This document shows, in pieces, positions 1-64,000 of a stretch of DNA of 64,000 nt (within the stretch, counting starts at the first letter, position 1; each line of letters begins with the position of its first letter). Below the pieces are notes generated by a model. It had not been told where the DNA came from, did not search any database, and saw only the letters and a program-made list of their open reading frames with translations. The stretch lies in the IMG/VR virus record IMGVR_UViG_3300027730_000005; one strand, given 5' to 3'. The translations under genes were made by a program, and so were the position numbers. Source of the stretch: a virus. Taxonomy: Duplodnaviria; Caudoviricetes.

Positions 1-120
1 ACATTCCTTCACAATCAACTCGGCGAACTTTTGATAAGAAAAATCATCATAATAAACCCAATGTGCTGTTTCAATCTTGGCACCTGCTTGAATGGCAAGT
101 TCATCAATTCGATTGTTCAT
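1..120 (-). CDS. FAELIV(R/K)EC-family small phage protein, truncated by window edge
   Basis: Manual translation MNNRIDELAIQAGAKIETAHWVYYDDFSYQKFAELIVKEC; same start and core motif as paralogs at 386, 806, 1036, 3006. Confidence 0.8.
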   Translation of the reverse strand, partial: MNNRIDELAIQAGAKIETAHWVYYDDFSYQKFAELIVKEC

Positions 121-212
121 TTGTCTAATCCTCGAACAAATAGACTGCCCACCATTGCCAGCAAGAATAACAATCCAAGACCGATAGCATAAACTATTAA
201 AAATTCAATCAT
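117..212 (-). CDS. 31-aa hydrophobic membrane peptide
   Basis: MIEFLIVYAIGLGLLFLLAMVGSLFVRGLDK; GGAG RBS upstream, ATGA overlap with the next gene. Confidence 0.6.
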   Translation of the reverse strand: MIEFLIVYAIGLGLLFLLAMVGSLFVRGLDK

Positions 213-240
213 TCTTCAACTCCGAAATGTTGTTTAATCT
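209..240 (-). repeat. Conserved gene-junction repeat (…CATTTCGGAGTTGAAGAATGA); copies at about 209, 386, 806, 1036, 1694, 3006
   Basis: 33 bp identical between 209-241 and 3006-3038; core GGAGTTGAA(G/C)AATGA in all six copies; contains GGAG and overlapping ATG/TGA. Confidence 0.9.
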
Positions 241-389
241 TCTAATTCAACATAGTAATAATCGTCGCCTTGAGTGCGGTTCAAGGTATCGGCATAATCT
301 TCTGCGTTTTTTCTTGATTCAAAAGACTGAACATATTCTGAGTATGTTTCATTATTTGAATCTACCGTATGTTTTACAATGTATTTCAT
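234..389 (-). CDS. 51-aa acidic hypothetical protein
   Basis: MKYIVKHTVDSNNETYSEY…YYYVELED; starts at a junction repeat. Confidence 0.6.
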   Translation of the reverse strand: MKYIVKHTVDSNNETYSEYVQSFESRKNAEDYADTLNRTQGDDYYYVELED

Positions 390-634
390 TGTTCAACTCC
401 GAAAAAGGTCTTGTGTAATGCTTCAAGATAATCGTCTGTGCCCATGTGTAGATTACCGTTGTCAATCTTGCTGTAGATGCCAGCACATTCCCGCACAATC
501 AACTCGGCGAACTTGTCCATGAAGTTTACCTGAGTTTCCCAAGAGTTATTCTGCCCACTTGGATATGCGGCTGAGGCAGTAGCAGCCTTTTCCCAAAGTT
601 CTTTAATTTTATCGTGCATCTGGATCTTTCTCAT
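386..634 (-). CDS. FAELIVREC-family small phage protein
   Basis: KFAELIVREC core, FFGVEQ end; true start may be MHDKIK. Confidence 0.8.
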   Translation of the reverse strand: MRKIQMHDKIKELWEKAATASAAYPSGQNNSWETQVNFMDKFAELIVRECAGIYSKIDNGNLHMGTDDYLEALHKTFFGVEQ

Positions 635-809
635 AACAAGTTAAACATACTGCATCATATCTCGGACCCATACAATGATAAATTGCACCATTGCAATACT
701 TGCAAAGAATAAATGCGTGAGTAACAATATAGCCTTCTCCGGGAGCATACATGGGATAGAATCCTTCTTCTCGTTCTGTATAACCGATTAGTTTTCGTTC
801 TTCGTTCAT
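609..809 (-). CDS. Small Cys-rich (CxxC…CxxC) hypothetical protein
   Basis: CKYC and CLTC pairs; starts at a junction repeat. Confidence 0.65.
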   Translation of the reverse strand: MNEERKLIGYTEREEGFYPMYAPGEGYIVTHAFILCKYCNGAIYHCMGPRYDAVCLTCYEKDPDAR

Positions 810-1039
810 TCTTCAACTCCAAAATGTTTTTTAATCGCTCTGGAACAATCGTGTGTGCCTCTTGACCATTCTGAACTAATCTTATGATCCAGTAGCAAAT
901 CACAATGATTGGCACATTCCCGAACAATCAACTCAACCAAGTCATACAATGCTCTACGATCAGTTTCAAACATTCCAGTGTTGGCATCATACTTTAAGTC
1001 TGGGATAGACTTGATAAGTTCATTTGCTCGTTCGTTCAT
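806..1039 (-). CDS. FAELIVREC-family small phage protein
   Basis: MNER start, ELIVREC core, HFGVEE end. Confidence 0.8.
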   Translation of the reverse strand: MNERANELIKSIPDLKYDANTGMFETDRRALYDLVELIVRECANHCDLLLDHKISSEWSRGTHDCSRAIKKHFGVEE

Positions 1040-1311
1040 TCTTCAACTCCGAAATGTTCTAACAAATCTGATCCATCGCACCAAGCCATACTAGCACCAT
1101 TAGGATTGGCCAACTTGTCATCCAATGTCTTGGCACATTCCCGAACAATCAACTCGGCGAATACTGTTTTTACTTTTTCTACTTGAGTCAAAGAAAGACT
1201 GGAATAAGTATCGGGTACTACACGATCCAATGCTTGACCCCAAAGTTTATCAATTGTAGACAACTTTGGAAAGTCAATAGGATTGTTTGTGTTTGAATAA
1301 TGCGTCATCAA
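1036..1311 (-). CDS. FAELIVREC-family small phage protein
   Basis: FAELIVREC core, HFGVEE end. Confidence 0.8.
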   Translation of the reverse strand: MMTHYSNTNNPIDFPKLSTIDKLWGQALDRVVPDTYSSLSLTQVEKVKTVFAELIVRECAKTLDDKLANPNGASMAWCDGSDLLEHFGVEE

Positions 1312-1554
1312 TCATTCTCCATTTCTTTTTTTAAGAAATTCATTATGTTTTTCCCATGTTCCTTCTTCATATCCGCCATCACCTGAGTTAATGTCTGCTC
1401 CGGCAAGAATCTGTTGATAGTCTAACCATTCACGGCAAATATTCATATGGTCATTGCGTTGCCACAGAACCTTGTCGTGACTGAGTTCTACATAGTCACG
1501 GGCAATGTATTCTATTAGTTGTTCGGCAGTAAGTTTTTTGGTATATTTGCTCAT
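1312..1554 (-). CDS. Hypothetical protein
   Basis: ORF track; start moved to MSKYTKK (ATGA overlap with the upstream stop). Confidence 0.65.
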   Translation of the reverse strand: MSKYTKKLTAEQLIEYIARDYVELSHDKVLWQRNDHMNICREWLDYQQILAGADINSGDGGYEEGTWEKHNEFLKKRNGE

Positions 1555-1697
1555 TCTTTCACCTTCTTGGAGCATTGAATGATACAGATACTCTTGGCTT
1601 TTTTAGCAGTAGTTGAATGCTGACAGCACCAATCTGCATATTTTGTTCCAGCCGCACCCACATTATGGTGTACACATCCCTTGCAGTGTTTACTCAT
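1551..1697 (-). CDS. 48-aa Cys-rich hypothetical protein
   Basis: MSKHCKGCVHH…WCCQH…CIIQCSKKVKE; first gene after a consensus promoter, GGAG RBS. Confidence 0.6.
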   Translation of the reverse strand: MSKHCKGCVHHNVGAAGTKYADWCCQHSTTAKKAKSICIIQCSKKVKE

Positions 1698-1731
1698 TCT
1701 TCAACTCCTGTTTGTTGTTGTCTATGTGTAT

Positions 1732-1760
1732 ATTATACTACCAGAATCATTTATTGTCAA
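1732..1760 (-). promoter_or_regulatory. Sigma70-type early promoter
   Basis: TTGACA-17 bp-TATAAT, perfect consensus. Confidence 0.85.
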
Positions 1761-1788
1761 GTAAGTAAAAAGTATTACATCTATACCG

Positions 1789-1857
1789 GGGCAATACCAA
1801 AATAAATTTTAGGACAATACCAAAGTAAATTTTAGGGCAATACCAAAGTAAATTTTT
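1789..1857. repeat. Three tandem 23-bp repeats GG(G/A)CAATACCAAA(A/G)TAAATTTT(A/T)
   Basis: Units at 1789, 1812, 1835; degenerate fourth unit follows. Confidence 0.9.
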
Positions 1858-2035
1858 AACTACCACCAAAATTATTACTGCTCTCAATGGTCAATCGTTT
1901 AGTCACCTTGCTATACCGTAGCCAAAAGATTTTTGATCCATAACGGAATCTAAATCCAAGGCTACTTTTATCATTGGGTGGATAAAAGTTAACGCCATTG
2001 CGGATCACTCCGCCTTCTTGTGTGATATGTATCAT
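1856..2035 (-). CDS. 59-aa hypothetical protein
   Basis: MIHITQEGGVIRNGVNFYPP…; ATGA overlap with the upstream gene. Confidence 0.55.
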   Translation of the reverse strand: MIHITQEGGVIRNGVNFYPPNDKSSLGFRFRYGSKIFWLRYSKVTKRLTIESSNNFGGS

Positions 2036-2259
2036 TCTATATCCTGATTAAAGTAGTGAGTGCGAATGGTTGAGTCATCTTCTCCACGCTGAAGTCTGCT
2101 GAGTGCATCAATCAGGGCGGGGATAGTTCGCCGATCAAAGGTAAACTTGACGGCTTCACCCAAAAAATCATAGTCGTGTATTTGCATACTCACCATCAAT
2201 CTATCATCACTCATTGTGATGTATGGTGTTCCGTCTGGCCGACAAATCTCAACTTTCAT
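2032..2259 (-). CDS. Hypothetical protein
   Basis: ORF track; GGAG RBS. Confidence 0.65.
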   Translation of the reverse strand: MKVEICRPDGTPYITMSDDRLMVSMQIHDYDFLGEAVKFTFDRRTIPALIDALSRLQRGEDDSTIRTHYFNQDIE

Positions 2260-2262
2260 AGA

Positions 2263-2445
2263 TCAACTCCATTTCAATATAAACCACATGGCGTCTTTGT
2301 CATCGCCAAAGAAATAATCAATCTTAGATTGATCGTAAGTATTATATCCATCACAATGTAAGTCGTTAGTAATGTAACTTGGGCAATATTTTTTAGCCCA
2401 CTCTAACGGAGTCCAAAGCGGGTCGTAAGGTAGGGTAACTGTCAT
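2263..2445 (-). CDS. Small protein ending WFxLxWS
   Basis: Start at MTVTLPYDP; ends AMWFILKWS. Confidence 0.65.
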   Translation of the reverse strand: MTVTLPYDPLWTPLEWAKKYCPSYITNDLHCDGYNTYDQSKIDYFFGDDKDAMWFILKWS

Positions 2446-2681
2446 GAACTCCACCTCAACGCAAACCAAGTTGCCAACTTGGGATCTTTGACTGTGATAG
2501 TAGGCACATATTCAAACGGATCATCGCCAAATGCCTCAGGGTGTACAGGCACTGTAATGCGCTCGTAGAACCAAGCACACGCGGCACTGTCTTTGATATT
2601 AGTCATATTTCCTCTGCCCACATTTTCGTATAACCATTCAACACATCCGTCGGGCACACCTTGACGAAACTCAACTTTCAT
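2442..2681 (-). CDS. Small protein ending WFxLxWS (paralog of the neighbour)
   Basis: Start at MKVEFRQG; ends ATWFALRWSS. Confidence 0.65.
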   Translation of the reverse strand: MKVEFRQGVPDGCVEWLYENVGRGNMTNIKDSAACAWFYERITVPVHPEAFGDDPFEYVPTITVKDPKLATWFALRWSS

Positions 2682-2836
2682 AGTCCTACCTGTTTGCCAA
2701 ACAAACAATAAACCTCAAACCATTTAGTAGAAGGATTCTCAATTAAGTATGGATTAACTCTAAAAGATATTTCCCAGTCTCTTGACCACTGAAAGTGTCG
2801 TGTGCCAAATCTAATATTAAACCAAAGATTACTCAT
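2678..2836 (-). CDS. 52-aa hypothetical protein
   Basis: MSNLWFNIRFGTRHFQW…; ATGA overlaps at both ends. Confidence 0.55.
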   Translation of the reverse strand: MSNLWFNIRFGTRHFQWSRDWEISFRVNPYLIENPSTKWFEVYCLFGKQVGL

Positions 2837-3009
2837 ACTTCCCCGCAATGCTTGTTGTCTAGTTGTTCAATACTGTAAAACCCTAGTTTCAGACCCAGTC
2901 TTTCCCATAGAGTTAACCAATGTATTCTACCATTGCGACAATATAATAGTGGACCATCGATGTGGTTCCATTTGATATGCGGTTCACTATAAGCAGGATA
3001 TTGTATCAT
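2833..3009 (-). CDS. 58-aa hypothetical protein
   Basis: MIQYPAYSEPHIKW…; starts at a junction repeat. Confidence 0.55.
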   Translation of the reverse strand: MIQYPAYSEPHIKWNHIDGPLLYCRNGRIHWLTLWERLGLKLGFYSIEQLDNKHCGEV

Positions 3010-3224
3010 TCTTCAACTCCGAAATGTTGTTTAATCTTGCTACCGATATTATAATCGGTCCCTTCGTTTAGTTCCATATGCTCACACGCAATATTAGCAC
3101 ATTCCCTAACAATCAACTCTGCGAACTTTTTACGGAAAATAAATTCCCATTCATCTAAGTCAGTTGTTTCTCGACTAGCATATTGACTAGCCTGGTCTTC
3201 AAGTTCTCGAATTCGTTCGTTCAT
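3006..3224 (-). CDS. FAELIVREC-family small phage protein
   Basis: MNERIREL start, KFAELIVREC core, HFGVEE end. Confidence 0.8.
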   Translation of the reverse strand: MNERIRELEDQASQYASRETTDLDEWEFIFRKKFAELIVRECANIACEHMELNEGTDYNIGSKIKQHFGVEE

Positions 3225-3436
3225 TTGTATTCCTTCACCAAGCGATCCATTTCGCGGTCAAACCCAACAATGGCCCAGGCCTTGGCCTTGAGGCTCTTAC
3301 GAAGAGCACGTTCACGTTCTGCTTCACCGTCTGCTGTACGGGCAAAGTCTGCCCAGGCATCACTGGCTCTGAAATCACCATCGACCCAACCCAGAGCAAT
3401 GGAGTACATTGATAGCAGTTTCATTTCTGGTTTCAT
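3221..3436 (-). CDS. Hypothetical protein
   Basis: ORF track, co-oriented, ATGA overlap. Confidence 0.6.
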   Translation of the reverse strand: MKPEMKLLSMYSIALGWVDGDFRASDAWADFARTADGEAERERALRKSLKAKAWAIVGFDREMDRLVKEYK

Positions 3437-3450
3437 TCTTGTTCCTTAAA

Positions 3451-3639
3451 TTAACGAACGGACAAACGCTTGAACACTGCCATGATCTCAGGCTTGTTCA
3501 TCAGCTTGTCGAATGCTTCCTGTGGGTTGTAGAACTCACCAGTCTTACGGTCCTGAACCATAGGTGCGTTGAGCTTGTGAATGTTATCGCTAACATACTG
3601 GTCAGTCCACTCTTTGAACGATTTAGTGTCTTTGCTCAT
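3451..3639 (-). CDS. Hypothetical protein
   Basis: AGGAG RBS directly downstream of a promoter. Confidence 0.7.
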   Translation of the reverse strand: MSKDTKSFKEWTDQYVSDNIHKLNAPMVQDRKTGEFYNPQEAFDKLMNKPEIMAVFKRLSVR

Positions 3640-3665
3640 TGTGTGCTCCTGTTCAACATGTATGT

Positions 3666-3694
3666 ATTATAACGCCGAATCAAAGACCTGTCAA
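3666..3694 (-). promoter_or_regulatory. Sigma70-type early promoter
   Basis: TTGACA-17 bp-TATAAT. Confidence 0.85.
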
Positions 3695-3921
3695 CCTCTA
3701 GGGTTATTCAGCTTGTTCAGTGCTTCGAGGTGCTCAGCCTTGCTCAGTTCCAACTCATAGATCATGTGGATCAAGTAGAGCATCATGATCACTGCGGCTC
3801 CGATGCCAATGTAGGGCAAGGGCACGAAGATCAATAAGGTGCTGGTTAGGGTACCAGCCAGTACAGCCACACCGAATACCTTGGCCATGTTGCGAATTGC
3901 GGTTTGTTTGGGAGTCATCAT
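3691..3921 (-). CDS. Small two-TM membrane protein
   Basis: Two hydrophobic segments; AAGGA RBS. Confidence 0.65.
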   Translation of the reverse strand: MMTPKQTAIRNMAKVFGVAVLAGTLTSTLLIFVPLPYIGIGAAVIMMLYLIHMIYELELSKAEHLEALNKLNNPRG

Positions 3922-3949
3922 ATTTCCTTTGTGTCTATGTATGTATTAT

Positions 3950-3974
3950 AGCAAAACGGTTTAACCGTTTTGCT
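3950..3974. repeat. Perfect inverted repeat AGCAAAACGGTT-T-AACCGTTTTGCT
   Basis: 12-bp arms, 1-nt spacer; abuts a minus-strand TATAAT at 3945-3950. Confidence 0.85.
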
Positions 3975-4305
3975 TGACCCGCACATCAGTATTCAGTGCA
4001 GGCATGTACTGAGCAATCAGCTGTCGTTCCAACTTATGTGCAACTTCTTTGCCACGCACAATGTCAACTATGGTTGACACTATGCTATCAGTACCGGCAT
4101 TACGAATTGCTTCGTACAAAGCCCAGCTCTTGTCTTCAGTGCGGCTGCGATAGATGTGCTTGTTTACACGGCTACGCAGGCTCATCAACACAGTACGCTG
4201 AGTCTTGGCAGTGATACCAATGTAAGTCTCGAACCCGATATGCAAAGCATATACAATATGAGTGCGATCAACACGCTTTTTACGAGTGGCTTTTTTTGCT
4301 TCCAT
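3961..4305 (-). CDS. Stand-alone GIY-YIG family nuclease
   Basis: IVY…YIGIT, then R…H, E and LN in GIY-YIG order. Confidence 0.6.
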
Positions 4306-4311
4306 ACATGT

Positions 4312-4340
4312 ATTATAGCCGATTTGACGATTTTGGTCAA
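4312..4340 (-). promoter_or_regulatory. Sigma70-type early promoter
   Basis: TTGACC-17 bp-TATAAT. Confidence 0.75.
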
Positions 4341-4431
4341 CCGTTTTGCCGGGTAAAAAAGCCTACTTTTTTGTGGCGTTTTTACAACAAATTTAGTGTG
4401 AGTTTCTCACAACATATAATATTATCAATTA

Positions 4432-4794
4432 TTATTGAGTATAATTCTCGAGAAACTGATTTAAATCCCCATAAAGATTAGCTAAAAATGCTTCTTTTGA
4501 TCCGTAGAATTTAATGCTGGGATTTTTTCTATCTATATTAAGATAATATGGATCTTGTAATCGTTGATCCAATTGTACTAATAGTTTGGGACGTATTTGT
4601 TCAGGTCGAATATCAAAATTATAATGCTCGATATTCATTCGTTGCATTGCAATATAACCATGAGCACTGAGACGCATACCTGCACCTTGACGAGAATTTC
4701 GCCACCATGTTTGCATGGCCCAATCTAATCCTGGACGCTGAGATTCAGGAAACTGCCTGATCAGTGCTTCAGTAATGGCTTGTTTATTTCGCAT
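4432..4794 (-). CDS. Hypothetical protein
   Basis: 120-aa ORF, co-oriented. Confidence 0.7.
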   Translation of the reverse strand: MRNKQAITEALIRQFPESQRPGLDWAMQTWWRNSRQGAGMRLSAHGYIAMQRMNIEHYNFDIRPEQIRPKLLVQLDQRLQDPYYLNIDRKNPSIKFYGSKEAFLANLYGDLNQFLENYTQ

Positions 4795-5080
4795 TGGGGT
4801 ATATTTTATCCCCTTGTTTGAGCAATACTACAGAAAACTTATCAGTGCGAAACTGAATGTTTAGTTTTCTAGCCAAATTGATTGCATGTCCTTTATTTGA
4901 AAAAGATACTTTTTTATACTTGGGACCTGGATACTGAGTGAGTAAATTTGAAGTCTTGAGATTGATTGGTCGATTATCAAAGAACACTGCCCAGATACCT
5001 TCGCTGGCCAATACCTGTTCAGTTTTATAGGTCTGCTTGTTGGTGTTCTCTATTAACACTGATGGTTTGGGGCGGCTCAT
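4784..5080 (-). CDS. Hypothetical protein
   Basis: AGGAG RBS, ATAAATA motif at 5099-5105. Confidence 0.75.
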   Translation of the reverse strand: MSRPKPSVLIENTNKQTYKTEQVLASEGIWAVFFDNRPINLKTSNLLTQYPGPKYKKVSFSNKGHAINLARKLNIQFRTDKFSVVLLKQGDKIYPNAK

Positions 5081-5123
5081 CCATTATACTCCTACATTTA
5101 TTTATGCAAAAATGTAGGAGTAT

Positions 5124-5333
5124 TTAGAAGTCTTTCCCGCCCAGTTCCACAGTAATAACTTGTTCTTTTTGTGCAGTCAACAGCTGAGTTTGCAGTTCTG
5201 TTATGGCCAACAACATCTTGGTTATGTCAGCATGCAAGTCCTTGGCATCTCGAATTGGCATCATGAATTCACGTTGTCCACGTGCTTCATGTGCCTTTAC
5301 TGAATCAATGAATCGATTAATGTGTATACTCAT
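5124..5333 (-). CDS. Hypothetical protein
   Basis: ORF track. Confidence 0.7.
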   Translation of the reverse strand: MSIHINRFIDSVKAHEARGQREFMMPIRDAKDLHADITKMLLAITELQTQLLTAQKEQVITVELGGKDF

Positions 5334-5869
5334 TTTTTAATACCATAAAAATATAAATCTTGAAGTTCCCAATTTACTGTTCTAAAATTCCATTCATTGA
5401 AATGAAGATTAAAATCAATCTTGCTGGTAAAATCTTCGGCAGTTAAATTTTTGTAGTATTCCCATCCGATACTGGTAGTTAACGAGTGCGTGGGCGATGT
5501 TCTTGATGTACCGTGTTCTTCACGGCCAGTAGTGGCACAAGTGAATATCACTATCCCATTATGTTTGCACATTCTTATCATGTTGATGAATGTTTCTAAC
5601 CAATAAGGATTGTGCTCAAAACATTCTGCAGAAATTACCACATCAAAATGATTTGATGGACCATCAAACTCCTGCCCGCCTACAACTATATCTACTCCGT
5701 TACCAGGAGCAACATCTAATCCAATGTGCTGCGATGTATTTTGAATTATAGATCGAATTGACCCATTTACATCATAGCTTCCTACTTCTAAAAGTTTTGG
5801 AAATTTAAAGAAATCAGGAAATCGATCTCTAATTTCCTCAACGAATTTTTGTTGTAATGAATGCGACAT
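5330..5869 (-). CDS. Class I SAM-dependent methyltransferase
   Basis: LLEVGS motif I, IGLD motif II, FDVVISAECFEH. Confidence 0.8.
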   Translation of the reverse strand: MSHSLQQKFVEEIRDRFPDFFKFPKLLEVGSYDVNGSIRSIIQNTSQHIGLDVAPGNGVDIVVGGQEFDGPSNHFDVVISAECFEHNPYWLETFINMIRMCKHNGIVIFTCATTGREEHGTSRTSPTHSLTTSIGWEYYKNLTAEDFTSKIDFNLHFNEWNFRTVNWELQDLYFYGIKK

Positions 5870-5874
5870 AATTA

Positions 5875-6255
5875 TCAGGAGAACTTGTTAAAAGCACCCT
5901 TCTTTTTCAAGAATGGTTTCAAGTTTGGTGGTTCCCATCCTTGTGGTTTGAGTACTTTACCATCTTCACGCTTGCGCACCTTGCCTGTTCCTTTATCGAT
6001 CTTGGCAAAGTTAGTAGCCATAACTTCTTTCCAAGCACCTTCGGCATCCCAACCTGCGCTGTGTATAGCACCAATTGTAACAACTAGGATATCAATAAGT
6101 GCATCTAGCGTTTCGATATCGTCGTCTGCATCTTTGAGCTCTTGGTATTCCTCATCGATTAGATCCATATACATATCGAACTGTGCTTGATCGCCTGTGA
6201 CATTTTGGTCACAGGCTTTCATAAATTTTTCTTGGTCACGGAAGAGGTTTGACAT
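5875..6255 (-). CDS. MazG-like / PRA-PH NTP pyrophosphohydrolase
   Basis: LIDEEYQEL…ETLDALIDILVV…NFAK…REDGKVLKP; start moved to MSNLFRD. Confidence 0.75.
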   Translation of the reverse strand: MSNLFRDQEKFMKACDQNVTGDQAQFDMYMDLIDEEYQELKDADDDIETLDALIDILVVTIGAIHSAGWDAEGAWKEVMATNFAKIDKGTGKVRKREDGKVLKPQGWEPPNLKPFLKKKGAFNKFS

Positions 6256-6694
6256 TGGCTTCTTCTTTGGTATAAAATGGACCTTGATACGGATAACGTT
6301 CCAAGGTAATGAGTTTAGGGCTTTGTACAATGCACCAAGTTCGGCGTTGTTTGACCTGATACCAGCCAGCTGCAAACCACGAACGTGACTTGCGATTCTT
6401 GGTATACAATGGCAATTTATGTTGCACATCCCAGATGGGATTGTACACTCGAGATCCAGACGGATATCCTTGTACTTGATAGCTAGCAGGTTCCTGGTTA
6501 GGTTTGTTTCCTACTGCTGGAAATTCAATATCGACCTGTTTGCGGATCATTGCAATGGTCTTAAATGGCATGACCTTGTCATTAATACGCACTGCAAAGC
6601 CATCTCCTGTGGCTTCAATATTACCAATTTTTTTATTATCCTGTGTAAGGATGTAAAACTGATCCTTGATCACGGGTTTAGCTATGATGCTCAT
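6236..6694 (-). CDS. Hypothetical protein
   Basis: 152-aa ORF, co-oriented. Confidence 0.7.
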   Translation of the reverse strand: MSIIAKPVIKDQFYILTQDNKKIGNIEATGDGFAVRINDKVMPFKTIAMIRKQVDIEFPAVGNKPNQEPASYQVQGYPSGSRVYNPIWDVQHKLPLYTKNRKSRSWFAAGWYQVKQRRTWCIVQSPKLITLERYPYQGPFYTKEEANVKPLP

Positions 6695-7688
6695 CTAGTG
6701 TTCCTTTATATGTTTCGTTGAGCCAACGAGCATATTGCTCTGCTGACTCGGATATCTTGTTGAGGTCGTATTTGCCACAGAACTTCATAAATCTCACACC
6801 AACTTGACCAATGTCTTTGTGGCTGATCTGTTCACGTATTGCACCGTCCACTTTGGCTTTGATATCTTCTGGCTGTGCAGTTAAATCAATCAACACACGA
6901 TTGCGTTCGTAGTCGTCCTTTACACGATGCTCCTCACCGTTGTGATCAGACCATCTTTGTAACATGAGATTATTCCACGAATAGCCTTTACTGTTACGAT
7001 CTTCAAATGCTTCTTGCAAGCCAACTTTGTTTTTGGTGCCTTTGGTTCGCACACCAGGATATGCACTAAAGACGTTGTCTGAGGTGTCGCCGCGCATACA
7101 TTTTTCAAACAGCAACCATTCGGGATCAGGAATAGTTTTGTCTGTCTTGGTCTTTTTATCTTGCACACGTCGGCCCTTGGCATCAAATATACCAGTGATT
7201 GTGTGAAGCTCGTCAGTGATGCCATTATATTGGCTAACGTTGGGTGCCAGCAATTGTATAAAATCAGTGTCTGATGAAATGATATAGTGCTCGTCTTGCG
7301 GGTGCAAAGCTATCCAGCGAGCAATAACGTCGTCGGCTTCGGCTTCTGGATGTCGGATAACGCTACAATTAGTACCGTCAGCCAAATATTTAGTGAGACT
7401 ATCGTAAGTCTCCCAAAACAATTTATCCTCTTCTTGTTCTGTGTCGGACAATGCGGCACGAGCCACAGCACGATTCTTCTTGTAAGGCGCATAAAAGTCC
7501 TTGCGCCATGAGCGACCTTCTAAACAGAACACCACGTGGTCTGCTTGAAATTGTTTGTGTACTTTGTTTACACTGCTCATCACAATATGTAAAGCATATC
7601 CTACTTTTTCCCATGCATCGGCAGCACGGAAAACAGAGTGTCGAGCACGAAAAAAAGTGTTAGCTGTATCAATCAAAAGATATCGCAT
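6678..7688 (-). CDS. rnh: T4 RNase H-like 5'-3' exonuclease (FEN/PIN fold)
   Basis: LLIDTAN, EADDVIA, SSDTDFIQL, GDTSDNV acidic motifs. Confidence 0.85.
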   Translation of the reverse strand: MRYLLIDTANTFFRARHSVFRAADAWEKVGYALHIVMSSVNKVHKQFQADHVVFCLEGRSWRKDFYAPYKKNRAVARAALSDTEQEEDKLFWETYDSLTKYLADGTNCSVIRHPEAEADDVIARWIALHPQDEHYIISSDTDFIQLLAPNVSQYNGITDELHTITGIFDAKGRRVQDKKTKTDKTIPDPEWLLFEKCMRGDTSDNVFSAYPGVRTKGTKNKVGLQEAFEDRNSKGYSWNNLMLQRWSDHNGEEHRVKDDYERNRVLIDLTAQPEDIKAKVDGAIREQISHKDIGQVGVRFMKFCGKYDLNKISESAEQYARWLNETYKGTLDEHHS

Positions 7689-8385
7689 TGGGATCCAATA
7701 TATTGTTTTCTATACAGTATTGTAACACAAATTCAGCCCAAAAGCAATGAGCGTCTTTACCAAAATGCCAAGAGCCGGCGCTGACAGGTTCAAATTGATC
7801 ACGCAGAATCTCATTGTAAGTGAATTCTGAATACGGTGCTATGTATGAATCTTTCCAATCCAGCTGGCGGGTAACACGGTCAAACGAATTGTTGCCGTTG
7901 AAAAACACATGTGGTATCTTCATAGCATCCAGTTCCTGATGCAGTTGCCAAATCTCTTGATGCCAGTATTGTTGACGCTGATTCCAATCCACATTAACTA
8001 CAAAATGTCGATACTGATCTTGCAACTGTTCAGGAACCCAATCTAGTCCTGAGCTACCTACTTGCAAGTATTTGCCATTATGCATCCACTCTTCTCGTTC
8101 CCACGTGCTCCACTGTATGATTGCCACAGCTGATTCCCAAGGATGCAAACTTTGCATCCAAGCTCGCGTGGTGCGTAGAATTCTGTAGTTAGAAGCAGCA
8201 GATTCAGCATCACAAATTAGTTCAACACCTAACTTGTTGGCCAATTGTTGCCCCCAGCTTACAGCTAAGTTAGCAGGATGTGGTCGGCGTCCTAGTTCAG
8301 GATAGCCGTCGTCCTCAGCAAATGCAGCAGGTGACACTGCTTCGGCACCTGCTGTATGGCTGTCACCGTTCACGTATAGTTTCAC
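7669..8385 (-). CDS. SGNH/GDSL-like hydrolase-fold protein
   Basis: N-terminal YVNGDSHTAG block; late WHFGKDAH. Confidence 0.45.
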   Translation of the reverse strand: MKLYVNGDSHTAGAEAVSPAAFAEDDGYPELGRRPHPANLAVSWGQQLANKLGVELICDAESAASNYRILRTTRAWMQSLHPWESAVAIIQWSTWEREEWMHNGKYLQVGSSGLDWVPEQLQDQYRHFVVNVDWNQRQQYWHQEIWQLHQELDAMKIPHVFFNGNNSFDRVTRQLDWKDSYIAPYSEFTYNEILRDQFEPVSAGSWHFGKDAHCFWAEFVLQYCIENNILDPNAISFD

Positions 8386-8813
8386 GATACTTCAGTTCGA
8401 CCGTTGCCAACATCGGTGCTGCGTACCCACATACCACTCTTGGCCATGGCTTCTTCTTGTTCCCAAGTTTCCATTACCACATGTCGACACACATTTTGAA
8501 ACCATCGATCCACTATTTCAGCATCGGTATCATCCTTCTTGATCATGTATCCAGCTTTGACCAGCCGCGCTACAAAAATCTCATTCCAGTCCAGTTCAAA
8601 TGCACCTTGATGCAAGTTGTCTAGATCCACATCCATGCTGAGAATGTTCACATAGGGCAAGTTATTCTCAGTGGCCTGTTGCTTGGCTGTTTTGGATTCT
8701 TCCTTAGCAGGGCCTGTTCGAGCTCGAGCCTTAGGCGGAGTCACTGCAGGCCCAGGCGGCTTGGGTTCTGCAACGGTGTTGGGTTTCTTTCGAAACATAT
8801 CAAAAAATGCCAT
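8382..8813 (-). CDS. Hypothetical protein
   Basis: 143-aa ORF with AGGA RBS. Confidence 0.7.
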   Translation of the reverse strand: MAFFDMFRKKPNTVAEPKPPGPAVTPPKARARTGPAKEESKTAKQQATENNLPYVNILSMDVDLDNLHQGAFELDWNEIFVARLVKAGYMIKKDDTDAEIVDRWFQNVCRHVVMETWEQEEAMAKSGMWVRSTDVGNGRTEVS

Positions 8814-8814
8814 A

Positions 8815-9282
8815 TTATTCCTCTTTTACTTCTACCCAGGTATAATCGCCCAGCCACTTGACTTGGGTAATATATTCGTAATTTTTAGGAGCACTGCTGC
8901 TCCAGTCATTGGGGCCTAATTTAGCCAAGATGGTTTTGTTTTTGTTAGTATCAAACGCCAACCAGTAGGTCTGACCGTGATAAGTCTGGAACTGATATTC
9001 GGCAGCATGAACTGCATCTGTTATTTCTAATCGACGTTTAATTTCTTGTGCTTGTGATTCTAACACTCGAACCAGATCCATGATGCGATTGTATTCTTGT
9101 TGAGAATGCATTCTGGCAACATTGAGCATGATGTCCTTTTGTTTTTCAACAGGCACAAGATCAAACTTAGGACCCAGGGTGGACGTGGCGTACGGCGTTA
9201 CATTTCTGTTGAGGAAATGTATCAGCGAACCAGTTGATTCACTATCAAAACTGCTGACACCATTGGCTGAATTCTTGGTCAT
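8815..9282 (-). CDS. Hypothetical protein (DUF2452-like)
   Basis: Coiled coil followed by AEYQFQTYHGQTYWL; recognised from memory only. Confidence 0.45.
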   Translation of the reverse strand: MTKNSANGVSSFDSESTGSLIHFLNRNVTPYATSTLGPKFDLVPVEKQKDIMLNVARMHSQQEYNRIMDLVRVLESQAQEIKRRLEITDAVHAAEYQFQTYHGQTYWLAFDTNKNKTILAKLGPNDWSSSAPKNYEYITQVKWLGDYTWVEVKEE

Positions 9283-9306
9283 TTTGATATATGTCCACTT
9301 TTTCTA

Positions 9307-9555
9307 TTATCGTTTTATTTGCCACAACAAATATTCAAATTTGCTTATGTAGTATACATCATCAATTGGGTCGCCGGGTCCTGAGATAATTCTAGATCCT
9401 TTGTAACACCAAGTAAGCCATAGTCGATCTCTAGAAAAGTAACAATTTCTTGGCCATAAACAAAAATTCAAACGCCAGTTGCGTATTTGATTTAGGCCCC
9501 ATTCTTGATATTGAAACTCTTGACTCACCGGGTGATCAAGCATTAAGTACCCCAC
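9307..9555 (-). CDS. Hypothetical protein
   Basis: ORF track. Confidence 0.55.
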   Translation of the reverse strand: MGYLMLDHPVSQEFQYQEWGLNQIRNWRLNFCLWPRNCYFSRDRLWLTWCYKGSRIISGPGDPIDDVYYISKFEYLLWQIKR

Positions 9556-10403
9556 TCGTTCTTGAACAATGGTACTTGCAATCGGTCACTGTAACGTAAA
9601 CCTGCGTTCATGGCCATAATAGCCACAGCCTTGTTATTCAATGAGTAAACACTTTCTACACCGCCCACTGGCATCAAGTACACATGTCCTTTGAATCCTG
9701 CAGAACGGAATGCAGCAATAGCACACTCAGCATCAGCAAAGTCTTGTTCGGTAGCAATAACAAATTTCAAATATGTTGTACCAACAGATTCATACTCACA
9801 CACAATTTCTGGGCAGATAGCATCTTCCCACTTCTCACCACTACAAGGAAGTTTAGCACTAACTGAGAATGTGATCTCACGAGATGTAAATGGAGGATTT
9901 GTACCCCACTGTTTTAGAAACTCTTTAAACTCCGGAGAGAGCTTTTGAGTACCATTTGTTTCAAAAGTAATTTCTTTCAGCTTCAACATCTTTTCGTGAT
10001 TCAACAAGTCTGGATAAGCACGTTGCCAACCTAGCAATGGCTCACCACCGGTGATAACAAGATGCTCATCCTTCCATTCCCCGTGCGGAATGATTTCCAC
10101 AATACGATCTACAATGGCTTCGCTGGTTAGCATGGGACTCAACTCTTTAAAGTCTGGATGCCAACTAGCATAACTGTCACATCCTGTGCTAACCAGCGGA
10201 AGTTCATTATACTCTTTAAATGGATGCATGGCATGCATGACTGCAATTTCTTCTGTTTCCTTGCTTAGTTTGCCTCGTGGCATACCAAATCCTGCACATT
10301 TGAAGTTGCATCCAAACACACGCAAGAACACACTGGGCACCCCCATATAACGCCCCTCACCTTGGATACTATAAAACAGTTCAGCTACTTTAAGTTTACT
10401 CAT
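9543..10403 (-). CDS. queE: 7-carboxy-7-deazaguanine synthase (radical SAM)
   Basis: ELFYSIQGEG…VFLRVFGCNFKC, CDS, LVITGGEPLL, ETNGT, RLQVPL. Confidence 0.9.
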   Translation of the reverse strand: MSKLKVAELFYSIQGEGRYMGVPSVFLRVFGCNFKCAGFGMPRGKLSKETEEIAVMHAMHPFKEYNELPLVSTGCDSYASWHPDFKELSPMLTSEAIVDRIVEIIPHGEWKDEHLVITGGEPLLGWQRAYPDLLNHEKMLKLKEITFETNGTQKLSPEFKEFLKQWGTNPPFTSREITFSVSAKLPCSGEKWEDAICPEIVCEYESVGTTYLKFVIATEQDFADAECAIAAFRSAGFKGHVYLMPVGGVESVYSLNNKAVAIMAMNAGLRYSDRLQVPLFKNEWGT

Positions 10404-11185
10404 ATTTTTTGTGCTTTAATTAACAAATGCCAACCCAGGTATTCTTTAACTGTTGCTCGCATCTCTTCTGACATCGCAGCAAACCAGGGCTCTAATTCAT
10501 ACTCGCCGTTGCGGTACTTAGGTACATTATACATGAAACAATGATCTTGCCTAATTCTCAGCACTCGAAATTTTTCCTCCAACAGGTCATAAATTTCTTC
10601 CTTGCTGTAGGCTTTGGCATACGGACAATCTGATTGTGCTTCGAATTGATCCAGGCCTTTTTGGATCATTGCATACTTCCAGGAGTTCTTTGCGTATACC
10701 AACATACGAAATTCCCCATTGGGCACCAGAGCATTATGGATATTATTCAAACATGCAGTCATGTCTGGATAGTGATGCAATACTCCGCAACTGTATACTA
10801 GATCAAATTTGCCCAAACAGTCCACTGCTGCACTGTCTGCGCCATCCATCACATGAAATTTGCCATTGAGTCCAAATAGATCAAATCGTTGTCGACTCAT
10901 GGCTACAGATTCTGCTGAAAGATCAATGCCCACATAGTCAGCACCATGACGTGCAAACTCCACAGCATCAGATCCAATACCGGATCCTATCTCTAATACA
11001 CGTTTGCCACGCCACAGATGAAAACTAGCAAAATCACGCAGGTGAGGTTCTACAAAGAATCTACGTTCGGTAACTTCGTTCCAATATTGTTCTGTGCCTG
11101 GCTCGCTAAGGCTGTGTTTGACATTACAAGGTTGTGTATTCCAGTAATGTTTAATTTTGTCTATAAGGTCAGTTGTCAAGGTCAA
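10400..11185 (-). CDS. Class I SAM-dependent methyltransferase
   Basis: VLEIGSGIG, GIDLS, FDLVYSCGVLHH, L.PNGEF. Confidence 0.85.
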   Translation of the reverse strand: MTLTTDLIDKIKHYWNTQPCNVKHSLSEPGTEQYWNEVTERRFFVEPHLRDFASFHLWRGKRVLEIGSGIGSDAVEFARHGADYVGIDLSAESVAMSRQRFDLFGLNGKFHVMDGADSAAVDCLGKFDLVYSCGVLHHYPDMTACLNNIHNALVPNGEFRMLVYAKNSWKYAMIQKGLDQFEAQSDCPYAKAYSKEEIYDLLEEKFRVLRIRQDHCFMYNVPKYRNGEYELEPWFAAMSEEMRATVKEYLGWHLLIKAQKI

Positions 11186-12011
11186 TACTACTCCATGATT
11201 TCATTAGACCTTTGGGATCTAATTTCAACATCTTATGCCAGATGTCAATTTTGTTTTCTATGCCCAATTTAAAATGTTCAAGATCGTACCCTAACGGTAT
11301 TAGATAGTTGGCAATTTTCATAGCCTCTTGCATACGGCGGGTGCGCCATGACACATGATTAAAATCTCTAGGGTGATTAGGATTGCCCTCTAGCATGGGG
11401 CGATTCCTAAACACATCATCGCCATTCTTACCTGTGAGGTCAAAACGTTCATGCTCAATCATTACAGGTATAGTAATTACAATATCCAACATCCAGCCAA
11501 TCTGACTGGTCCACGCATCATTGATCTGATGAGGTGATATGTTACCTGTAATTTCTACCCACTTGCGTGGCAAGATTGGAAAGATGGCATATGGATGTTC
11601 ATGATTGGTTTCAGCTCGCAACAACGCAAAACGATCATTATACTCACGAATAACATCGTCCCACCCAGTAGTGGTCATTACAGCATCATCGTTCCAGAAA
11701 AACAGCCATGAACCGGTGCTGTGATTGGCCAACTCATTGAGGTATTCATTGAGACGAAGGTAACCCAATCGTTTGAATTGCATAGCACTATAGGTTACAC
11801 CTTTGGAATCAAGATATGGTGCAATCACATCAATGAAATATTCTATAGTATCTGTATCATCATCATCAAATGCTATCAATACTTCGATACGTTCAGGACT
11901 AGTAGCAGTATCAATCAATGTGTGCAAACATTGATCCATTGGAATTGGCCTTGCACGTACCGGTAACAGTACACTGATATCAATATTGGGGTTTTGTACG
12001 GGTAAACTCAT
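11169..12011 (-). CDS. GT-A (family 2-like) glycosyltransferase
   Basis: ISVLLPVR, FDDDD, FFWNDDAVM. Confidence 0.75.
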   Translation of the reverse strand: MSLPVQNPNIDISVLLPVRARPIPMDQCLHTLIDTATSPERIEVLIAFDDDDTDTIEYFIDVIAPYLDSKGVTYSAMQFKRLGYLRLNEYLNELANHSTGSWLFFWNDDAVMTTTGWDDVIREYNDRFALLRAETNHEHPYAIFPILPRKWVEITGNISPHQINDAWTSQIGWMLDIVITIPVMIEHERFDLTGKNGDDVFRNRPMLEGNPNHPRDFNHVSWRTRRMQEAMKIANYLIPLGYDLEHFKLGIENKIDIWHKMLKLDPKGLMKSWSSIDLDN

Positions 12012-13933
12012 TGTGTTATACGTGTGATATTAGTTTTTCCAAAGTTGCGTTTTCTACCAAAATACATATTTTCCAGGAAACGGTCTTCACTCATGTTAGG
12101 ATCTTCAACAGTATCAAATTGATAAACTGTGGGGGTTTTCAATGCAGCATTGTCTTGGATGTAACCAAGAAAGTCATAATCAAATGATTGTGTGACTGGC
12201 AAGTTTCCTAAGTCTCTGTAGTCAATTACATAATTTCTTTGGAACTGTAACAGTTGATTTTTCACTTGCAAATCAATATTATAATGACTCTGCAAGAATT
12301 TGTCAAGTGAATCAAACACATAGTTGATCATTTGGTCTTTGACCATGTACAGTGTGGTTCTGTGCATAAGGTTCCACCCAAACACTTCAATGTTGCCGAT
12401 ACGGGGATGATCAATGCGCCCTTTGGTCATCCAGTTTTCAAAGTAACTACGAGTTTCTAAAAACTGCAAGCGGAACCAAGAATCTTTCTGTACCCATGCA
12501 TATAAATCTTCGTAGAACTTGCTGTAGTCAATATCTTGTTGTTTAGCTAGATATCTAGCTATGTACGTGCTGAGTCCGTTGATATGGAATGTTTGAATAA
12601 AACTACTCCATACCAGTGTATCCAACATAGTATCTCGCGGTATGGTCTTGGTACTTACAACTACATCAATGCTTTCGTTAAGATCTACATCGCCGTAACT
12701 ACCACTCATGTAGTCGTATACTGGTACAGACTCCAGTTTATACAAACGTTTTTGCAAAAGATTCATTTCAGCATTTTCCAGCAGCTGACATTGTAGGATG
12801 TTAATGCCGCCATGATTGCCTGCTCGAAAGATTTTCCAAAAAGCTTCTTTCCAAGATTCTACTGTTTCTCCAGGCAACCCCAAGATCAATTCCGTATATA
12901 CTGGAATATTATTTTTGTCGCACAAGGCAAAGATCTCATCAATTTTGTGTTGATCAAGATTACGACGTTTTATATTCTCTAGCACATCGTTGTCCATGCT
13001 TTGCACACTCACGGTAAGACCTTGACCAAAGTTGGGTGATTCGTCAATCAGTTTCTTAACAATATCTACAACTTCGTTCTTTTGATTCTTGGCCCAGGTC
13101 ATGGAAAAACTTTCCAGTTTGCCCCAACGCTTTTGTACTTGGATCAGTTTGTCTACAATCATGTTGTCACGTTCCACAAACATACCAAAGTTAGCATCGG
13201 TAATGGTAACAAATCCACAATGTTCTCCAATCCAGTCTAACTCGTCGTAAACACGTTGCAGTTCAAACTTCTTGACCTTGTTGTATGTTAGACTACCCCA
13301 ATCGCAAAATGTACATTGGTAAGGACAACCACGATTGGTTTCTAATGTGGCATTCCAAATCACTTTGGGATTTTCAGTCATAATACGATCAAAAATGCCT
13401 GTGAGATACGGACTTGGCACCTCGTCTAGATCATTGATACGTTTGGGATCTCCGGTGTTGATCAATCCTGTAGAACTGTTGATTAATAGTCCTGGAATAT
13501 GAGTGTAGTCAGATCCATGATCTTCGAGAATATTTCTAAAAGTCATTTCTCCTTCCATCTTGATCACTAGATCCATGAATGGTTCTTTTTCAAACAACTC
13601 GGGATCTTCAATAGCTGGTTCAGGTCCACCAAACACAATCAAGCAGTTGGGATTGAGTGTTTTTACAAGTCGAGCTAGTTTATAATTGTATCGATGATTC
13701 CACACATAGGTTGAGAATGCTACCACATCACTGGTGCTTAGTTTCAACGCCAGTGCTTCAATGGGTGCTCTACGCCATACCAAGTGATCAATTTCCCATG
13801 CTGCGTTGACTTTTTCTGAAGCAAGTGCATAACTCAGTATAACTCCTGCAGAATAAGGTAGGTAGTACGCATTAAATTCTTTAGGACCTTGTTGGAAGTT
13901 GGGCTGAACAAAGCTGATTTTCTTTTTTGTCAT
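12008..13933 (-). CDS. B12-binding domain radical SAM enzyme
   Basis: N-terminal cobalamin-binding-like domain (FSTYVWN…GGPE), RGCPYQCTFC, ILGLPGET. Confidence 0.85.
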   Translation of the reverse strand: MTKKKISFVQPNFQQGPKEFNAYYLPYSAGVILSYALASEKVNAAWEIDHLVWRRAPIEALALKLSTSDVVAFSTYVWNHRYNYKLARLVKTLNPNCLIVFGGPEPAIEDPELFEKEPFMDLVIKMEGEMTFRNILEDHGSDYTHIPGLLINSSTGLINTGDPKRINDLDEVPSPYLTGIFDRIMTENPKVIWNATLETNRGCPYQCTFCDWGSLTYNKVKKFELQRVYDELDWIGEHCGFVTITDANFGMFVERDNMIVDKLIQVQKRWGKLESFSMTWAKNQKNEVVDIVKKLIDESPNFGQGLTVSVQSMDNDVLENIKRRNLDQHKIDEIFALCDKNNIPVYTELILGLPGETVESWKEAFWKIFRAGNHGGINILQCQLLENAEMNLLQKRLYKLESVPVYDYMSGSYGDVDLNESIDVVVSTKTIPRDTMLDTLVWSSFIQTFHINGLSTYIARYLAKQQDIDYSKFYEDLYAWVQKDSWFRLQFLETRSYFENWMTKGRIDHPRIGNIEVFGWNLMHRTTLYMVKDQMINYVFDSLDKFLQSHYNIDLQVKNQLLQFQRNYVIDYRDLGNLPVTQSFDYDFLGYIQDNAALKTPTVYQFDTVEDPNMSEDRFLENMYFGRKRNFGKTNITRITQ

Positions 13934-14757
13934 TCAGTATTTACTTGTTTAACAGTGGCGTCAACTTGATTGTTGGTATCGTTGGCCCGCATCTTGATCC
14001 AAGGATCTTGTCGCCCTTCCCACGCATCAACAAAAAATGTTAGATCAAGTCCTTGATCCTGCATCCACGTGGCTAACTTGGCAACATCATCAGTACGTAT
14101 TTTGACCATGTCGGGGTGATTTAGGTCTCCAGGTTGGCTGGGATCACCTTCCATAATACGACGTTGCTGATAAGTTGCGTCATTGTTTATACCAGTGATG
14201 TCATATCGATTGTGATCACAATGTACATCAATACGTTCAAAAATATCCAGGTAATACGCCAGCTGACTTACATATGCATCATTGCTGCTGTGTTGACTGA
14301 TATGCCCTAGTATTTCAAACCATTGCCGTGGCAAAATAGGAAAGATGCTGTACGGATGATCGTTGTGCGTATACACACTCAGCAGTCGGAACTCACCTGT
14401 GCGCTCGCGTATACGTACATCCCATGCTGCGGTTTTCATCACAGCATCGTCGTTCCAGAAAAACAGCCAGGACCCTTGACTGTGTTCAGCTAGGCCATTT
14501 ACATAACGGTGCAAGTTATTGTAGCCTTGTGGATCAAACACCAAAATCTTGTGTTTGATATTGTTTTGTTCAATCCAGGGACAGACGTTGTGTAGTATGT
14601 TTTCCATACCCACCACGTCATCATTATCTACGCCAAACAATATTTCAATTGAGTCAAAATCCTCAGCCAGTGTATAGAGACTTTGTATGCTACTCATTAA
14701 CGCTTGTGCCCGACCACGAGTGGGCAGCAAGATACTGATATCAATTTTGTTGTTCAT
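13930..14757 (-). CDS. GT-A (family 2-like) glycosyltransferase, paralog of 11169-12011
   Basis: ISILLPTR, FFWNDDAVM, HPYSIFPILPR shared with the paralog. Confidence 0.75.
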   Translation of the reverse strand: MNNKIDISILLPTRGRAQALMSSIQSLYTLAEDFDSIEILFGVDNDDVVGMENILHNVCPWIEQNNIKHKILVFDPQGYNNLHRYVNGLAEHSQGSWLFFWNDDAVMKTAAWDVRIRERTGEFRLLSVYTHNDHPYSIFPILPRQWFEILGHISQHSSNDAYVSQLAYYLDIFERIDVHCDHNRYDITGINNDATYQQRRIMEGDPSQPGDLNHPDMVKIRTDDVAKLATWMQDQGLDLTFFVDAWEGRQDPWIKMRANDTNNQVDATVKQVNTE

Positions 14758-14763
14758 TTTAAT

Positions 14764-14913
14764 TTACCAGTGATGTATAACACCTGCCACAATAAAGCAG
14801 TTGGTCACAATATAACATAATATAATGCAAGTTCTAATGCAGGCAACACAATTTGCTTCTGCATCTGTGTTGCCTGATTTCTCGCCCAGGGCCTTGGCCC
14901 AAAGACGCCACAT
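14764..14913 (-). CDS. 49-aa membrane-anchored hypothetical protein
   Basis: MWRLWAKALGEK… with a hydrophobic C-terminal half. Confidence 0.55.
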   Translation of the reverse strand: MWRLWAKALGEKSGNTDAEANCVACIRTCIILCYIVTNCFIVAGVIHHW

Positions 14914-14917
14914 TTTA

Positions 14918-15394
14918 TTAAAACTCGTTGTCTTCACGATGACCTTGACGGCCAGCCATGTTTGAATCAGTCTCACGCACTTCTACCTTGCAACACCAAA
15001 CTCGTGCAGCTTCTTCACTACCGCAGTTGGGCAAGAAGATTGTGTTAACGTATTCGTACAAGAAGTCAGCAATACCTTCGCACCCGGTCTTTTCTACTTC
15101 TGTGATCTTGGCCAGTTTGAGTCTGCCCAATTCCAGCAAGTGTTCACGCATGGGATCATCTTGTGCAACCAGCAAAGTGTGATCAAACCAATCTTCTAGA
15201 TTTGCCTTGAGTGGTTTTAGGCCGCCAAAGTCTGTACACCAGTTACGTGCATCCAGGGTATCACATTCAAATTCAAAGTGAAAGCTCATTGCGTAACCGT
15301 GTATGAGATTGCAGTGACTCTGAGCACGCCACTGGCGATACGCTACAGGTCCAATTTGCTTGTAAGTTTTTGTTGAAAAGTATTTTTTTGCCAT
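14918..15394 (-). CDS. queD: 6-carboxy-5,6,7,8-tetrahydropterin synthase
   Basis: CNLIHGY, DFGGLK, FDHTLL, GCEGIA, VEVRET. Confidence 0.85.
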   Translation of the reverse strand: MAKKYFSTKTYKQIGPVAYRQWRAQSHCNLIHGYAMSFHFEFECDTLDARNWCTDFGGLKPLKANLEDWFDHTLLVAQDDPMREHLLELGRLKLAKITEVEKTGCEGIADFLYEYVNTIFLPNCGSEEAARVWCCKVEVRETDSNMAGRQGHREDNEF

Positions 15395-15402
15395 GATTTT
15401 CT

Positions 15403-15464
15403 CCTATGTTGATTATAGCATAGGCAGCAGAGTTTGTAAAGCGGGAATGACGCCCAAGACCGCT
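15403..15464 (-). ncRNA. Candidate preQ1-I-like riboswitch plus RBS-occluding hairpin upstream of queD
   Basis: AGCGG/CCGCU stem, loop starting U and ending C, UUACAAAC tail, then CCUAUG/CAUAGG hairpin covering the SD. Confidence 0.4.
15412..15440 (-). promoter_or_regulatory. Sigma70-type promoter inside the queD leader
   Basis: TTTACA-17 bp-TATAAT. Confidence 0.6.
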
Positions 15465-15472
15465 ATGAATAT

Positions 15473-15877
15473 TTATACTGGTAGTTGGTAGCCTGTGGCC
15501 TTATAGTCGGCTTGCCCAAATATAACTCCACGTACTCCGCCAATAGGATTAGCAGTGTCGTTCACTCGACGTGGAATCAAATGCACATGTGGATACATTA
15601 CCGTTTGTCCAGCAGCGGGTCCCATATTGATACCAATGTTGAATCCGTCACATTTGCCATCGGCTACCATGTGACGGCCATATCGCATAGCTGATTCCAT
15701 ACAGTCAATGATCACCGCATCAGTGTTGTAGTTAGGCACAAACAGCAAATGACCACGGGTCACTGGATAACGATCTTCAAACACAGTGACGTGAAAATCA
15801 CTTAACTCTTGTACTTTTAGATCCCACGGTGCTACACCGGCAGCATGGGCTTGATCTAATGTTTCGTAATTGATCAT
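15473..15877 (-). CDS. HIT family hydrolase
   Basis: FEDRYPVTRGHLLFVP, GFNIGINMGPAAGQTVMYPHVHLIPR. Confidence 0.85.
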   Translation of the reverse strand: MINYETLDQAHAAGVAPWDLKVQELSDFHVTVFEDRYPVTRGHLLFVPNYNTDAVIIDCMESAMRYGRHMVADGKCDGFNIGINMGPAAGQTVMYPHVHLIPRRVNDTANPIGGVRGVIFGQADYKATGYQLPV

Positions 15878-15979
15878 CTTGGTGCAAATTCCTGTTGTAG
15901 TTTGATACCACTATTTTTACAGCAACCAGTTTTAAGTTTTATCATAAATAAATTATACAGCAATTTTATAGGAAAGTCA

Positions 15980-16648
15980 ATGTTTTTAGATAACAGATAC
16001 ACCAAAGTTTATTACCAAATTATTAATAGAGCATTAACAAGGCCATACAAAAAAGTAAAAAATGATGGGTATCAAAAACATCATATTGTTCCAAAATGTA
16101 TTGGCGGCACCAATTCCACTGATAATCTTGTAATACTTAGTTATAAAGAACATAGAGTGTGCCATTGTTTATTAATCAAAATCCAACTTACAACATCAGC
16201 AGAAATCAAAATGCGACACGCCTATGGATTTTTTAATAAGAGTAGCAGATATAATGGCCCGCGATATAAAAGAGGAAAAGACAATGTATTCTCTACTCCA
16301 GAAATTATCGAACAAGTCCGCTGGCGTATGATTAATAATAATCCTATGAAGGACCCACTTTCTCAACAAAAAAGAGTCGATACCTGGCGAGCAAATAGAG
16401 CCGCGCAAAATTGCATTCCTCGGAGAATACTTAAGGATAAGTTTATCACACCATTGGGTATATTCAAAACTAAAAAAGAAATACAGAAAGTTCTAAACAT
16501 ACCCGAATGGACATTAAATACTATCTACAACGATTTAGATGCCCTTCCTACTCCTGACGGAAGGGGTAGTAAAAAGATCACTCATCTAAATATTGACATA
16601 AGCAAGACCTGGAGAGACAATGGATTTGACTTACTTGCCGTTTCTTGA
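15980..16648 (+). CDS. Free-standing HNH homing endonuclease
   Basis: KHHIVPKCIGG…NLVILSYKEHRVCH; opposite strand; start moved to MFLDNRY. Confidence 0.75.
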   Translation: MFLDNRYTKVYYQIINRALTRPYKKVKNDGYQKHHIVPKCIGGTNSTDNLVILSYKEHRVCHCLLIKIQLTTSAEIKMRHAYGFFNKSSRYNGPRYKRGKDNVFSTPEIIEQVRWRMINNNPMKDPLSQQKRVDTWRANRAAQNCIPRRILKDKFITPLGIFKTKKEIQKVLNIPEWTLNTIYNDLDALPTPDGRGSKKITHLNIDISKTWRDNGFDLLAVS

Positions 16649-17419
16649 CTGAAGTAGGATATTATCAAAGAATTCTTTCTTAGTACCCATGTCAGTGTTA
16701 AATGCACCTTTAAGCACTGTTGTCTGTGTTAAACTACTATGTGCCATTATGCCCCTATTGGTACAACACCCATGTTCCGCTTCAAGGTAGACCCCAACAT
16801 TCTCACTACCAGTGGCCTTCATGATTTCTCTTGCAATGTCGTTACAGAGTTCTTCTTGCAAAGTACCTCGACGGGCACACCACTGTGCAATACGAGTATA
16901 CTTACTGAGACCAATCAGTTTCTCTGCCGCAATAATGCCAATATAAGCAACCCCAGTAACGGGTTGGTGATGATGACTACACATACTACGAAGTTCACTG
17001 CGAACCACGAGCATGCCTTCATAACGGTCTGCTGAATCATTTGGGAACGCTGTTGCGTCTGGTGCTGGTTCATATCGCCCTTCCATTATCTCGTTAAAGT
17101 ACATCTTGGCCAAACGTCTTGCTGTGCCTTTGCTATTGGGATCATTCTCACGATCGATTAGCAAAGTATCTAATACTTGTTCAAATGCTTGTGTTGCTTC
17201 GTTGATCAAATGTTCTTTATCACTATCATGTAGATAGTCACTGATGTTGTCGCCTGCCCAAAATCTCTTACCATCTGCTCGCATACGCTCGCGAATTGCT
17301 GTGCTTAGATACTTGCCTTGATCTACGTCTTGTTTTTTAACATACAAGTTTTTCCCCTCCAACGAAACAAATTCTTCTGATTGTGGGTGTATGATTGGGT
17401 CTGGTTTAAATTTTAACAT
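16631..17419 (-). CDS. folE: GTP cyclohydrolase I
   Basis: SMCSHHHQP, IGLSKYTR, LQEEL, EAEHGCCTNRG. Confidence 0.92.
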   Translation of the reverse strand: MLKFKPDPIIHPQSEEFVSLEGKNLYVKKQDVDQGKYLSTAIRERMRADGKRFWAGDNISDYLHDSDKEHLINEATQAFEQVLDTLLIDRENDPNSKGTARRLAKMYFNEIMEGRYEPAPDATAFPNDSADRYEGMLVVRSELRSMCSHHHQPVTGVAYIGIIAAEKLIGLSKYTRIAQWCARRGTLQEELCNDIAREIMKATGSENVGVYLEAEHGCCTNRGIMAHSSLTQTTVLKGAFNTDMGTKKEFFDNILLQSRNGK

Positions 17420-17420
17420 G

Positions 17421-18017
17421 TTATTCCTTAATGGTTATGTTTCGCAAATCTGGATACTGTACAAACTTGGGTTCTTGAGGTGCAGACTTGTACTGCTCCA
17501 ACAACTCTAACCCACGTTCAGCATCTTCTATTGCAGGCCTGTAGTGATATCCCAACTGGAATGTTTTCTGTGTGTTCCAGGGTGAGATATTTAGGTCGCG
17601 ACCATCATATCGTTGTTTTATCATCACTTCATAGGCTTGCTTGTTATCTAACAGTATAGCACCACCATGCCCTATTTGTAAAGGCTTGTCATGCCCAAAA
17701 CTCAAACACTGCATCTGCCCTGTACGATACATGCCGGGTTCTAATCTTCTAGCACTGTCCCAAACTCTGGTATACACAAAATTGTATTCCCCAGACCATG
17801 TTTGTTCACGCTCATCCAAGTACACATAGTCGATGCCCAACTTGTGCATGGTCATAGGAACACTCAAGTAAGTGTAAGGAGTCATCTTGAGACCCTTTAC
17901 TCGCTCATACCTCAAGCACATCTCTATAGCATGTGTACAGCAATCGGTCATGATTGCAGCAGGAGCACCAGTGAACTCGGCCAGTGCCTGTTCAAACTCA
18001 AGAATTTTTTTGAACAT
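17421..18017 (-). CDS. Minimal DegT/DnrJ/EryC1/StrS-like PLP aminotransferase
   Basis: LAEFTGAPAAIMTDCCTHA, WDSA, LSFGHDKPL..GHGGAIL; only 198 aa. Confidence 0.65.
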   Translation of the reverse strand: MFKKILEFEQALAEFTGAPAAIMTDCCTHAIEMCLRYERVKGLKMTPYTYLSVPMTMHKLGIDYVYLDEREQTWSGEYNFVYTRVWDSARRLEPGMYRTGQMQCLSFGHDKPLQIGHGGAILLDNKQAYEVMIKQRYDGRDLNISPWNTQKTFQLGYHYRPAIEDAERGLELLEQYKSAPQEPKFVQYPDLRNITIKE

Positions 18018-18951
18018 ACCAAGCCCATGCGTGTTGAATCATATCATCTAGTGTGTATTGACGCCAGTTCGGCATCAATTTATTAAACTTTGTTGCACTG
18101 GCAGTGAGCACAGCAGGATCACCGGTCCGTCGGGGCTCTAGCAATACAGATACAGAACCTGCAATTGCAGCAGCATGGGTTAAGATCTCTTTCACACTGG
18201 TACCAGTATTTGATCCTAGATTGTAAACACCTGATAGCACAGCAGTATCCAACGCACACACATGAGCATGAGCAATGTCTTCCACATGCACATAGTCACG
18301 TACACAAGTTCCGTCGGGTGTTTCGTAATCATCACCATACAAGGAAAACTGTTTGTTATCACGAGTGGCTTCTAAGATTCTAGCAATCACATGAGAGGCC
18401 CCGGGTGCCTGTCCATGTCGCCCCTGACGATCTGCACCACATGCATTGAAGTAACGGAACGCTACATAGTCAAGATTGTATGCTCGATGATAGCTGGCTA
18501 ACACTTGTTCAATCATGCGTTTGCTTTCGCCATATGGGCTTATTGGCTCACATGGATCAACTTCTGAACATGAATCTAGTATCGGCTCGCCATACACAGA
18601 TGCACTTGAACTAAAAATAACTCTAGTTTTAGGCAGGGCATGAACCACAAGATCCAGCATATATATGGTCTTGATCACATTGTTGTGGTAGTAGTCTGAA
18701 GGATATTTAACGCTGGGTCCTACCAAACTGGTACCAGCACAATGAATGATGGCGCCGGGTTGTACCTGTATCAATTTTATTTTGGCTTGATCGCTATCAA
18801 AGTCCGCCTGTACAAACTGATCGAACACATCTTTTAAACGTGCAGCACACGGTCTACGGTCAATGCCAATCACTCTGTGTCCAGCATCACACAAAGCCAA
18901 TGCCACTTGTCCACCAATATATCCTGAAGCTCCAGTTACTACCACATCCAT
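17998..18951 (-). CDS. galE: UDP-glucose 4-epimerase-like SDR
   Basis: VTGASGYIG, SSSASVYG, YGESK, RYFNACGAD, DGTCVRDYVHVED. Confidence 0.88.
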   Translation of the reverse strand: MDVVVTGASGYIGGQVALALCDAGHRVIGIDRRPCAARLKDVFDQFVQADFDSDQAKIKLIQVQPGAIIHCAGTSLVGPSVKYPSDYYHNNVIKTIYMLDLVVHALPKTRVIFSSSASVYGEPILDSCSEVDPCEPISPYGESKRMIEQVLASYHRAYNLDYVAFRYFNACGADRQGRHGQAPGASHVIARILEATRDNKQFSLYGDDYETPDGTCVRDYVHVEDIAHAHVCALDTAVLSGVYNLGSNTGTSVKEILTHAAAIAGSVSVLLEPRRTGDPAVLTASATKFNKLMPNWRQYTLDDMIQHAWAWYVQKNS

Positions 18952-18952
18952 T

Positions 18953-20128
18953 TTAGAATTTTCCTTCTCGGGTATGTTTCCTATAATCCACACCCATACG
19001 CAACATATCCTCGCCATTGCCTTGCATGATATCTAACACACGATCAATTGTGCCGTCGTTGCGATTGCTAATTTGTCCCATGCGTGGATGTTGCCAAGTT
19101 AGTAGTATTTCTAACTTGTTTAGGGCATCTTCTATTGACCAAGGAACATAAAGTCTGGAATGGTCATTAGAAAAAGTTTCAGGGAAAGACCTATAAGCAG
19201 GGTATAGAACATTACACCCAAGAGCATCTGCTTCACTGACTGTGTTGGAAACCCAATCTTGAAGGGCGCAATTAAACACAACACGACTATCATTAACGAT
19301 ATTATAGTAATCATTCTTTTCCAAATCTTCGTAGATCACCAGTTTGCCTGCTGCTTGTAGATCACGGGTACGTTGCATGTAGCTTTCGCTATTTGATTTC
19401 AACTTGCCGCCACTGCAAACTGCAAACTCCACAGCTATTTTAGGATGATGTTTGTACCATGATTCAATCAGATCCATGTAGAAATCAGGTTGCTTTTCTT
19501 GATCCCACCGTGCTGAGAATACCACACGCGATTTACGCTCTCTCCAGGGTTTAATACCAGGAACACGTGATTGTACTTCTGCTTTGCCAAATGCCAGGCC
19601 AGAGATATTGTAGATTGGAGCTTTCCAACCTGCAATCTTCATATGCATTACCATTTCCTCATTGGTGGCCAATACACCATCCACAAATGAATCCACCATG
19701 CGTTCATAGTGACCCATAAAATCGCCCATGCCCCATACATGTACAAAATCATCAGGATCAATTGACTGAGCAAGACAGCGAACAAAGATCTTTGGGCGCA
19801 ATGACTCCGGAATTTGTTTAAGGATGTAAGGTAAAGATTCAATGCCTGGTTGAAACATGTCTTCGAAGTAGATAATGTCTTCGTTGGAACATTCTCCTGC
19901 TTTCATCATCCGTATTAGATTCATCAGCTGGCTCATACCAAAGTATGTGCGGCCATGTGCATCTAGAACTTGTCCAGTTACAATAGCTTGATCATTGCTG
20001 AGTGTTTCGCCGGGTACTACTACATAGTCAATACCACGGCGATCAAACACCGCAGTGTTCCAATCTTGCAATTGTAGCGTGTAACGTGCTTTATAGGGCT
20101 CTAGGCCCATGTAAAACAACTTTCTCAT
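18953..20128 (-). CDS. GT-B fold glycosyltransferase
   Basis: VVFSARWDQEKQP, SRVVFNCALQDWVSNTVSEA..LGC; start at MRKLFY. Confidence 0.65.
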   Translation of the reverse strand: MRKLFYMGLEPYKARYTLQLQDWNTAVFDRRGIDYVVVPGETLSNDQAIVTGQVLDAHGRTYFGMSQLMNLIRMMKAGECSNEDIIYFEDMFQPGIESLPYILKQIPESLRPKIFVRCLAQSIDPDDFVHVWGMGDFMGHYERMVDSFVDGVLATNEEMVMHMKIAGWKAPIYNISGLAFGKAEVQSRVPGIKPWRERKSRVVFSARWDQEKQPDFYMDLIESWYKHHPKIAVEFAVCSGGKLKSNSESYMQRTRDLQAAGKLVIYEDLEKNDYYNIVNDSRVVFNCALQDWVSNTVSEADALGCNVLYPAYRSFPETFSNDHSRLYVPWSIEDALNKLEILLTWQHPRMGQISNRNDGTIDRVLDIMQGNGEDMLRMGVDYRKHTREGKF

Positions 20129-20349
20129 GCACGGTATCCAGCCAGTCGACGAGTGTCTTCGTCCCACATGTTCTTGGCCGGCTTGCCCTGGCTGTGTTTG
20201 TTGAATTGTTGGAATGCATAACTGCGGAAGTTATACAGATCCGACTCGTTGAATTTGTATCCGTAATCGACACAGAACTCACGATATTGGTCCAGATCCT
20301 CCCAAGTTTGTTCAGTGCGGGGGTTGTGTTTGATGATGACTTTGGCCAT
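20125..20349 (-). CDS. Hypothetical protein
   Basis: AAGGA RBS, ATGA overlap. Confidence 0.7.
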   Translation of the reverse strand: MAKVIIKHNPRTEQTWEDLDQYREFCVDYGYKFNESDLYNFRSYAFQQFNKHSQGKPAKNMWDEDTRRLAGYRA

Positions 20350-20358
20350 GGTGTTTCC

Positions 20359-20592
20359 TTATTTGTTATCTTCAATATAAACTAACGTGTTGTTGGGCAT
20401 ACCAAGAAAGGTGCCACAACTAACAACTTCTCCTTGCTCATCAATCTGAACGTCTCGACGCCCAATATTGATACTCAATACTTTGGTGCCGTCATCGTCT
20501 ATGATTTCGGCCAATACTCCATCTTTTGCCAAATAAGGTTCACCAAAATTTTCATTGATGACCCCACATAATTTTTCTAAAGAGAGACTCAT
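20359..20592 (-). CDS. Hypothetical protein
   Basis: ORF track, AGGA RBS. Confidence 0.6.
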   Translation of the reverse strand: MSLSLEKLCGVINENFGEPYLAKDGVLAEIIDDDGTKVLSINIGRRDVQIDEQGEVVSCGTFLGMPNNTLVYIEDNK

Positions 20593-20634
20593 TTTGTTTC
20601 CTATGCTAAATAAATGATGATAGAGAGATAAGTT

Positions 20635-21219
20635 ATGCCTAAGTTAACCAACCCTACCACTAATGATACTTGTTTTTTGTGCGGATGTCAAGCACATTGG
20701 ATAAGTTTCAATTCTAAACAGATGCGATGTGTTGAGAAGATTACTCGATGTATTGGCTTTGTCAAAAAAGCTGAGGCAGCCCGGCAACAAAATATGTCTA
20801 AAGAGTTGCGCAGGAATCATATGAAGCAAATGAGCATTAGTGGTAATAAGCGACTTGCTGAACTTCACACTGATGAGCAATGGCGCCGCAGCAAGGGCAA
20901 TAATATTTCTAAGGCTAAATCCACTATTTCTGTTGAACAACAGTCTGATTGGGGTATTTACGAAAGCATAGTTGATCGTATTACACGAGAAAGTTGGTTG
21001 TATCATAATGATAAAATCAATCCTGAAAACTTACCAAGAGGCCATGAGTATGAGTTGGATCACAAGTATAGTAAACATCAAGGTTTTTTAAATAATGTTC
21101 CGCCAGAAGTAATAGGGCATTACTTAAACTTGCAAATGCTTCCGCGGCACTCTAATCGTAAAAAATACAACAAGTGTTCTATATCCATTGATGAACTGTA
21201 CGAGAGCATCAATATTTAA
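20635..21219 (+). CDS. Putative HNH-type homing endonuclease
   Basis: N-terminal CxxC; C-terminal ELDHKYS…NLQMLPRHSNRKK; opposite strand. Confidence 0.5.
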   Translation: MPKLTNPTTNDTCFLCGCQAHWISFNSKQMRCVEKITRCIGFVKKAEAARQQNMSKELRRNHMKQMSISGNKRLAELHTDEQWRRSKGNNISKAKSTISVEQQSDWGIYESIVDRITRESWLYHNDKINPENLPRGHEYELDHKYSKHQGFLNNVPPEVIGHYLNLQMLPRHSNRKKYNKCSISIDELYESINI

Positions 21220-21661
21220 TTGACTGTGCCGAGTAAGTTAGTTTAAATTTTATTAAACAACCATTCTCGCCATCTTCACTAACTTCAATCCATATTTCTT
21301 TGTCTGGATATTTTGCAGCGATTTGATCGTAAAGATCCTCGGCCATCATTTCACAACTTTTGTAGTCAAGTTGCAAGGTTCCGTCTTGATATAGATTCTC
21401 AAGCCAGCGTTTGAATTGAATGAACTCTATGGCCCTATCTGAATGTTCGACATCAATCCACACCCTGAAATGAAAGATGTGACGGTGAGCAGTAGCAAGA
21501 AACGATACATCATATTCATCTCCAGTGGCCAATGCAGGATCTGTGGCAGCAGCTGGATATTTATGGATGCCTTCTTTGCGGAATGTGACCCAGATCTTGC
21601 GATCTGCACGAGAGCGAACTCGCTCTCGTTGTTCTAGCAATGCTTGTTCGCGTTCGTTCAT
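21209..21661 (-). CDS. QueD-like T-fold protein (DpdL-like candidate)
   Basis: LATAHRHIF replaces QueD CxxxHGH; SCEMMA and IEVSEDGENG match QueD C-terminal motifs. Confidence 0.6.
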   Translation of the reverse strand: MNEREQALLEQRERVRSRADRKIWVTFRKEGIHKYPAAATDPALATGDEYDVSFLATAHRHIFHFRVWIDVEHSDRAIEFIQFKRWLENLYQDGTLQLDYKSCEMMAEDLYDQIAAKYPDKEIWIEVSEDGENGCLIKFKLTYSAQSIKY

Positions 21662-21665
21662 AACA

Positions 21666-22223
21666 TTATTCCAAAGTAAAAAGTTTGTGGAAAGTAGATT
21701 GAGACATAGCCTCAAGTTTCTTCATAGCACCATCTGTAAATCTAAACTGATATGATCTAGGACCGTTGGCCTGTCTCTCAAAAAACCCATAGTAGCCTCC
21801 TAGGATATAATCACTTTGATCACCTTGGATGATTTTCTGTCTAGCTGCTTCGTAACACTTTTCAATTTTTTCTTGTATGTGTAGTATTGAAAAATTATAC
21901 ACTTCTGCTGAGACTATGACTTGATCTTTGGTCTTGACTCGATATTGTCGCTGTAATTTGCCATAGATCACAGATTCTCTGTACGGAGTCAATTTAATAT
22001 CCTCGGGAGTCATCCTACCAACTGTGTGTGCTGAAACAGCATCAAGATCTCTTGATTTGACTTCTGTTTCGATCTCCGGTATATCTGGCCCGGGCGCATT
22101 AGACATAGGATAGCCTTGCTCGCCAAGTTCCTTTTCAATATATCGACCAGCGGCGCCACCAAAATTTGATGGGACCAATTTACCAACCATGTTTGCTTTG
22201 AGTCTAACAACTTTAGCTTTCAT
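21666..22223 (-). CDS. MutH/Sau3AI-like PD-(D/E)XK nuclease
   Basis: GGAAGRYIEKELG…PGPDIPEIETEVKSR parallels the MutH G..G..LE..LG…QDF..GVELK layout. Confidence 0.5.
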   Translation of the reverse strand: MKAKVVRLKANMVGKLVPSNFGGAAGRYIEKELGEQGYPMSNAPGPDIPEIETEVKSRDLDAVSAHTVGRMTPEDIKLTPYRESVIYGKLQRQYRVKTKDQVIVSAEVYNFSILHIQEKIEKCYEAARQKIIQGDQSDYILGGYYGFFERQANGPRSYQFRFTDGAMKKLEAMSQSTFHKLFTLE

Positions 22224-22726
22224 AATGTTTCGTCCTTGGTATATTTAGACCAGTCAGTAAAGTGGTCTCGATTTTGTAGTTCATGTATGCTATGACACCA
22301 AACACCAGGATTGGTAGCAGCAAAGTCCTTGTCGTCTATTTTGAGTGTGGCATTATAGCCTAACAGTTTGATATATGGTAGTTTGACTGAGATCATTGGA
22401 ATAAAATTATGATCTTCAGTTAGGCTAGATTCCAATAATCCTTCCACACACTTGACATCAATATCAAGTGTACACAGGTACCCTTTTTGCAAAAAGTATA
22501 GAATCATATTTTCCCACTGCGACCACTTTACGTAGTCGTTGGTATCAATATTTGGAAAACTTTGATTGGCACCAAAATAGATATGCTCACATCCTTGTAT
22601 ATTGGCGGCAATATCATCTGCTGATTGTACCCCAACTACAAATAATGTCTTTTTACCAAATGCAGGTGTGTGTTCTACTTCAGTTCCATAAAAGAACTTG
22701 ATGTTCTCGTGGCCTTCTCGATTCAT
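22220..22726 (-). CDS. Uncharacterised protein translationally coupled to dpdA
   Basis: 168 aa; ATGA overlap with the dpdA stop. Confidence 0.7.
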   Translation of the reverse strand: MNREGHENIKFFYGTEVEHTPAFGKKTLFVVGVQSADDIAANIQGCEHIYFGANQSFPNIDTNDYVKWSQWENMILYFLQKGYLCTLDIDVKCVEGLLESSLTEDHNFIPMISVKLPYIKLLGYNATLKIDDKDFAATNPGVWCHSIHELQNRDHFTDWSKYTKDETL

Positions 22727-24267
22727 ACTTGATCCTGTTCGAGTTGTTGTAATGCTTCAAAGTTTAACAGATCTTCGGGCTCAGAGTCAACCTCTACCAC
22801 ATCAAATAATGCCGAAAACTGTGTATTGGCATTCTTGGTCTTTTTGCCCTTGAATCCTCGAGTACCAATAATATCCATCCAGTATCGGTCATACTTTTCA
22901 ATAATAGCTTCAGACTCTGCACGATTGGATGTTGCAAATATAGCCTCTACAATATCTGCAAAGTGAGTGTGATCACCATTCTCATGCCACATCATGTAAG
23001 GCCACGACCCTGAATCAAATGTTCTATTGGCACGTTGCACCGCTTCCAAATGCATCCAAACATTGTGCCCCATCAGCAATGCATATGAGAATGAATCCCA
23101 AGATGTCTTGCCTTCTTTGCCAATCTTGTTCAAGTCGCCAGGCTTGTAGATGCACACATCCTTCATAGTCAGCAATCGACTGAGCGGGCTTTCATCAAAG
23201 TGATCCACCAATCCGTCGGCTACCACAGCCGACCCATAAGGTCTAGTGTCTGTGCTGTATTTCTTGTCATCGGCAATGGGACTCATTCTATAGCACCATT
23301 TTTCGTTGTGTGCCAAATCTATATGATGATATACTTGCCCATTAGCAGTGGCCAGGAATGGACTTGCACAATCAAACGAAATAGTAAAATCAGGGTTAAC
23401 ATACTTTCTAACAGCACGTTGAATCACAGTAAGCAATACTGCCCATTCTAGTTTTGATGTACCCAAAAAGTGCATCCAATCATGCTTGCCCTGTTGTAGC
23501 AAGTTATCATGTCGCAATGCCACTAGGCGTTTAAGCACCAAATGTACGTCGCACATGTTCTGACCACCCATACTCCATCCATCAAAATGTGTGGTAGGGT
23601 ACTTGACAGGGTCACAAAAGTCTTTCATTTCCTGATACCATTGTTCAGCACTGGTGTGATTGTCACCTTGCAACACGTTTAAGAACTTGGCACCACCATT
23701 TTCTTTGCCCTTGCGATGAGCCATGAAATATTCATTGTTGAACTTAGTAGCATCTACTGCCTCTTGTAGTGTGGTAATCTGACAGGCTTTGCTTGCTTTC
23801 TTGTCGTGGATCACCCAAGTAGGAATATCCAAGATCATGCCGTAGTCACTCACACTGTCCAACCATGCAAGCACTGCTGAACGTTTTTTCTGTGCTTTGG
23901 CACAACCTGAGTTGGCCTTCCAATCGCCTTCCCACAGTCCTTTGGCAATTTGGAATCCGCCTGAGTCACCAAGTATAAAGCTACCTGGTTCTCTATTGCG
24001 AACCATATCCTCAGACCAGTCTTGTTTGTTGAGATCCAAGTTGGCATGTCCACCTGAATACAAACTCCACCGATACGGAAACAATGCTTTTTGACTGTTA
24101 AGCCAATTCATCATCTCCATATCAGTAAGTCCGGCAGGCATACGTCCAGGATCTACATATGGTTCGTTACGTTGTTTGCCCACGAACGTAGCATAAAATC
24201 CCGAGATGGCTGGAAGGAACACAGCATAGTCGTTCTGCTTGGCTGTGAGATTGTCTTGATTGATCAC
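22723..24267 (-). CDS. dpdA: TGT-fold guanine transglycosylase (phage DpdA-like)
   Basis: GDSGGFQI, MILDIP, LNVLQG, DGWSMGG, HFLGTS, SFDCASP; clustered with folE/queD/queE. Confidence 0.8.
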   Translation of the reverse strand: MINQDNLTAKQNDYAVFLPAISGFYATFVGKQRNEPYVDPGRMPAGLTDMEMMNWLNSQKALFPYRWSLYSGGHANLDLNKQDWSEDMVRNREPGSFILGDSGGFQIAKGLWEGDWKANSGCAKAQKKRSAVLAWLDSVSDYGMILDIPTWVIHDKKASKACQITTLQEAVDATKFNNEYFMAHRKGKENGGAKFLNVLQGDNHTSAEQWYQEMKDFCDPVKYPTTHFDGWSMGGQNMCDVHLVLKRLVALRHDNLLQQGKHDWMHFLGTSKLEWAVLLTVIQRAVRKYVNPDFTISFDCASPFLATANGQVYHHIDLAHNEKWCYRMSPIADDKKYSTDTRPYGSAVVADGLVDHFDESPLSRLLTMKDVCIYKPGDLNKIGKEGKTSWDSFSYALLMGHNVWMHLEAVQRANRTFDSGSWPYMMWHENGDHTHFADIVEAIFATSNRAESEAIIEKYDRYWMDIIGTRGFKGKKTKNANTQFSALFDVVEVDSEPEDLLNFEALQQLEQDQV

Positions 24268-24986
24268 TTGGTTTGTGCAGGTAAAATGTAATTGTAAACA
24301 GCCATACCGGAGTCCACAGTGATCTGCATACAGCCATCATCACTGATCTTCATGGTCTTGTCACCTACCAAGCACAGTATACTGATCACTTGCGAAATAG
24401 GCCATGACCAGGTGCGTTTGAGACTGCCAGTTACATCATGTTGAAACACAAAGTTACCGCTGTGTGTAGAATGATCTCCAAAGAAAAACTTTAGATGCTT
24501 GTCTTCAACTTTGACTTGAAAGTTAGTTTCTTCTGAGTTGGCCTGCCACTGCATTTTCAAACGCTGAATAGCTGCCACTGTGGGTTCAAATGTGATATGC
24601 CAGTTTACACCTTTGAATTTCAAAGTCTTGAGTTTGTCATTCACAACTTCACTGGCCATGAACCTGTAGTTGTTGCGAAAGTCTCCTGCTTTGTTTTCGA
24701 AGTTGATGCCATCTGGTTCGCCAGTGCTTCTACGTGTGATAGTCAACTTGGCATCTTCACGATATTCTTGCAAGTTAATCAAAGTCTTGAGTTTGCCAAG
24801 ATTAGGCATACCAAACGTGCCGATAAAATCAGCAACAGGGTTGGCAAACTGTGCTTCCACAATAACTGAATTGTCAGCGGCCAGTCCGTTTACTGCTGTG
24901 GCTGCATCTGTGCCGGTGACTTTGATCAAGTCGATACAGCCAAGATCAAATGTGTGTTGCACTAGGTCTAAGAGATTGTCTTTCAT
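24264..24986 (-). CDS. Sliding clamp-like protein (gp45-like)
   Basis: 240 aa, near polB, GTFGMPNL…NYRFM pattern; clamp loader also in window. Confidence 0.6.
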   Translation of the reverse strand: MKDNLLDLVQHTFDLGCIDLIKVTGTDAATAVNGLAADNSVIVEAQFANPVADFIGTFGMPNLGKLKTLINLQEYREDAKLTITRRSTGEPDGINFENKAGDFRNNYRFMASEVVNDKLKTLKFKGVNWHITFEPTVAAIQRLKMQWQANSEETNFQVKVEDKHLKFFFGDHSTHSGNFVFQHDVTGSLKRTWSWPISQVISILCLVGDKTMKISDDGCMQITVDSGMAVYNYILPAQTK

Positions 24987-26176
24987 TTTTGGGTCCTTTT
25001 AAATAATTTTCTCAATTGGTCTTCTGAAAAGTTTTGCTGTTCCAGAAATGCTTCTATAGTTCTTCGAACTTTTTTGATATTGTACATGCGTTTGGTAGTG
25101 GCATTTGAAATATCCACACCCAACATTTCAGCCAGTTTAATCAATTGGTCTAAGTCTAAACTATTATAGAGTTGTTTGATAGGAATGTCAACTACTTCTG
25201 GTGGAATTTCTTTTATCGTCACTGGGTCAGGTAGTACTGGCACAGATTTTCTATAAATCCCAGCCAAACATTGTCCACCTCGAATGCTAGTCAACTGCCC
25301 AGGCTTTTTTAATTCTACCCAGGTGCTTGCACTATTAATAATCTCTTTACGAACAATTTCATATCCTACTTCAACTGCATGTTCATATATTAATCTTGCT
25401 GGTGTGTAGCAGCAAAAATGATTTTCAGTCAATTCTACTCCACCTTGCCGATCACAATCATTGAAGTTGAAAAAGAACGTACCACCACCACGCAGTAATC
25501 TAAATACTTCCAACAGATATTTTTTTATAACTTCCAAGGGGCGGAAATTAAAATAGTCAAAGCTGTAAACAAATCCAAACTGCTGTTGCGGTAATGCTTC
25601 AAATATAGGTTGGTTATTGAATTCATCAATCACATAACATCGTAATCTACGTTGATATTCGGGAGGAAATTGACTAGTAACAGGAGCCATCAGGTCTTTA
25701 TGAGTATCTATAAAATACATGGGATCCAGTGCTACTAAATCCTCCACCCAGGGACTGTGCGAAGGCCTTATTACTAATCCAGGATATTTCCAATCAGTGT
25801 AGGTTTGCAATCTACCACGCAACTGCAATTTCTTAGCAGGATCTATAGGTCGAATTCTTTGCAGAATGTATTCAACAGTTTCATGTTGCATAGACTGATA
25901 CAGTTTGGTACTGTGGTCAAAATATACAGATTCATTATGTTTGATTAGGTCCTGAACATGTTGGCGTATGTTATGCAAAGTTTGATCATACTGCTGTAAG
26001 TACAGTTTGACTTGATCCTGAGTTGCGAGTAATCGATCTGTCAACTGTGGAAATTGTATCTGACTGTTTTGTATTACATAACTGATACCAGCCAATTCTG
26101 CGTTGACACTCACAGCTGATTCTACACCAAGTGTATCTAAATGATTTAGGTATCCAACTAAGTCACTAAGTATCAT
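24983..26176 (-). CDS. Protein with C-terminal class I methyltransferase-like domain
   Basis: FGFVYSFDYFNF…VFRLLRGGGTFFF; SAM motif I degenerate. Confidence 0.5.
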   Translation of the reverse strand: MILSDLVGYLNHLDTLGVESAVSVNAELAGISYVIQNSQIQFPQLTDRLLATQDQVKLYLQQYDQTLHNIRQHVQDLIKHNESVYFDHSTKLYQSMQHETVEYILQRIRPIDPAKKLQLRGRLQTYTDWKYPGLVIRPSHSPWVEDLVALDPMYFIDTHKDLMAPVTSQFPPEYQRRLRCYVIDEFNNQPIFEALPQQQFGFVYSFDYFNFRPLEVIKKYLLEVFRLLRGGGTFFFNFNDCDRQGGVELTENHFCCYTPARLIYEHAVEVGYEIVRKEIINSASTWVELKKPGQLTSIRGGQCLAGIYRKSVPVLPDPVTIKEIPPEVVDIPIKQLYNSLDLDQLIKLAEMLGVDISNATTKRMYNIKKVRRTIEAFLEQQNFSEDQLRKLFKRTQK

Positions 26177-28839
26177 TCAAATGAAAATAAGCTAGTAAAT
26201 GTATTTGCTGTGTTGGTACTTGATTGCAAGTTCCACGACAACACACCCAAAAGATTGTCAATTTTTTGATCCACCACAGTGGCTTCCATGTTGGCATCGT
26301 CAAACGGCAGTTCTTTAAACCATGTTGGCAAATGATGTTCGTCTGTGGGATATCCAATACTGGTCCACCCTAGCGCATTGCTTTTGAGCTTGCACACAAT
26401 GGTCTTCATACCATCCACAATTTGCATCGAGTAATTGTCCGAGTTCATGCGTCGCAATGTATTCCAGTTCAATGCAGCTCGCACATGCCCAGGCATGTTG
26501 GACTTGCCGTTCTTCTCTTCTAAATTGCCATATTTGGTCAAGTTATTCACACGCTTGGGTGAGCCTTTTTCCCAACCTGGGCGTTCAATAAATTTGTATT
26601 TGAATTCTCTAATACATTCTACAATTTCTTCTCTCTGTGTTCCTGTTAGGACCTTATTTAGAAGATCGCTAAGGAACTCTTGAATAACCACTGGAGTATC
26701 ACTGCGCTTCAAATCCAGGCCCATGGCCTTTACCTTGCCTGGTTTGCCATTCACATCCACACGTTTGTTTTCTTTGTCAATGTACAGCACAGCATACCGC
26801 TTCTTGGTAATAAACAAGCCAGTACGTGCCACAATTTCTCGACCACCACGAATCACAGATCCCATATCTCGTGGACAATGAAATGCCTGTTCCATGAATC
26901 CAGGAAACGAATCATTTACTTGATCAGCTATGGAGTTATACAATGCAATACAAGTTTCGGCAGACCACTCCATTCTGCCATCTTCGACTTCAGCTTGAAC
27001 CATGGGCCATGCTGAGAAGTAACAAGAGTCAGTGTCACCATAGATAATGCTTTTGCCACTGTGATCATATTCGCCAGTGATGCATTCATTCACATATGCA
27101 TCCATGTGTTTGGCAATACTGCGACCCACAAGGGTAGTTGATTGTCCAATACGTTTATCAAAAAATCTACAACCTGGATTCAAGATAGCACCATACAAGC
27201 TGTTTAGATTAATCTTCTTGACCAATTGACGTTTATCCCAGTATTCAAACTGCACATCGTCTTTGCCTTCAAACTCTCGTGCTTTCTTCTGCATGTCTTT
27301 ACGTTCGGCATACCAGCGTTTGAGCAAGCCTGGAATCACACCTTCTTTTTCATAGGTGAATATAGTGCCATTGGCACTGAGAATCCACGGTTGATTAGAA
27401 TCAAACAGCATTTTCCAAATCTCAGCAGCTGAGTGAACAGTTTCCTCACCATCTTGCCAGTCTATTGTGATCTCTGTACCACGTTGCTGTTCCATCACGG
27501 CTGTGTATTCCAAGCTGGCAAACAATCCTTCCCATGCAGCAGCAAAGCTATCTCCACCAGCTATTTTGTCTTGGATCAACCGATCAGTCATTGTGGGTCT
27601 GAGTTGACCAACAATGGTTTCTGGGCCCATGTTAAGGGCCCGAATAGCACTGGGATAGAGCGAGTTGATGTCGATGCTACCAATCCAGTCGTGGATTCCT
27701 TTTTTGGGATAAGCAACATAGGCACCTGCGGCTTGCGTGTCTTCATCTGTGAATCTTTCTTTACGGTTAGGAACTACCATACCACGTTCGTGAGCTTCAA
27801 TAATAATAGCTTGCTCAGTCACGGCCACTGCACCCATTGTGGTTTGCAACAGCACGGTATTTTCATGTGCTAGTGTATTGGCCAAGCTGAGAAATTTAAG
27901 TTTCTTATCCAGCTTGCCAATTAGCATTGTGTCTTGACGGTTGTAATCAATAAAGATTTTGAAGTTCTGGTTGTATAGTTGATCCAGTGTGCCTTCGAAT
28001 GCAGTCTTGCGACCAATTTCTTCGTATTCGCCAATGGCGTCTAACGCATAGCTATGACGTTCTTCATAAGTGTATTTGCGGTACAATTGCATATAGTCCA
28101 TATGCACTCGTCCTACCAAATCATAAGTTTGATTCTCTGCACCAAAGCGTTCAAACACACGTGGTTTGGGAAACTGGTTCCACAAACACATGCGTCTGGT
28201 ATCATCTTTGCTGAGCACTCTGGTGATTCGATTCACTGTGTACGGAATGTCATAGCCTTCTGAATTCCATCCAGTGAGAATGTCTGCATCTTCAATCAAG
28301 TCTAGGAATGTGTTCAGCATGTCTGCTTCTTTTTCAAACATAAAGCAGTTGTCAAATTCAGCAGCAATTTCTCTAGCTGTGTCCATGCTCATGTGGCGTG
28401 GCGGCACTGCCAGCGTCACAATCTGATCCAGCCAATCCATGTATACAGATATGGCTGTGATTGGATTAAACGGATCAGTCACCGGTGAGAAACCACGATT
28501 TGGATCAAAGTCTACTTCGATGTCATAGAATGCTGTGTGCAGTTGAGGGCCGTCTTTGCCTTTGTAGTTGTCTTCTAAACAACGAAAGATAGGATTGATA
28601 TCACTTTCGTAGAGTTTCTTACTGGAGTGCATACGCACTTCTTTTCGAAACTCTTTGTTGTTGCGTGAGGAAAATCTACTTACCGGTGTGTCGTATATGC
28701 TACGAAACTTGCCTTTAGGGTCGTCATAGTAAAGCACATAGTTGACCGGATACTCTTGGTATACCCGCTGACCATTTCGGCGTTCTACCACGTGAATTCG
28801 ATCGTGTGCTCGGTCATATAACGCATCAACATATGACAT
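26173..28839 (-). CDS. Family B DNA polymerase (gp43-like)
   Basis: YDIEV, GWNSEGYDIPY, DINSLYPS, KINLNSLYG, YGDTDS, KKRY. Confidence 0.95.
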   Translation of the reverse strand: MSYVDALYDRAHDRIHVVERRNGQRVYQEYPVNYVLYYDDPKGKFRSIYDTPVSRFSSRNNKEFRKEVRMHSSKKLYESDINPIFRCLEDNYKGKDGPQLHTAFYDIEVDFDPNRGFSPVTDPFNPITAISVYMDWLDQIVTLAVPPRHMSMDTAREIAAEFDNCFMFEKEADMLNTFLDLIEDADILTGWNSEGYDIPYTVNRITRVLSKDDTRRMCLWNQFPKPRVFERFGAENQTYDLVGRVHMDYMQLYRKYTYEERHSYALDAIGEYEEIGRKTAFEGTLDQLYNQNFKIFIDYNRQDTMLIGKLDKKLKFLSLANTLAHENTVLLQTTMGAVAVTEQAIIIEAHERGMVVPNRKERFTDEDTQAAGAYVAYPKKGIHDWIGSIDINSLYPSAIRALNMGPETIVGQLRPTMTDRLIQDKIAGGDSFAAAWEGLFASLEYTAVMEQQRGTEITIDWQDGEETVHSAAEIWKMLFDSNQPWILSANGTIFTYEKEGVIPGLLKRWYAERKDMQKKAREFEGKDDVQFEYWDKRQLVKKINLNSLYGAILNPGCRFFDKRIGQSTTLVGRSIAKHMDAYVNECITGEYDHSGKSIIYGDTDSCYFSAWPMVQAEVEDGRMEWSAETCIALYNSIADQVNDSFPGFMEQAFHCPRDMGSVIRGGREIVARTGLFITKKRYAVLYIDKENKRVDVNGKPGKVKAMGLDLKRSDTPVVIQEFLSDLLNKVLTGTQREEIVECIREFKYKFIERPGWEKGSPKRVNNLTKYGNLEEKNGKSNMPGHVRAALNWNTLRRMNSDNYSMQIVDGMKTIVCKLKSNALGWTSIGYPTDEHHLPTWFKELPFDDANMEATVVDQKIDNLLGVLSWNLQSSTNTANTFTSLFSFE

Positions 28840-28899
28840 GAAAATTTTCCTTTTTAAGTATCAGCTTATTACTCGCTGGGTTCGAGGCGTCAAAGTAAC

Positions 28900-29475
28900 T
28901 CATTGATCTCCAATATTATTAATAACTTTATTGTACAATACTTGATCATCGTCGAGCATAAAAAATAGCCCAGTTGACATGTAGTGATGTTTTTCGCAAA
29001 TTTTTCTAATACGATCTAATATATTTTTTTTATCTGGCGGGCTAATGTTCATATTTGGTATTTGATCTTCTGTTATTACAATTCCATGTTTACGCAAAAA
29101 AGAACATGTTATTGTGTTACTTTGAATAGTTGGATGATCCAATGGCAACCATTTTATTTTTTTAATATTATCACCAAACATTAGAGTCAGCGGATACGAA
29201 TGATGATCAAAATATCCCGACGACAAGAATTTTTCAAATCTTGGATCGTTGATGACTGACGTCAACTGATTTTGATATAAAAATTGTGTTGTCCCACGTA
29301 GGTGTCTTTCATAAGGATTGGATATGTGAGCAAATACAGTATCGTTTGACCAGTCAATATCCTCTGATAAGAAGGTGGGCCAATTCAGTGTGTTGCCAAA
29401 CAGCACTTCATAAGAAGTTGCGGCATTCTTATAAATTGGTATATAGACCAGGTGCTTAAAACGATATGCTCTCAT
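28900..29475 (-). CDS. Sulfotransferase family 2-like protein
   Basis: YIPIYKNAATS (5'-PSB-like) and FAHISNPYER (3'-PB-like). Confidence 0.45.
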   Translation of the reverse strand: MRAYRFKHLVYIPIYKNAATSYEVLFGNTLNWPTFLSEDIDWSNDTVFAHISNPYERHLRGTTQFLYQNQLTSVINDPRFEKFLSSGYFDHHSYPLTLMFGDNIKKIKWLPLDHPTIQSNTITCSFLRKHGIVITEDQIPNMNISPPDKKNILDRIRKICEKHHYMSTGLFFMLDDDQVLYNKVINNIGDQ

Positions 29476-29530
29476 TATTTTCCATTTGTGGCTGGTTAAC
29501 CATGATTCATGTTCTTAAAGTGAACGACTC

Positions 29531-29839
29531 TCAATTGCCTTGTATCAGCAATTTTATCAGCCCTGCGCTGTCAATAATACTTAGTATCAAATAATTACCT
29601 AGGATGCCAAAGCTACCACGAGTGTATGAACACCAGGCCATGATCAAACAACCCGTGATAAATGCCATATACAAAGGGATAAATGGCAAGTTAGGCACAG
29701 TGATAGCATAGGTTAGACTACAACCCAGCGATATCACCCACCCTAGCATTTCCAAACAAAAACGCAGTGGGTGGGCATTGAAATCAGATTGAATGTAGTG
29801 GACTATATTGCTGCGCCACTCTTGAAATCTAGTGGTCAA
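29531..29839 (-). CDS. Small three-TM membrane protein
   Basis: Three hydrophobic segments. Confidence 0.65.
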   Translation of the reverse strand: MTTRFQEWRSNIVHYIQSDFNAHPLRFCLEMLGWVISLGCSLTYAITVPNLPFIPLYMAFITGCLIMAWCSYTRGSFGILGNYLILSIIDSAGLIKLLIQGN

Positions 29840-30099
29840 AGTGTTTTGCCTACAGTTTCCAGAATAGTTTCCAGCAATTCGTGATCTTGTTTGGCTTTAC
29901 CAAACTCGGCTTTGTGTGCTAGCTTGATAGCTTTTTTCAGCACACCGGGTTTGATTTCTAATTCTTCGGCAATGGCCTTGATGGTATCATTGAGTCCGCC
30001 AGTGAGTGTTTCAATCTCTTGTGTGACCTGCATACCTTCCGTGATGATCTGAATCAGTTTGATCTTTTGGTCGCCGTTGAATGTTTTTTGATTGTTCAT
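29836..30099 (-). CDS. T4 DsbA/GapR-like dsDNA-binding protein
   Basis: IKAIAEELEIKPGVLKKAIKLAHK pattern, 87 aa. Confidence 0.6.
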   Translation of the reverse strand: MNNQKTFNGDQKIKLIQIITEGMQVTQEIETLTGGLNDTIKAIAEELEIKPGVLKKAIKLAHKAEFGKAKQDHELLETILETVGKTL

Positions 30100-30120
30100 A
30101 GAGTTCTCCAGTAAAAATAC

Positions 30121-30149
30121 ATTATAGCAACTGTGTTGACTATATGCAA
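30121..30149 (-). promoter_or_regulatory. Sigma70-type promoter for the replication operon
   Basis: TTGCAT-17 bp-TATAAT. Confidence 0.65.
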
Positions 30150-30164
30150 GTAGTTTTGGTTAAC

Positions 30165-32183
30165 TCAACGGCTGTTTAGCATCTGTGCCATCAGTGCTCG
30201 ACGTTTCACACGACTTTCACTTACGGTCTTTGGTCCAGTGTCCGTTTTTTTAGGTTCAGGAGTAGACTTAGGAATTGAGCTAGGAGTTCTACGCAAACTG
30301 GCATCACTTTTAGCACGTTGTTTGTCCCAGGCCATGCTCAATCGTTGTGCAGCACTCATACGTGCCTCCGCTACACTTTCGTTCTTGCCTGATAGTCCTG
30401 CACGAGCTTCGGCTTTTGTCATTTTATATTGTGCTTGAAATTCAGCATCAGTTAGCTCTCGTAAATCCGTTATTAATTCTTTAACACGGCCTTCTGAAAT
30501 ACCTTTTTTCTTGGCTTCTTCTACATCATACTTGGGCATGGGTCTTTGACCAGCTCGACCTTTGACTCCACGCTTCTCTGTGCTTGGTGGTTTTGTTGGT
30601 GGAACGATATCACCTTGGTATCTAACCTTAGTTGGTTCTGGCTTCTTTAGTCTGTCGGCTCTGGGCATTACTACAATAGGAGCACCTTCCGCCACACCTT
30701 GCTCACCAACTAAATGTTTGGCGTCTTTGCCCCATTTCTTCCACATCCGTTTACCCCAGGTACTTTGATGGGGACTTGGTTTAACATCGTTGCCTAAACT
30801 TTTAGCAAAAGCATACATCATGGCAGCAACGCCTCGGCTCATATAATCGTCATCCACTTCGGTCCATTCACTTTCCAACCATTGATTACCTTTTTCATCA
30901 GATTTCACAACGAAGTGTGCCCAACCAATTACATTTTGACGATCATGTGCTGTTATAGATAATCCTATATCATTCAGATTACCATGTCCAAGAATTCTAC
31001 CCCTAAATGGACGGGCTTTGAACTCAAAGTCATCCATGCGGACTTTCTCAGTTGGTTCGTTCGAAATGTGTTTGTCGAAAATATCTGGGTGTACTACTTC
31101 TTTTATAGCCTTCTTCATATATTTCTTACGCAATTCTGAGCCTTCCACCACACCTTGCTCTTTCATATACTTCTTACGTAATTTTAAGTCTGATGGCGTT
31201 GCTTTTCTGATTAAATTCAAATATTTGTTTACTGGAATTTCTTTTATCTCAATGGGTTTGATTCCTTCTACTCCAGGAATAGAATGAAACTCTCTGCTAT
31301 TGCCACCTTGAACAAACTGTGGTTTTTCATCTGGACCATTGAATGGTAATTTATGTAGATACACATATTCACCTTTTCTAATCTTGCCACTGAACAAAAC
31401 CATTTGTGGATCATTGGGGAACATACCTGTGTCTGACCCAGCAGTAGTTAGACCCATTGCTATAGCAACTTTAGGGTCGGAGGTAGCATAGATAGCATTT
31501 TGATTACTACCAGCCGCACCACCTGTATCTACCGATTGTCTTGGCTCTAGCATAGGAATCTTTTGTCTTGACCCATGCCAAAGATAGGTATTAATAACTT
31601 TGCCTTCCGCCACACCTTCGTTAAACTCACCATCATCGCCCCATGGTTCTCCATAGATTTTTCCCCAGTCTTGGTTAAGTGGTAAATCATTTTCTATCCA
31701 GTATGCACCTAACTGATCTTTTAACTGTGTGTCGCCCTGAAGGTATGCGTCGAATCCTGGTTTTAGTCCTTTTAAGAAACTATCACGGACTTGTTCGAAA
31801 TGTACTATGTCTGCCGCAGCAACTTCCTGTGTACCGGCTTGTGCTAAGTCTTTTTTGGTCCACCCAGCATCTATTAGATCCTGTATTTCTTCTTGTTTTT
31901 GCTGAGCGAACTCATTAACAAAGTTTTCGGTAACAGCGTAATAGCTTGAAGCAGAATTGCCACCAGGGGCAAATTCATTTAATCGACTTCCTGCTACGCC
32001 TTGATCAACTTTTTTCTCTCGTGCCCTACGTTTGGAATAGTCAGTGTCGGCTGGGTTGTTTTTGTTCTTGGCAGGTGGTCGAGTACCTGCAATTCGTTCT
32101 TCTTCACTCTTGCGACGAGTAAAATAATCATTGGCAGCAGAGCCTTCAACGACTGTGGGCTTGAAAAGATTCTCAATAATCAT
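30165..32183 (-). CDS. Modular polyprotein (ART-like HGS module, GNAT module, basic peptides) with GVAE/G linkers
   Basis: LWHGS…IYATSD; YMSRGVAAMMY; repeated (E/K)QGV(A/V)EG. Confidence 0.7.
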   Translation of the reverse strand: MIIENLFKPTVVEGSAANDYFTRRKSEEERIAGTRPPAKNKNNPADTDYSKRRAREKKVDQGVAGSRLNEFAPGGNSASSYYAVTENFVNEFAQQKQEEIQDLIDAGWTKKDLAQAGTQEVAAADIVHFEQVRDSFLKGLKPGFDAYLQGDTQLKDQLGAYWIENDLPLNQDWGKIYGEPWGDDGEFNEGVAEGKVINTYLWHGSRQKIPMLEPRQSVDTGGAAGSNQNAIYATSDPKVAIAMGLTTAGSDTGMFPNDPQMVLFSGKIRKGEYVYLHKLPFNGPDEKPQFVQGGNSREFHSIPGVEGIKPIEIKEIPVNKYLNLIRKATPSDLKLRKKYMKEQGVVEGSELRKKYMKKAIKEVVHPDIFDKHISNEPTEKVRMDDFEFKARPFRGRILGHGNLNDIGLSITAHDRQNVIGWAHFVVKSDEKGNQWLESEWTEVDDDYMSRGVAAMMYAFAKSLGNDVKPSPHQSTWGKRMWKKWGKDAKHLVGEQGVAEGAPIVVMPRADRLKKPEPTKVRYQGDIVPPTKPPSTEKRGVKGRAGQRPMPKYDVEEAKKKGISEGRVKELITDLRELTDAEFQAQYKMTKAEARAGLSGKNESVAEARMSAAQRLSMAWDKQRAKSDASLRRTPSSIPKSTPEPKKTDTGPKTVSESRVKRRALMAQMLNSR

Positions 32184-32184
32184 A

Positions 32185-32847
32185 TTATGCTTCTTCTAAG
32201 TAATCTTGGCTGGGATCTTGCAACTGTGAACGACGATGTGCTCGAAACATCTCTACTGCCATTTCAGCTTCATCTAAGTCTCTAAACTTGCTGGGCAATA
32301 TACGGCCTTGATGGCGAATTTCAAATCCGCGACGTTGATCTCCCCAACACTCTAGACATGTGCCATCTTCTAATGTGATTGTTTTTACAGGACCAGATTC
32401 GCCTACACTAACTGGACTCATCATGGCAGTACCTGACATCATTGGCTCTTGGGATTCTTCCTGTGACTGTTCGTCGTATTCGTCTTGATCGTCGGCCTTG
32501 GCAGGATTCTTATCTTGAATTTCTTGTTTGGCTTTTTGTTCCAGCTGGTCAAGATATTGTGTGAGATCCTTCTTGACTCGGCTTAACATGTCTTCGTCGA
32601 TCTCAGACATGCGTTCAGCCAATGCACTCCGAACAGGCTGAACACTATCGCCAACCATGTTTTTGCCTAATGGTTTCTTTTGATTATCACTGCCCAATAC
32701 TGGTGATACGTTTTCTGGCTTGAACAATGCAGGCAGTTGCGGCACTGACTTTTGTTGCTTGTTCAGCCCTTTTTTTACCGAGACGGGAGTAATGTCTGAT
32801 TCAATTACGGCCAGACGTTTTAGTATGTTTGCAATATCATAGCTCAT
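32185..32847 (-). CDS. Hypothetical acidic protein, possibly head-associated
   Basis: 220-aa ORF inside the array; VIE/S, VGE/S motifs. Confidence 0.6.
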   Translation of the reverse strand: MSYDIANILKRLAVIESDITPVSVKKGLNKQQKSVPQLPALFKPENVSPVLGSDNQKKPLGKNMVGDSVQPVRSALAERMSEIDEDMLSRVKKDLTQYLDQLEQKAKQEIQDKNPAKADDQDEYDEQSQEESQEPMMSGTAMMSPVSVGESGPVKTITLEDGTCLECWGDQRRGFEIRHQGRILPSKFRDLDEAEMAVEMFRAHRRSQLQDPSQDYLEEA

Positions 32848-33284
32848 GCTCGTTCAACCTTCAAATAACTGTTCAGTTGCCAACGATACTTGCCATGAGC
32901 ACTAAGTCGTTCTGCAATAAAATTAGCAATACCTTGTTGATTTTCTTCGTTGGCTACCGCAAAGCAAGCGTTCAGTACATCTAGCATTTGATTGTTGTTG
33001 GCGTACAATTCTTCCAACATTAATCGAGCACGTGGAATTTTGGTCTGTCCAGAAATCTCTGTGAGTTCACTATAACGTTCTAAACTTCCCGGAGCATACT
33101 CACCTAGATAGCGAATGTATTCTGCTGTGGGATCTAGTGCTGAGTAAGCATCTTCGTAAATGTTTTGAAAGAAATCATGCAATTCTCCAAAGTCGGGACC
33201 TTCTACATTCCAGTGAAATTGATGTGCTTTTAAGTAGTAGGCAAAATTAGTTGCCAGGAGTGTTTTTAAATTGTCCGCGAGCAT
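32844..33284 (-). CDS. dps: Dps ferritin-like DNA protection protein
   Basis: KAHQFHWNVEGPDFGELHDFF…AEYIR…HGKYRWQL; start at MLADNLK. Confidence 0.88.
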   Translation of the reverse strand: MLADNLKTLLATNFAYYLKAHQFHWNVEGPDFGELHDFFQNIYEDAYSALDPTAEYIRYLGEYAPGSLERYSELTEISGQTKIPRARLMLEELYANNNQMLDVLNACFAVANEENQQGIANFIAERLSAHGKYRWQLNSYLKVERA

Positions 33285-33459
33285 GCTTGTTCCTTTTGTA
33301 TTCCTTGGGCGTGTTAGGCGTCGGGTCCGTTGTGTATTTACCACTCAGCATAGAACCGCCTTGTCTTGTTTGTATACCCATTGGTTGAACTAACACTGCC
33401 ATAGAGCCAGTGCTGGAGCTGCCTGCGCTTGCGTCTTCCATTATTTCATGTGCTCTCAT
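33247..33459 (-). CDS. Small protein with CTS-like start (MRAHEIME)
   Basis: Start codons ATGAGAGCA shared with array members. Confidence 0.6.
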   Translation of the reverse strand: MRAHEIMEDASAGSSSTGSMAVLVQPMGIQTRQGGSMLSGKYTTDPTPNTPKEYKRNKHARGQFKNTPGN

Positions 33460-33748
33460 GTTCAATCCTTAACAATGTGTGGTTCACCATGTGTGCGCCC
33501 GGCGGTCCATCTTTGATGCATGTATTGCTCACTTGAATGCGCCCTTGTGCCGGCGGAACCAATTCTCGGCGTAATTCATATTCGCCCGGCGGTGCATAAA
33601 TCTGTATTAGTTCTTCTAGATACTCTTCTCGCCAGACCCATGTACGTTCTGAAAACAATTCTCCGCCTACATATAGTCTATAATTAGGTGACGGTCCGTC
33701 CCAGTCGACTGAAACATCAGCATTGATCAACACAAACTGTGCAGTCAT
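33446..33748 (-). CDS. Hypothetical protein
   Basis: ORF track. Confidence 0.65.
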   Translation of the reverse strand: MTAQFVLINADVSVDWDGPSPNYRLYVGGELFSERTWVWREEYLEELIQIYAPPGEYELRRELVPPAQGRIQVSNTCIKDGPPGAHMVNHTLLRIEHEST

Positions 33749-34038
33749 GTGTCGGATATGTCAGGAGTAACTGCTCGGTGCAGACGATGTCTTGATGCAG
33801 AACTTAAAAGATGATCATCGTCAGAGTCTGGTTCATATCCACCATAACGACTCGGGTCGGCACGATGTTTAATTCCAGTTTTGAGTTTTTCTATTTTGCC
33901 CATTTTAACTGGGGTTTTGTCTGGTGGAGAATTTGGACCACGGCGACCACTGTTAGAATTACCAGCTTCCTCAACATTCTTTTCGCCTAGGAATCCCATA
34001 CCTTCACGTGGGTGATTAAATAGTTCGTATATCAACAT
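33745..34038 (-). CDS. Hypothetical protein (MLIYELF start, VEE/A linker)
   Basis: ORF track. Confidence 0.6.
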   Translation of the reverse strand: MLIYELFNHPREGMGFLGEKNVEEAGNSNSGRRGPNSPPDKTPVKMGKIEKLKTGIKHRADPSRYGGYEPDSDDDHLLSSASRHRLHRAVTPDISDT

Positions 34039-34040
34039 GA

Positions 34041-34367
34041 TTATTCAGTCCAGGGCAGTGGAAGTATTACCACTGGAGGGATAATCTGCAAGTCAATTTG
34101 ATCTTGTACTTGTAACTCTACAGCGTTTTTATCGACACCATTGGTCCAGATCCAGTCAAGCACTTGTTGTTGTGTTAGATCAACGTAAGGTGTAAAAGAT
34201 GCAGAAGCCAACGGAATCTCGCAGGCGGCGAGTGCTGATACCCGGGCGCTGTAGCCGTCTTGTACACCACTGCATGCCCAATAAACTCCAAATACCACAT
34301 CCGGATAACCGTCTGCTTCGGGATAGCATGTCATCTCAGTCACGGTCCAATTGATTGTTGCGGCCAT
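34041..34367 (-). CDS. Small tail fibre-associated-like protein
   Basis: INWTVTEM…DVVFGVYW…FTPYVDLTQQQVLDWI…LPLPW resembles common phage tail accessory proteins. Confidence 0.45.
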   Translation of the reverse strand: MAATINWTVTEMTCYPEADGYPDVVFGVYWACSGVQDGYSARVSALAACEIPLASASFTPYVDLTQQQVLDWIWTNGVDKNAVELQVQDQIDLQIIPPVVILPLPWTE

Positions 34368-34390
34368 TGTAATTTACTTTCTAAAATCTG

Positions 34391-35035
34391 TTATGCCATC
34401 TGCGTGGAAGGAGACAATGCTGCGGCCAGGGCCATACGTTTTTGTCTATGTGCGCCCGAACTTCGTTCATAGTATTGATCTACAATAGCAGCAGCATCTT
34501 CTGCTGTTTTTGCACTCTTCAATCTTTGCCCTGCGTTTGCTTCCTTGTTGTTCAATTCGTACTGTACAAACTCTAATTGGTCTTGTAAGCTAGAATCTTG
34601 TAATGGTTTACGCATTGCATTAGCAAAATCTTGTTGTCGTGATCCGCGCCATTGTGCAATACCATATGCTTTCTCGCCGGGATTCCATGCAGCAGGATTG
34701 AGATTTTGACCTGATTCTGCTTGTAGGTTGGCCACTAGTCCAGCAGCTTGTTCAGGTGACCATCCTTGTTGCATAAAGTAGTCTAGAGCAATTTTTGCAT
34801 TGCCTGCTGTGCCACCACCTGCTCTATTAGATGGTCCAGACATACCAGATCCAGGCAAACGTATTCGAGATCCAGGCTGAATATCATTAGCACTAGCAAA
34901 CTGTGGATTTTGCCACATGATGCCATCTACTGTGGTATCGTAGGACTTTGCTATGTTCGGCAAGGAATCTCCAGATCTCACAGTATAGATATTGTTAGAG
35001 CTAGTGGCTTCAGACAAGAAATCAAATAACTTCAT
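34391..35035 (-). CDS. LysM plus phage tail lysozyme-like muralytic protein with CTS-like start
   Basis: YTVRSGDSL LysM; AAGLVANLQAESG…YGIAQWRGSR. Confidence 0.8.
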   Translation of the reverse strand: MKLFDFLSEATSSNNIYTVRSGDSLPNIAKSYDTTVDGIMWQNPQFASANDIQPGSRIRLPGSGMSGPSNRAGGGTAGNAKIALDYFMQQGWSPEQAAGLVANLQAESGQNLNPAAWNPGEKAYGIAQWRGSRQQDFANAMRKPLQDSSLQDQLEFVQYELNNKEANAGQRLKSAKTAEDAAAIVDQYYERSSGAHRQKRMALAAALSPSTQMA

Positions 35036-35036
35036 A

Positions 35037-35999
35037 TTACCCTTTTAACATGGTAGACATGCGACGCATTTGATCCACGCTGTATTCAAAATTTGATTGT
35101 TTACTAGTGCTTTCTTGAAGTTTTGCCGGTGCTGTGCCGCCTGCTGGTATACCTAATTTTGCTCTACCTTGATCAATTACAGAAGGCTGTGTTGCTATTC
35201 TTTGACTAACTGACTGATTAGTTGGATTTGCTGGTGCCGCTGGTTTTGTTGGAGTAGCAGCCTGACCCGTCATATTAGCGGGCGGCGCCTTGGCGTAGCT
35301 GCTACGCTCTTGAGCCGAGGCTGGTCCTCTGAGGTTAGCTGCAGGGCCGCCAGGTTTTTGTGCAGACAAAATAGCGCCTGCTGTGGTAGGCCCAATAATA
35401 CCGTCAGCCGTTAAACCGTTAGCTGTTTGAAATTTCTTAATAGCATCAACATTTGGTTTATTATTCGTTAATAGTCCCATTCTAGATGCATACGCAGCGA
35501 TTGCAGGGGACATTGATTTATTAGCAGCTGGCTTAGCTGGACTTGCTGCTTGTGTAGGTGCTGCTGGTGTAGATGCGGCAGCATTGACTGCCGCTGCTTG
35601 TCCCATACTCATATCTGTAGCACTTGCAGCAGTATCGGCAGCATTGACTGCCGCTGCTTGTCCCATACTCATATCTGTAGCACTTGCAGCAGTATCGGCA
35701 GCATTGACTGCACCTGCTTGTCCCATACTCATATCTGTAGCACCTGCAACAGCGTCAGCCTTGTCAGCGGCAGCCTGTGCTGCTGCCTCTTCACCGGGAT
35801 TACCTACTCCAGTTGCAGAACTTGTTGCTGCTGGTTTACCTTTATTTGGTGCTCGCATGGCAATGTAAGGGTCATTGATGTCGGGTTTGCCGCCACCGCG
35901 GGTGTACCATGCTTGATCTTCTGGACTCATGGCTGCAAATTTGGCAGCATCGGCACCTTGGTACGGATTTGCTTCTCTTAAAAATTCTATTGATCTCAT
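35037..35999 (-). CDS. Ala-rich repeat protein with peptidoglycan-binding domain and CTS-like start
   Basis: MRSIEFLRE; AIKKFQTANGLTADGIIGPTT. Confidence 0.75.
   Translation of the reverse strand: MRSIEFLREANPYQGADAAKFAAMSPEDQAWYTRGGGKPDINDPYIAMRAPNKGKPAATSSATGVGNPGEEAAAQAAADKADAVAGATDMSMGQAGAVNAADTAASATDMSMGQAAAVNAADTAASATDMSMGQAAAVNAAASTPAAPTQAASPAKPAANKSMSPAIAAYASRMGLLTNNKPNVDAIKKFQTANGLTADGIIGPTTAGAILSAQKPGGPAANLRGPASAQERSSYAKAPPANMTGQAATPTKPAAPANPTNQSVSQRIATQPSVIDQGRAKLGIPAGGTAPAKLQESTSKQSNFEYSVDQMRRMSTMLKG
35581..35760. repeat. Three tandem 60-bp (20-aa) coding repeats
   Basis: Two identical copies plus one diverged copy (ATDMSMGQAxAVNAADTAAS). Confidence 0.92.
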
Positions 36000-36037
36000 G
36001 TGATATTCCTTTATGAATGACCTATGCTTTATTTATT

Positions 36038-36679
36038 CTATTTGCCCTGTGCTGCCAATCTTGCACCATTGTTAAAACTGTTGCTGTGACTGGCAGCATT
36101 TCTGTTGCCACGTGCTTTTGACCATGCATAACCAGCTCTGTGCCCAGAACAATCTTTGGTGCAAGGCGACCCCAAAAATGATAATTCATCCAACTCTTGT
36201 TTTCCAGTGTATCGTTTAATTATGGACATTGATTCCTGATCATTCAACAGAGATGCTAATCCAGGATGTAGTGGGCGTGGCCAGTCGCCAAACTCTACCC
36301 ATTCAGATCCTTGAGTTTCCCAATTTAACATTGGTTTAAATTCGTGAGCTACTATGGCTAAAAAATTGTAGTATCTAAATCCCGACGGATGCCTGAACAC
36401 ATACAACGGGATCAGTTTAAGTGGGCCGTTATACCCTGCTTCTTCTTTGACTTCTCGTTTGACAGCATGTGCTGGATTTTCACCAGCGTCGATTGCACCG
36501 CCCCATGTTCCCCAGGTGTTAGGTTGCTCCACTTGTGATGATCTATGAGCTATACAAATCCGATTGGTATCGGCTGCCAGGAACAAACAACCAGCAGCTT
36601 GCTTGCCCCAGAATCCTGTTTTCTCCAAAGCATCACGATGTTCTTTATCTGACTCAGTCACAAATTCGGTTGCTCTCAT
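36038..36679 (-). CDS. NUDIX hydrolase with CTS-like start and small C-terminal module
   Basis: GGAIDAGENPAHAVKREVKEEAG Nudix box; MRATEFVTE; LDE/LSFLGSPC…. Confidence 0.8.
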   Translation of the reverse strand: MRATEFVTESDKEHRDALEKTGFWGKQAAGCLFLAADTNRICIAHRSSQVEQPNTWGTWGGAIDAGENPAHAVKREVKEEAGYNGPLKLIPLYVFRHPSGFRYYNFLAIVAHEFKPMLNWETQGSEWVEFGDWPRPLHPGLASLLNDQESMSIIKRYTGKQELDELSFLGSPCTKDCSGHRAGYAWSKARGNRNAASHSNSFNNGARLAAQGK

Positions 36680-37155
36680 TTGGCATCTCCAAAGATTGGT
36701 CCACCGACATACTGACCATTCTGACTTAACACACCATTGCGTAGATTGTTGATAATGTTATCAGTGATGTTTCTGCGACGGAAATGCGGCAAAAAAATAT
36801 GTGTTTCTACAGGACGATCGCCCTGCTCTGCTTGGATAGCATACATCCTGTGACGCCCGTCATGATCACGCACCTTGGCTTCTAAATTGAAATCATCGTT
36901 CTCCCAAGCTTCAGGAACTGCTATGGTTAAAAACGGTGCTCCAAACCCTTTATCATTGATCTGTCGGCGTAGATATTGTATAGTTTCTTTTTCGTCAGGA
37001 GAGTTAACATCCAAGGGCAAGCTGAGTTTGAGGAATGTGCTGGGTCGCATGACTGTGCGTAGACCAAAGTAATCTACATCAGCATTGTGCGGAACAGCAC
37101 CGAGACCTTGCCGATTGTCTATCTTTAGTTCCGTTATGAATTCCTTTGATCTCAT
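36676..37155 (-). CDS. ParB/Srx-like domain protein with CTS-like start
   Basis: MRSKEFITE; HDGRHRMYA. Confidence 0.55.
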   Translation of the reverse strand: MRSKEFITELKIDNRQGLGAVPHNADVDYFGLRTVMRPSTFLKLSLPLDVNSPDEKETIQYLRRQINDKGFGAPFLTIAVPEAWENDDFNLEAKVRDHDGRHRMYAIQAEQGDRPVETHIFLPHFRRRNITDNIINNLRNGVLSQNGQYVGGPIFGDAK

Positions 37156-37355
37156 GTGTCTATCCTGTGTACATTGGTCACTATGCTGTCTTTGCCGTAT
37201 TGAGCTTGCAGTAATAATCGAGCCATGGCAGGTGACTTGGCAAATATAGCCACATCTATACTGGTAGTATACGAAGGATTTTTGACCCGCACAGACGCAC
37301 TATACACATGAAATCCCGGAAGCAAGTCTTCACAGAGAAATTCTGTTGCTCTCAT
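37152..37355 (-). CDS. Small protein with CTS-like start
   Basis: MRATEFLCE. Confidence 0.65.
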   Translation of the reverse strand: MRATEFLCEDLLPGFHVYSASVRVKNPSYTTSIDVAIFAKSPAMARLLLQAQYGKDSIVTNVHRIDT

Positions 37356-39064
37356 CAGCAGTTCCACTTTCTCAACGCTAATGCTTTGCGTGTGGGTTTG
37401 CCATTGGGTTTTTTCATTGGCCCTTTGACTCCGCCCATCCTGGCACAGAATGATTTACGACGCTTGGCTGCTTTTGATCCTGGCTTGAGTTTGCTGGGCT
37501 TGGTAGTAACTGCCATTTGTAATTTTGAGCCTGGATTCTCTCTACGATAGCTAGCAACACCTTTGGCATTGAGACCGCCCTTTTTGCTCTTACCTGCGCT
37601 TCTACGCCAAGCTGCTGTTTCAAGAATGATTTCTTCATCGGTGAAGAAGTTGAATATGTCTTCAGTAAGACCACGATCAGCCATGGCCTGTTCAAAGTCA
37701 TCAAATATTGCATGGGCTTGTTCTAGGCTGTATACGCTTTCTGTTACACCTTCCTCTACACCCGACTGCATCTGTTGTTTGACTGCACGAGCAACATCTC
37801 CCGCCAATGCGCCAGGGTCATTATCGCCACCGTAGTTGAGCACACTCATGATTGCATTGTGAATCACACGGTCATCTGCACGACGAGCCATATTGGGATA
37901 CATGCGCTCAAACTCAGCATACACTTGATCAGCTAGGTCATCGTATTCACCGTTGAAGCCTTCATCCAGGCCATCTGCTTGTACAGCCCCTTCGCCGTCG
38001 GCATCAAAAGCTACCATTTCTACTTTGGGCCACATACGTGCAGGCACATACAGAATACCCGAAGTTTCGTCATGATCGATCTGGTCGCCAAAGCGAGCCA
38101 TTACTGCATTATATGCCCGTTCACTGTTAACGCTAAAACCCACAGTGTCCGTATCGTCAATACCGCTGTATCCGCCTTCCGCCACACCTTGCTTCTTGAG
38201 AATATCCAGTGCGTGTTTTTCCATCTGTTTTTTGGTAATAGGTTTACCGGGTGCTTCCTTACCTTTGAAATAATCAGAACCTTTTTTATCTCTTGAACCA
38301 TAGGTGCTGTGACTTACTTTGCCATCACGACCGGGTTGTGGTGCTGATTTGTCCATTTCATTCAAGCCTTCCGCCACACCTTGCTCACTTGCTTTGGCTT
38401 TGGCTTCGGCCCTGGTACGACTGTATCCCCGTGCTGTTGCTTCTCGTTCTTGGTTAGGATATATAGATATTGCAAACATTTTTCCATCTTTAACAAAGTA
38501 CCAATCTGTTGGATCTAGATCGTGTCTTTCGTCATCACCGCGATTGAACGCTCCCCTTACTCCGCGGAAAGGCCTGCCTCTGCCTTCCGCCACACTTTCT
38601 TTTTTGGCAGTCTTTGCAGCATCTTTCCAGGCCTGTGCTGTGGGGGCCTTGGGGCTGTCGGCATCTCTACTGGTACCGGCCTTCTTGCGCTTGTTTACAT
38701 TGTAGTATAACCCTTTGTTCTCCTCTGAGATACTTTCGTTAGGCACACAGTTTCTTACCTGCTTGCCAGTCACAGCTGACTTTTTTGTGCCTTCTGCATG
38801 TTTTCCTGGCCAGCACTTGGTGTAACCATTGCTATCTTTCTGACCCTTTTTGATCTCCATGATATTGCCGTGTGTTTTGCACATACCACAGTCTTCACAC
38901 ACCATTTCCATCACAACACTTTCGTTGTGTTTCTTCTTGCCAGCACAATGAGCACGTTGCGAAAAGCCTTTTGGATGAGAGCAATTGATACTGCTTTTGT
39001 ATTTTTGACTCCAGCCTTCATCTAATTTTTTGATTTTTCCAGTTATAAATTCATTTGATTTCAT
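37355..39064 (-). CDS. Polyprotein of short modules separated by GVAE/G, LDE/G, ILE/T linkers; C-terminal DUF6321-like module
   Basis: Three nucleotide-level copies of the GVAEG repeat; C-terminal GGLNAKG…RRKSFCARM…WNC. Confidence 0.7.
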   Translation of the reverse strand: MKSNEFITGKIKKLDEGWSQKYKSSINCSHPKGFSQRAHCAGKKKHNESVVMEMVCEDCGMCKTHGNIMEIKKGQKDSNGYTKCWPGKHAEGTKKSAVTGKQVRNCVPNESISEENKGLYYNVNKRKKAGTSRDADSPKAPTAQAWKDAAKTAKKESVAEGRGRPFRGVRGAFNRGDDERHDLDPTDWYFVKDGKMFAISIYPNQEREATARGYSRTRAEAKAKASEQGVAEGLNEMDKSAPQPGRDGKVSHSTYGSRDKKGSDYFKGKEAPGKPITKKQMEKHALDILKKQGVAEGGYSGIDDTDTVGFSVNSERAYNAVMARFGDQIDHDETSGILYVPARMWPKVEMVAFDADGEGAVQADGLDEGFNGEYDDLADQVYAEFERMYPNMARRADDRVIHNAIMSVLNYGGDNDPGALAGDVARAVKQQMQSGVEEGVTESVYSLEQAHAIFDDFEQAMADRGLTEDIFNFFTDEEIILETAAWRRSAGKSKKGGLNAKGVASYRRENPGSKLQMAVTTKPSKLKPGSKAAKRRKSFCARMGGVKGPMKKPNGKPTRKALALRKWNC

Positions 39065-39088
39065 TTAGTTCACCTTTTTCTAACAGTT

Positions 39089-40174
39089 TCATTTGTTTTT
39101 TGCTCTTCCAGCTTTCATATTGGCCAACCAGTGTGCCATGCGTTGTTTTTCACCAGAACTGTTCTTGGCAGTTTTTCTCAAACTACTTACACTGGCTTTG
39201 GTATTTACTCCCACACGTTTGGCCAGACCCTTGCGTCCAGGATTACGGCCGTCAGCAAAGTTTTCGTCAACCGAAGACTCATTGGATGTTGCAACAGGTT
39301 GTTTGGCCTTGTAGATATCTTCCCATTTGTCTGAAATAGCATTCTTTAATTCCAGCGTGGATTTAAAATTATTGTCTTGCATATACTTAATTATCCACAC
39401 AGCACTAGCACGGTCTCCTGAATCAGGCTTGCGAGCATTGCTTAGATCCACGCTGAGATTTTGATCTTCTGATGGATTACCATAGTACCGCATGGTCTTT
39501 AACGCACGTTTTGCTCTATCACTTAGATGTGCTTCGTCGCTCTTGGTAATTAACTCAATCCAGGGCTTTACAAAGTCTGTGGGCTTGCGGGACGATCCAG
39601 CTGGTGTTGGTCCACGTAATACATCACGGGATTGGCCTGGTATCTGTGCTCGACGTTTGTTCAGCAATCGCCATGCTGCTTCGTCTGTGTAGAAAAACAC
39701 AGGTAAGCCTTGTTGCTTGGCTGTGATCAGGATCTGTCGTGTTTCTGGACTGCGATATTCATCTTGTTCTTTGAGCAACACATGAACTTCAGTCACAGGA
39801 GTGATTGGAATAGTGGGCTCTTTGCTAAACACACGGTCTTCTGCTTCTCTGGTTCTTGTACCATTGCTGTGTAACCATGCACGGTCCCAGTAGTCAATGG
39901 GTTTCACAATGTATCGAGAGTTAAACCAGTCACCATTGAGTTTGAACATCACAGCGCCTGATCCCACCCAGCGATGATAATCGCCAGTTATTGTTCGTGT
40001 CAAACTAAGAAAGTATGGATATCCAGCAGGAGCATACTGTTCTTCGCTGCGATTGCCGGTCACGCTGGCCAATTCAAAGTTGCCGGATTGCAGTATTCTT
40101 AACCCAGCTCTGATACTGGTGTAATGAAACAATACATCAGTTGCTCGTTCAATTAAAAATTCCGTTGCTCTCAT
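39089..40174 (-). CDS. ADP-ribosyltransferase-fold candidate with CTS-like start and basic C-terminal module
   Basis: MRATEFLIE; LFHYTS…YFLSLTR; VDE/NFADG…. Confidence 0.5.
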   Translation of the reverse strand: MRATEFLIERATDVLFHYTSIRAGLRILQSGNFELASVTGNRSEEQYAPAGYPYFLSLTRTITGDYHRWVGSGAVMFKLNGDWFNSRYIVKPIDYWDRAWLHSNGTRTREAEDRVFSKEPTIPITPVTEVHVLLKEQDEYRSPETRQILITAKQQGLPVFFYTDEAAWRLLNKRRAQIPGQSRDVLRGPTPAGSSRKPTDFVKPWIELITKSDEAHLSDRAKRALKTMRYYGNPSEDQNLSVDLSNARKPDSGDRASAVWIIKYMQDNNFKSTLELKNAISDKWEDIYKAKQPVATSNESSVDENFADGRNPGRKGLAKRVGVNTKASVSSLRKTAKNSSGEKQRMAHWLANMKAGRAKNK

Positions 40175-40539
40175 TATACATACCTTGCTAGTTCATCTTC
40201 ACCTAAATCTTGTATGCGATTGGGCGGGATTTTAGTTGTGGAGAAGTACCATCCGTGGTCATATGTCAATGGAATACCCGTCACATCAATTTGCAACAAT
40301 GTCAATGGATCATCGCTACCCTCTGACTTGGCGTACATCCATCCACCGACCATACTTAGTTCTCTTTGTAACTTGACCTTATCACCTTCGTCTACAACCA
40401 TAAATGCTTTGCCATCATACGGATCTAGCCCAGCATATAGAATTTCTTCTGCGTTTTCAGTACTGGTAATATGGTACGCAGTTTTAAACTCATGGTCATG
40501 ATGTGTCCTTGATTCAGTGACAAATTCAGTTGCTCTCAT
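40174..40539 (-). CDS. Small ADP-ribosyltransferase-fold candidate with CTS-like start
   Basis: MRATEFVTE; YHITSTEN..EIL..GLDP…LLQID…IPP..I. Confidence 0.5.
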   Translation of the reverse strand: MRATEFVTESRTHHDHEFKTAYHITSTENAEEILYAGLDPYDGKAFMVVDEGDKVKLQRELSMVGGWMYAKSEGSDDPLTLLQIDVTGIPLTYDHGWYFSTTKIPPNRIQDLGEDELARYV

Positions 40540-43500
40540 TTGGGTTCCCATTGCATACTTTTACTACCTTTAACAGTAGGAGTAAACCCTTGACCTCTGT
40601 AGAACTTGGTTAATTTACTTTGACTCACTTGTCCTTTGTCCCAAGGAAACAGTGTCAAGCTGATGCCATCTTCTCTTGCCATGGCTTGTAGTTCTTGCAT
40701 GGCACGTGACCCAACACCTTGACGTAGCGGATATGCTTGAATCCATTTGACTTCAACTGCGCCGCGCTTGCTAAAGCTAGGAACAAGTTCAAACATAGCA
40801 AACTGTTGGTCATCGCCTTTGCCCCAGACCATAACGTGATTGTTCTGCATGGTGTATGGATACTTTGCGTAGACTCGTTCAATCCATGCCTGTGCAGCAT
40901 CATTGTTGCCTAGTTTGATTCTTATTGGCTCTTCTTCTTCGGCTACATCTTTCATTAGATGTTTAGCATCGCCGGACTTCTTCCAAGCATCCCACATGGC
41001 CTTGCCAGGCGGCAATTGATTTCTACTTGGTACAATAGTGTTACCCAACATTCTCACATACGCATAGATGTTACGTGCTATACCGCGGCCTTGATATTCA
41101 AGTTTCAAGCTGGTAACTGCTGACACTAGACCATTTTTGCTGGGTCTAAATTTTGCAAGACCTATCTGTTGATAATTGTCGTCTAGCACTTTGACTTGAA
41201 AATATTCTTTACCATTTATTTCAATCCCAGTGGCACGATATGTCAGCCCATCAAAAATTTGGGTGTCGTTGAACGCTGGATTGAAAACATCTGGATTGAT
41301 AGTTTCATTTAAGTTGTTGGCCATTACTTGTGGTAAGAAACTGGCGGCAATGTGTTGGCAAGTGTTAAAAATGTCAGCATTATCAGTGACCTGCAGATTG
41401 AATGGATAGTCTGTGGTAGGATGCTGTGTGGGGTCTTGCCACCCAGCATAACATTTTTCAATACCAAAGTCAGCTAACAAATCAGTGCAACTCTCTCCAT
41501 ACCTCTCATCCATGTCATGCACACAAGGACTCAATGTAGTGACCATGATGGCATTGGGACCAATACGACCGTGACGTTTGAGATGCTGGTCTATGGCCAC
41601 TCGTTCAGCATGGCGTCGTGTTCCGTTGAGCCCAGGCAAGTTGATAGCATAAGTGTGATTGTTTTTGTTATCAATCAAACAAGCAGCCACACGTCCATAC
41701 TTTTCTGGATCAGTCTCATGACCACGATGTATCATGTTGATGCACTTTTTCAGCACATTATCTAGTTTACCAAGTTTTGTGATCTCTTGGCTTTCATCCA
41801 TATCTTCTTCACCAGGCTCGTCTAGGTCGTGTATGGGCAAGCCAAGGCGTTTGAGCTTGTGACTGTACATGTTTTCTAGCTCTTCGCTGCCAAACGCCAA
41901 CACAGTATGCGGCGGGCCTTGATTGTAATGAGACTTGTCGGCTTGATCAAGATCGCTAATGTCTTGTCCCAACTGATACCAATCTTGGGTGTCGCTCACA
42001 TCCACTTTGATTGTGCCAGCGGGCATTTTGGGAGGTGTTTCAGGACCAGTTGGTTTTTGATTGCCTAGAGCATCCAGGTCACGACGTAATCGTTGTTCTA
42101 ACACTGTGATGTTTTCTGACACTGATTGAGAACGTAGTCTCACTGAGAAGTTACTGGCATCCACTTCTGGATTTGCCTGCATTGCAGTAGCCACCCATTC
42201 TTGACCTCGACGCCAGGCTTCTGTTTGATTTGCTGCCTGTATTACAAATACTGGTTGATTGGAAGATCTATTGTATACTTCCCACTGTGTTTGTGCCATT
42301 GGGATATCTAATTCAACGTCTTCTACTCCTGGAATTGGGGTGGATGTGTATTGGTATTGTTGTTGGCTTGCTGCAACACCCATCTCTGGTACTACTGTAA
42401 CTCCAGCCTGCATACGCCCAGGATTACTACGCATCCAGTTTATGGCCACACGGTTGGCATCACTCTGTACATTGCCTACTCCCGAGAAGCGATGTATTTC
42501 TTGACCGTCCGGATTCAAGATCAACCAGTTGCCAGTGAATGTTTGCTGACCTTGACCCGGACGAGTTAAAGTTTGCGGTATGCCAACGTCAACAATGCCA
42601 CCTTGTGCTGCATCTGAATTATTGCCCTGGCGGGTACGAACACCGTACAATTCAGGAGCTTCGCCACGCATGCCTAACGCCAAACGTGCTTCTTGTTCAG
42701 CTTCGGGTCTACTGGTATTGCTCAACTCTCTCACAGTAGAGTTGTCGCTGATTCTATAGATTTCCCATGGACCTGGGCCAGTGGGCACCAAGTTGCGTGG
42801 CTGTCCTTCGCGTGGTACATTTTGTGTGCTAACGAATGCATTTGATGATCGCGCTGGCACTGTCGACGCCCGGAACAGGTGAGAACGGCCAGCGGTGTTG
42901 CCAAATATATCTGGTCTTGCTTCTCCAGCAGCTCTTATAGCGTTTAGCTCAGATGACGCACGAATTTGTATTTCTTGCCCAGGATTACCTTGTGGGCTTA
43001 CATACCAGATTGGTTGTTCAGTCTGTTGTGGTTCAATTTCACGCACTTCAATGTCAGTTATCATACGAGAATTTTGTTCACGACCTTGAGTTATGAACTG
43101 TTCAGCAGCCTCACGACTTGGGAATCTACGCAACACATTGTTGTCAGACTGGCCAGGAGCTCTAGCAAAGCGGTTCATGTCATTCATCCAAATGCCCCAG
43201 TTGCCTGTACTTGGTTGTGCGGCAGATTGTGGGCCAGGTTGTTGCTGATCACCACCACGGGCAACCACAGTGCCAGCACGATCAACTAAACTAAAGTCAT
43301 GTGGATTATTTTCCCCTGAAACAAACTGTCTAAACTTTTGTACAGCGTCTTCTTGACTTGATGCTGTGATCGATGATCTATTGTAACCGGCTCGAGCATC
43401 ATAAACGCTATAGGACAATGATGGCTTCGGATCCTGATATGGTCGTAGCGGTTTTGCCTGTAGAGTGTTCCGTGCGCTGGCCCAGTCTGGGTAGTTGCCT

Positions 43501-46500
43501 GGTTCTATAGCCTTGGCGATGGCTTCTTCCTTGCTAGAAGCAACAATTTCAATGCTGGCAAAATATCCAGGACGACTCACATCCCACCAATATTTTTGTC
43601 CCTTTGGTGTCTTGCCTTTGGCAAGATTACGGGCGAGATTCTGTTGCTCTAGTTCTTGAAAAGTTGCTTTTCTAAAGTCTTTGATGGCCTGTTGCGTTTC
43701 TTTGCTTAGTTTGTCGCCGACTTCTTTGCTATTGCCCTGCAACGATACCATGTACTTGGCAAACTCTTGAATCATATCACCATATTCGTCCTTGGTACCG
43801 TTAGGATTCAACAGTTTGTACAGCTTCTTGAGATATTCTTGGCGATACTTTTCAGGATCCATCGCAGCGTCCAGGGCCACAGTAAATCGTAATAGGGTAT
43901 CTTCAATCTTGCTGAAGTTTGAATCCAACCAGTCGCCACCCGGACTCCGGAATTCAATGTATCCTGTCTTGGTATTGATACTGGTATATTTTTCTGTAGT
44001 GCCTGTGTGAATGGCCTTGGTGGCAATGTCTTCCATGTGCTCACGCATCTTGTCCATGACCTGCGGAGCAATATCAGGATTGCGTTTCAGCATGGTTTTA
44101 ATTTTGCCAATTGCTGACTTGGCATAGTTATTGCCTGAACGTCCAAACAGTTCTAGCACATATTCATCGCCCATGAGCAGGGCCAGTTTGACATAGTCCA
44201 GTTTGTCAAGACTGTAGTTGGGTACTGAAATGTTGATATGCAAGCCAGTGCTGTCATTGGTATAGCAACCAGACTTGTCTGCCCAAGCCTTGACCTTGTT
44301 TAGATCTGAAATCATTTCATCTATGGGCATAGGCGGACTAACAAATTCTAAACCTTCGTCGCCAGGGTTGTCGCCTTCTAAACTGCCGTCAGGTTCCACA
44401 ACATAGGTACCTGCTTCACGACGGCCGCCATGGTAATTTCTACTGGCGTTCACAGGTTTACCCATGTAACTGGAGAATTCATCAGCCACTTGATCTATAT
44501 CCATGTCACCGTCGTTGCCCTCATTAGCGTCAGTGTAATAGGGCCATTCAATATCAAAGTTGCTTTCGATGTCACTCATGGTTTGATATTTGTCATCCAA
44601 GAAACTGCCTTCATCGTACTCGTCTCGTTGTTCTTCTGCAAACGCTTCAAATGCATCATTGAAGACACGGCCTTGATCTTCAAAAGCTTCCAGCACAAAC
44701 TGTTCTTGTAATTCATCAAGTCTGGCACTCAGCAGTTGAGAGAAGTCTTCGCTCTCTTGTGGCAAGTCAGGATTGGCATCCATGATTTCGTCACGAGCTT
44801 GTAGCATGGCTTCATCACGATCAAACAAGTCATTAACGTTGACAAAGTCACGCATGTAATCTACTCCATCGCGTGTCCAAGCTTCAGCAGTTTGTTCCTG
44901 CTGCCATTCCTCGTACTCGTTTTGTATTTCTTCCATTAGGTCATCTACTGCACGGCGTCCATTGTGGTCACCGTCATGGAAAAAGTCTCGAATGTCACTG
45001 AAGCTTCTGGTACGTTGATCCTGATCGTAGTCTGGTTCCCAGTCAGGTTCTTGTTCATCGACCCCAACATCGGGCACAATCATTTCAAATTCCATGCCTG
45101 CCTGTGCGCCTGTTTGTGCTGCTAACTGACGCAGATTGGTGCTGGTCATCTTGATTTCAAACAGATCTTTCTCTTTGAACTCTCGCAACATCTTGTTTAA
45201 ACCGGCTGTGAGTAATGCAGGATGACCTTGTGAATCTGTTTGTAATCCAAGTTTGTTGGCTTCCTTGCCCACAGCACCTGGACGCACATCTCGGGTCAAG
45301 GCCATGACAAATCTTGGATCGCGTGCCTGTGCCTTTGTGGGTATGTATCCTGACGCTTCTTCCAGTGTGACCCCATCAAACATTTCAGGCTGTTCTTCAG
45401 CCCACTGTCGCATGATACGGCCAGCCATGGCGTTGGCTTGGTCTTCCCAAGGGCTACCAGTTTCACCAGCATCTATAGGCAGGGGATTTCTTTCATCCTG
45501 CTGACGATGTGTCATCTCATGGGCCATGGTGCGAAGTATATCCAACACATGGCGTCCCGCGGTGGCCAAGATCAGTGTGTTGCTTTCTGGTTCGTATTGA
45601 CCAAAGCTACCGTTCTCTTGACTCCATTCTGGTGTTGTTTCCAAACGCAATCTAGGTGGATTCTCTAATTTAAGTTTATCTACACAACTGGCATAGAAAC
45701 GATGTAGGATCTTTTTCAAATGGTCAAGTTCTACACTTTCATCCACTTGTTCTGATTCAGTACCAGCAGGGTGATCTTGGCCAGCATACGCAGTACCTGG
45801 ATACCAGTAATCACGCATGCCGTAATTGACTTTCTTTCTGGCAGCAGGCTTACGATTTAAACTCAACTCACGATCTTGTATTGCTGTCTTGGCATCTTTT
45901 AATTTGCCAATGCAACCCATATTTCTCAACAATTTAAATGCAATGTTCTCGCAGCCAAACTCACCATTCTTTTCCAGGCCAGTTTGGCGCATTGTTTTGA
46001 TCTTGTCCCACAGCTGATTCACAGCATCTGCATTGCCGGACTTGATAGCTGAATGTATTCTGGCATCAAGATCAGCTGTTTTGTGTTGTACACAAGAGTC
46101 ATCTATGCTAGCACGACGGCGCTGTGGAACTTGTACCCAGTCACCATTCTTTACGCTGTAAATGCCTTGACTCACATGCTTTTGATCACTGGGCTGCACA
46201 TACAGTTCCACTGGAACGCCAGCAATCTTTATGTCATGCTCGGCATTATACTGATATTTTTTTGCATTGAACAGTTCTTGATACACAGGATCGTCAGGCA
46301 TGTCCACCACAAGGTGTAGATCAATGTCTGAATGGCGAGTATAAGAATAGGCAGCATTGCTACCTGATATGGTAATGTCCTGAATGTTGAGATCATCAAC
46401 ACCCAGGAATTCTTGAAAATTTGACGCAATTGCCAGCAACTTGTCACGCACATCAGGTAACAAGTGCTCGTCTGACCCCCACAAACGGGGGTTCAAACGT

Positions 46501-46556
46501 TGATGGAATTTTACAGCATCGGCGAGATTAAAGTTGTCAAGATCATGGAAATTCAT
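40536..46556 (-). CDS. 2006-aa polyvalent protein (Pol-beta NTase, zincin, amidoligase, repeats, deaminase, two GNATs)
   Basis: GSNA…SDIDLH; AHEMTH; EFEM/EPDGSL/LEFVSP/TGLH; HAE…LSPC…C; YQGRGIA; RQGVGS. Confidence 0.8.
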   Translation of the reverse strand: MNFHDLDNFNLADAVKFHQRLNPRLWGSDEHLLPDVRDKLLAIASNFQEFLGVDDLNIQDITISGSNAAYSYTRHSDIDLHLVVDMPDDPVYQELFNAKKYQYNAEHDIKIAGVPVELYVQPSDQKHVSQGIYSVKNGDWVQVPQRRRASIDDSCVQHKTADLDARIHSAIKSGNADAVNQLWDKIKTMRQTGLEKNGEFGCENIAFKLLRNMGCIGKLKDAKTAIQDRELSLNRKPAARKKVNYGMRDYWYPGTAYAGQDHPAGTESEQVDESVELDHLKKILHRFYASCVDKLKLENPPRLRLETTPEWSQENGSFGQYEPESNTLILATAGRHVLDILRTMAHEMTHRQQDERNPLPIDAGETGSPWEDQANAMAGRIMRQWAEEQPEMFDGVTLEEASGYIPTKAQARDPRFVMALTRDVRPGAVGKEANKLGLQTDSQGHPALLTAGLNKMLREFKEKDLFEIKMTSTNLRQLAAQTGAQAGMEFEMIVPDVGVDEQEPDWEPDYDQDQRTRSFSDIRDFFHDGDHNGRRAVDDLMEEIQNEYEEWQQEQTAEAWTRDGVDYMRDFVNVNDLFDRDEAMLQARDEIMDANPDLPQESEDFSQLLSARLDELQEQFVLEAFEDQGRVFNDAFEAFAEEQRDEYDEGSFLDDKYQTMSDIESNFDIEWPYYTDANEGNDGDMDIDQVADEFSSYMGKPVNASRNYHGGRREAGTYVVEPDGSLEGDNPGDEGLEFVSPPMPIDEMISDLNKVKAWADKSGCYTNDSTGLHINISVPNYSLDKLDYVKLALLMGDEYVLELFGRSGNNYAKSAIGKIKTMLKRNPDIAPQVMDKMREHMEDIATKAIHTGTTEKYTSINTKTGYIEFRSPGGDWLDSNFSKIEDTLLRFTVALDAAMDPEKYRQEYLKKLYKLLNPNGTKDEYGDMIQEFAKYMVSLQGNSKEVGDKLSKETQQAIKDFRKATFQELEQQNLARNLAKGKTPKGQKYWWDVSRPGYFASIEIVASSKEEAIAKAIEPGNYPDWASARNTLQAKPLRPYQDPKPSLSYSVYDARAGYNRSSITASSQEDAVQKFRQFVSGENNPHDFSLVDRAGTVVARGGDQQQPGPQSAAQPSTGNWGIWMNDMNRFARAPGQSDNNVLRRFPSREAAEQFITQGREQNSRMITDIEVREIEPQQTEQPIWYVSPQGNPGQEIQIRASSELNAIRAAGEARPDIFGNTAGRSHLFRASTVPARSSNAFVSTQNVPREGQPRNLVPTGPGPWEIYRISDNSTVRELSNTSRPEAEQEARLALGMRGEAPELYGVRTRQGNNSDAAQGGIVDVGIPQTLTRPGQGQQTFTGNWLILNPDGQEIHRFSGVGNVQSDANRVAINWMRSNPGRMQAGVTVVPEMGVAASQQQYQYTSTPIPGVEDVELDIPMAQTQWEVYNRSSNQPVFVIQAANQTEAWRRGQEWVATAMQANPEVDASNFSVRLRSQSVSENITVLEQRLRRDLDALGNQKPTGPETPPKMPAGTIKVDVSDTQDWYQLGQDISDLDQADKSHYNQGPPHTVLAFGSEELENMYSHKLKRLGLPIHDLDEPGEEDMDESQEITKLGKLDNVLKKCINMIHRGHETDPEKYGRVAACLIDNKNNHTYAINLPGLNGTRRHAERVAIDQHLKRHGRIGPNAIMVTTLSPCVHDMDERYGESCTDLLADFGIEKCYAGWQDPTQHPTTDYPFNLQVTDNADIFNTCQHIAASFLPQVMANNLNETINPDVFNPAFNDTQIFDGLTYRATGIEINGKEYFQVKVLDDNYQQIGLAKFRPSKNGLVSAVTSLKLEYQGRGIARNIYAYVRMLGNTIVPSRNQLPPGKAMWDAWKKSGDAKHLMKDVAEEEEPIRIKLGNNDAAQAWIERVYAKYPYTMQNNHVMVWGKGDDQQFAMFELVPSFSKRGAVEVKWIQAYPLRQGVGSRAMQELQAMAREDGISLTLFPWDKGQVSQSKLTKFYRGQGFTPTVKGSKSMQWEPK

Positions 46557-46569
46557 GATCTATTTATCG

Positions 46570-47496
46570 CTATTCAGCAGTAGTGGTTTCCTCTGACACC
46601 TGTTTGTTGGTAGCAATCACTGTGGCTTCAACTGGTGTAGCGGCTGCTGTTAACTCACTTTCCGTGGGCTGTTGTTGGATCACGATCTGTGGCTGATTGG
46701 CTTGATTGGTCAGGGCAATTTGATGCAGATCTGCATACAGCTTGTCCTGGGTTTGGTAATCAAACACATAAGTTCCAGTATGTTTCAACAGCACACGTTT
46801 GTCCACAAATACTTGTCCGCCGATATCACGCCAGTTTTCGCAAAATGTCCAGTCTTCACTGTAGTAACGATTTTCACGCACAGCAGTGTCAAAGTATGTT
46901 TTCATGTAAGGGTTTAATGCTGGATCAAGTCCAATGTCGTTGATAAACGGCTTCACCGCAGGATGTGCATTGAGTTTTTCAAACACATCACGTTTGATCA
47001 ACAAGAAACCAGTACCAGTCTTGGTGACTTCAATCAAGCCAGATGGATCATTTTGATCTGCACCGGGAATACCGTTGACACACCATTTGACTGGTAGTGA
47101 TTTCATTGGATACAATCCGCCTACTACATCTTTGTCATGATTCAACATGACCAGCAAGTGCCAGGGCTCCCAACCAATGTCAGCATCAATGAACATCAAG
47201 TGTGTTGATCCTTCTGTGTTTAAGAATTTAGCAGTAAGAGTGTTTCTAGCACGAGAAATCAATGATTCATTGGTCATTGTTTCCACGGTCCAGTCCAAGC
47301 CCAATTGACGTGCTATGTTGGCCCACTTGATATAACTCATGAATGTGCTTTCAGTGAGTTGTCCACCATAACAAGGCATAGAAATATGCACTCTTGTGGT
47401 TTTTAAGTAGTCAATGTTAACTTGGATGCTTTGTTGCCCACCAGTTTGATCCACTGGGGATGCATTCTGGTAAGGTAATTGTTGTTCGTCTGCCAT
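46570..47496 (-). CDS. GT-A fold glycosyltransferase-like protein
   Basis: ISMPCYGG, ESLISRARN, LMFIDADIGW, YSEDWTFC. Confidence 0.7.
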   Translation of the reverse strand: MADEQQLPYQNASPVDQTGGQQSIQVNIDYLKTTRVHISMPCYGGQLTESTFMSYIKWANIARQLGLDWTVETMTNESLISRARNTLTAKFLNTEGSTHLMFIDADIGWEPWHLLVMLNHDKDVVGGLYPMKSLPVKWCVNGIPGADQNDPSGLIEVTKTGTGFLLIKRDVFEKLNAHPAVKPFINDIGLDPALNPYMKTYFDTAVRENRYYSEDWTFCENWRDIGGQVFVDKRVLLKHTGTYVFDYQTQDKLYADLHQIALTNQANQPQIVIQQQPTESELTAAATPVEATVIATNKQVSEETTTAE

Positions 47497-47552
47497 AAGG
47501 CCCTTTCAATGTTGTGGAATATTTAACGGAGTATAGCAGGTTGGTAGAATTT

Positions 47553-48245
47553 CTACGACCTAGCTTCGTCCAAATAATCTTCAACCATGGGCTGATTGTA
47601 CTTGCTTTGATAGCTGGCCCGCATGCCGCCTTGGCTCATTTGACGTGTGACTTGTTCTGCAACTTCAGTGCCCATAACAGTATCCAACATCCGGACCACT
47701 GTGTTGGCCAGCTGGGGATTGCCTTGTGTTGTGGGATAAAGGCTCATGACCAATGCAGTTCGTTGGCGTTGATTTAAATCAGGCCATGCTGTGCGTATTT
47801 GTGTGGCCGATGTCATACCTGGACCAAACTCCACAACGGGCAAGTAGGTCATGTATGCGTGTTGAGTCATGGGCGCCATGTTGTCACTGATGGGTTGCAG
47901 ATATGCCGGTGTACCGTCACGTTTCACACCACCCGGCTGCGGAGGCTTGTTGGCGTCTTTTTCACTGCGCACAAAGATCAACTGTGTGTCTGCAGGGTTA
48001 TAGTTTTTTGTTATTTCTTCTGCACGAAATGGACTCTTCACTTGATAGAAATCACCTGGAGAAACTCCAGCCAATTGTGCTAGTTTTTCTTTTAATTTAA
48101 AAGGAAACGGGCGTGTTGAAGTGTCGTTGGTTGCAGCCACTTTGACATCAGCATTGGGAAATGCTCGTTGAGCAGATTTGTACAGTTCTAAATGGCCGGG
48201 GTGAAAAGGGTGTGCGCCCATTGGTAATACTACTAAAGTTTTCAT
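47553..48245 (-). CDS. HIGH-family nucleotidyltransferase (cytidylyltransferase-like)
   Basis: GAHPFHPGH, MTSATQIR. Confidence 0.65.
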   Translation of the reverse strand: MKTLVVLPMGAHPFHPGHLELYKSAQRAFPNADVKVAATNDTSTRPFPFKLKEKLAQLAGVSPGDFYQVKSPFRAEEITKNYNPADTQLIFVRSEKDANKPPQPGGVKRDGTPAYLQPISDNMAPMTQHAYMTYLPVVEFGPGMTSATQIRTAWPDLNQRQRTALVMSLYPTTQGNPQLANTVVRMLDTVMGTEVAEQVTRQMSQGGMRASYQSKYNQPMVEDYLDEARS

Positions 48246-48250
48246 GCACG

Positions 48251-48262
48251 TATTTATAAATA
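48251..48262. promoter_or_regulatory. Palindrome TATTTATAAATA giving back-to-back T4-like late promoters
   Basis: TATAAATA on both strands between divergent genes. Confidence 0.7.
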
Positions 48263-48324
48263 AAGGTGTAGTTCGCGATACTGCAAATATCCAACTACTC
48301 TAACGCTTAGAAGGAGCATCAGCC

Positions 48325-49014
48325 ATGTATTTACAAAACAAATATACCCGTTGTTATTATAATATTATTCAACGAGCCAACATCAGAATTCTTAAACCCC
48401 CATACGAACATCATCATATAATTCCCCGGAGCCTAGGCGGAAATAATTTTAAAAAAAACATAGTCAAATTAACAGCACATGAACATTTTGTGTGCCACCT
48501 TTTGTTAACAAAAATGGTCGAAGGTAAGAATAGAGAAAAGATGGTTTATGCAGCCTGGGCAATGGCAAATCAAGAAAATCAAAATCAACAACGACACAAG
48601 GTTACTGGAAAAATTTATTCTATTCTAAAACAAGAATATTGTAAGGTTAAATCATTGCATACTAAACTTAACAATCCCATGCATGACCCTGAAATTCGAT
48701 TACGGCATCAAGAAGCAATTACTAAACGAGGGAAAACTTTAGGGAACACTGGACATAAACGTGGTGCAATGTCAGAAGAATTAAAAGCAATTCTTCGTCA
48801 AAAAACAATAGACTCAATGACCAGCGAAAGACGAGAACAGATTAAACAACAACAGTTAAACAGGACACCGGAACAGAAAGAAAAATATGCATTTGCTCAT
48901 TCTAAAAGAATATCATGCATATATTGTCGTTGTGTATGTGCTCCTGGAAACTTTGCCCGTTATCACGGTAATAACTGTAAATTAAATAATCTACAAGTGG
49001 CGGGCATTCAATAG
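48325..49014 (+). CDS. Free-standing HNH homing endonuclease
   Basis: HHHIIPRSLGG…LTAHEHFVCH; C-terminal CIYC…HGNNC; AAGGAG RBS. Confidence 0.78.
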   Translation: MYLQNKYTRCYYNIIQRANIRILKPPYEHHHIIPRSLGGNNFKKNIVKLTAHEHFVCHLLLTKMVEGKNREKMVYAAWAMANQENQNQQRHKVTGKIYSILKQEYCKVKSLHTKLNNPMHDPEIRLRHQEAITKRGKTLGNTGHKRGAMSEELKAILRQKTIDSMTSERREQIKQQQLNRTPEQKEKYAFAHSKRISCIYCRCVCAPGNFARYHGNNCKLNNLQVAGIQ

Positions 49015-49385
49015 GTAGCTTGTACCGTTTCAATTACACCGTCTTTGAAATTGGTGACCACTGCTCGCAACCATGTGAAGTTGCCTACTACTGCTTGTAT
49101 GTAAGTATCTGTAATAGTGCTAGAATCAGCTGAACTACCATCACCATATGCAGCTATGTCAAACCAACGTGAGTCAACAGGATCATTGTCCAGTGTGGCC
49201 TGGATTGAAACTTCACCTTGCACACCACGAAATACCCAACGTAGTGTTTGGATACCTCCACGTCCAAGATAGTAGTTAGCAGCTTTTTGTGGGTCGCCTA
49301 TAAAGTCCTCACTAGAACCGTCATAGTTACCCGATGGCACACCATACTCTGTATAGGGCACTAGTGTGACGGTGGTAATGGCCAT
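49008..49385 (-). CDS. Hypothetical protein, possibly structural
   Basis: 125-aa beta-rich ORF in a late unit. Confidence 0.6.
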   Translation of the reverse strand: MAITTVTLVPYTEYGVPSGNYDGSSEDFIGDPQKAANYYLGRGGIQTLRWVFRGVQGEVSIQATLDNDPVDSRWFDIAAYGDGSSADSSTITDTYIQAVVGNFTWLRAVVTNFKDGVIETVQATY

Positions 49386-49549
49386 TATGCTCGTTCCACT
49401 TCCACAACAACACCGGGACCAGCCAGTTCTTCAGCAACTGATGCCAGTGCAGACAGCACATCGTCAGTGGCCACTGTATCTGGAGTGGTATCGTCTTTGA
49501 CCAATTTTGATAGCTTGATCACAACTATTTCTTCGTAAATTTTTGCCAT
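49385..49549 (-). CDS. 54-aa hypothetical protein
   Basis: MAKIYEEIVVIKLSKLVKD…; ATG 4 nt after ATAAATA. Confidence 0.6.
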   Translation of the reverse strand: MAKIYEEIVVIKLSKLVKDDTTPDTVATDDVLSALASVAEELAGPGVVVEVERA

Positions 49550-49556
49550 ACTGTAT

Positions 49557-50249
49557 TTATGGTCGTTTTTGCACTTGTACGGTTTTACGAGTTAGCCCAG
49601 GGCATAGCATTGCCAGCATGGTAATATGCTTGAGATCATTGTGTTCTACAAAATAATGTTCCCGGCTCCATGATGAATGCGGTTTTGTTCTACCCCATCG
49701 GTAACCTTGTAGTATAGTATCAGTGAACCATTTTTCAGTAACAGGACTGGCCACGAGATCTGGAGCCTGATGGCTGATCCAATTCCACACTGCTTGTTTT
49801 TTATCTGTGGACAGCTTCTTTTCTTTAAGATAAGTTCTGTAAGGATATTTGGGTTGATTGTTTAACATGACAACATCCCTGGAATACGCAAGTACTGCTT
49901 GTTTCATAGTGGATTTTGTTGGATAATTCCTGTACATTGTCTCAACGTCTTTGATGTCATTGGTGTACACATGAAATCTATTTTGCCCATAGGTGCGATG
50001 AATGTATGCACTGCGAAGATTTTCTAATACGTCCACTGCATGCATTATGTTTTGTTTGGTCAATTCGTCAGTCACTGGGTGTCCAACTGACAAATTATAT
50101 TGATCACGTCTATGTAACCGTTCCAGGATCTTTGTGAGAGAAAGATTGTTCAACAGCCACGCACCATCAATATCAAAACTTATTGCATATTCATACTTTC
50201 CAAAATAAAGTGATCCGCGTGGGTCACACTGTAAATAGGGTAGTGACAT
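49557..50249 (-). CDS. Hypothetical protein
   Basis: 230-aa ORF. Confidence 0.7.
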   Translation of the reverse strand: MSLPYLQCDPRGSLYFGKYEYAISFDIDGAWLLNNLSLTKILERLHRRDQYNLSVGHPVTDELTKQNIMHAVDVLENLRSAYIHRTYGQNRFHVYTNDIKDVETMYRNYPTKSTMKQAVLAYSRDVVMLNNQPKYPYRTYLKEKKLSTDKKQAVWNWISHQAPDLVASPVTEKWFTDTILQGYRWGRTKPHSSWSREHYFVEHNDLKHITMLAMLCPGLTRKTVQVQKRP

Positions 50250-52491
50250 GCTGTGGTTCCTTTAGTTCAAATACAATCTTGTTGTCTTGCAATTCTACAT
50301 TCAATGAACAGTCAGTCAATTGTTCAAACAAAATGCGTCGACTCAATGGTACACGAATCAATTCATCAATTTTGCGATTCAACGGACGAGCACCCATTTT
50401 GCTGTCGTAGCCTTTTTCTGCCAACAACTCAATCACTTCTTCAGAGAAAAACAACCGGATATTCTTTTCTGCTACACTTGATTTAAGCTGATCCAAGAAC
50501 TTCACAACAATCTTCTTGATAGCCAGGGTATCCAACTTGGTAAACTTGCAAATTTTATCAATACGATTGCGTAGCTCTGGGCGGAAGAACTCTTTCATTG
50601 CACGATCTTCTTCTCCAGATTTTTCCAAATCAGTACTGAATCCAATGTTGTTGGTTTCATTGTCTCTGGCACCTAAGTTAGATGTCATGATGATAATGGT
50701 ATTTTTGCAGTCTACCCGTTTGCCGTTTGCACCTGTTACATGTCCTTCGTCTAGCATTTGCAGCAGGATATTAGTAACATCCGAATGTGCTTTTTCAATT
50801 TCATCAAACAAGATCACAGAGAATGGATGTTTACTCAGATCTGAAATTAGTTTACCACCGCCTACATTACCATCTTCAAATCCCACATAGCCTGGAGGTG
50901 CACCAATCAAACTGCTGACAGAGAACTTCTCTTGAAACTCACTCATGTCATAACGTAACAAGTGCATGTCCAAGTTTTCACTCAATAGCTTGGCCAATTC
51001 AGTTTTGCCTGTACCAGTTGGACCCAAGAACAAGAAACTTGCCATGGGCTTGCCTTGTGTGCCAATTCCTGAGAAGTTGATATACACACGTTCTAGTACT
51101 GAATCCACAGCTTCTTCTTGTCCGTAGAGTTTTTGTTTGATGTTACTTTCTAAATCCACAATCTTCAAACTGCGTTCATTTTGCAGTCTATCAGTGGGTA
51201 CACCAGTCACTCTTGCCACTTGTTCTTCGATCATGCTTTTATTAACAGTGACCTGGCCTGCATCCCGAACACGTTCTCTAGCACAGGCAGCATCCAGCAA
51301 ATCGATACTTTTGTCTGGATTCTTCTTGTCATGAATATAACGAGCAGCAAGATCCACAGCAGCAGTCATGGCTTCTGTGTCAATCAGTACATTGTGGAAT
51401 GTTTCCAAACGTGGGCTCAGTCCAATTAGAATTTTTTCTGTAGTGTCACGATCAGGTTCATCAATGCTGAGACGATAGAACCGACGCATGAGTGCTCGAT
51501 CTTTCTCAAATGATTCGTAGTATTCTTCCCAAGTTGTGCTGGCAATAACTTTCAAATGCCCTTTGGTAATTGCTGGTTTCAACATGTTGGCAAAGTCCAA
51601 GCTGCCCGAACTGCCTGCTCCTGCACCTTTCATGGTATGTGCTTCGTCCACGAACAAAATACACTTCTTCTTGGCTTCCAGTGCAGCAATCACTGCTTTA
51701 AACTTTTCTTCAAAGTCCCCGCGATATTTGGATCCTGCTACCAAACTGCCAATTTCAAGACTCCACACTTCGTGATCTTTGAGGAACTTGGGCACACGAT
51801 TTTGTGCAATTTCCTGCGCAAGTCCTTCGATGATGGCAGTTTTGCCCACACCTGGATCACCTACCATGAGTACATTGGCTTTGAAACGACGTGCTAGTAC
51901 AGCAATCATTTCGTCCAGTTCTGTCGAGCGGCCAATTAACGGCTCTAATTGATCAGCAGCAGCCATGGCACTCAGACTGGTACAATATTCTTCCAGCACT
52001 TCAGTAGCTTGTTGACTATTCATACCTGCGGCTGCACGTTCTGACTTGTAGTTCTTGGTCCAAAAATCCACAAATTCAGCTTTGTGTACGCCGTATTTCA
52101 GCAAGAAGTAGTGTGCATTGCTGTTGGTCTCGCCCATGATGGCCAAGTACAAGTCCACAGTGACCACTTGTCTACGTCCTGTAAACAACACCTGTGTTAG
52201 AGCACGATTAAACACTCGTTCTAATGAAGCGGTTTTGCGTGGAGTCAAATCTTCCCCAGCACGAATCAGACTTTGTAGGCTTTCTAAATAGCCACACAGT
52301 TCAGTTTCCAACATGACCACGTCACAGCCATATTTGGATAAAGTTTTTCTAAATGGATCATGTCTTACGAGACTCAACAGTAAATGTTCTGTTAGCACAT
52401 ATTCGTGTTGCCATGTACGTGCGATTTGCACTGCGCCTTCGATGATAGCGTCAATTTCGGGATTGTCTTGGATTTGATTTGAATTGCTCAT
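50224..52491 (-). CDS. clpA: ClpA-like Hsp100 AAA+ ATPase
   Basis: Clp N-domain, GDPGVGKT, FVDEAH, GPTGTGKT, FDEIEKAH, IGF loop; no ClpB middle domain. Confidence 0.88.
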   Translation of the reverse strand: MSNSNQIQDNPEIDAIIEGAVQIARTWQHEYVLTEHLLLSLVRHDPFRKTLSKYGCDVVMLETELCGYLESLQSLIRAGEDLTPRKTASLERVFNRALTQVLFTGRRQVVTVDLYLAIMGETNSNAHYFLLKYGVHKAEFVDFWTKNYKSERAAAGMNSQQATEVLEEYCTSLSAMAAADQLEPLIGRSTELDEMIAVLARRFKANVLMVGDPGVGKTAIIEGLAQEIAQNRVPKFLKDHEVWSLEIGSLVAGSKYRGDFEEKFKAVIAALEAKKKCILFVDEAHTMKGAGAGSSGSLDFANMLKPAITKGHLKVIASTTWEEYYESFEKDRALMRRFYRLSIDEPDRDTTEKILIGLSPRLETFHNVLIDTEAMTAAVDLAARYIHDKKNPDKSIDLLDAACARERVRDAGQVTVNKSMIEEQVARVTGVPTDRLQNERSLKIVDLESNIKQKLYGQEEAVDSVLERVYINFSGIGTQGKPMASFLFLGPTGTGKTELAKLLSENLDMHLLRYDMSEFQEKFSVSSLIGAPPGYVGFEDGNVGGGKLISDLSKHPFSVILFDEIEKAHSDVTNILLQMLDEGHVTGANGKRVDCKNTIIIMTSNLGARDNETNNIGFSTDLEKSGEEDRAMKEFFRPELRNRIDKICKFTKLDTLAIKKIVVKFLDQLKSSVAEKNIRLFFSEEVIELLAEKGYDSKMGARPLNRKIDELIRVPLSRRILFEQLTDCSLNVELQDNKIVFELKEPQHVTTLFTV

Positions 52492-52497
52492 GTGGAC

Positions 52498-52526
52498 AGT
52501 ATACTATAGATCTCAATAGAGATCAA
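52498..52526 (-). promoter_or_regulatory. Sigma70-like promoter for clpA
   Basis: TTGATC-17 bp-TATACT. Confidence 0.5.
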
Positions 52527-52538
52527 CCTTTCACGTAC

Positions 52539-53321
52539 TTATTCGGCAGATTCCTGCTGTATAGCAGCCATTAATCCTGGAGAGATTCTGGCAGGCAATC
52601 TAGCTTGCACCCGGACCAACATATCTCCCAGCTGCCCATTACGATCTGGTAATCCACGACCTCTGGCACGCAACATGCTGTTGGGTTGTGTGTTGGGTGG
52701 TATGCTGAGTTCAATTCGATTGCCACGTATGTCCAACATGGGAATATCACCCCCGGTTATTAGTTTCCAAATAGACACAGTGGTTTCAGTATGTACATTG
52801 TTGTTGACTCGTTGCCATGTTTTATCTGGATGTACCCGGAATGTGATCACAAGATCCTGCCCATTAGGACCAATATTAGGGTATTGCACATTGTCTCCAT
52901 CTGCGATGCCGTTGGGTATGTTGATTTCAACATTGTGTGTGCCGGTGTGTGTGCCCATAGAAACCACTCTAGACCCTGGAGCAGCTACATCTTGTATGGT
53001 CACCCACAAGGTCATTCTGGCATGTCCACGCTGTTGCGGCTGCTGGAATTTGGCTCCAAACATGTTGAAGATTTCGTTGAAATCAAAGTTATGATGGAAC
53101 CCCCCACCTCCAACTGGATGTTGTGGCTGCGGGTTATTATAAGCTGCTCGTTTTTGTTCGTCGCCAAGAGTTTCGTAAGCTGCTTGAATCTCTTGGAATT
53201 TTGTTGTGGAACCACCTGCTCTATCTGGGTGATATGTACTTGCTAATTTTCTATATGCTTTTTTTATTTCATCAGCAGAAGCTGTGCGGGCAACGCCTAG
53301 GGTAGAATAGTGATCAGTCAT
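52539..53321 (-). CDS. dnaJ: DnaJ-class co-chaperone without zinc finger
   Basis: DHYSTLGV…IKKAYRKL…YHPD; G/F region; GRGLP…GDMLV. Confidence 0.88.
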   Translation of the reverse strand: MTDHYSTLGVARTASADEIKKAYRKLASTYHPDRAGGSTTKFQEIQAAYETLGDEQKRAAYNNPQPQHPVGGGGFHHNFDFNEIFNMFGAKFQQPQQRGHARMTLWVTIQDVAAPGSRVVSMGTHTGTHNVEINIPNGIADGDNVQYPNIGPNGQDLVITFRVHPDKTWQRVNNNVHTETTVSIWKLITGGDIPMLDIRGNRIELSIPPNTQPNSMLRARGRGLPDRNGQLGDMLVRVQARLPARISPGLMAAIQQESAE

Positions 53322-53349
53322 TGTGTGTAGTTATACACACAGCAATGGA

Positions 53350-53559
53350 TCATTTCTTTTCAGGAACCTTAGTACCTTCTAGTTTTTCATGTTTCTTCAT
53401 GTTTTTGCAATTTTGTTTCACTTTGCCGTTGGCATCCTTGACTGGTTTTCCATTGCGGTCTTTAACATCCACGCAAACCCTTACAGTTTCTTTGGCCGCT
53501 TCGGCAATTACAAATTGACTACCCAGAGCCAGTGAGAGTGCGATCAACAGTTTTTTCAT
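53350..53559 (-). CDS. Small secreted hypothetical protein
   Basis: Signal peptide MKKLLIALSLALG. Confidence 0.65.
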   Translation of the reverse strand: MKKLLIALSLALGSQFVIAEAAKETVRVCVDVKDRNGKPVKDANGKVKQNCKNMKKHEKLEGTKVPEKK

Positions 53560-53629
53560 ATTACTTTCCTATTTTTTGATTAAGTTCTTTTATTCAATAA
53601 ATGCGCCTTTAGCGGATTCTTCTGCCATG

Positions 53630-54196
53630 TTATCTTTCTGGGAATGGTGGGATCACAGGAGCTGGTCTACCACCCCATCCTGTGACAACTTCTGCGTTAA
53701 CAGGTGCCATGGTTCCAAATCCTGTATTTCCGCCAAAGCTTGTTGCCGAAGGTGCACCTCCAAAGCCACTTCCTCCGCCCAGGGACGGTGAGCCCCAGGA
53801 CTGATTAACGGGTGTTGATGTACCAAACGCACCAGGGACGGACGGTCTCACAGACCCAGGCGGCATGTATGTTGTTCCAACATTTGGTGGTAAGGCAATT
53901 CCTCCATTGTTAGCTCCTCCGAGTTTTTCTTGTGTGCGACCGTAGGCTGCAATACCCAACACAGCGCCCATTGCTATGTGATATAGCCCAGCACCTTGTA
54001 GAGTCAACGGTTGCCATTGTGTTTGTACACTGCCATGAAATAAACTCTGTGTCAAACTCCAAAGAACTGGTGCTAACACAAAATCAAATATGCAGGTAAT
54101 CATATAGGTCCATCCCATCATCGGACGCCATTTTGAATTCATCCAGTCTTCTTTGGCTTTTTCGCTAGAACTTGTTTGATGATTTTTTTTTGTCAT
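53630..54196 (-). CDS. Holin-like membrane protein (3TM type)
   Basis: KWRPMMGW…VLAPVL…LGIAAYGRTQEK; adjacent to endolysin. Confidence 0.6.
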   Translation of the reverse strand: MTKKNHQTSSSEKAKEDWMNSKWRPMMGWTYMITCIFDFVLAPVLWSLTQSLFHGSVQTQWQPLTLQGAGLYHIAMGAVLGIAAYGRTQEKLGGANNGGIALPPNVGTTYMPPGSVRPSVPGAFGTSTPVNQSWGSPSLGGGSGFGGAPSATSFGGNTGFGTMAPVNAEVVTGWGGRPAPVIPPFPER

Positions 54197-54197
54197 T

Positions 54198-54818
54198 TTA
54201 TACTCCCATCACATGTAATGCATGTTCATAATGTCGGATACGATCTTCTAATCCAATATAACCGCCATTGATGGCTCTGGTAAGCCCTTTTATATCTCCT
54301 GCGTCGGCAAATCTATTCAAGTTGTTGGTTTCCCAAAACCAGCAAGCTGATTGCGCAGCACCTTCAAATGTGGCCAAATATTCACTGGCTTCTTCTACTG
54401 GAATCTCCAAACTGCCAGCAAAGAATGTGTAGTTGTCACGACCGGTAAGCTGTATCAACCCACGACCACAGAACCGATATCCATCGCCGCTGGCTTCATC
54501 GCCGTTGCCCATGCGATTAGCATAAACTCTGTTGGCAATTTTTTCAGGCCGATTTGCATAAGCTGCTGCAATAGTATCATCAGTGAAATATTTGGCAAAT
54601 GTTTTTCTTAGACTAGCAGCACGATAGTTAAGATTTTCTTTAACAAAAACAAAATTTCCTGACTCATGAGCGCATTGTGCAATAAAGGCCGACACTCTGG
54701 CAGGTGTGTTGATATCATAATCGGGCAACAGTTGATCAATAGCTTGGTACCAATGATCAATGTAGGGATTTTTAACCATTTGTTTAAGTTGACTTAGTGA
54801 CAATATTGAGTTGCTCAT
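54198..54818 (-). CDS. Glycoside hydrolase family 19 endolysin
   Basis: AFIAQCAHESG, GRGLIQLTGRDNY, INGGYIGLEDR. Confidence 0.88.
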   Translation of the reverse strand: MSNSILSLSQLKQMVKNPYIDHWYQAIDQLLPDYDINTPARVSAFIAQCAHESGNFVFVKENLNYRAASLRKTFAKYFTDDTIAAAYANRPEKIANRVYANRMGNGDEASGDGYRFCGRGLIQLTGRDNYTFFAGSLEIPVEEASEYLATFEGAAQSACWFWETNNLNRFADAGDIKGLTRAINGGYIGLEDRIRHYEHALHVMGV

Positions 54819-55078
54819 TTTGTGTTATCCCATATTTTTTTTTGTTTCACATACCATTCTTGCCAACCTGAGTTTTTGGCTGAACATTCGTGATATGTTG
54901 TGTAGTTTTCCGTGACTGTTTTTACAAAATCTACTATGCTGACCTGTTCTCCAGAAATGGTCTTTAGATCAGCACAGCGTTCCATTAACATTTCTGGTGC
55001 TGCCGGGAACTCAGCAACCACTGGTACAGATGTGCAAGCTGACAAACTCATGACTAGTGGAATTACAATATACTTCAT
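54815..55078 (-). CDS. o-spanin-like lipoprotein
   Basis: LSAC lipobox, Pro-rich region, next to i-spanin. Confidence 0.7.
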   Translation of the reverse strand: MKYIVIPLVMSLSACTSVPVVAEFPAAPEMLMERCADLKTISGEQVSIVDFVKTVTENYTTYHECSAKNSGWQEWYVKQKKIWDNTK

Positions 55079-55548
55079 TTGTTTTTCTCAACGGGTTGAT
55101 TTAGTGCTGCCGCATTGTGCGTGTCAATAACGACTGAAGGTATAGGACAAATTTCCACAAAGCGAATCACTTCTTGATTGCGAACCACTTCTCTGTCTAT
55201 GTAACTAACAATGTTCTGTCCTTTTTCTCGTATGACTTTGGTGTTGTTTACCAGTTTGGTTATTACTTGTGTATTGGTTTCTGCACTGAGTTTTTCTGCT
55301 GCTGCTACTTTTGCTTCTGCTTCACGCACACGTTCTCGCCAGGCCATTTCTGTTGAATATCCGCCTTTGAAATAAACACCCGTGGTCAACAGCACTATGC
55401 CCAGGACCTGCAGAGGTATTCTATAAGTGTTTACAAACGGAATAAAACGCACAAAAAAGCCGGCCACTGTGGTCAGTGCGCCGGCTATTAGAATGGTGTT
55501 GACGATCCATGAAATGAATGCGTCAGGAAGAAGATGTAAGATCCACAT
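55075..55548 (-). CDS. i-spanin-like protein
   Basis: N-terminal TM segments, coiled coil, C-terminal CPIP…HN.AA; start at MWILH. Confidence 0.65.
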   Translation of the reverse strand: MWILHLLPDAFISWIVNTILIAGALTTVAGFFVRFIPFVNTYRIPLQVLGIVLLTTGVYFKGGYSTEMAWRERVREAEAKVAAAEKLSAETNTQVITKLVNNTKVIREKGQNIVSYIDREVVRNQEVIRFVEICPIPSVVIDTHNAAALNQPVEKNK

Positions 55549-55572
55549 GCAGATATTTATCTGCAAATGGTA

Positions 55573-56430
55573 TTATAATCCCATGCTTTTTCTTATGTTT
55601 GTAGCTGATATACTTGTGATAGATTCATCAAACTTTTCTTCTTCTATTGTATATCCTACCCCACGACCGTAGCCAATGTGAGTGATATTAGGAACTACTA
55701 ATATTTCGTATTGCCCTTGATACAATGTATCAAGATCTCGTTTAATAGCTTGTTTGACCTGGTCGATAGCAAATGGATTACTGCCTTGCCAGCCCTGGCA
55801 GTCGCGAATCATGATGCATACTTGTCCTGTTCGTTGTATCAATCTATCAAACAATGCACGATGCCCGGCATGCCACGGTTGCCAGCGACCCAACATCTGT
55901 ATAGTTTCTTTCTTGAAATCAAACACAGGTCTACGGCGATTGTCTAGTATGTGTTGCCCAATGAATTCTACCCATTTTTCAGCGTTTTGTTCTGTGATTC
56001 TGAAATCATATACATTCGGAGGAATAAAGGCTCGGTTAGTATCATCATATCTACCAGCATCAATTGTGTCCATCCAGATGGTCCAATCTGCTTTAAAATT
56101 GTTTCTCATTTCGGGCAATGGTGCAACAAAGTCACAGATAACAAAGTCGCCCGAACATTTAACAGCGAACTCAAACATTCTTAAACTTTGTCGAATTCTA
56201 CCTTCTCTGCTGAAATCCCAATCATTAAATCGTTTGCGTATTTCATCTGCGTTAAACCAGTCTACTTTTACATTGTAAAAATCAGGTCCAGGAATACCCT
56301 CATAATCTAACACACGCCCTGGAGATATTTTCATAACATCTCCGTGTTGTTCTAGATATCTTTTTAATTTTTCGGCAAAGTATGTTTTGCCTGCACCTGG
56401 AAGACCCATTATCAATATTTTTTGTGTCAT
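55573..56430 (-). CDS. Adenylylsulfate kinase-like domain fused to HIGH nucleotidyltransferase
   Basis: GLPGAGKT, NADEIRK…DFSREGR, DFVAP; GRWQPWHAGH; ISATNIR. Confidence 0.75.
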   Translation of the reverse strand: MTQKILIMGLPGAGKTYFAEKLKRYLEQHGDVMKISPGRVLDYEGIPGPDFYNVKVDWFNADEIRKRFNDWDFSREGRIRQSLRMFEFAVKCSGDFVICDFVAPLPEMRNNFKADWTIWMDTIDAGRYDDTNRAFIPPNVYDFRITEQNAEKWVEFIGQHILDNRRRPVFDFKKETIQMLGRWQPWHAGHRALFDRLIQRTGQVCIMIRDCQGWQGSNPFAIDQVKQAIKRDLDTLYQGQYEILVVPNITHIGYGRGVGYTIEEEKFDESITSISATNIRKSMGL

Positions 56431-56600
56431 ATGTGTTTCTTTAATGAATAAATTGCAACATCATCTTTGTGATGATGTGCAACGTTACTAAAGTATTTAC
56501 TGCCAGCGTTTTGCCACAGAATTATTTCCCTAGACTTTTGGAGTGGTGAATCAGGTTGCAAAACATTTAACCGTTCTGCAAATGATAGATGGTGTTTTGT

Positions 56601-57179
56601 TTATAGTATACCTGCTGCGGCTTGCATGGCCTGCAAGTCTTTGCTGACCTTGGTGTAGATGGGTTTTACATCTAGGCCAGCTGCAATACGCATCTCATTG
56701 AGATCGCCTTCTGTGCGTGCTCTATACTCATTGGGTGTAAGTGGAACCAGTTTGGCAAATGTTTCAGGGCTCCACTCATGCTTTTTCTTTTTGTACACCA
56801 TGATCCAATCGTCGGGCTCATATTCTGTGAGTGTATTAAGATCTTTGAGAATCTCGTCAATTTGCCCAGGTGCAGCATTACGACGGCGCATTTCTAAGTA
56901 CACTAGATAACGATTGGGTTTGATTTCGCCAGGGCTTTGGTCAGCATCAAGAACAAAGTCATATCCTTTTTCAAACCAATTCATGAGATCTTTGGCAGCT
57001 TGTTTGTCGCGAACAAAAAAGCTCACCACAATTACATCTGCATCTTCGCCCATCTTGGAACTGAATTCGTCGATATGCACGGTGGGCTTCATCATGCCCT
57101 CCATGTCTTTATAGCCTAACCCTTCGTTAAGCTGCCGGCGGCGCTGCTGCGGGTTGTTGAAGTTGTTGTTGTGCTGCAT
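56601..57179 (-). CDS. Hypothetical protein, start uncertain
   Basis: Long ORF overlapping the upstream gene end. Confidence 0.65.
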   Translation of the reverse strand: MQHNNNFNNPQQRRRQLNEGLGYKDMEGMMKPTVHIDEFSSKMGEDADVIVVSFFVRDKQAAKDLMNWFEKGYDFVLDADQSPGEIKPNRYLVYLEMRRRNAAPGQIDEILKDLNTLTEYEPDDWIMVYKKKKHEWSPETFAKLVPLTPNEYRARTEGDLNEMRIAAGLDVKPIYTKVSKDLQAMQAAAGIL

Positions 57180-57711
57180 TTGCTTTCTCTTCATCTTTGT
57201 ATTGATCTTTGTCGATATCTTCTGCGTAAGCATCGTCAAGATCTTGTAAATCTATTTCTTCACCTTCTAAATCAATGCTGCCTGTGCGTATATCTGCAAT
57301 CAGATTCTTGGGCATGACGATCTCGACCAACCATACTTTTTTAGTTATTAATCTAGCAATATGTGTACCAGCTTCGTAGTCACTGGGTTCTGTGACCTTG
57401 ATAGGAATCTTCATGTCTACTTTTTTGAATTTTACTTCACAATCAAATGGCAGCAATCTACGTCCACCACGTGGGTCTGGCATGAGATTTTCAGGCCACA
57501 TGAATATACAGCTTATTTTGTATTTGCCAATATCAGGACCTTGCACTAGTTCTCCGCGATCCCAGTTACGAAATGCATAGATATCCAGTTCATCAAGAAC
57601 TCGTTCAAAATCCAACAACGTGAGCAAACTGCCCTCACTAAGGTAGATATCACGGATGTTGTCGGCGACCATCCAGTAGTCTGTGTGATCTTTAAAGATG
57701 TTTTCGTCCAT
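57127..57711 (-). CDS. Hypothetical acidic protein
   Basis: ATG 5 nt after ATAAATA. Confidence 0.7.
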   Translation of the reverse strand: MDENIFKDHTDYWMVADNIRDIYLSEGSLLTLLDFERVLDELDIYAFRNWDRGELVQGPDIGKYKISCIFMWPENLMPDPRGGRRLLPFDCEVKFKKVDMKIPIKVTEPSDYEAGTHIARLITKKVWLVEIVMPKNLIADIRTGSIDLEGEEIDLQDLDDAYAEDIDKDQYKDEEKANAAQQQLQQPAAAPPAA

Positions 57712-57876
57712 ACAGATATTTATGGCAAGAGACTAGAACCTGTGCGCTTTGATTTTTTCCGCACAGAGAAATACTTATGCCGCAAATCTCTGAAATCTCG
57801 GTACATAGATCTCACACTACAAACACCTAAATATTCGTGCTAAACACAATTAGCAAACACTTTAGGAGAACCACAC

Positions 57877-58620
57877 TTGAGTAGACAACGCGGGGCTAAA
57901 GCCCAAATCCAAAAACGCATCACAACACATATGGTAGAAAACACAATTCCATTTAATCCAGAACCCAGGCAGCGACAACGACCTATAGAACTCATCCCAA
58001 AATCACGCAATCAAGAAAATCTCATATTAAATCTACTCAACTCAGAACAATCAATTGTAGTAGCAGTTGGCCCTGCAGGTACTGGTAAAACTTACCTGGC
58101 TATGTTGGCTGCTGTAAAAGCATTTAGAACAGGCGAATGTAAACGAATCATCCTAACACGACCGGCCATTGGCGTAGAAGACGAACAGCACGGGTTCTTA
58201 CCCGGGAATCTCGTTGCCAAGATGGAACCGTGGACTCGTCCCTTGCTGGATGTATTACGCGAATACTATCGCCCGCCCGAAATTGCAGCTATGATTGACG
58301 ACGGCACTATAGAAATATCACCCTTGGCCTACATGCGTGGACGAACATTTAAACATGCATGGATCATTGCGGACGAGATGCAGAACGCCACGCCATCACA
58401 GATGAAAATGTTGTTGAGTCGCATAGGCACTGAATCACGCATTGTGGTCACCGGAGATGTAGAACAAGCTGACCGCGCCCGAGGCGAAAATGGTCTGTTA
58501 GATCTTTGTTCACGGTTAGAGCATTATCCAGTCAACGGAATGGCTGTTTGCAGGCTAACCGGGCGAGACATACAACGCCACCCAATTATAGGGAGTGTAC
58601 TTGCACTATACGACAAATAA
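57877..58620 (+). CDS. phoH: PhoH family ATPase
   Basis: GPAGTGKT, LTRPA, GFLPG, LAYMRGRTF, DEMQN, GDVEQAD; TTG start. Confidence 0.92.
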   Translation: MSRQRGAKAQIQKRITTHMVENTIPFNPEPRQRQRPIELIPKSRNQENLILNLLNSEQSIVVAVGPAGTGKTYLAMLAAVKAFRTGECKRIILTRPAIGVEDEQHGFLPGNLVAKMEPWTRPLLDVLREYYRPPEIAAMIDDGTIEISPLAYMRGRTFKHAWIIADEMQNATPSQMKMLLSRIGTESRIVVTGDVEQADRARGENGLLDLCSRLEHYPVNGMAVCRLTGRDIQRHPIIGSVLALYDK

Positions 58621-58649
58621 CTGATCCACAGTAATGGGCCTTGTGCCCA

Positions 58650-58934
58650 TTACTCTGTGACTGCTGGTGCGGCCTTTACCAATTCGTATCCGTTTTCTGC
58701 AAACAGTCGATTGATGATGTTTTCATAATGCTGAATGTAGTATTCTACGATCTTGTTAAAGTCCTTGGGCACATTTACCCCATTCATGTGGGCTTTAACT
58801 ACTTGAAGTTTTTTGAAATCTAAGATTACATTGCAGGTCTGAATATCTTTGGTTTTGAGATTTTTAGATATCTCGGCAATTTCGTCGATTTTACCATCAG
58901 ATTTTAGATAAAAGGTGATTAGAAAATATCTCAT
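58650..58934 (-). CDS. Hypothetical protein
   Basis: ATGA overlap with the clamp loader gene. Confidence 0.65.
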   Translation of the reverse strand: MRYFLITFYLKSDGKIDEIAEISKNLKTKDIQTCNVILDFKKLQVVKAHMNGVNVPKDFNKIVEYYIQHYENIINRLFAENGYELVKAAPAVTE

Positions 58935-59860
58935 TTTAGATTTGCCAATTCAATTATGGTAGCACTCAAGTTGATCTCAACATCAGCAACTGAGTTATGA
59001 TTTACAATACCATTGCGAATGATCACAACTGCTTGATCTTTTTGTTCGTCAGTGTCACCCCAAAGATCTAAATTATCATACATCCAACGGAATACATCTT
59101 CAGCTTCTTCTGGTGTGCTGCTTTGGCAAAGCAAAGTACGTGCTTGTCGAATTTGTCCACGCTTGAACATATCCACACAGTCCAGTTTCCAATCCTTGGC
59201 TGCTTTGTCTGTGGCACTGGGTGGTGCCAATGTGCCCGACTGTGAATTCATTTGTGTTAGATTCAGACACTTGCGTAGATCGGGATATGTGGCTTTGACG
59301 TATGTGTCTAACACATCCAAATCAAACTCCACACCTTCAGTTACTAGCACAGTAGCTACTCGTGCCGTGAACTCTGTGTGATCAGTCTTGGTAATATGAA
59401 ATCCTTGACAACGACTATGTATTGGATCAATAATCTTGTGAGGATAGTTACAAGTCATAATGAATCGCACTGTGCTGGAATAATCTTCCATCAGATTGCG
59501 CAATGCTGGCTGTACACTTTCCTTGTTCATGTAGTCAGCTTCATCAATCAGCACAACTTTGAACCGGCCAAATGGCATAGTTTGTACAAAGCTGATCAGC
59601 TTGTCTACCCATTCAATCTTGCGACCTTCCTTGGATCCATTTACATACATTACATCGTACTGATCTATTCCTAGTTCGTTGATCAGTACTTTGGCCAAAG
59701 TGGTCTTGCCCGTACCTGCTGCACCACTCAGCAACAGATGTGGAATTGTACCTTCTCGGATCCATGATTGCACTTGTTCTCGCTGAGAGTCATCCACAAA
59801 CACATATCCGTCAACTGTGCTTGGCCTGTGCGCCTCAACCCATAACTGTCGCATATTCAA
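58931..59860 (-). CDS. Clamp loader ATPase subunit (gp44/RFC-like)
   Basis: WVEAHRP, GAAGTGKT, IDEADY, SRC. Confidence 0.88.
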   Translation of the reverse strand: MNMRQLWVEAHRPSTVDGYVFVDDSQREQVQSWIREGTIPHLLLSGAAGTGKTTLAKVLINELGIDQYDVMYVNGSKEGRKIEWVDKLISFVQTMPFGRFKVVLIDEADYMNKESVQPALRNLMEDYSSTVRFIMTCNYPHKIIDPIHSRCQGFHITKTDHTEFTARVATVLVTEGVEFDLDVLDTYVKATYPDLRKCLNLTQMNSQSGTLAPPSATDKAAKDWKLDCVDMFKRGQIRQARTLLCQSSTPEEAEDVFRWMYDNLDLWGDTDEQKDQAVVIIRNGIVNHNSVADVEINLSATIIELANLK

Positions 59861-59888
59861 TCCTTTGTTGATTTAAAACTAATATCAC

Positions 59889-59918
59889 ATTATACCCTTG
59901 TTTGACGCAGGTTGTCAA
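59889..59918 (-). promoter_or_regulatory. Sigma70-type promoter
   Basis: TTGACA-18 bp-TATAAT. Confidence 0.7.
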
Positions 59919-59962
59919 CTTTGCTTTGTTCTTTTCCTCTAACACTGTATGGGCGTCGCCCA

Positions 59963-60151
59963 TTATGTGCGCCCAAGTGGAATGTTTTTGCCAAGCTGTT
60001 GTTCGTGCGAAGATTGTGTTTGCAATTCAGCGGGCAGTGGTGGTGGAACATAACGTTCTTTTGGTAGTTTCTTGCCAAATATTGATTCGTGCCGATTGGC
60101 CAATTCTTCTTGATCCACCGTGGATTTTCTTGGTCTTGATCCTCTACTCAT
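59963..60151 (-). CDS. Hypothetical protein
   Basis: ATGA overlap with the upstream gene. Confidence 0.5.
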   Translation of the reverse strand: MSRGSRPRKSTVDQEELANRHESIFGKKLPKERYVPPPLPAELQTQSSHEQQLGKNIPLGRT

Positions 60152-60396
60152 ACCAGTTCCTCAACAATGCCCAACATTTCGGCTGCAATGAGTAATGCTC
60201 CGCCAATCACAAGTGATCCTTGAATAAATGCAATACCTGCAACTATTCTAAGTGCGCTTTTGACCAGACTTACATAAAAGTGTCCGCGGCTGGTATCTTT
60301 GGGTTGAATTTCTATCATGGATTTCCTATGTGGGCAACGCCCCTGTTTATAATCACAGTCTGGTTGAATCAGACTGTGACAAATTTTACATTTCAT
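60148..60396 (-). CDS. Small protein with CxxC and membrane segment
   Basis: CKIC…C…C; hydrophobic C-terminus. Confidence 0.55.
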   Translation of the reverse strand: MKCKICHSLIQPDCDYKQGRCPHRKSMIEIQPKDTSRGHFYVSLVKSALRIVAGIAFIQGSLVIGGALLIAAEMLGIVEELV

Positions 60397-60884
60397 TGTT
60401 GTGTCAAACCACGTTCTACTTCAGCTTTGGCCACACGTCGACGTAGACTTGAACTGGAAAAAGAATGATCTCTTTTGTTGAATACTAGTTCGATGCCTCG
60501 TCGACTACCTTCGTCTCGACCAGTAAAATCTTTGTCGCAGTATTCCACGCCCAAGATACGTACATCCACGGGCAGGATCAATAACAGATCAATGAGATCT
60601 TGTTCAGTTTGATACACCACAACTTCGTCCACATAGCGGCAAGCAGCCAATTGTATTTGACGTTCTACTATGCTTTGTACTGGTGAGTTTTTGGTATCTG
60701 GTCGATCTATTGTGGGATCAGTTTGTAGCCCGGCAATGAGATAATCACAGTGGTTCTTGGCTTCACTTAACATGGCAATATGGCCTGCATGAAACATGTC
60801 AAATGCCGAAAAAACAATCCCAATTTTCTTGCCATCCTTCTTGAGCTGTTTGATGTGATTGAAAATCAATTGTGTTGCATCCAC
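60393..60884 (-). CDS. Glycerol-3-phosphate cytidylyltransferase-like (TagD family)
   Basis: SAFDMFHAGH, GLQTDP, ER.IQL.ACRYVDEV, FSSSSLR. Confidence 0.82.
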   Translation of the reverse strand: MDATQLIFNHIKQLKKDGKKIGIVFSAFDMFHAGHIAMLSEAKNHCDYLIAGLQTDPTIDRPDTKNSPVQSIVERQIQLAACRYVDEVVVYQTEQDLIDLLLILPVDVRILGVEYCDKDFTGRDEGSRRGIELVFNKRDHSFSSSSLRRRVAKAEVERGLTQQ

Positions 60885-61267
60885 TCAGGTTTGGCTTCCA
60901 CATGGATTGCTGTGGAGAAAGTGTCATCGTTGGGCTGTTCGTCTGATACCATCATGATATCTTTGGGATCCACACGACGTAGAGTTACCTTGCCGTTTTC
61001 ATCTTCAATATCAATACCTCGAGTCCAACGCCCATGTTCAACACAGATCCATTGCCCAGGAACAACATCTTGTTGCTCAGGGCCCACTGCATACACTTGG
61101 CCCCAGCGCGGGCGAATGCCAGTGCTTTTGCCATTGTCGTTAGGGATAATAATACCACTTGTGGTAATACGTGAATCAAAAACCATGTCACTCACAATCA
61201 CTGAATTTTTCAGTGGTACAATTTGTTGACGTTTTAGTTGGTGTGGCTGAAAAGCAAATTTACTCAT
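60866..61267 (-). CDS. groES: GroES-like co-chaperonin
   Basis: PLKNSVIV, TTSGIIIP, GQVYAVGP. Confidence 0.75.
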   Translation of the reverse strand: MSKFAFQPHQLKRQQIVPLKNSVIVSDMVFDSRITTSGIIIPNDNGKSTGIRPRWGQVYAVGPEQQDVVPGQWICVEHGRWTRGIDIEDENGKVTLRRVDPKDIMMVSDEQPNDDTFSTAIHVEAKPEWMQHN

Positions 61268-61669
61268 TTATTCCTCGTTAGGGTGTGTTGCTGCACGAGC
61301 CATGGCAGCAGCCAGGCCTGTTACGGGTTGTTCAACTGGCGGCACTGCACCCTGAGCTCGCAAGGCCTGGCGGTGCAATCTTGCTTGCTCTAGTTTTTCC
61401 TGATCAGCTGCTCGAATGGCTGCAACATCTGCATCTTTTTGTGCTTGTGTGCTGGTAGGAATTGGTTCAGGTGCTGCATTGGTAGTACGATTTAGATTGC
61501 GATTGACCTGTTGTGCTCTAGTAGAGATAATGTTTCCATCAGCATCTAGTTTATCGCCTCGGGCGTTCACTTGCATATTGCCCACCGCTCGCACTTGTTC
61601 ATTTTGTGCTTGTAATGCACCAAAGTCAACAACTCGACCTTGCGCTGTTCTGTAAATTTTCTTTGACAT
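61268..61669 (-). CDS. Hypothetical protein
   Basis: AAGGAG RBS, TAAATA motif upstream. Confidence 0.7.
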   Translation of the reverse strand: MSKKIYRTAQGRVVDFGALQAQNEQVRAVGNMQVNARGDKLDADGNIISTRAQQVNRNLNRTTNAAPEPIPTSTQAQKDADVAAIRAADQEKLEQARLHRQALRAQGAVPPVEQPVTGLAAAMARAATHPNEE

Positions 61670-61688
61670 AATTGTCTCCTTGAGATAT

Positions 61689-62207
61689 TTAACGCAGGAA
61701 CTCTGCGATATCTAAATTGTAGTGCAGGCTGTCTATTCTATGTACCCCCAATAGATACAACACATAGCTGGCCACTGAGCTCCCACGTCCTACACCCCAA
61801 ATTAGATTGTTTTGTTTCATGATATCTACTAGAAATTTTAGATATTGTAATAGACTAAACAAGTCACGTTCTTGATACAGTAATAGTTCTTCTCCTACAC
61901 GCTGTAATGCTGCTTCAGATTGGCATAGGTTTAACACATGTTCTGCAATGTCTAAGTTTTTGTATTGGTCAGGCATGAGCCAATTGCGTTGGTTTGTATG
62001 ATCAAATTCTTCTACTGTTACATCCTGCAATGCTAGTTTGTTGTATTTTACAAAAGCAGGAATATTTTCCAAAATTACAGCAGATGTTTCTAAATTCACA
62101 GTGGCATCCACCAGCATGCCATCTACTTGCATACTATGCCCACGCATGAGCATGTTTACACAGTCGTCTTCGTTGTAGATCAGTTGACCTAGATGATCAG
62201 TTCTCAT
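61689..62207 (-). CDS. Stand-alone fragment of DNA polymerase III alpha (DnaE) ending after the RGS motif
   Basis: RVGEELLLY…WGVGRGSSVASYVLYLLGVHRIDSL…EFLR; start at MRTDH. Confidence 0.7.
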   Translation of the reverse strand: MRTDHLGQLIYNEDDCVNMLMRGHSMQVDGMLVDATVNLETSAVILENIPAFVKYNKLALQDVTVEEFDHTNQRNWLMPDQYKNLDIAEHVLNLCQSEAALQRVGEELLLYQERDLFSLLQYLKFLVDIMKQNNLIWGVGRGSSVASYVLYLLGVHRIDSLHYNLDIAEFLR

Positions 62208-62811
62208 CGCTAGGAAACTTAGCAAATACCACGGTATTGGTAGTAGAGTCAGTAATGGGTGTTGATGTTCCGCTCCACTCAAGATCTAAATCACGCCAAG
62301 CTGGTGTACGATTTAGTTTGACCACTTGTTTTTTGTTGCCTATGGCAGGTTTGAAATTGTTATGGATAGGACCAGCATCAACCCACCAACCTGGCTCATC
62401 ACACGGCCCTAAACTTTCTTGATCGCTGTGCAAGTATCGAACATTGTCTCCAAGGTTACTTTGTATGGTTATGTCTGTTATTATCATTCGTTGTTCTAAA
62501 ATTGCGTTGAGTTTACAGTATAACATAATACCTATCACCTGGTCAATGGGCTCTTCGGGCAATGGAGTAATATTAATACCTGCTGTGGTCAGCGCTTGCA
62601 TCTGTTCTTGATTATCTTGTTTGATAAACACAGTGTTGGTAAGTTCGTTATATACAAAATGATTCAACCGTTCCAAACTGGTCACATGATCGTCTTGATT
62701 GGTGGTGTTGGTATAGATAGACAATTCGGCTGTGTAATCATTGATTTGTAGGCGACCGTCAAACCATATGGCAGCACTCCATGCCATGTCATATTCTAAT
62801 CTTACGTTCAT
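62197..62811 (-). CDS. Hypothetical protein
   Basis: 204-aa ORF. Confidence 0.7.
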   Translation of the reverse strand: MNVRLEYDMAWSAAIWFDGRLQINDYTAELSIYTNTTNQDDHVTSLERLNHFVYNELTNTVFIKQDNQEQMQALTTAGINITPLPEEPIDQVIGIMLYCKLNAILEQRMIITDITIQSNLGDNVRYLHSDQESLGPCDEPGWWVDAGPIHNNFKPAIGNKKQVVKLNRTPAWRDLDLEWSGTSTPITDSTTNTVVFAKFPSDEN

Positions 62812-63047
62812 GATATATCAATCTTGTTGTTAAATGAGTTGTTTTCGCCTGGTGGCGGTGAGTTCAGCGCCATCATTTTTTGTTGATGTTTACCAGTATA
62901 GCTTGCCAATGCCATGCGAATTTGGTCACAGAGATAGCTATTGCCCATCCTATGCGCTATGCTGAGTTTTTTATGTAGTTCAGAAATTTTTGACCCTAGT
63001 TGTTCTAAGGTCAAATCTTCTAAATTGTTGATAAACGGGTGTTCCAT
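62808..63047 (-). CDS. Hypothetical coiled-coil protein
   Basis: AAGGAG RBS. Confidence 0.7.
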   Translation of the reverse strand: MEHPFINNLEDLTLEQLGSKISELHKKLSIAHRMGNSYLCDQIRMALASYTGKHQQKMMALNSPPPGENNSFNNKIDIS

Positions 63048-63099
63048 TTGACTCCTTGCTGATTAAGTTTACAGCAACAGTCGGCTAAAGTCAACGCAT

Positions 63100-63996
63100 T
63101 TAGGCAAATACAGTTCCGTTGTTGCCAATACAGAACCATTTGTTGTTGATGTATTGCAATGTTACTGCACTACCAATGGTGTTGAATGTGATAGTCCCTG
63201 TACCAGAAGTTTTCCATCCAGCATTGGTTACGGTGACCACCATGTCCCCTGCATTGGCCAACATCATGATAGTTTTGATTTGACCGTTATAGCCAGCTGC
63301 TAACGTGGCAGTTGCAGCACCTCCACTAGTGGCAAAATATGTAGCTGTGGTAGTGATATTAATGGCACCTAATGCTCCACTACCTGTGCCAAGATTTTGA
63401 GTGCTGGGTAGATAAATTGGATCCTGGTTCTGACTAGAATCAAATACCGAAATAGTAGTACCGCCATTGCTGGTAGTGAAATCGTATGTGTATGTTCCTG
63501 TCTTATTATAAGTGATCACTCCGGCGTTATACCCTTGTAGATTACTGGTTCCCACGCTGACAGTATTGGGTAACGTAACAGTATAACCAATATTAGTTAC
63601 TGTGATTTCCACACGAACTATACCAAAATTACCAGCTGCTGGAAAGTTGGTAAATGCCAAAGATATTGATCCACTGGTGGTCACAGTTTGATAGTGCCCG
63701 TCAACATAATCAATGGTCACTGAGCCTGATTGATTGCCTAGCTGGGCTACTATTGCACTGAAATCAGAAATGTTGGCATTACTTAATGGGCTGCCAGCCA
63801 TGTCGTTGTCCAATACAGTGCCTACTAATGCTGCTTTAAGCACTGCTTTGCTTTGAAGATCAGTAATTTCATTGGCTGCATACTGAAAGTTAGTTTTGGT
63901 ATTGGTGAAGTTGTCACGAAAACCTTGACTGTTGTTATCTTGTCCGGCTACTGGATAGGTGCCGTCGATGTCGTTTGGGTTAATTGCACTGGTCAT
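63100..63996 (-). CDS. Probable virion structural (tail/baseplate-associated) protein
   Basis: Thr/Gly/Asn-rich beta-strand composition; YPVAGQDNNSQGFRDNF N-terminus. Confidence 0.5.
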   Translation of the reverse strand: MTSAINPNDIDGTYPVAGQDNNSQGFRDNFTNTKTNFQYAANEITDLQSKAVLKAALVGTVLDNDMAGSPLSNANISDFSAIVAQLGNQSGSVTIDYVDGHYQTVTTSGSISLAFTNFPAAGNFGIVRVEITVTNIGYTVTLPNTVSVGTSNLQGYNAGVITYNKTGTYTYDFTTSNGGTTISVFDSSQNQDPIYLPSTQNLGTGSGALGAINITTTATYFATSGGAATATLAAGYNGQIKTIMMLANAGDMVVTVTNAGWKTSGTGTITFNTIGSAVTLQYINNKWFCIGNNGTVFA

Positions 63997-64000
63997 ATGT

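Follow-up and report, generated by a model that had tools for sequence, protein, structure and literature searches.

A conserved pseudoknot in the queD leaders of freshwater phages, a candidate translational ON riboswitch with preQ1-I-like topology

Does the 78-base gap upstream of a queD-like gene in a lake phage encode an RNA that controls this gene, and is that RNA a preQ1-I riboswitch? Phage-encoded riboswitches are rare, literature searches having turned up essentially only glutamine riboswitches and one linked to psbA (PMC9004378). An earlier note on this DNA had read the queD leader as a preQ1-I-like element exerting feedback control by a deazaguanine. We analyzed the leader within the window, i.e., the whole stretch of 64,000 nucleotides from a virus of the Caudoviricetes (IMG/VR record IMGVR_UViG_3300027730_000005), and in related phage loci.

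The queD locus and distribution of the leader element

The phage is T4-like, as indicated by a DNA polymerase matching phrog_262, and the 20 sequencing runs containing the stretch are all of lake or freshwater DNA. Among annotated phage records (INPHARED), we found no near relative of the window, with two distant PTPS matches only. The QueD-like enzyme is atypical, with CxxxHGY replacing CxxxHGH; its score with the NCBIfam QueD model is 35 bits versus a cut-off of 89, and a PDB sequence search with the protein as query returned no match. Genes for FolE and a QueE-like radical SAM enzyme provide pathway context, and another T-fold protein carries the DpdL signature motif LxxxHRHxF (PMC10516641) (Table 1). 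For a 514-aa open reading frame at 22723-24267, no family was found in Pfam or PHROGs; a language-model search gave a lead to TGT/DpdA clusters and nothing else. In five large relatives, QueC had no match above the Pfam cut-off and the TGT family had no match, so that these phages probably make neither preQ0 nor preQ1 themselves.

The HIT-family gene upstream of queD has a sigma70-like promoter of its own at 15980-15952, and the terminator scan revealed no terminator-like site between the two genes; its transcript may read through into the queD leader. An intrinsic terminator of the HIT gene was considered and rejected: the 5-bp stem with its 15-nt loop is without a U-tract and is not listed by the terminator scan.

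Approximately 300 IMG/VR phage loci carry the element, which yielded 150 distinct aptamers. It is single-copy in the window (70.7 bits with model R1, the next best match scoring 11.8) and in five of five phage genomes of 300 to 364 kb. A multicopy cassette of promoter plus stem-loop (PeSL-like) was rejected, as there is one copy only per window, locus, and genome. A QueD homologue follows 145 of the 148 copies with readable downstream frames among the first 160 loci. When divergent QueD proteins were used as queries, 156 of the 160 loci retrieved had the element directly upstream of the QueD-family gene. The RNA core is nearly constant while QueD identity drops to 35 to 60% and the upstream genes differ. 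Such cis association upstream of one gene family is a generic characteristic of riboswitches. A search of bacterial genomes with a 19-nt pattern, which covers the commonest P1 and L3 variant only, so that absence from bacteria is not proven, gave 120 stretches, approximately the number predicted by chance, of which two are real copies. Both are in one metagenome-assembled genome (MAG), and they are probably phage contigs binned with it, since two contigs of that MAG carry T4-type Gp23 capsid genes.

Table 1 Features of the queD locus (positions in the window; RNA features named 5' to 3' on the minus strand)
Feature	Position	Strand	Remarks
QueE-like radical SAM enzyme	9543-10403		Pathway context of queD
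QueD/PTPS-family T-fold gene (queD), 158 aa	14918-15394	-	Pfam PTPS, E 2.6e-15; phrog_2389 (QueD-like), E 2.7e-40
Shine-Dalgarno (SD) AGGAG	15401-15405	-	6 nt before AUG 15392-15394; overlaps 3' arm of sequestor hairpin
Sequestor hairpin	15403-15424	-	CCUAUG 15419-15424; 10-nt loop 15409-15418; CAUAGG 15403-15408
Internal sigma70-like promoter	15412-15440	-	TTTACA -35 15435-15440; 17-nt spacer; TG-extended TATAAT -10 15412-15417
P2 3' strand UGCC	15423-15426	-	Last two C's are first two bases of sequestor hairpin
L3 UUACAAACUCUGC	15427-15439	-	A-rich part, then invariant UCYGC
P1 3' strand CCGCU	15440-15444	-	
L2 UCAUUC	15445-15450	-	Ends in invariant C15445, adjoining P1 3' strand
P2 5' strand GGCG	15451-15454	-	Pairs with UGCC 15423-15426, one G.U
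L1 UCUUG	15455-15459	-	Positions 2-3 (C, U) invariant
P1 5' strand AGCGG	15460-15464	-	Pairs with 15440-15444
T4-late-promoter-like octamer TATAAATA	15470-15477	-	5 nt upstream of P1; putative promoter
HIT-family gene, upstream of queD	15473-15877	-	Pfam HIT, E 9.5e-10
TAA stop of HIT gene	15475-15473	-	Overlapped by TATAAATA
FolE	16631-17419		Pathway context of queD
T-fold protein with DpdL signature LxxxHRHxF	21209-21715		

Covariation and architecture of the leader RNA

The layout that the earlier note had described is present on the minus strand: the octamer TATAAATA, a 5-nt spacer, AGCGG, a 15-nt loop (15459-15445), CCGCU, and the tail UUACAAACUCUGC. The coordinates of the CCUAUG/CAUAGG hairpin whose 3' arm overlaps the SD of queD were likewise confirmed. 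Comparison of the homologous leaders establishes the RNA as an H-type pseudoknot of two helices, P1 and P2, with an aptamer of approximately 45 nt. The single-sequence minimum free energy (MFE) fold of the window leader is no better than chance (z-score of -0.21). An anti-P1 helix that appears in the MFE fold, GCGG with CYGC, was rejected: CYGC is invariant while P1 changes.

The covariation of homologous queD leaders, which had been proposed as a check, bore out P1. This helix is paired in 744 of 750 cells (99.2%; 150 distinct aptamers), and four of its five pairs show both-sided change (pair 1, AU/UA; pair 2, GC/CG/UA; pair 3, CG/AU/UA; pair 4, GC/CG). The covariation score for P1 and one P2 pair was 0.432 versus 0.074 for shuffled alignments, with none of 500 shuffles as high. 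P2 could not be held in one register in the MAFFT alignment of all 150 aptamers, in which L2 measures 5 to 7 nt; it was therefore counted with a three-register script with shuffled controls and with the covariation tool on two subsets. The script found 545 of 600 cells paired, with four to five pair types per position. P2 has a length of 4 to 7 bp. All four pairs form in 101 of the 150 aptamers, versus 53 +/- 4 (maximum, 66) when the tails were shuffled. Examples include GGCA/UGCC, GGCG/CGCC, GGUG/CACC, GGAA/UUCC, GAUG/CAUC, AUGC/GCAU, and AUGACUU/AAGUCAU. In 45 of the 150, only three of the first four pairs form, e.g., AGCA with UGCC, and a 3-nt register shift is possible there. With the tool, the two subsets scored 0.346 versus 0.143 and 0.292 versus 0.102 (0 of 500 shuffles as high in each). 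Slid controls fell far below the observed covariation, and three alignments exceeded all slid controls and all 500 shuffles.

G.U cells (57) outnumber A.C cells (20) among the 150 aptamers, which argues for pairing in sense-strand RNA. The loop GGG-to-tail CUC pairing suggested in the earlier note was rejected: conservation does not extend to the G-run, CUC is part of the invariant YUC of L3, and the covarying partners are GGCG and UGCC. The compensating changes across phages show that the queD leader contains a conserved, structured RNA.

In contrast to the variable helices, at least 10 unpaired positions never change, although several of them were required by the extraction script. L1 starts with NCU in 150 of 150 aptamers, the remainder varying in length; the CU was required by the script, and the independent support is the free MAFFT alignment, in which it is nearly invariant. 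The last five bases of L2 have the consensus UCAUC, with the final C in all 150; this C was also required by the script, independent support coming from the MAFFT alignment, in which CC is invariant and the next C nearly so. In L3, A3, A5, A7, U9, C10, G12, and C13 are 100% conserved and are invariant in the MAFFT alignment as well, YUCYGC having served as the search anchor of the script. L3 is 13 nt long in the 150 parsed aptamers, a length fixed by the script, which left out a few degenerate variants with an L3 of approximately 10 to 11 nt.

Expression platforms and promoter-like elements

Downstream of the aptamer, three platform types (A, B, and C) were distinguished, all of which reuse the 3' strand of P2, such that the platform helix excludes an aptamer helix. 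In type-A leaders, to which the CCUAUG/CAUAGG arrangement belongs, this strand and the SD hairpin share CC, and in 74 of 82 platforms two or more of four SD bases are paired in the MFE fold. In the other types, the platform MFE fold joins the P2 3' strand to the AUG region, as seen for type B in 46 of 47 leaders and for type C in 19 of 19. The type-A arms are almost invariant; the rare changes UCUAUG, CCUGUG, and CGUAGG are wobble-compatible in the sense strand only, CCUAGG is the one variant outside wobble changes, and no full compensatory pair was found among the variants. Pseudoknot and sequestor are mutually exclusive pairings. Since the helix sequestering the SD or the AUG makes use of the P2 3' strand, formation of the pseudoknot should release the ribosome site, i.e., turn expression ON. 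The feedback (OFF) control put forward earlier runs against this arrangement, which is common to all three platform types. The sequestor hairpin by itself has a calculated energy of -4.5 kcal/mol; the short P2 of the window, with 4 bp including one G.U, shares only 2 nt with it, which implies small energetic leverage.

Promoter-like elements precede P1. Of 81 distinct type-A upstream flanks, 41 have TAAATA at a distance of 3 to 9 nt, mostly 5 to 8 nt, from P1 and 18 further ones have TAAGTA, TTGACA-17-TAnnnT is found in several type-B loci, and TGTATAAT is found in type C. In many loci, these elements end 5 to 10 nt before P1. Their position just upstream of P1 suggests that the stem is placed near +1, as the earlier note had surmised. 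The parallel that it drew with a 5-nt spacing before ATG in other genes holds in part: ATAAATA precedes three starts (46556, 48245, and 57711) by 4 to 5 nt. Neither TATAAATA (3 occurrences in 64 kb versus 2.6 expected) nor ATAAATA (11 versus 13) is enriched in the window.

The sigma70-like promoter that had been noted on the same bases is there as well: TTTACA-17-TGcTATAAT makes 11 of 12 consensus matches, and its -10 element sits in the sequestor loop. All 33 distinct type-A hairpins keep TAnnnT in that loop (TATAAT, TAAAAT, TACAAT, TATACT, TAAACT, and others), positions 3 to 5 varying. Transcripts from this promoter would start in the 3' arm of the hairpin and lack both aptamer and sequestor.

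Interpretation of the element and its relation to known RNAs

We consider it reasonably probable that the queD-leader pseudoknot is a cis-acting translational ON riboswitch of an uncatalogued class. The structure, its conservation, its link to the gene, and the mutually exclusive pairing are observed, and the switching itself, the involvement of a ligand, and the ON direction are inferred. The sense-strand pseudoknot, with P1 and P2 as in Table 1 and loops rich in invariant bases, would compete for the P2 3' strand with a local helix, the SD hairpin in the window or the AUG-covering helix in other phages. When stable, it would exclude that helix, free the ribosome site, and allow queD to be translated. 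A small molecule would be the most likely stabilizer, giving a translational ON riboswitch with preQ1-I topology, and the ligand might plausibly be a purine-like or pterin-like metabolite of the route from GTP to 7-deazaguanine. It is unusual for a biosynthetic gene to be under an ON switch, which also makes the ligand hard to guess. The conserved sigma70-like promoter inside the element speaks against an ON switch, as it would give queD transcripts that bypass it. Further points against it are the unremarkable single-sequence fold, the small leverage of P2 in the window, the 45 aptamers with an incomplete P2, and the type-A sequestor arms with their wobble changes. The fuller reading, a phage-specific ON class distantly like preQ1-I, sensing a metabolite from the 7-deazaguanine (starting at GTP) or pterin route and switching on the T-fold enzyme that starts phage DNA hypermodification, seems to us about evenly poised between true and false. 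Under this reading, the ligand might be dihydroneopterin triphosphate, CDG, 7-deazaguanine, preQ0, or a purine released from host DNA.

The leader could also be a regulatory pseudoknot that needs no metabolite, either a translational operator bound by a phage or host protein or a constitutive structure that maintains an open ribosome-binding site on long transcripts, the balance depending on temperature, upstream translation, or RNA decay. We regard this as rather unlikely, but the structure and the competing helix have been shown and nothing in them requires a small molecule. Upstream genes stop 5 to 10 nt before P1 in many loci, such that terminating ribosomes could melt P1. There are also precedents in T4, to which the phage is akin. 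Gene 32 of T4 is autoregulated by gp32 through a pseudoknot in its leader, and hairpins of T4 gene e and of the I-TevI gene hide the ribosome site on long transcripts, an internal promoter letting shorter ones escape. The queD locus resembles these in its T4-like phage, its leader pseudoknot, and its hairpin that hides the ribosome-binding site and contains an internal promoter. In contrast, the T4 elements are operated by protein or are purely temporal, and share no sequence similarity with it; moreover, the internal promoters of T4 are late ones, whereas the window has a sigma70-like promoter inside the hairpin and a late-like one upstream. The invariance of at least 10 unpaired bases, in spite of QueD identity down to 35% and differing neighbors, argues against a metabolite-free pseudoknot, since a small ligand or a universal host factor would fit such conservation across diverged phages better than a coevolving phage protein. 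The tie to one gene family, with one copy per genome, argues in the same direction.

That the element is a true but divergent preQ1-I member, binding preQ1 or preQ0 and repressing queD, as the earlier note proposed, is in our view improbable. The likeness to preQ1-I (RF00522; types I to III, represented by Bacillus subtilis queC, Thermoanaerobacter tengcongensis, and Escherichia coli yhhQ) is one of architecture: a tiny H-type pseudoknot with a 5-bp P1, an L3 that is A-rich at its start and would sit in the P1 minor groove, translation control through P2, and association with a gene of the pathway that leads from GTP to 7-deazaguanine. In preQ1-I, P1 has 5 to 6 bp and the specificity cytidine is the last base of L2, adjoining the P1 3' strand (PMC10622847). 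C15445 occupies that position and may read a ligand. The resemblance seen by the earlier note held for topology, 5-bp P1, loop-end C, and, in its first part, the A-rich tail. Some aptamers are of the form AGAGG...CCCUCUAUAAAAA, which we take to resemble the queC aptamer of B. subtilis, and 3 of the 146 genes scanned downstream of queD are Vut_1/YhhQ-like. Membership is not supported by the searches. At gathering score, Rfam matched nothing in the whole window, including preQ1-I, -II, and -III, and searches at E <= 10 gave only chance matches to snoRNAs or to Mu-gpT-DE-like RNAs. RF00522 at E <= 10 had no match on stretches of 150 to 300 nt (301 nt around the element; variants L019 and L060), and in five related genomes it reached 15 to 17 bits at best, away from the queD leader. 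The element itself scores under approximately 10 bits with this model, whose gathering score is 39.

Its details differ from preQ1-I as well. The 13-nt L3 has an invariant UCYGC block that is absent from preQ1-I, L1 starts with NCU with no conserved U next to P1 (the first base is U in 45% of aptamers only), and P2 lies further 3', its 4 to 7 bp being free in sequence. In preQ1-I, the SD is part of the P2 3' strand, or a terminator forms, such that the ligand represses (OFF), whereas the P2 3' strand of the element competes with the SD/AUG sequestor (ON). The element has been found on phage contigs only, and the lack of QueC above the cut-off and of TGT in the five large relatives fits poorly with preQ1 or preQ0 as the ligand.

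A purely DNA-level element, in which the sigma70-like promoter drives queD, the inverted repeat made up of the P1 arms, immediately ahead of the -35, serves as a protein operator, and RNA structure is irrelevant, would account for the 11/12 promoter match and for the -10-like T1, A2, and T6 kept in all 33 type-A hairpin loops, but it is largely refuted and very improbable: P2 joins the loop to a segment 20 to 25 nt downstream across the P1 3' arm with strong covariation, a pseudoknot for which neither duplex DNA nor a dimeric operator accounts, G.U is tolerated far better than A.C, the aptamer is retained in types B and C, which lack this promoter arrangement and have their promoters upstream of P1 instead, and the YUCYGC in the promoter spacer is invariant, which promoters do not require.

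Other RNAs offer parallels for an ON riboswitch in this leader. SAM-II, SAM-V, preQ1-II, fluoride, and guanidine-III riboswitches are compact two-helix pseudoknots in which a ligand-stabilized P2 decides access to the ribosome site; the element differs from them in having no Rfam match, in its loop sequences, and in its gene association. In the Vibrio vulnificus add adenine riboswitch, a strand is common to an aptamer helix and to the helix that hides the SD or AUG, and the ligand frees the ribosome site. The element has the same ON logic, built on a pseudoknot rather than a three-way junction and with no sequence relation.

The element is abundant, its carriers among uncultured T4-like and jumbo phages of fresh water numbering in the hundreds, and is absent from Rfam. 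It accompanies the gene for the first committed T-fold enzyme in a cluster for 7-deazaguanine modification of DNA, and the identity of its ligand would help to show what the atypical QueD-like enzyme with CxxxHGY makes. If it does bind a ligand, it would represent a new riboswitch class with an unusual ON logic, with possible use as a compact new sensor part. Phages would then sense metabolites themselves when deploying anti-restriction DNA chemistry, and, should the fuller reading be true, large lake phages would possess their own metabolite-sensing control of an anti-restriction pathway.

The queD leader of the window

The minus-strand gap between the HIT-family gene and the QueD/PTPS-family gene measures 78 nt and holds the parts collected in the table. 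An earlier note, made from the sequence, had described the layout of this leader and an overlapping sigma70-like promoter, and it did so accurately. Taken alone, the leader sequence is nothing special: it folds about as stably as its shuffles (z -0.21, single sequence), TATAAATA, which had been taken for a recurrent motif, is not enriched within the window, and no Rfam family matches the leader, even at E<=10.

Features of the queD leader and other genes of the window
Feature	Position	Strand	Remarks
HIT-family gene	15473-15877	-	5′ of leader
TATAAATA	15477-15470	-	overlaps HIT stop codon; 5-nt spacer before P1
AGCGG (P1 5′ strand)	15464-15460	-	read from sequence
15-nt loop	15459-15445	-	between AGCGG and CCGCU
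CCGCU (P1 3′ strand)	15444-15440	-	read from sequence
UUACAAACUCUGC (L3)	15439-15427	-	between CCGCU and UGCC
UGCC (P2 3′ strand)	15426-15423	-	directly 3′ of UUACAAACUCUGC
Sigma70-like promoter TTTACA, 17 nt, TG-extended TATAAT	15440-15412	-	near-consensus; overlaps leader element
Hairpin CCUAUG / 10-nt loop / CAUAGG	15424-15403	-	3′ arm overlaps SD
SD AGGAG	15405-15401	-	overlapped by hairpin 3′ arm
QueD/PTPS-family gene	14918-15394	-	AUG at 15394
FolE	16631-17419		same block as queD
QueE-like radical SAM enzyme	9543-10403		phrog_2076, E 2.7e-49; same block as queD
Second T-fold protein, phrog_17812	21209-21715	-	LATAHRHIF, matching LxxxHRHxF
514-aa ORF	22723-24267	-	without Pfam or PHROG family

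An H-type pseudoknot in phage queD leaders

Querying IMG/VR with the window's QueD, its HIT neighbour and two divergent QueD proteins yielded 320 loci, and 150 distinct aptamers were retained after 16 false positives had been removed from the raw matches of the extraction script. The covariation check across homologous queD leaders suggested in the earlier note bore out helix P1 (5 bp, 744 of 750 cells paired), four of whose five pairs are changed on both sides (A-U/U-A; G-C/C-G/U-A; C-G/A-U/U-A; G-C/C-G). A second helix, P2, is made of 4-7 nt ending directly 5′ of loop L2 and 4-7 nt after the 13-nt loop L3. Its sequence is free, with four to five pair types per position, and its first four pairs are complementary in 545 of 600 cells; all four are present in 101 aptamers, compared with 53 ± 4 (maximum 66) when tails were shuffled among aptamers. 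Exact double changes separate near-identical aptamers, as in the comparison loci L136 (GGCG/CGCC) and L156 (GGUG/CACC). A pair-counting tool was applied to free MAFFT alignments, with 500 shuffles and slid controls. Covariation scored 0.432 versus 0.074 shuffled for P1 plus one P2 pair, 0.346 versus 0.143 for the long-P2 subset, and 0.292 versus 0.102 for the subset with short P2, to which the window belongs; in all three alignments 0 of 500 shuffles reached the observed score and every slid control was far lower. The RNA is the queD-sense strand, because G.U cells exceed A.C cells (57 versus 20).

The element is an H-type pseudoknot, and we regard it as nearly certain that this structured RNA is real. 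The pairing proposed earlier between loop GGG and tail CUC lies outside the pseudoknot that covariation supports. Invariant unpaired bases are C and U at positions 2-3 of loop L1, the final L2 base (C15445), and, in L3, A3, A5, A7, U9, C10, G12 and C13. L1 CU, L2 C and a YUCYGC anchor were requirements of the extraction script, and independent evidence for these comes from conservation in the MAFFT alignment. Two P1 5′-strand bases are missing in one natural variant (L056, 2921-2978). In a small group (L428, L430, L433-L436, L440), P1 is reduced to about 3 bp (AGG/CCU) and L3 to about 10-11 nt, and UUCUGC and GGCG/CGCC are still present. Such degenerate variants could serve as natural mutants.

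Part of the earlier preQ1-I reading holds: compared with published preQ1-I features (PMC10622847), the element has the same fold, a 5-bp P1, an invariant C preceding the 3′ strand of P1, an A-rich L3 start and a similar gene context. In contrast, the preQ1-I family model does not match it, its L3 carries an extra invariant UCYGC, its L1 is without the conserved U next to P1, and its regulatory logic appears inverted. It is best described as an element that would work like a small pseudoknot riboswitch and fails the tests run for membership in preQ1-I, to which it may be distantly related. Full-text literature searches turned up no queD-leader motif in phages, and few phage riboswitches have been reported (PMC9004378).

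Among the first 160 loci, the downstream frame could be read for 148 copies of the element, and a QueD homologue comes next in 145 of them; the element lies directly upstream of a QueD-family gene in 156 of 160 loci fetched with the divergent QueD queries. The downstream proteins form four subfamilies (35-100% identity to the window's QueD-like protein); the genes 5′ of the element vary, as do those 3′ of queD (DAHP-synthase-like, UvdE, QueE-like, YhhQ-like, sugar enzymes). The element is single-copy in the window (70.7 bits versus 11.8 for the next match) and occurs once per genome in five phage genomes of 300-364 kb. Nine loci (L009, L012, L014, L016, L013, L078, L080, L437, L438) have an unrelated leader and no element; these phages include QueD proteins 90-97% identical to the window's, or of other subfamilies, and control by the element is therefore dispensable or replaced in some lineages. 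In L027 (2278-2366) and L028, both from IMG/VR, a complete element precedes a 5-codon remnant, MAKKY plus stop, and an intact queD without element follows ~640 nt further on, an arrangement resembling a recombination scar.

A 19-nt core pattern searched against bacterial and archaeal genomes (596 Gb) found just two real copies, both in one MAG, labelled Haliscomenobacter sp. EUL_031 (L192 and L269, on ctg1 and ctg58). These are probably phage contigs binned with the MAG, because two of its contigs encode T4-type major capsid proteins. Of its two Gp23 genes, one apparently sits on the 183-kb contig that carries L192, the other on a second contig; as a pointer to the host, the MAG is at most a weak hint. 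Phage specificity of the element is likely and not proven, since the pattern spans only its commonest variant.

Three expression platforms and their promoter-like elements

The same aptamer precedes three types of platform. In type A (82 distinct, the window among them), the CCUAUG/CAUAGG hairpin, which covers the SD start, begins with the final two bases of the P2 3′ strand. In the 47 type-B leaders whose start could be read, GAUGGCA at the start codon is complementary to the P2 3′ strand, e.g., UGUCAUC, and the two are paired in the MFE fold in 46 of 47. In all 19 type-C leaders, CAAUGGC pairs with AUUG preceded by GCC or GUC.

Promoter-like elements adjoin P1 on its 5′ side in loci of all three types. 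In several type-B loci the element is TTGACA, 17 nt and TAnnnT, and its end lies 5-10 nt short of P1; in type C it is usually TGTATAAT, at a distance of 7 nt from P1; and of 81 distinct type-A flanks, 41 have TAAATA 3-9 nt before P1 (mostly 5-8 nt) and 18 more have TAAGTA. T4 late-promoter geometry and the 5-nt spacer after TATAAATA would place a T4-type late start in the window at about the first P1 base. Elsewhere on the minus strand, ATAAATA lies 4-5 nt before ATG (46561-46567, 48251-48257, 57717-57723; genes starting at 46556, which encodes a 2006-aa protein, 48245 and 57711); late transcripts would then be almost leaderless, or the motif would act in translation initiation. Just 5′ of the HIT gene lies a sigma70-like promoter, TTGACT-17-TATAAT (15980-15952, minus strand; 11/12 matches), from which read-through into the queD leader is possible.

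In 33 of 33 distinct type-A hairpins, the loop of the sequestor, the helix hiding the SD, keeps TG followed by the hexamer TAnnnT, with T1, A2 and T6 fixed and positions 3-5 variable. This conservation suggests that the internal sigma70-like promoter is probably real. Its transcripts would bypass the element, an arrangement that recalls T4 gene e and I-TevI, with their internal promoters whose transcripts escape. The internal promoter leaves P1, P2 and the invariant spacer unexplained.

Gene neighbourhood and predicted control of queD

The window comes from an uncultured T4-like lake phage: its DNA polymerase is phrog_262, its stretch is present in lake-water DNA sequencing runs, and no close relatives were found among deposited phage genomes. 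The co-oriented block that contains queD also encodes glycosyltransferases, a B12 radical SAM enzyme and methyltransferases. For phages with FolE, QueD and QueE and without QueC, the LxxxHRHxF motif of the second T-fold protein has been proposed as a signature of the CDG decarboxylase DpdL (PMC10516641). Five large relatives gave no Pfam match above cut-off for QueC and no match for TGT. The nearest named ESM Atlas clusters of the 514-aa ORF are TGT-like (0.93) and DpdA (0.88), a language-model lead only to a candidate very divergent DNA transglycosylase. The gene context is thus that of a DNA-modification cluster of the 7-deazaguanine type, which probably stops short of preQ0.

With SHCNLIHGY, the regulated T-fold protein has CxxxHGY where the QueD signature has CxxxHGH, and it scores only 35 bits against the NCBIfam QueD model (cut-off, 89). 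HGY is kept in all four QueD subfamilies behind the element (HCNLIHGY, HCHLLHGY, HCSLLHGY; homologues in L081-L160 and L281-L440), and the protein may be something other than a canonical 6-carboxytetrahydropterin synthase. Between HIT and folE, a plus-strand 248-aa ORF (15902-16648) with faint HNH endonuclease matches (E about 0.007) is possibly a homing endonuclease.

In each platform type, the P2 3′ strand has two alternative partners, the aptamer loop and the ribosome-binding region, so a stable pseudoknot would occupy this strand and should release the ribosome site. The wiring predicted for all three types is that of a translational ON switch, opposite to the feedback repression of queD proposed earlier. 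In the window, one of the 4 bp of P2 is a G.U, and the helix overlaps the sequestor by 2 nt; with calculated energies of about -4 kcal/mol (P2 duplex) and -4.5 kcal/mol (sequestor hairpin alone), switching leverage would be modest, so that any switching would need tertiary or ligand stabilisation. We are fairly confident that the element controls queD translation through competition between P2 and the sequestor, and lean slightly toward a small molecule operating it, as in a riboswitch. The natural guess for the ligand is a guanine-like or pterin-like metabolite of the pathway, and an ON switch would favour a substrate or signal over the end product.

Follow-up and report, generated by a model that had tools for sequence, protein, structure and literature searches.

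A repeated linker resembling a phage head-protease cut site joins exchangeable modules in two genes from a giant, uncultured T4-like phage of lake origin

Two multi-module genes and their common repeat

In an uncultured, T4-like giant phage from a lake, two minus-strand genes, here called genes A and B, each encode a short N-terminal leader followed by a series of modules, five in gene A and about eight small ones in gene B (Table 1). They lie in the 64,000-nucleotide stretch of phage DNA that we analyzed (the window). The 15-mer AGGTGTGGCGGAAGG has six matches with no more than one mismatch in the window, all on the minus strand, three in each gene. All six share one reading frame and encode G/S-V-A/V-E-G, and the strict linker peptide motif is confined within the window to the same two open reading frames (ORFs). 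The initial annotation had described six copies with identical synonymous codons and an optional GAGCA prefix. The six-copy, in-frame repeat is real, and 100 dinucleotide-preserving shuffles yielded no match; four copies are exact, the other two carry one mismatch each, and the optional GAGCA prefix precedes three of the six. The variant linkers listed in that annotation (LDE/G, VTE/S, LNE, VEE/G, and ISE, the slash marking the putative cut) can all be located in the two translations.

Many other records carry an identical gene A protein (11 contigs in one index, at least 24 in another). The AF2 model of its module A2 (pLDDT 85.6) has Arr proteins as its best Foldseek matches, and the top 50 VIA matches belong almost entirely to the ADP-ribosyltransferase (ART) superfamily, with Tpt1 at Z 8.3, where values below about 8 can reflect common arrangement; the fold also matches Rhs ART toxins and pertussis S1. 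Residues H10-G-S, Y39-A-T, and R104-E105 are invariant in 25 homologs, and on these model-based comparisons A2 is likely an ADP-ribosyltransferase. For module A3, the Atlas features score is 0.94, with GNAT in 10 of 10 named matches, and the Foldseek top 50 are GNAT throughout (probability about 1.0, best E 7e-3). Pfam gave no match for A1 or A2, and none at E ≤ 1 for A3. In the acidic module A1, aa 58–62 read QGVAG (CAA GGC GTA GCA GGA), a decayed linker, and a VTE/N site lies at aa 86; the predicted pI values of the C-terminal modules are 9.7 (A4) and 11.7 (A5). The three linkers fall in segments with pLDDT < 50, the middle one between two confident domains and the others flanking this pair, so that in the model the linkers bounding the two folded modules appear to lie in disordered segments outside the domains.

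In gene B, the N- and C-terminal modules are conserved and the middle is variable (79 IMG/VR loci). The C-terminal module matches DUF6321 over aa 491–567 (77.1 bits, where the gathering threshold is 28.5; also phrog_4689) and has a pI of 11.9; the nucleotide homology of relatives begins at aa 481–482. Neither Pfam nor PHROGs identified a peptidase domain or family in either protein.

Table 1. Features of genes A and B and of the putative cargo island (CTS, capsid-targeting sequence of T4)
Feature	Position	Strand	Observation
Gene A, putative cargo polyprotein (P0001, 672 aa; five modules behind a leader)	30165..32183	minus	ORF and translation
Gene A leader, aa 1–13	32145..32183	minus	MIIENLFKPTVVE/G, second leader class
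Module A1, aa 14–193, acidic	31605..32144	minus	no assigned function
Linker 1, NEGVAE/G, exact 15-mer	31603..31617	minus	left breakpoint of A2
Module A2, aa 194–347, ADP-ribosyltransferase-fold domain	31143..31604	minus	AF2 model and fold searches
Linker 2, EQGVVE/G, one mismatch	31141..31155	minus	right breakpoint of A2
Module A3, aa 348–499, GNAT acetyltransferase fold	30687..31142	minus	AF2 domain aa 377–491
Linker 3, EQGVAE/G, exact	30685..30699	minus	lake contig departs at 30685
Basic C-terminal modules A4 (aa 500–606) and A5 (aa 607–672)	30168..30686	minus	ESVAE/A between
Variant hydrophobic-x-E sites, P0001	aa 13 (VVE/G), 70 (LNE), 564 (ISE/G)
Gene B (P0002, 569 aa; about eight small modules behind a leader)	37355..39064	minus	ORF and translation
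Gene B leader, aa 1–16	39017..39064	minus	MKSNEFITGKIKKLDE/G, T4 CTS-like; homologs start MKANEFITE/KW..
Module B1, aa 17–114, Cys-rich, basic	38723..39016	minus	conserved across clade and in cyanomyovirus protein
Linker KESVAE/G, one mismatch	38583..38597	minus	B2 homology stops at aa 156–161
Linker EQGVAE/G, exact	38367..38381	minus
Linker KQGVAE/G, exact	38175..38189	minus	left B5 breakpoint in L075, L068
Module B5, aa 297–368, acidic	37961..38176	minus	closes at LDE/G
C-terminal module, aa 483–569, DUF6321	37358..37618	minus	PF19846, E 1.7e-21; IILE/T before module
Variant hydrophobic-x-E sites, P0002	aa 16 and 368 (LDE/G), 114 (ISE), 236 (LNE), 438 (VEE/G), 442 (VTE/S)
15-mer starts	30685, 31141 (1 mismatch), 31603, 38175, 38367, 38583 (1 mismatch)	minus
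Putative cargo island around the two genes	33745..40551	minus	CTS-like leaders on further genes
Island gene	33745–34038	minus	second leader class, MLIYELFN
Island gene, LysM + lysozyme	34391–35035	minus	CTS-like leader
Island gene, PG_binding	35037–35999	minus	CTS-like leader
Island gene, NUDIX	36038–36679	minus	CTS-like leader
Island genes	36676–37155; 39089–40174	minus	CTS-like leaders
Island gene	40174–40539	minus	CTS-like leader at internal Met

Conservation of the linker DNA and exchange of modules

We compared 89 independent GVAE linkers from related freshwater jumbo-phage contigs with background codon usage. The identical codons of the linkers are not due to codon bias, because the exact 12-mer GGTGTGGCGGAA encodes 57 of the 89, where codon usage predicts 0.6 per cent. 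In the linkers, GGT is used in 96 per cent of cases (38 per cent in the background), GTG in 84 per cent (27), CAA in 97 per cent (70), and GCG, the rarest background Ala codon, in 89 per cent (7). Third positions in the linker hold 1.35–1.7 bits of information and flanking positions about 0.1 bits. The conserved core, (A)CAAGGTGTGGCGGAAGG(C), is 17–18 nt long with its silent positions kept too, and in 1.59 Mb of related DNA all 100 non-redundant matches to the 14-mer are in the GVAEG frame, within ORFs of at least 150 aa. The repeats are short (15–20 nt), as they might be if they arose by chance, by codon bias, or by a very recent duplication within the two genes, and had no function. We reject this explanation, to which the shuffles, too, leave virtually no probability: the 12-mer is about 100 times commoner than codon usage predicts, and the 89 junctions are independent, spread over dozens of contigs, and set in unrelated flanks. 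Codon fixation comparable to that of the linkers is not seen in the CTS leaders of the window; therefore, a role as a cleavage site cannot alone account for the conservation of the linker DNA.

Conservation of silent sites could instead serve the mRNA or its translation, for example through a ribosome pause between domains, with recombination as a side effect. The linker is indeed situated at domain boundaries, and candidate causes exist in the strongly enriched rare GCG codon, in an AGGUG Shine–Dalgarno-like core, and in a two-layer G-quadruplex (GG-N3-GG-N-GG-NN-GG), for which third-position Gs yield the four GG runs and which is the ViennaRNA minimum free energy fold of the 18-mer. However, at −1.36 kcal/mol the quadruplex is predicted to be only weakly stable, neither it nor rare codons account for the fixation of GGT and CAA, and inspection found no start codon at initiation distance downstream. 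The breakpoints, moreover, are seen directly at nucleotide resolution, and we consider an mRNA-level explanation quite unlikely.

These breakpoints bound high-identity modules common to other phages, whose matching ends exactly at the edges of the 17–18-nt core; the core is therefore a recombination junction. Module A2 is 96–97 per cent identical in L028 and L062, with identity at random level beyond both linker edges, and B5, at 94 per cent nucleotide identity in L068 and L075 inside otherwise unrelated proteins, shows the same collapse at the linker on its left edge. Among 40 IMG/VR loci matching gene A, almost all matches fall within approximately aa 189–349. Lake-metagenome contigs part from the window sequence at seven linker or variant-linker sites. 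In gene A, departures occur inside the leader (32164, in a lake variant), within A1 (31999 and 31931), beside linker 1 (31599), and at linker 3 (30685); in gene B, they occur on both sides of the middle exact-match linker at 38367..38381 (38365 and 38383–38387), beside the next one (38194), and at the end of B5 (37963). The first 40 residues of A1 reappear behind a GVAE/G linker in L008, and A5 behind a GVAE/A linker in L008 and L068.

Module A2 occurs in at least 193 proteins with differing partners (GNAT, ParB, NUDIX, DUF6321, and others); a hydrophobic-x-E site immediately precedes the module in 99 of 110 cases and immediately follows it in 102 of 105. Module order, which had been expected to differ among relatives, does vary: modules are permuted, inserted, and swapped. 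The initial annotation had also proposed that the repeat provides microhomology for shuffling; the pattern is well supported, in that exchanged modules break exactly at the repeat, and some mechanism would presumably both recombine and homogenize the junction. All linker copies, in the window and in related DNA, run in direct orientation along the coding strand, and therefore do not have the arrangement of shufflon-type inversion. A non-exhaustive search identified no recombinase near the two genes among the ORFs scanned.

In the linker, Q, G, and the P1' G are conserved beyond the known needs of a gp21-type protease. One conceivable reason, which we think unlikely, is that the 18-nt core is a dedicated dual-coded recombination signal, an in-frame cassette junction for phage or host recombination activity. 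In that case the DNA signal would have the conserved Q-G...G as a by-product, protease release needing V-x-E only, and co-infecting phages would trade ready effector modules as an integron trades genes, by cassette exchange at the level of domains within genes.

Leaders, head protease, and the fate of the linkers

The leader of gene B and those of the surrounding island (MKLFDFLSE, MRSIEFLRE, MRATEFVTE, MRSKEFITE, MRATEFLIE, and a second MRATEFVTE) follow the consensus M-R/K-x-x-E-F-I/V/L-x-E; the T4 capsid-targeting sequence, which they resemble, is MKTYQEFIAE (PMC8442874). The second-class leader of gene A is less like the T4 sequence than that of gene B, and gene A relatives begin MIIDNLF.. 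or MFINDLF.., followed by hydrophobic-x-E. Together, the two leader patterns flag seven of the 13 island ORFs and none of the remaining minus-strand ORFs listed, and in the relative G002 the syntenic island holds six of the eight such leaders in the genome. The island sits among replication genes rather than head genes, and the T4 late promoter TATAAATA was not found upstream.

A gp21-like protease, sought on the strength of the initial annotation, is present in relatives: a T4 gp21-type protease (Peptidase_S77) adjoins the scaffold and Gp23 capsid genes in all five large relatives examined (CheckV completeness 95–100 per cent), including one, G002, that is syntenic with the window and has a PolB 79 per cent identical. 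The capsid protein of the relatives begins ...EALLE/GLNG, and their scaffold is rich in hydrophobic-x-E sites. T4 gp21 cleaves after Glu in I/LxE (PMC12991175). The translated junctions of the 89 linkers always read hydrophobic-x-E followed by G, A, or S, and the QGVAE/G linker looks like the cut site of a phage head protease, with the difference that P3 is Val here and preferably Ile or Leu for the T4 enzyme.

Genes A and B probably specify polyproteins that a T4-related jumbo phage carries as capsid cargo, with the linker acting both as a protease site and as a module-exchange junction. As read from the sequences, the T4-CTS-like leader would load each polyprotein into the prohead core, where a gp21-type maturation protease would cleave after Glu at hydrophobic-x-E sites, chiefly the QGVAE/G linkers. 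The small proteins so released would comprise two enzymes, one of ART fold and one GNAT, together with acidic modules and very basic peptides, DUF6321 among them; they would travel in the head and presumably be ejected together with the DNA. In-frame exchange of modules, from gene to gene and phage to phage, takes place at the 17–18-nt core.

Alternatively, the junction may be purely a DNA recombination site, the linker an uncleaved, tolerated connector, and the products intact multi-domain polyvalent proteins, packaged or not. The nucleotide conservation of the linker beyond any protease requirement is in keeping with this, and some polyvalent proteins, such as the N4 vRNAP, are packaged unprocessed (PMC5512222). 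Against it, the junction peptide always keeps the hydrophobic-x-E form, module boundaries other than GVAE (LDE/G, IILE/T, and VTE/N) are likewise hydrophobic-x-E, and a leader cut site can stand directly in place of the linker, as in P0034, where VTE/G immediately precedes the A2 module; the gp21-type protease of the relatives also speaks against it, and we regard it as rather improbable. Cleavage by another route, through a protease of the host or by self-processing once the proteins are inside the cell, is very unlikely. The high specificity of QGVAEG does suggest the site of a dedicated protease, and post-delivery processing of polyvalent proteins has been proposed in some systems (PMC5512222), but neither protein has a detected peptidase domain, the site obeys the T4-type rule and resembles the capsid propeptide site LLE/G of the relatives, and the leaders point to prohead loading.

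Relation to known systems and implications

The closest known systems are the T4 internal proteins with Alt and the polyvalent proteins. Like T4 IPI–III and Alt, the putative cargo genes described here are non-homologous, have only the leader in common (short, N-terminal, with core E-F-I/V-x-E, and closing in a hydrophobic-x-E site), occupy a variable hotspot, and encode basic small proteins and a likely ART enzyme; here it is the relatives that encode Gp23 and the Peptidase_S77 protease. In T4, the ART enzyme Alt is packaged, and gp21 trims both of its ends (PMC9026906). T4 cargo consists of single proteins cut once beside the leader (apart from the C-terminal trimming of Alt), whereas here up to about eight unrelated modules per polypeptide are separated by near-invariant internal linkers, fixed at the DNA level as module-exchange points. 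We found no published account of such linkers, or of a DNA-fixed exchange point, for T4.

Polyvalent proteins, known from phages and conjugative elements (Iyer, Burroughs, Anand, de Souza, Aravind 2017, PMC5512222), similarly join unrelated effector domains in many combinations, including ART, GNAT, NUDIX, ParB, and deaminase domains, and are predicted to be delivered with DNA. They are defined by 2–15 unrelated conflict-related domains in variable combinations, and the proteins studied here, with ART and GNAT folds and further modules, belong to that range. For polyvalent proteins, built-in metallopeptidase domains have been proposed for processing, and the word "linker" is absent from the main text of that work (PMC5512222). 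Here, in contrast, no peptidase domain was found, and the domains are bounded by a fixed prohead-protease-like site with conserved DNA.

In phiKZ, 201phi2-1, and SPN3US, a gp21-related protease processes head and ejection proteins, cleaving many head proteins after Glu at a short motif, sometimes at several sites each (PMC9026906), and cleavage at the linkers here would be a further likeness. Their sites, however, are loose three-residue motifs serving mostly propeptide removal, with no DNA-level conservation reported, whereas a repeated six-residue linker here separates shuffled unrelated modules. In T4-type phages, Arbiol et al. reportedly described, in 2010, mobile regulatory cassettes named PeSLs, which are promoter/stem-loop elements located between genes and shuffle genes as wholes; short conserved DNA repeats reportedly flank the variable units, with modular shuffling proposed in hyperplastic regions. 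In contrast to PeSLs, the junction here is coding and in frame, and protein modules are shuffled inside genes. We found no paper describing the present linker and polyprotein system.

If the linkers are cleaved, one gene would supply several independent enzymes and DNA-binding peptides to the host at injection, and the T4 internal-protein/Alt paradigm would then also cover jumbo phages that abound in fresh water and carry large arsenals of swappable parts. A single 18-nt sequence appears to be dual-coded, which is rare, its peptide resembling a protease release site and its DNA being a recombination address that keeps the frame. Arms-race domain shuffling thus becomes directly testable at the linker junction, and the linker suggests a natural design rule for bringing multiple cargo proteins into T4-type capsids.

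Nucleotide conservation of the linker

The linker QGVAE/G (the slash marks the presumed cut after Glu), which separates the modules of P0001 (the gene A product, 672 aa) and P0002 (the gene B product, 569 aa), is conserved as DNA in addition to peptide. The 15-mer AGGTGTGGCGGAAGG occurs six times in the window with at most one mismatch, always on the minus strand and three times in each of the two ORFs, and had zero matches in 100 dinucleotide-preserving shuffles, which confirms the six-copy, two-gene repeat claimed in the initial annotation. All copies are read in a single frame, (E/K)(Q/E/S)-G/S-V-A/V-E-G, and within the window the strict peptide motif is confined to these two ORFs. The variant sites claimed alongside it (LDE/G, ISE, VEE/G, VTE/S, and LNE) were all found. 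A decayed linker, QGVAG (P0001 aa 58–62), is encoded by CAA GGC GTA GCA GGA, with both the Glu and the codon signature gone; in a lake variant the linker at this position is intact.

Codon statistics were obtained from 89 non-redundant GVAE[GAS] junctions (from the window, the complete genome of a large relative, G002, and IMG/VR loci), with long ORFs as background. Linker and background frequencies are 96 versus 38 per cent for GGT, 84 versus 27 per cent for GTG, 89 versus 7 per cent for GCG, and 97 versus 70 per cent for CAA (Gln before GVAE). The exact 12-mer GGTGTGGCGGAA is present in 57 of the 89 junctions, compared to 0.6 per cent expected. In the nucleotide logo, the conserved core is sharply bounded at 17–18 nt, (A)CAAGGTGTGGCGGAAGG(C), and its third positions carry 1.35–1.7 bits versus approximately 0.1 bit in the flanks. 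The 14-mer has 100 non-redundant matches in 1.59 Mb, every one of them in the same frame within an ORF of at least 150 aa, with zero outside that frame, antisense, or intergenic. The identical synonymous codons reported initially are upheld as silent-site conservation across the 89 junctions. Chance, codon bias, and recent duplication as sources of the repeats are excluded by the shuffles, the codon statistics, and the logo. Nor does the status of a cleavage site alone fix the DNA, because the leaders of neighbouring genes that resemble the T4 capsid-targeting sequence (CTS) show varied codons.

Conservation of silent sites for a role at the mRNA level explains less. Candidates for such a role are the rare GCG codon, the AGGUG core, and a weak two-layer G-quadruplex: the preferred linker codons make four GG runs (GG-TGT-GG-C-GG-AA-GG; e.g. 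38367–38381, coding strand), a minimal two-layer pattern with a predicted stability of only -1.36 kcal/mol. None of these candidates explains the preference for GGT and CAA. The idea that translation starts internally downstream of the AGGUG-like core was rejected on inspection, as no start codon lies at a suitable distance.

Features of the window and their positions. Slashes mark presumed cuts.
Feature	Position	Strand	Detail
ORF of P0001	30165–32183	-	gene A
ORF of P0002	37355–39064	-	gene B
15-mer copies	30685, 31141, 31603, 38175, 38367, 38583	-	at most one mismatch
Decayed linker	31996–32010	-	QGVAG
Lake-contig divergence	30685, 31599, 38194, 38365, 38383–38387		strict linkers
Lake-contig divergence	37963		LDE/G
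Lake-contig divergence	31931		VTE/N
Lake-contig divergence	31999		decayed linker, intact in variant
NUDIX gene leader		-	MRATEFVTE/S
PG-binding gene leader		-	MRSIEFLRE/A
LysM-lysozyme gene leader		-	MKLFDFLSE/A
Run of CTS-like-leader genes	33745–40551	-	LysM + phage lysozyme, PG-binding, NUDIX, several of no known function
2006-aa protein	40536–46556	-	dCMP/cytidine deaminase, amidoligase, and GNAT matches
Double-AAA Clp-like ATPase	50224–52491	-	755 aa; phrog_4871 'ATP-dependent protease', E 1e-235
QueE-like radical-SAM enzyme; nucleotide-sugar epimerase	9543–10403; 17998–19017	-	

Identity and exchange of the modules

Nearly all structural matches to the predicted fold of A2 (P0001 aa 194–347; pLDDT 85.6) are ADP-ribosyltransferases. 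Foldseek gave Arr (E 1.4e-3), and VIA-align gave Tpt1/KptA (Z 8.3), Rhs ART toxins, pertussis S1, cholera toxin, diphtheria toxin, and PARPs. HGS, YAT, and RE are invariant across 25 A2 homologues. A3 (P0001 aa 348–499) has a predicted GNAT fold (Atlas score 0.94; the top 50 Foldseek matches are all GNAT). Both modules fall below Pfam thresholds, with no usable match in a Pfam scan of isolated modules, and a PHROGs scan returned families of unknown function only. P0002 ends in a Pfam DUF6321 module with a pI of 11.9. Among the other fragments, several have a pI of 9–12 and three are acidic. DUF6321 and B1 (P0002 aa 17–114) modules are present in cyanomyoviruses too. The homologue in Synechococcus phage DSL-LC02 (L001:5428–7425, 665 aa), encoded between terS (small terminase) and terL (large terminase), comprises B1-like, DUF6321, and other small basic modules with VKE/G and VVE/G sites, and lacks a CTS-like N-terminus.

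When both genes are compared to relatives (blastn), the ends of homology blocks coincide with linkers. A2 is 96–97 per cent identical in loci L028 and L062, where the surrounding proteins are otherwise unrelated, and at nucleotide resolution the identity falls from approximately 100 per cent to random right at the outer edges of both flanking cores. The left edge of B5 (P0002 aa 297–368) shows the same sharp drop at the core in L075 and L068. Searched whole against IMG/VR, P0001 has 40 matching loci, nearly all of which match only approximately aa 189–349; the search turned up no identical contig. A collection of 5.8 billion proteins holds A2 in at least 193 proteins of 369–1176 aa, with partner domains that include GNAT, ParB, NUDIX, and DUF6321. 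Hydrophobic-x-E sites flank A2 closely: one lies immediately upstream in 99 of 110 cases and immediately downstream in 102 of 105, and GVAE was counted 216 times versus 1.7 expected. Module order, which the initial annotation had proposed to compare across relatives, varies: for instance, DUF6321 stands before B1 in L048, L055, and L078. The minimal form of the P0002 family is leader–B1–DUF6321 (approximately 235 aa), and longer members have added modules inserted between B1 and DUF6321.

Contigs from a lake-water metagenome match the window perfectly up to a divergence point, and these points are at strict linkers, at the LDE/G and VTE/N variants, and at the decayed linker. The comparison relied on loose ends alone, and since the data are contigs, they show co-occurring variants and no rates. 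Apparent deletions joining 30.5–31.6 kb or 37.96 kb to 38.36 kb were rejected as linker cross-mapping, their sides being only 20–29 nt.

The best reading of the core is a recombination junction, a pattern that the core-bounded breakpoints back directly. Cassettes bounded by the core would recombine in frame, and each cassette transfer would re-copy the core consensus, so that consensus-keeping junctions would spread. The exchange could proceed by short-homology recombination via the phage's own machinery or by a dedicated activity; a Chi-like site is speculation. The earlier proposal that the DNA repeat provides microhomology for module shuffling is well supported at the level of the pattern, with breakpoints at the core.

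Leaders, prohead protease, and genomic setting

The T4 prohead protease gp21 cleaves on the C-terminal side of Glu in I/LxE motifs (PMC12991175), removes the 10-residue CTS MKTYQEFIAE from internal proteins (PMC8442874), and trims both ends of Alt, a packaged ADP-ribosyltransferase (PMC9026906). P0002 starts with MKSNEFITGKIKKLDE/G, and its homologues start with MKANEFITE/KW. In an island at approximately 30.2–40.6 kb, 7 of 13 ORFs, gene A included, are flagged by two leader patterns, and two further ORFs, one of them gene B, have variant leaders; among the other listed minus-strand ORFs of the window, zero are flagged. In the complete G002 genome, the leader pattern is found in only 8 ORFs, 6 of which lie inside the syntenic island (54–74 kb). 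The sequences suggest that a whole capsid-cargo island surrounds both polyprotein genes. Some A2 proteins have a leader cut site directly before the module, MRAQEFVTE/GKVINTYLWHGS, in the linker's usual position. Far from the main island of G002, two small adjacent ORFs (263121–263878) have perfect CTS-like leaders, MRAREFIAE and MRAREFITE.

The gp21-like protease that the initial annotation had suggested seeking was found as a Peptidase_S77 homologue, directly followed by a scaffold-like protein and the Gp23 major capsid protein, in all five large relatives examined (CheckV completeness 95–100 per cent); head assembly in the clade is therefore T4-type. An S77 protease ORF of a relative lies at L081:1441–2067. 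The relatives' capsid protein starts with ...EALLE/GLNG, their protease has GIIVE/G near its N-terminus, and their scaffold has dense hydrophobic-x-E sites followed by A, S, or G. In an AlphaFold model of P0001 aa 180–510 with two confident domains, all three linkers are in segments with pLDDT < 50, one linker between the domains and the other two flanking them on the outside. Prohead cleavage is the likely protein-level role of the linker; we infer both cleavage and packaging. The T4 late promoter TATAAATA is neither enriched nor upstream of the two genes, and a scan for sigma-70 promoters and terminators yielded nothing informative.

Immediately downstream of the capsid gene of two relatives, HNH-type and GIY-YIG-type homing-endonuclease-like ORFs were seen by eye (L088:2624–3403 and L089:2657–3412). 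The Gp23 match is in two pieces in relative G001 (79516–80499), and in G004 (193317–194306) it contains an in-frame TAA; the capsid gene may therefore be interrupted.

The region has zero megablast matches to 50,697 phage records, and hence no close relative among deposited genomes; against known phages, P0001 has zero tblastn matches and P0002 matches via its end modules only. The nearest isolates by PolB are jumbo phages (Sinorhizobium phage Phosso, 49 per cent; Agrobacterium phage Atu_ph07, 46 per cent; Rak2-like, approximately 43 per cent). A P0002 search of IMG/VR returned 79 loci on contigs from fresh water, the longest of 356 kb. Synteny links the window to 35–115 kb of G002 (352,754 bp), and the PolB proteins of the two are 79 per cent identical. 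Window genes encode a family-B DNA polymerase, a clamp loader, a Clp-like double-AAA ATPase (71 per cent identical to its G002 homologue over the aligned region), and a QueE-like radical-SAM enzyme; the last of these and the nucleotide-sugar epimerase hint at genes for sugar metabolism and for modifying DNA with 7-deazaguanine. No Rfam families or tRNAs were found in the window. The N-terminal 233 aa of the 2006-aa protein match phrog_36119, and its N-terminus, MNFHDLDNFNLADAVKFHQRLN, is like that seen in several A2 proteins that bear linkers (MNINELESYKLSDAVKF..). The 2006-aa protein itself lacks a GVAE linker; a 2085-aa ORF of L010 has two.

Relation to known systems

The nearest known parallels are the T4 internal proteins with Alt, and the polyvalent proteins (Iyer et al. 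2017). The former combine a leader with gp21 processing, but T4 cargo consists of single proteins; T-even ip polymorphism is attributed to Repoila et al. (1994) where PMC12373910 and PMC3012670 cite that work. For polyvalent proteins, processing by built-in peptidases was proposed, and the word 'linker' is absent from the main text of Iyer et al. (2017). In the literature searched, no paper reports GVAEG in a phage context or mentions DUF6321, and nothing similar combines capsid targeting, a polyprotein, and a prohead protease. What could turn out to be new in kind is the dual-coded junction.

Follow-up and report, generated by a model that had tools for sequence, protein, structure and literature searches.

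Ten neighboring genes of an uncultured, T4-related jumbo myophage begin with a nine-residue tag that is nearly identical among them and resembles the loading tag of T4 internal proteins; on these grounds, the phage DNA is probably injected together with a set of enzymes. The principle is a known one, applied here to a cargo that is unusually large and modular. The genes form an island on the minus strand of the window (the whole 64-kb stretch of DNA analyzed), which derives from a Rak2/XacN1/Atu_ph07-like phage (Table 1). Judging from sequence and comparative analyses, we consider it likely that the tag is the T4-type capsid-targeting sequence of this lineage, such that cargo proteins would be docked, cut by a gp21-type protease, packaged, and ejected with the DNA. 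New aspects are the phage lineage, the presence of large enzymes among the cargo, and the connection with polyproteins.

Table 1. Tagged genes of the island, with p2006 and p672 (positions in the window)
Gene	Coordinates	Strand	N-terminal tag	Encoded product
p2006	40536..46556	-		polyvalent protein directly upstream of the island; no canonical tag
p121	40174..40539	-	MRATEFVTE	predicted minimal ART-fold domain, likened to the NAD lobe of KptA/Tpt1
p361	39089..40174	-	MRATEFLIE	predicted ART-fold domain (about residues 12-165), helical domain, linker, tail
p569	37355..39064	-	MKSNEFITG (Glu9 to Gly)	short modules joined by [ILV]-x-E; basic DUF6321 module at end
p67	37152..37355	-	MRATEFLCE	58-residue basic orphan, pI 9.3
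p159	36676..37155	-	MRSKEFITE	probable ParB/sulfiredoxin-fold domain, DGRHR motif
p213	36038..36679	-	MRATEFVTE	NUDIX hydrolase, LDE junction, small Cys-rich module
p320	35037..35999	-	MRSIEFLRE	Ala-rich repeats; peptidoglycan-binding domain (Pfam PG_binding_1 5e-6)
p214	34391..35035	-	MKLFDFLSE	LysM and phage tail-type lysozyme
p97	33745..34038	-	MLIYELFNHPRE (degenerate)	basic orphan
p70	33247..33459	-	MRAHEIME (variant)	small Gly/Ser-rich basic protein, pI 10.4
p672	30165..32183	-		polyprotein-like; marks the island's downstream end; GVAEG/GVVEG linkers

Occurrence and specificity of the tag

The tag follows the nine-residue consensus M-R-A-T-E-F-[ILV]-x-E. Across all six frames of the 64 kb, the pattern M[RK]xx[ED]Fxx[EG] matches eight times, always at the start of a minus-strand ORF, and M[RK]..[ED][FILM]..[EG] likewise gives eight matches; a single 5.5-kb stretch (35035-40539) holds every one, with no match elsewhere in the six frames. 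Two degenerate copies, at 33459 and 34038, bring the island to ten tags on neighboring genes, and nine of the ten contain a hydrophobic-x-Glu site of the protease type. In reversed sequence, the tag regex finds zero to one match per genome. The same kind of regex, applied to T4 as a positive control, recovers gp21, gp22, gp24, Alt, ipII, ipIII, gp2, and inh, as well as 61.1 (annotated as hypothetical) and one probable false hit. The original prediction thus stands in its sequence observations: the nine minus-strand starts that it listed are all present (p97, the tenth copy, was absent from that list), a motif scan of the kind that it proposed returns only ORF starts of the island when run on the 64 kb, and the sequence said to be shared by four starts, ATGAGAGCAACNGAATTT, occurs exactly four times (36679, 37355, 40174, and 40539). 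A fifth copy, with two mismatches, is at 35999, and shuffled sequence contains none. Our literature search returned no paper mentioning an MRATEF-type tag, and capsid-targeting leaders are not mentioned in a review of jumbo phages (PMC7824862).

Cargo of the tagged genes

The proteins behind the tags belong to different Pfam families or folds. Pfam bears out the assignments of the LysM-lysozyme, peptidoglycan-binding, and NUDIX proteins; the ART-like assignment comes from structural models, and the ParB-like identity of p159 is only a lead. Pfam places Phage_lysozyme2 (1.1e-31) and LysM (1.5e-10) in p214, whose single [ILV]xE site lies inside its tag, and a NUDIX domain (4.8e-13; also phrog_1198) in p213. 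The LDE junction of p213 (Glu165, codon 36185-36187) precedes a module that, in G002, the closest relative of the window, constitutes a tagged 67-residue gene by itself, lacking the NUDIX domain, and that also stands alone in two further contigs (L007 and L120). For p159, Atlas features point to ParB_N clusters (0.93), while Pfam and a sequence search of the PDB return nothing; its homologue in the cultured relative RsoM2USA, gene 385, starts MQTFKQFLSE and is situated 4 kb from the prohead protease gene. Among the small basic proteins, p67 has neither a Pfam family nor a counterpart in G002, and p97 has no Pfam hit. Pfam returns nothing for p100 either. The p97 homologue in G002 starts MRLYEFFDHPRE. 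The tag of p70 is one residue off the pattern; its homologues carry the canonical tag (MRAREFIKE or MRAKEFVRE) or, in G002, MKVHEIME.

Neither p361 nor p121 has a Pfam hit, and their AlphaFold2 models suggest ART-fold domains: the top fold matches of both are consistently DarT, Tpt1/KptA, and DUF4433, at weak values (E 1.9e-4 to 3e-3, TM 0.27-0.52). The p121 model (pLDDT 87.9) falls below 50 at residues 1-9, exactly the tag, and its Foldseek matches include KptA (E 1.9e-4, TM 0.51) and DUF4433. In the p361 model (pLDDT 80.5), disorder is found at residues 1-7 and 295-312, so that the tags of both proteins and the p361 junction linker are the disordered parts; the Foldseek matches of p361 (DarT/Tpt1/DUF2971/DUF4433) are weak, with E about 3e-3. 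Invariant residues of p361 are H17 Y18, S57, R60, E110, and E112 (E110-x-E112). Of its 2,470 metagenomic homologues, the best 120 include 83 with the tag, and some homologues are headed by the variants MFIHELFE and MLVRDLFE; the SCTP-2 homologue starts MNLNE and has no tag. Homologues of p121, which has no counterpart in G002, either stand alone behind a tag (of the 9-residue form or of a 10-residue, T4-like form) or form a C-terminal module after an INE, LAE, or VWE junction.

Internal junctions and polyprotein-like genes

The strongest new evidence is that tag ends and internal junctions match in register. When stand-alone tagged genes are aligned with the fusions of the window, the tag ends coincide with internal LNE, VAE, VDE, ILE, IKE, and IME junctions. 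Because the last [ILV]-x-Glu of the tag is thereby in register with internal [ILV]-x-Glu sites, the site type of T4 gp21, p569 and p672 look like polyproteins cut by the prohead protease, and p2006 is probably another.

In p569, the site following the altered tag is LDE (Glu16), and further [ILV]-x-E sites are present at Glu70, 160, 232, 296, 438, and 482, along with three GVAEG linkers and the terminal DUF6321 module (Pfam 1.7e-21). Two of its junctions, IME followed by IKKGQKD and ILE followed by TAAW, align with stand-alone tagged genes, and its counterpart in G002 is without the three middle modules. The GNAT-like module of p672, a gene largely replaced in G002, comes after IKE (Glu362, codon 31098-31100). 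The linker of p361 contains VDE (Glu304, codon 39263-39265) and leads into a basic NFADG tail module that elsewhere is stand-alone (MRATEFIDE followed by NFADG). Pfam recognizes Amidoligase_2 and dCMP_cyt_deam_1 in p2006, whose last two GNAT-like modules start just after LNE (Glu1751, codon 41304-41306) and VAE (Glu1873, codon 40938-40940); both modules exist elsewhere as stand-alone tagged genes, in exact register. The absence of a canonical tag from p2006 is a point against the proposed reading. Among eight fusion homologues of p121, seven have an INE, LAE, or VWE junction, and the eighth (P0142, a short partial match) has none. Counts of [ILV]xE exceed expectation in p569 (14 versus 4.9) and p672 (17 versus 8.3) and are not enriched in p2006 overall (21 versus 24.8); the motif is also a short one, and both points weigh against the proposed reading.

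An alternative is that what is conserved at the common 5′ end is the nucleic acid, as a translation-initiation region or a recombination cassette, with no targeting role for the peptide. Tags collected independently of DNA pattern have AGA at codon 2 in 89% of cases (versus 32% of the Arg codons in gene bodies) and GCA at codon 3 in 72% (versus 46%); the AGA bias implies some DNA-level selection or common descent of the tag. Moreover, the GVAEG linkers, in relatives as in the window, share an identical 15-nt core with a rare GCG codon. Against this, codon usage at tag codons 5, 6, and 9 is ordinary, the four window copies of ATGAGAGCAACNGAATTT use all four bases at its synonymous N (and hence all four Thr codons), and diverged tag variants preserve the residue pattern and not the bases. 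The tag end also matches internal [ILV]-x-E junctions, which do not lie at a 5′ end, and a role in recombination, as proposed for the T-even ip loci, is compatible with targeting. A purely nucleic acid-level explanation is, as such, quite improbable.

Taking the tag as a targeting peptide, we consider it slightly less likely than not that this freshwater jumbo phage lineage uses a combinatorial grammar composed of the tag and the prohead-protease site: any [ILV]-x-Glu-bounded module could either form a tagged gene of its own or be strung with others into a polyprotein, and could move between these states by recombination at DNA-identical tag and linker cassettes (ATGAGAGCAAC.GAATTT and GGTGTGGCGGAAGGC). 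If so, polyvalent proteins would be built and processed via the head protease instead of by their own peptidases, and thousands of injected effectors of uncultured phages would be predictable from sequence alone.

Relatives and evidence from virions

Because the 64-kb window contains no head gene, evidence for the protease is drawn from relatives. All nine relatives tested, G002 included, possess a T4-type portal, a gp21-type (Peptidase_S77) protease, and a gp23-type capsid protein; Peptidase_S77 is encoded by each of the five large IMG/VR contigs that bear tagged genes, as well as by RsoM2USA, Atu_ph07, Phosso, and SCTP-2. G002, which has Portal_T4, S77, and Gp23, shares with the window a 96% identical DNA polymerase and 76-86% DNA identity in the island, within which tagged modules have been gained, lost, and fused. 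A complex prediction for its prohead protease with p121 scored 0.00, which speaks neither for nor against binding. A megablast search of the island against GenBank phages gave no match, and no tagged genes flank the DNA polymerase gene of Atu_ph07 or Phosso, the cultured phages with the most similar polymerases. In IMG/VR, 112 of 119 exact matches to the tag DNA are ORF starts, and from the matches come 123 unique tagged proteins, which group into 43 cargo clusters.

Virion data are available for cultured phages. RsoM2USA carries M.TFK[EQ][FY]L.E, in the form MKTFKQFLSE, on at least seven genes, the candidates being genes 61, 89, 254, 255, 258, 385, and 404; one product with that tag, ORF89 (28.56 kDa), accounts for one of ten bands from virions that were assigned on the basis of LC-MS/MS and predicted masses (PMC8504454). 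In PA5oct, EST35_0150 (MKINDIITE), encoded between the portal and the protease, is a virion protein detected by MS; only two PA5oct genes have tag-like starts and the second is not flagged as a virion protein, making this case weak either way. The virion-packed chitinase of XacN1 (ORF272) has no T4-like tag, so the tag is not used by every packaged enzyme of the wider clade.

The tag could instead send its proteins to a destination outside the capsid, for instance into export, toward a chaperone or unfoldase (the ClpB-like ATPase of the phage being an example), or into degradation. The window does encode a ClpB-like protein (50224-52491), and one tagged protein elsewhere has a TAT export signal directly after its tag, which fits poorly with simple cytoplasmic delivery. 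Yet the tag lacks the features of a secretion signal (it is an acidic, amphipathic stretch of nine residues without a hydrophobic core), the sequence that it matches most closely is the capsid-targeting sequence of T4, which was defined by experiment, and a tagged RsoM2USA protein is in virions, all of which leaves a destination outside the capsid very improbable.

Proposed mechanism

We infer docking, cleavage, packaging, and ejection, as well as every target, along the following lines. Tagged proteins would be made late (with 11 copies of the T4 late-promoter core ATAAATA versus 13.4 expected, the window shows no enrichment, and start-proximal copies are too near the ATG to interpret), and the tag would dock them on the scaffolding core of the assembling prohead. 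There, the gp21-type prohead protease would cut after the Glu of [ILV]-x-E, removing the tag, and would also cut sites of this type that separate the modules within the larger proteins p569, p672, and probably p2006. Freed modules would remain in the head with the DNA and exit with it at infection, whereupon lysozyme and peptidoglycan-binding modules may act at the cell wall and the ART-fold, NUDIX, ParB-like, GNAT, and deaminase modules may hit targets in the host ahead of all phage gene expression.

Should the tag do what its T4 counterpart does, a motif of nine residues would mark proteins that an abundant, uncultured group of jumbo phages delivers ahead of gene expression, the class in which anti-defense and host-takeover functions occur; one cargo protein alone has more than 2,400 relatives in public metagenomes. 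The register between tags and junctions would offer a testable account of how multienzyme polyvalent proteins are cut, and engineered phage heads used for protein delivery would gain a second packaging tag of natural origin.

Comparison with known systems

The closest parallel is with the T4 internal proteins IPI, IPII, and IPIII. As originally claimed, ipII and ipIII both start MKTYQEFIAE; ipI starts MKTFKEF...ITE, and Alt starts MELITELFDE. In both systems, otherwise unrelated proteins share a short N-terminal tag whose core is E-F-[ILV]-x-E (MRATEFVTE versus MKTYQEFIAE), the tag ends in the site type of gp21, and the genes cluster in a variable locus, in phages with a T4-type portal, protease, and capsid protein (here seen in relatives). 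The T4 ip locus likewise adjoins a lysozyme gene and a NUDIX gene, and T-even ip loci undergo gain, loss, and fusion between close relatives, as do the window and G002. The two systems differ in that the window tag has 9 residues and the consensus MRATEF (10-19 residues in T4), and heads at least ten genes of a single island as well as metagenomic proteins numbering in the thousands. T4 cargo consists of small restriction inhibitors, whereas cargo in the window is mostly large enzymes, not confined to small (8-21 kDa) nonenzymatic proteins but including enzymes of 120-570 residues and polyproteins; furthermore, modules are also chained into polyproteins. Large enzymatic cargo and polyproteins make this a variant, not a plain member, of the T4 internal-protein system. 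Several cargo proteins are far larger than T4 internal proteins, and delivery might require folded 30-60 kDa enzymes to exit through the tail, a point against it.

Passages in PMC3012670 and PMC12373910 (citing Repoila 1994) describe T-even internal proteins as diverse proteins with only the capsid-targeting leader in common, and a passage in PMC5694885 (citing Mullaney and Black 1996) describes the T4 leader as a tag with which foreign proteins, GFP and nuclease included, are packaged. With leader sharing and packaging-tag use already published in these passages, the suggestion that the system was undescribed does not hold. The companion idea of a plug-and-play virion payload fares better: a T4-like leader on exchangeable cargo is the best-supported reading, with comparative evidence from register and relatives, of a principle already described.

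T4 Alt, likewise an ART-fold enzyme with a tag-like N terminus, is processed by gp21 and injected. The likeness of p361 and p121 to Alt lies in the tag and the predicted fold and does not extend to demonstrated sequence homology, and their fold matches are DarT/Tpt1-type ARTs, not members of the R-S-E Alt/VIP2 clade.

The T4 comparison also raises the prospect that proteins loaded into the prohead and trimmed there are not host effectors: they might be assembly or DNA-condensing parts, or be degraded and expelled like scaffold fragments. Similar N termini do occur on the T4 assembly proteins gp21, gp22, gp24, and inh, and the small, very basic members (p70 and p67, together with the DUF6321 and NFADG tails) would suit neutralization of DNA charge. 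However, most of the cargo consists of enzymes (lysozyme, NUDIX, ART-fold, and GNAT) for which a role in assembly is implausible, the cargo set differs between near-identical phages, which is unexpected for structural parts, and the closest analogues, T4 Alt and IPI-III, are injected (PMC12373910, PMC5512222). We regard such a structural role as unlikely.

Beyond T4, the ejection/inner-body proteins of phiKZ-like giant phages such as SPN3US offer a second parallel: a gp21-related protease cleaves many of the head proteins after the Glu of a short motif, and incorporation depends on propeptides (PMC5694885). In contrast to the window, these propeptides are 80-130 residues long, there is not one common tag, and the motif is A/S/G-x-E (PMC5694885).

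A third parallel exists with polyvalent proteins (Iyer et al. 2017, PMC5512222), for which passage into the host along with the DNA is predicted: p2006, p672, and p569 similarly chain several effector-type domains (NTase, zincin-like, amidoligase, deaminase, and GNAT). At least two such domains per polypeptide are present, p2006 having an amidoligase, a deaminase, and two GNAT-like domains and p672 and p569 being multimodular. Domains of polyvalent proteins were proposed to be freed by their own peptidase domains (PMC5512222); by comparison, junctions in the window match the prohead-protease site, and the same modules also stand alone as tagged genes. The polyvalent proteins of the window yielded neither a MuF domain nor a portal-associated N-terminal domain, and Pfam detects no peptidase domain in them; an HExxH motif is visible in the polyvalent-protein sequence.

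Tagged genes in the window

Every gene from 30.1 to 46.6 kb lies on the minus strand in close packing. A six-frame scan of the full 64 kb for M[RK]..[ED][FILM]..[EG] returned eight matches, all of which are starts of ORFs (67 to 569 residues) within 35035–40539. Homologues of the gene starting MRAHEIME at 33459 bear the canonical nine-residue tag (consensus MRATEF[ILV]xE), and one further tagged gene was added (see feature table). The shared leader of the original prediction is thus confirmed, with ten tagged genes in the window. A Dps/ferritin-like gene without a tag (Pfam Ferritin, 3.1e-20) sits mid-island and is kept in G002, the closest relative (IMG/VR contig 3300027741_000021).

The string ATGAGAGCAACNGAATTT is common to four tag copies, with its N position taking all four bases; shuffled sequence yielded none. 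It is unlikely that the 5′ end of the tag is conserved purely as nucleic acid: codons 5, 6, and 9 show ordinary usage, and the residue pattern is retained in diverged tags. Codon 2 favors such a role, being AGA in 89% of tags versus 32% elsewhere, and so DNA-level constraint or common descent acts to some degree on the tags.

Features of the window
Feature	Position	Strand	Remark
Family-B DNA polymerase	26173-28839		
p672	30165-32183	minus	
GGTGTGGCGGAAGGC copy	31602-31616	minus	15-nt linker core
Dps/ferritin-like gene	32844-33284	minus	untagged
Added tagged gene	33745-34038	minus	start MLIYELFNHPRE; G002 homologue start MRLYEFFDHPRE
LysM + Phage_lysozyme2	34391-35035	minus	Pfam
PG_binding_1 (p320)	35037-35999	minus	Pfam
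Ala-rich repeats of p320	35550-35800	minus	
NUDIX	36038-36679	minus	Pfam
p159	36676-37155	minus	tagged
p67	37152-37355	minus	tagged
DUF6321 tail, basic (p569)	37355-39064	minus	Pfam
GGTGTGGCGGAAGGC copy	38174-38188	minus	15-nt linker core
GGTGTGGCGGAAGGC copy	38366-38380	minus	15-nt linker core
p361	39089-40174	minus	tagged
p121	40174-40539	minus	tagged
p2006	40536-46556	minus	

Tag ends coincide with internal junctions

Modules standing alone behind a tag in other contigs are parts of the window's larger proteins, and when such modules are aligned, the [ILV]-x-E of the tag falls on an internal [ILV]-x-E every time (see junction table). The NUDIX protein shows this register too at its Cys-rich end, preceded by LDE, and fusion proteins ending in the p121 module have an INE, LAE, or VWE junction in seven of eight cases; in p569 and p672, [ILV]xE sites occur at two to three times expectation. 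This match in register is the strongest evidence in the analysis. Because tag ends align with internal [ILV]-x-E, the tag end is predicted to act as a T4 gp21-type cleavage site, and the large window proteins look like polyproteins built of the same cargo modules. Polyvalent proteins have been proposed by Iyer et al. to be self-processed through their own peptidases.

Tagged stand-alone modules and the corresponding internal junctions
Stand-alone	Internal	Protein
MRATEFINE/EINPD	NNLNE/TINPD	p2006
MRATEFINE/EINPD	KAIKE/VVHPD	p672
MRATEFITE/EHEPTRIK	KDVAE/EEEPIRIK	p2006
MRATEFIDE/NFADG	SSVDE/NFADG	p361
MRATEFITE/SAAW	EIILE/TAAW	p569
MRATEFITE/IKKGQKD	GNIME/IKKGQKD	p569

Of the GVAEG linkers in p569 and p672, three have the same core at DNA level, GGTGTGGCGGAAGGC, whose Ala codon is the rare GCG. 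This 15-mer recurs in related contigs (L004, L011, L016, L020, L043, L062, L082, and L083) and may be a recombination joint for module exchange.

Likeness to the T4 tag

T4 ipII and ipIII both start MKTYQEFIAE, as originally stated, and the N termini of ipI and Alt read MKTFKEF...ITE and MELITELFDE, respectively; the E-F-[ILV]-x-E core is common to the ipII/ipIII tag and the window consensus. In the cultured phage RsoM2USA, gene 385, a p159 homologue located 4 kb from the prohead protease, starts MQTFKQFLSE and forms a bridge between the two tags; at least six further genes of this phage have M.TFK[EQ][FY]L.E starts. Homologues of p121 carry the tag in either a 9-residue or a 10-residue form. 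As a positive control, a similar expression applied to ORF starts of the complete T4 genome recovered gp21, gp22, gp24, Alt, ipII, ipIII, gp2, and inh, plus the uncharacterized 61.1 and one probable false match (reversed sequence, 0 to 1 matches). Gene 61.1 (T4 18966–19130) encodes a 54-residue product, annotated only as hypothetical, whose N terminus, MKTFKEFIKE, is a near-perfect capsid-targeting sequence.

At T4 65416–67490, ipII and ipIII adjoin e (lysozyme) and nudE (NUDIX), whereas in the window, the lysozyme and NUDIX genes lie within the array and are themselves tagged; this proximity may reflect an ancient neighborhood or coincidence.

The T-even tag has long been used for packaging foreign proteins. 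The window had been put forward as holding an undescribed system, but in T-even phages, diverse proteins with only the capsid-targeting leader in common are already known to be cut by gp21 and then injected (PMC3012670, PMC12373910, PMC5694885), and the packaging-leader principle is established there. Our literature search found no paper on an MRATEF-type variant or on the equivalence of tag and junction.

Cargo domains

Pfam bore out the LysM-lysozyme, peptidoglycan-binding, and NUDIX assignments. For p361 and p121, a putative ART-like fold follows from weak structural matches: the confident p361 model (pLDDT 80.5) gives consistent but weak matches to DarT, Tpt1, and DUF4433 over residues 12 to 165, with H17-Y18, S57, R60, and E110-x-E112 invariant, and p121 (pLDDT 87.9) matches the KptA/Tpt1 NAD lobe (E 1.9e-4, TM 0.51). 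Disorder in both models is confined to the tag and, for p361, a VDE-bearing linker. The ParB-like assignment of p159 is a lead, drawn from a DGRHR motif and from Atlas features resembling ParB_N; Pfam returned no match.

The p361 core (~290 residues) has 2,470 metagenomic homologues, without a Pfam family, and their C-terminal modules often differ; its partners across phages are GH19, GNAT, NTase-ParB, or hydrolase modules, and elsewhere the core is also preceded by a second spacer with an L-x-E end. In p320, three near-identical tandem Ala-rich units (~20 residues each, ending ...TDMSMGQAAAVNA) precede the peptidoglycan-binding domain.

Alternatively, the tagged proteins could serve in assembly or DNA condensation and not be effectors sent into the host, which suits the small basic members but ill suits the enzymes.

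Head genes and virion proteins

All five large IMG/VR contigs with tagged genes encode Peptidase_S77 (T4 gp21), as do RsoM2USA, Atu_ph07, Phosso, and SCTP-2. No head genes were found within the 64-kb window; G002 has Portal_T4, S77, and Gp23 in a row, and its capsid protein bears an N-terminal extension of ~53 residues containing LLE-G sites.

Experimental support for packaging comes from relatives only. ORF89 of RsoM2USA (253 residues, 28.56 kDa, start MKTFKQFLSE) is among ten abundant virion bands, assigned by LC-MS/MS and predicted masses, and ORF86 and ORF257 were likewise detected in virions (PMC8504454); the latter two lie inside the two tagged-gene clusters. In PA5oct, MS detected EST35_0150 (start MKINDIITE) as a virion protein, and its gene lies between those for portal and protease; a second PA5oct gene with a tag-like start is without a virion-protein flag. 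There is little to support a role of the tag in export or in targeting to a chaperone.

Relatives and spread

The window's DNA polymerase is nearest to that of Sinorhizobium phage Phosso (49%), then Agrobacterium phage Atu_ph07 (46%), followed by Rak2-like enterobacterial jumbo phages. No near-identical counterpart of the island was found among GenBank phages; G002 is the closest sequence found (76 to 86% identity across the island; polymerase protein, 96%). The window and G002 differ by gain or loss of p121 and p67, of the NUDIX domain, and of three modules in p569, all of which a different tagged gene replaces in G002. A complete 344-kb relative has ~7 tagged genes, dispersed.

Searching IMG/VR with a 17-base DNA pattern gave at least 119 matches, and 112 of the 119 listed are ORF starts. 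The fetched loci encode at least 123 unique tagged proteins in at least 43 cargo clusters, including GH19, NUDIX, ParB-like, and many orphans. Commonest among the matches listed is an adjacent pair encoding 124- to 134-residue proteins (largest cluster, at least 29 members; L003, L006, L014, L022, L023, L052, L054, L056, L077, L091, L098, and others), which is absent from the window and may represent conserved head components of the lineage. At L004:3861–4493 (minus strand), a tagged protein (MRATEFVTE) runs straight into a signal for twin-arginine (TAT) export (Pfam TAT_signal, 4.6e-5) and recurs with a start at L051:1968 (minus strand), which suggests cargo that, once delivered, is exported again to the periplasm, or another use of the tag.
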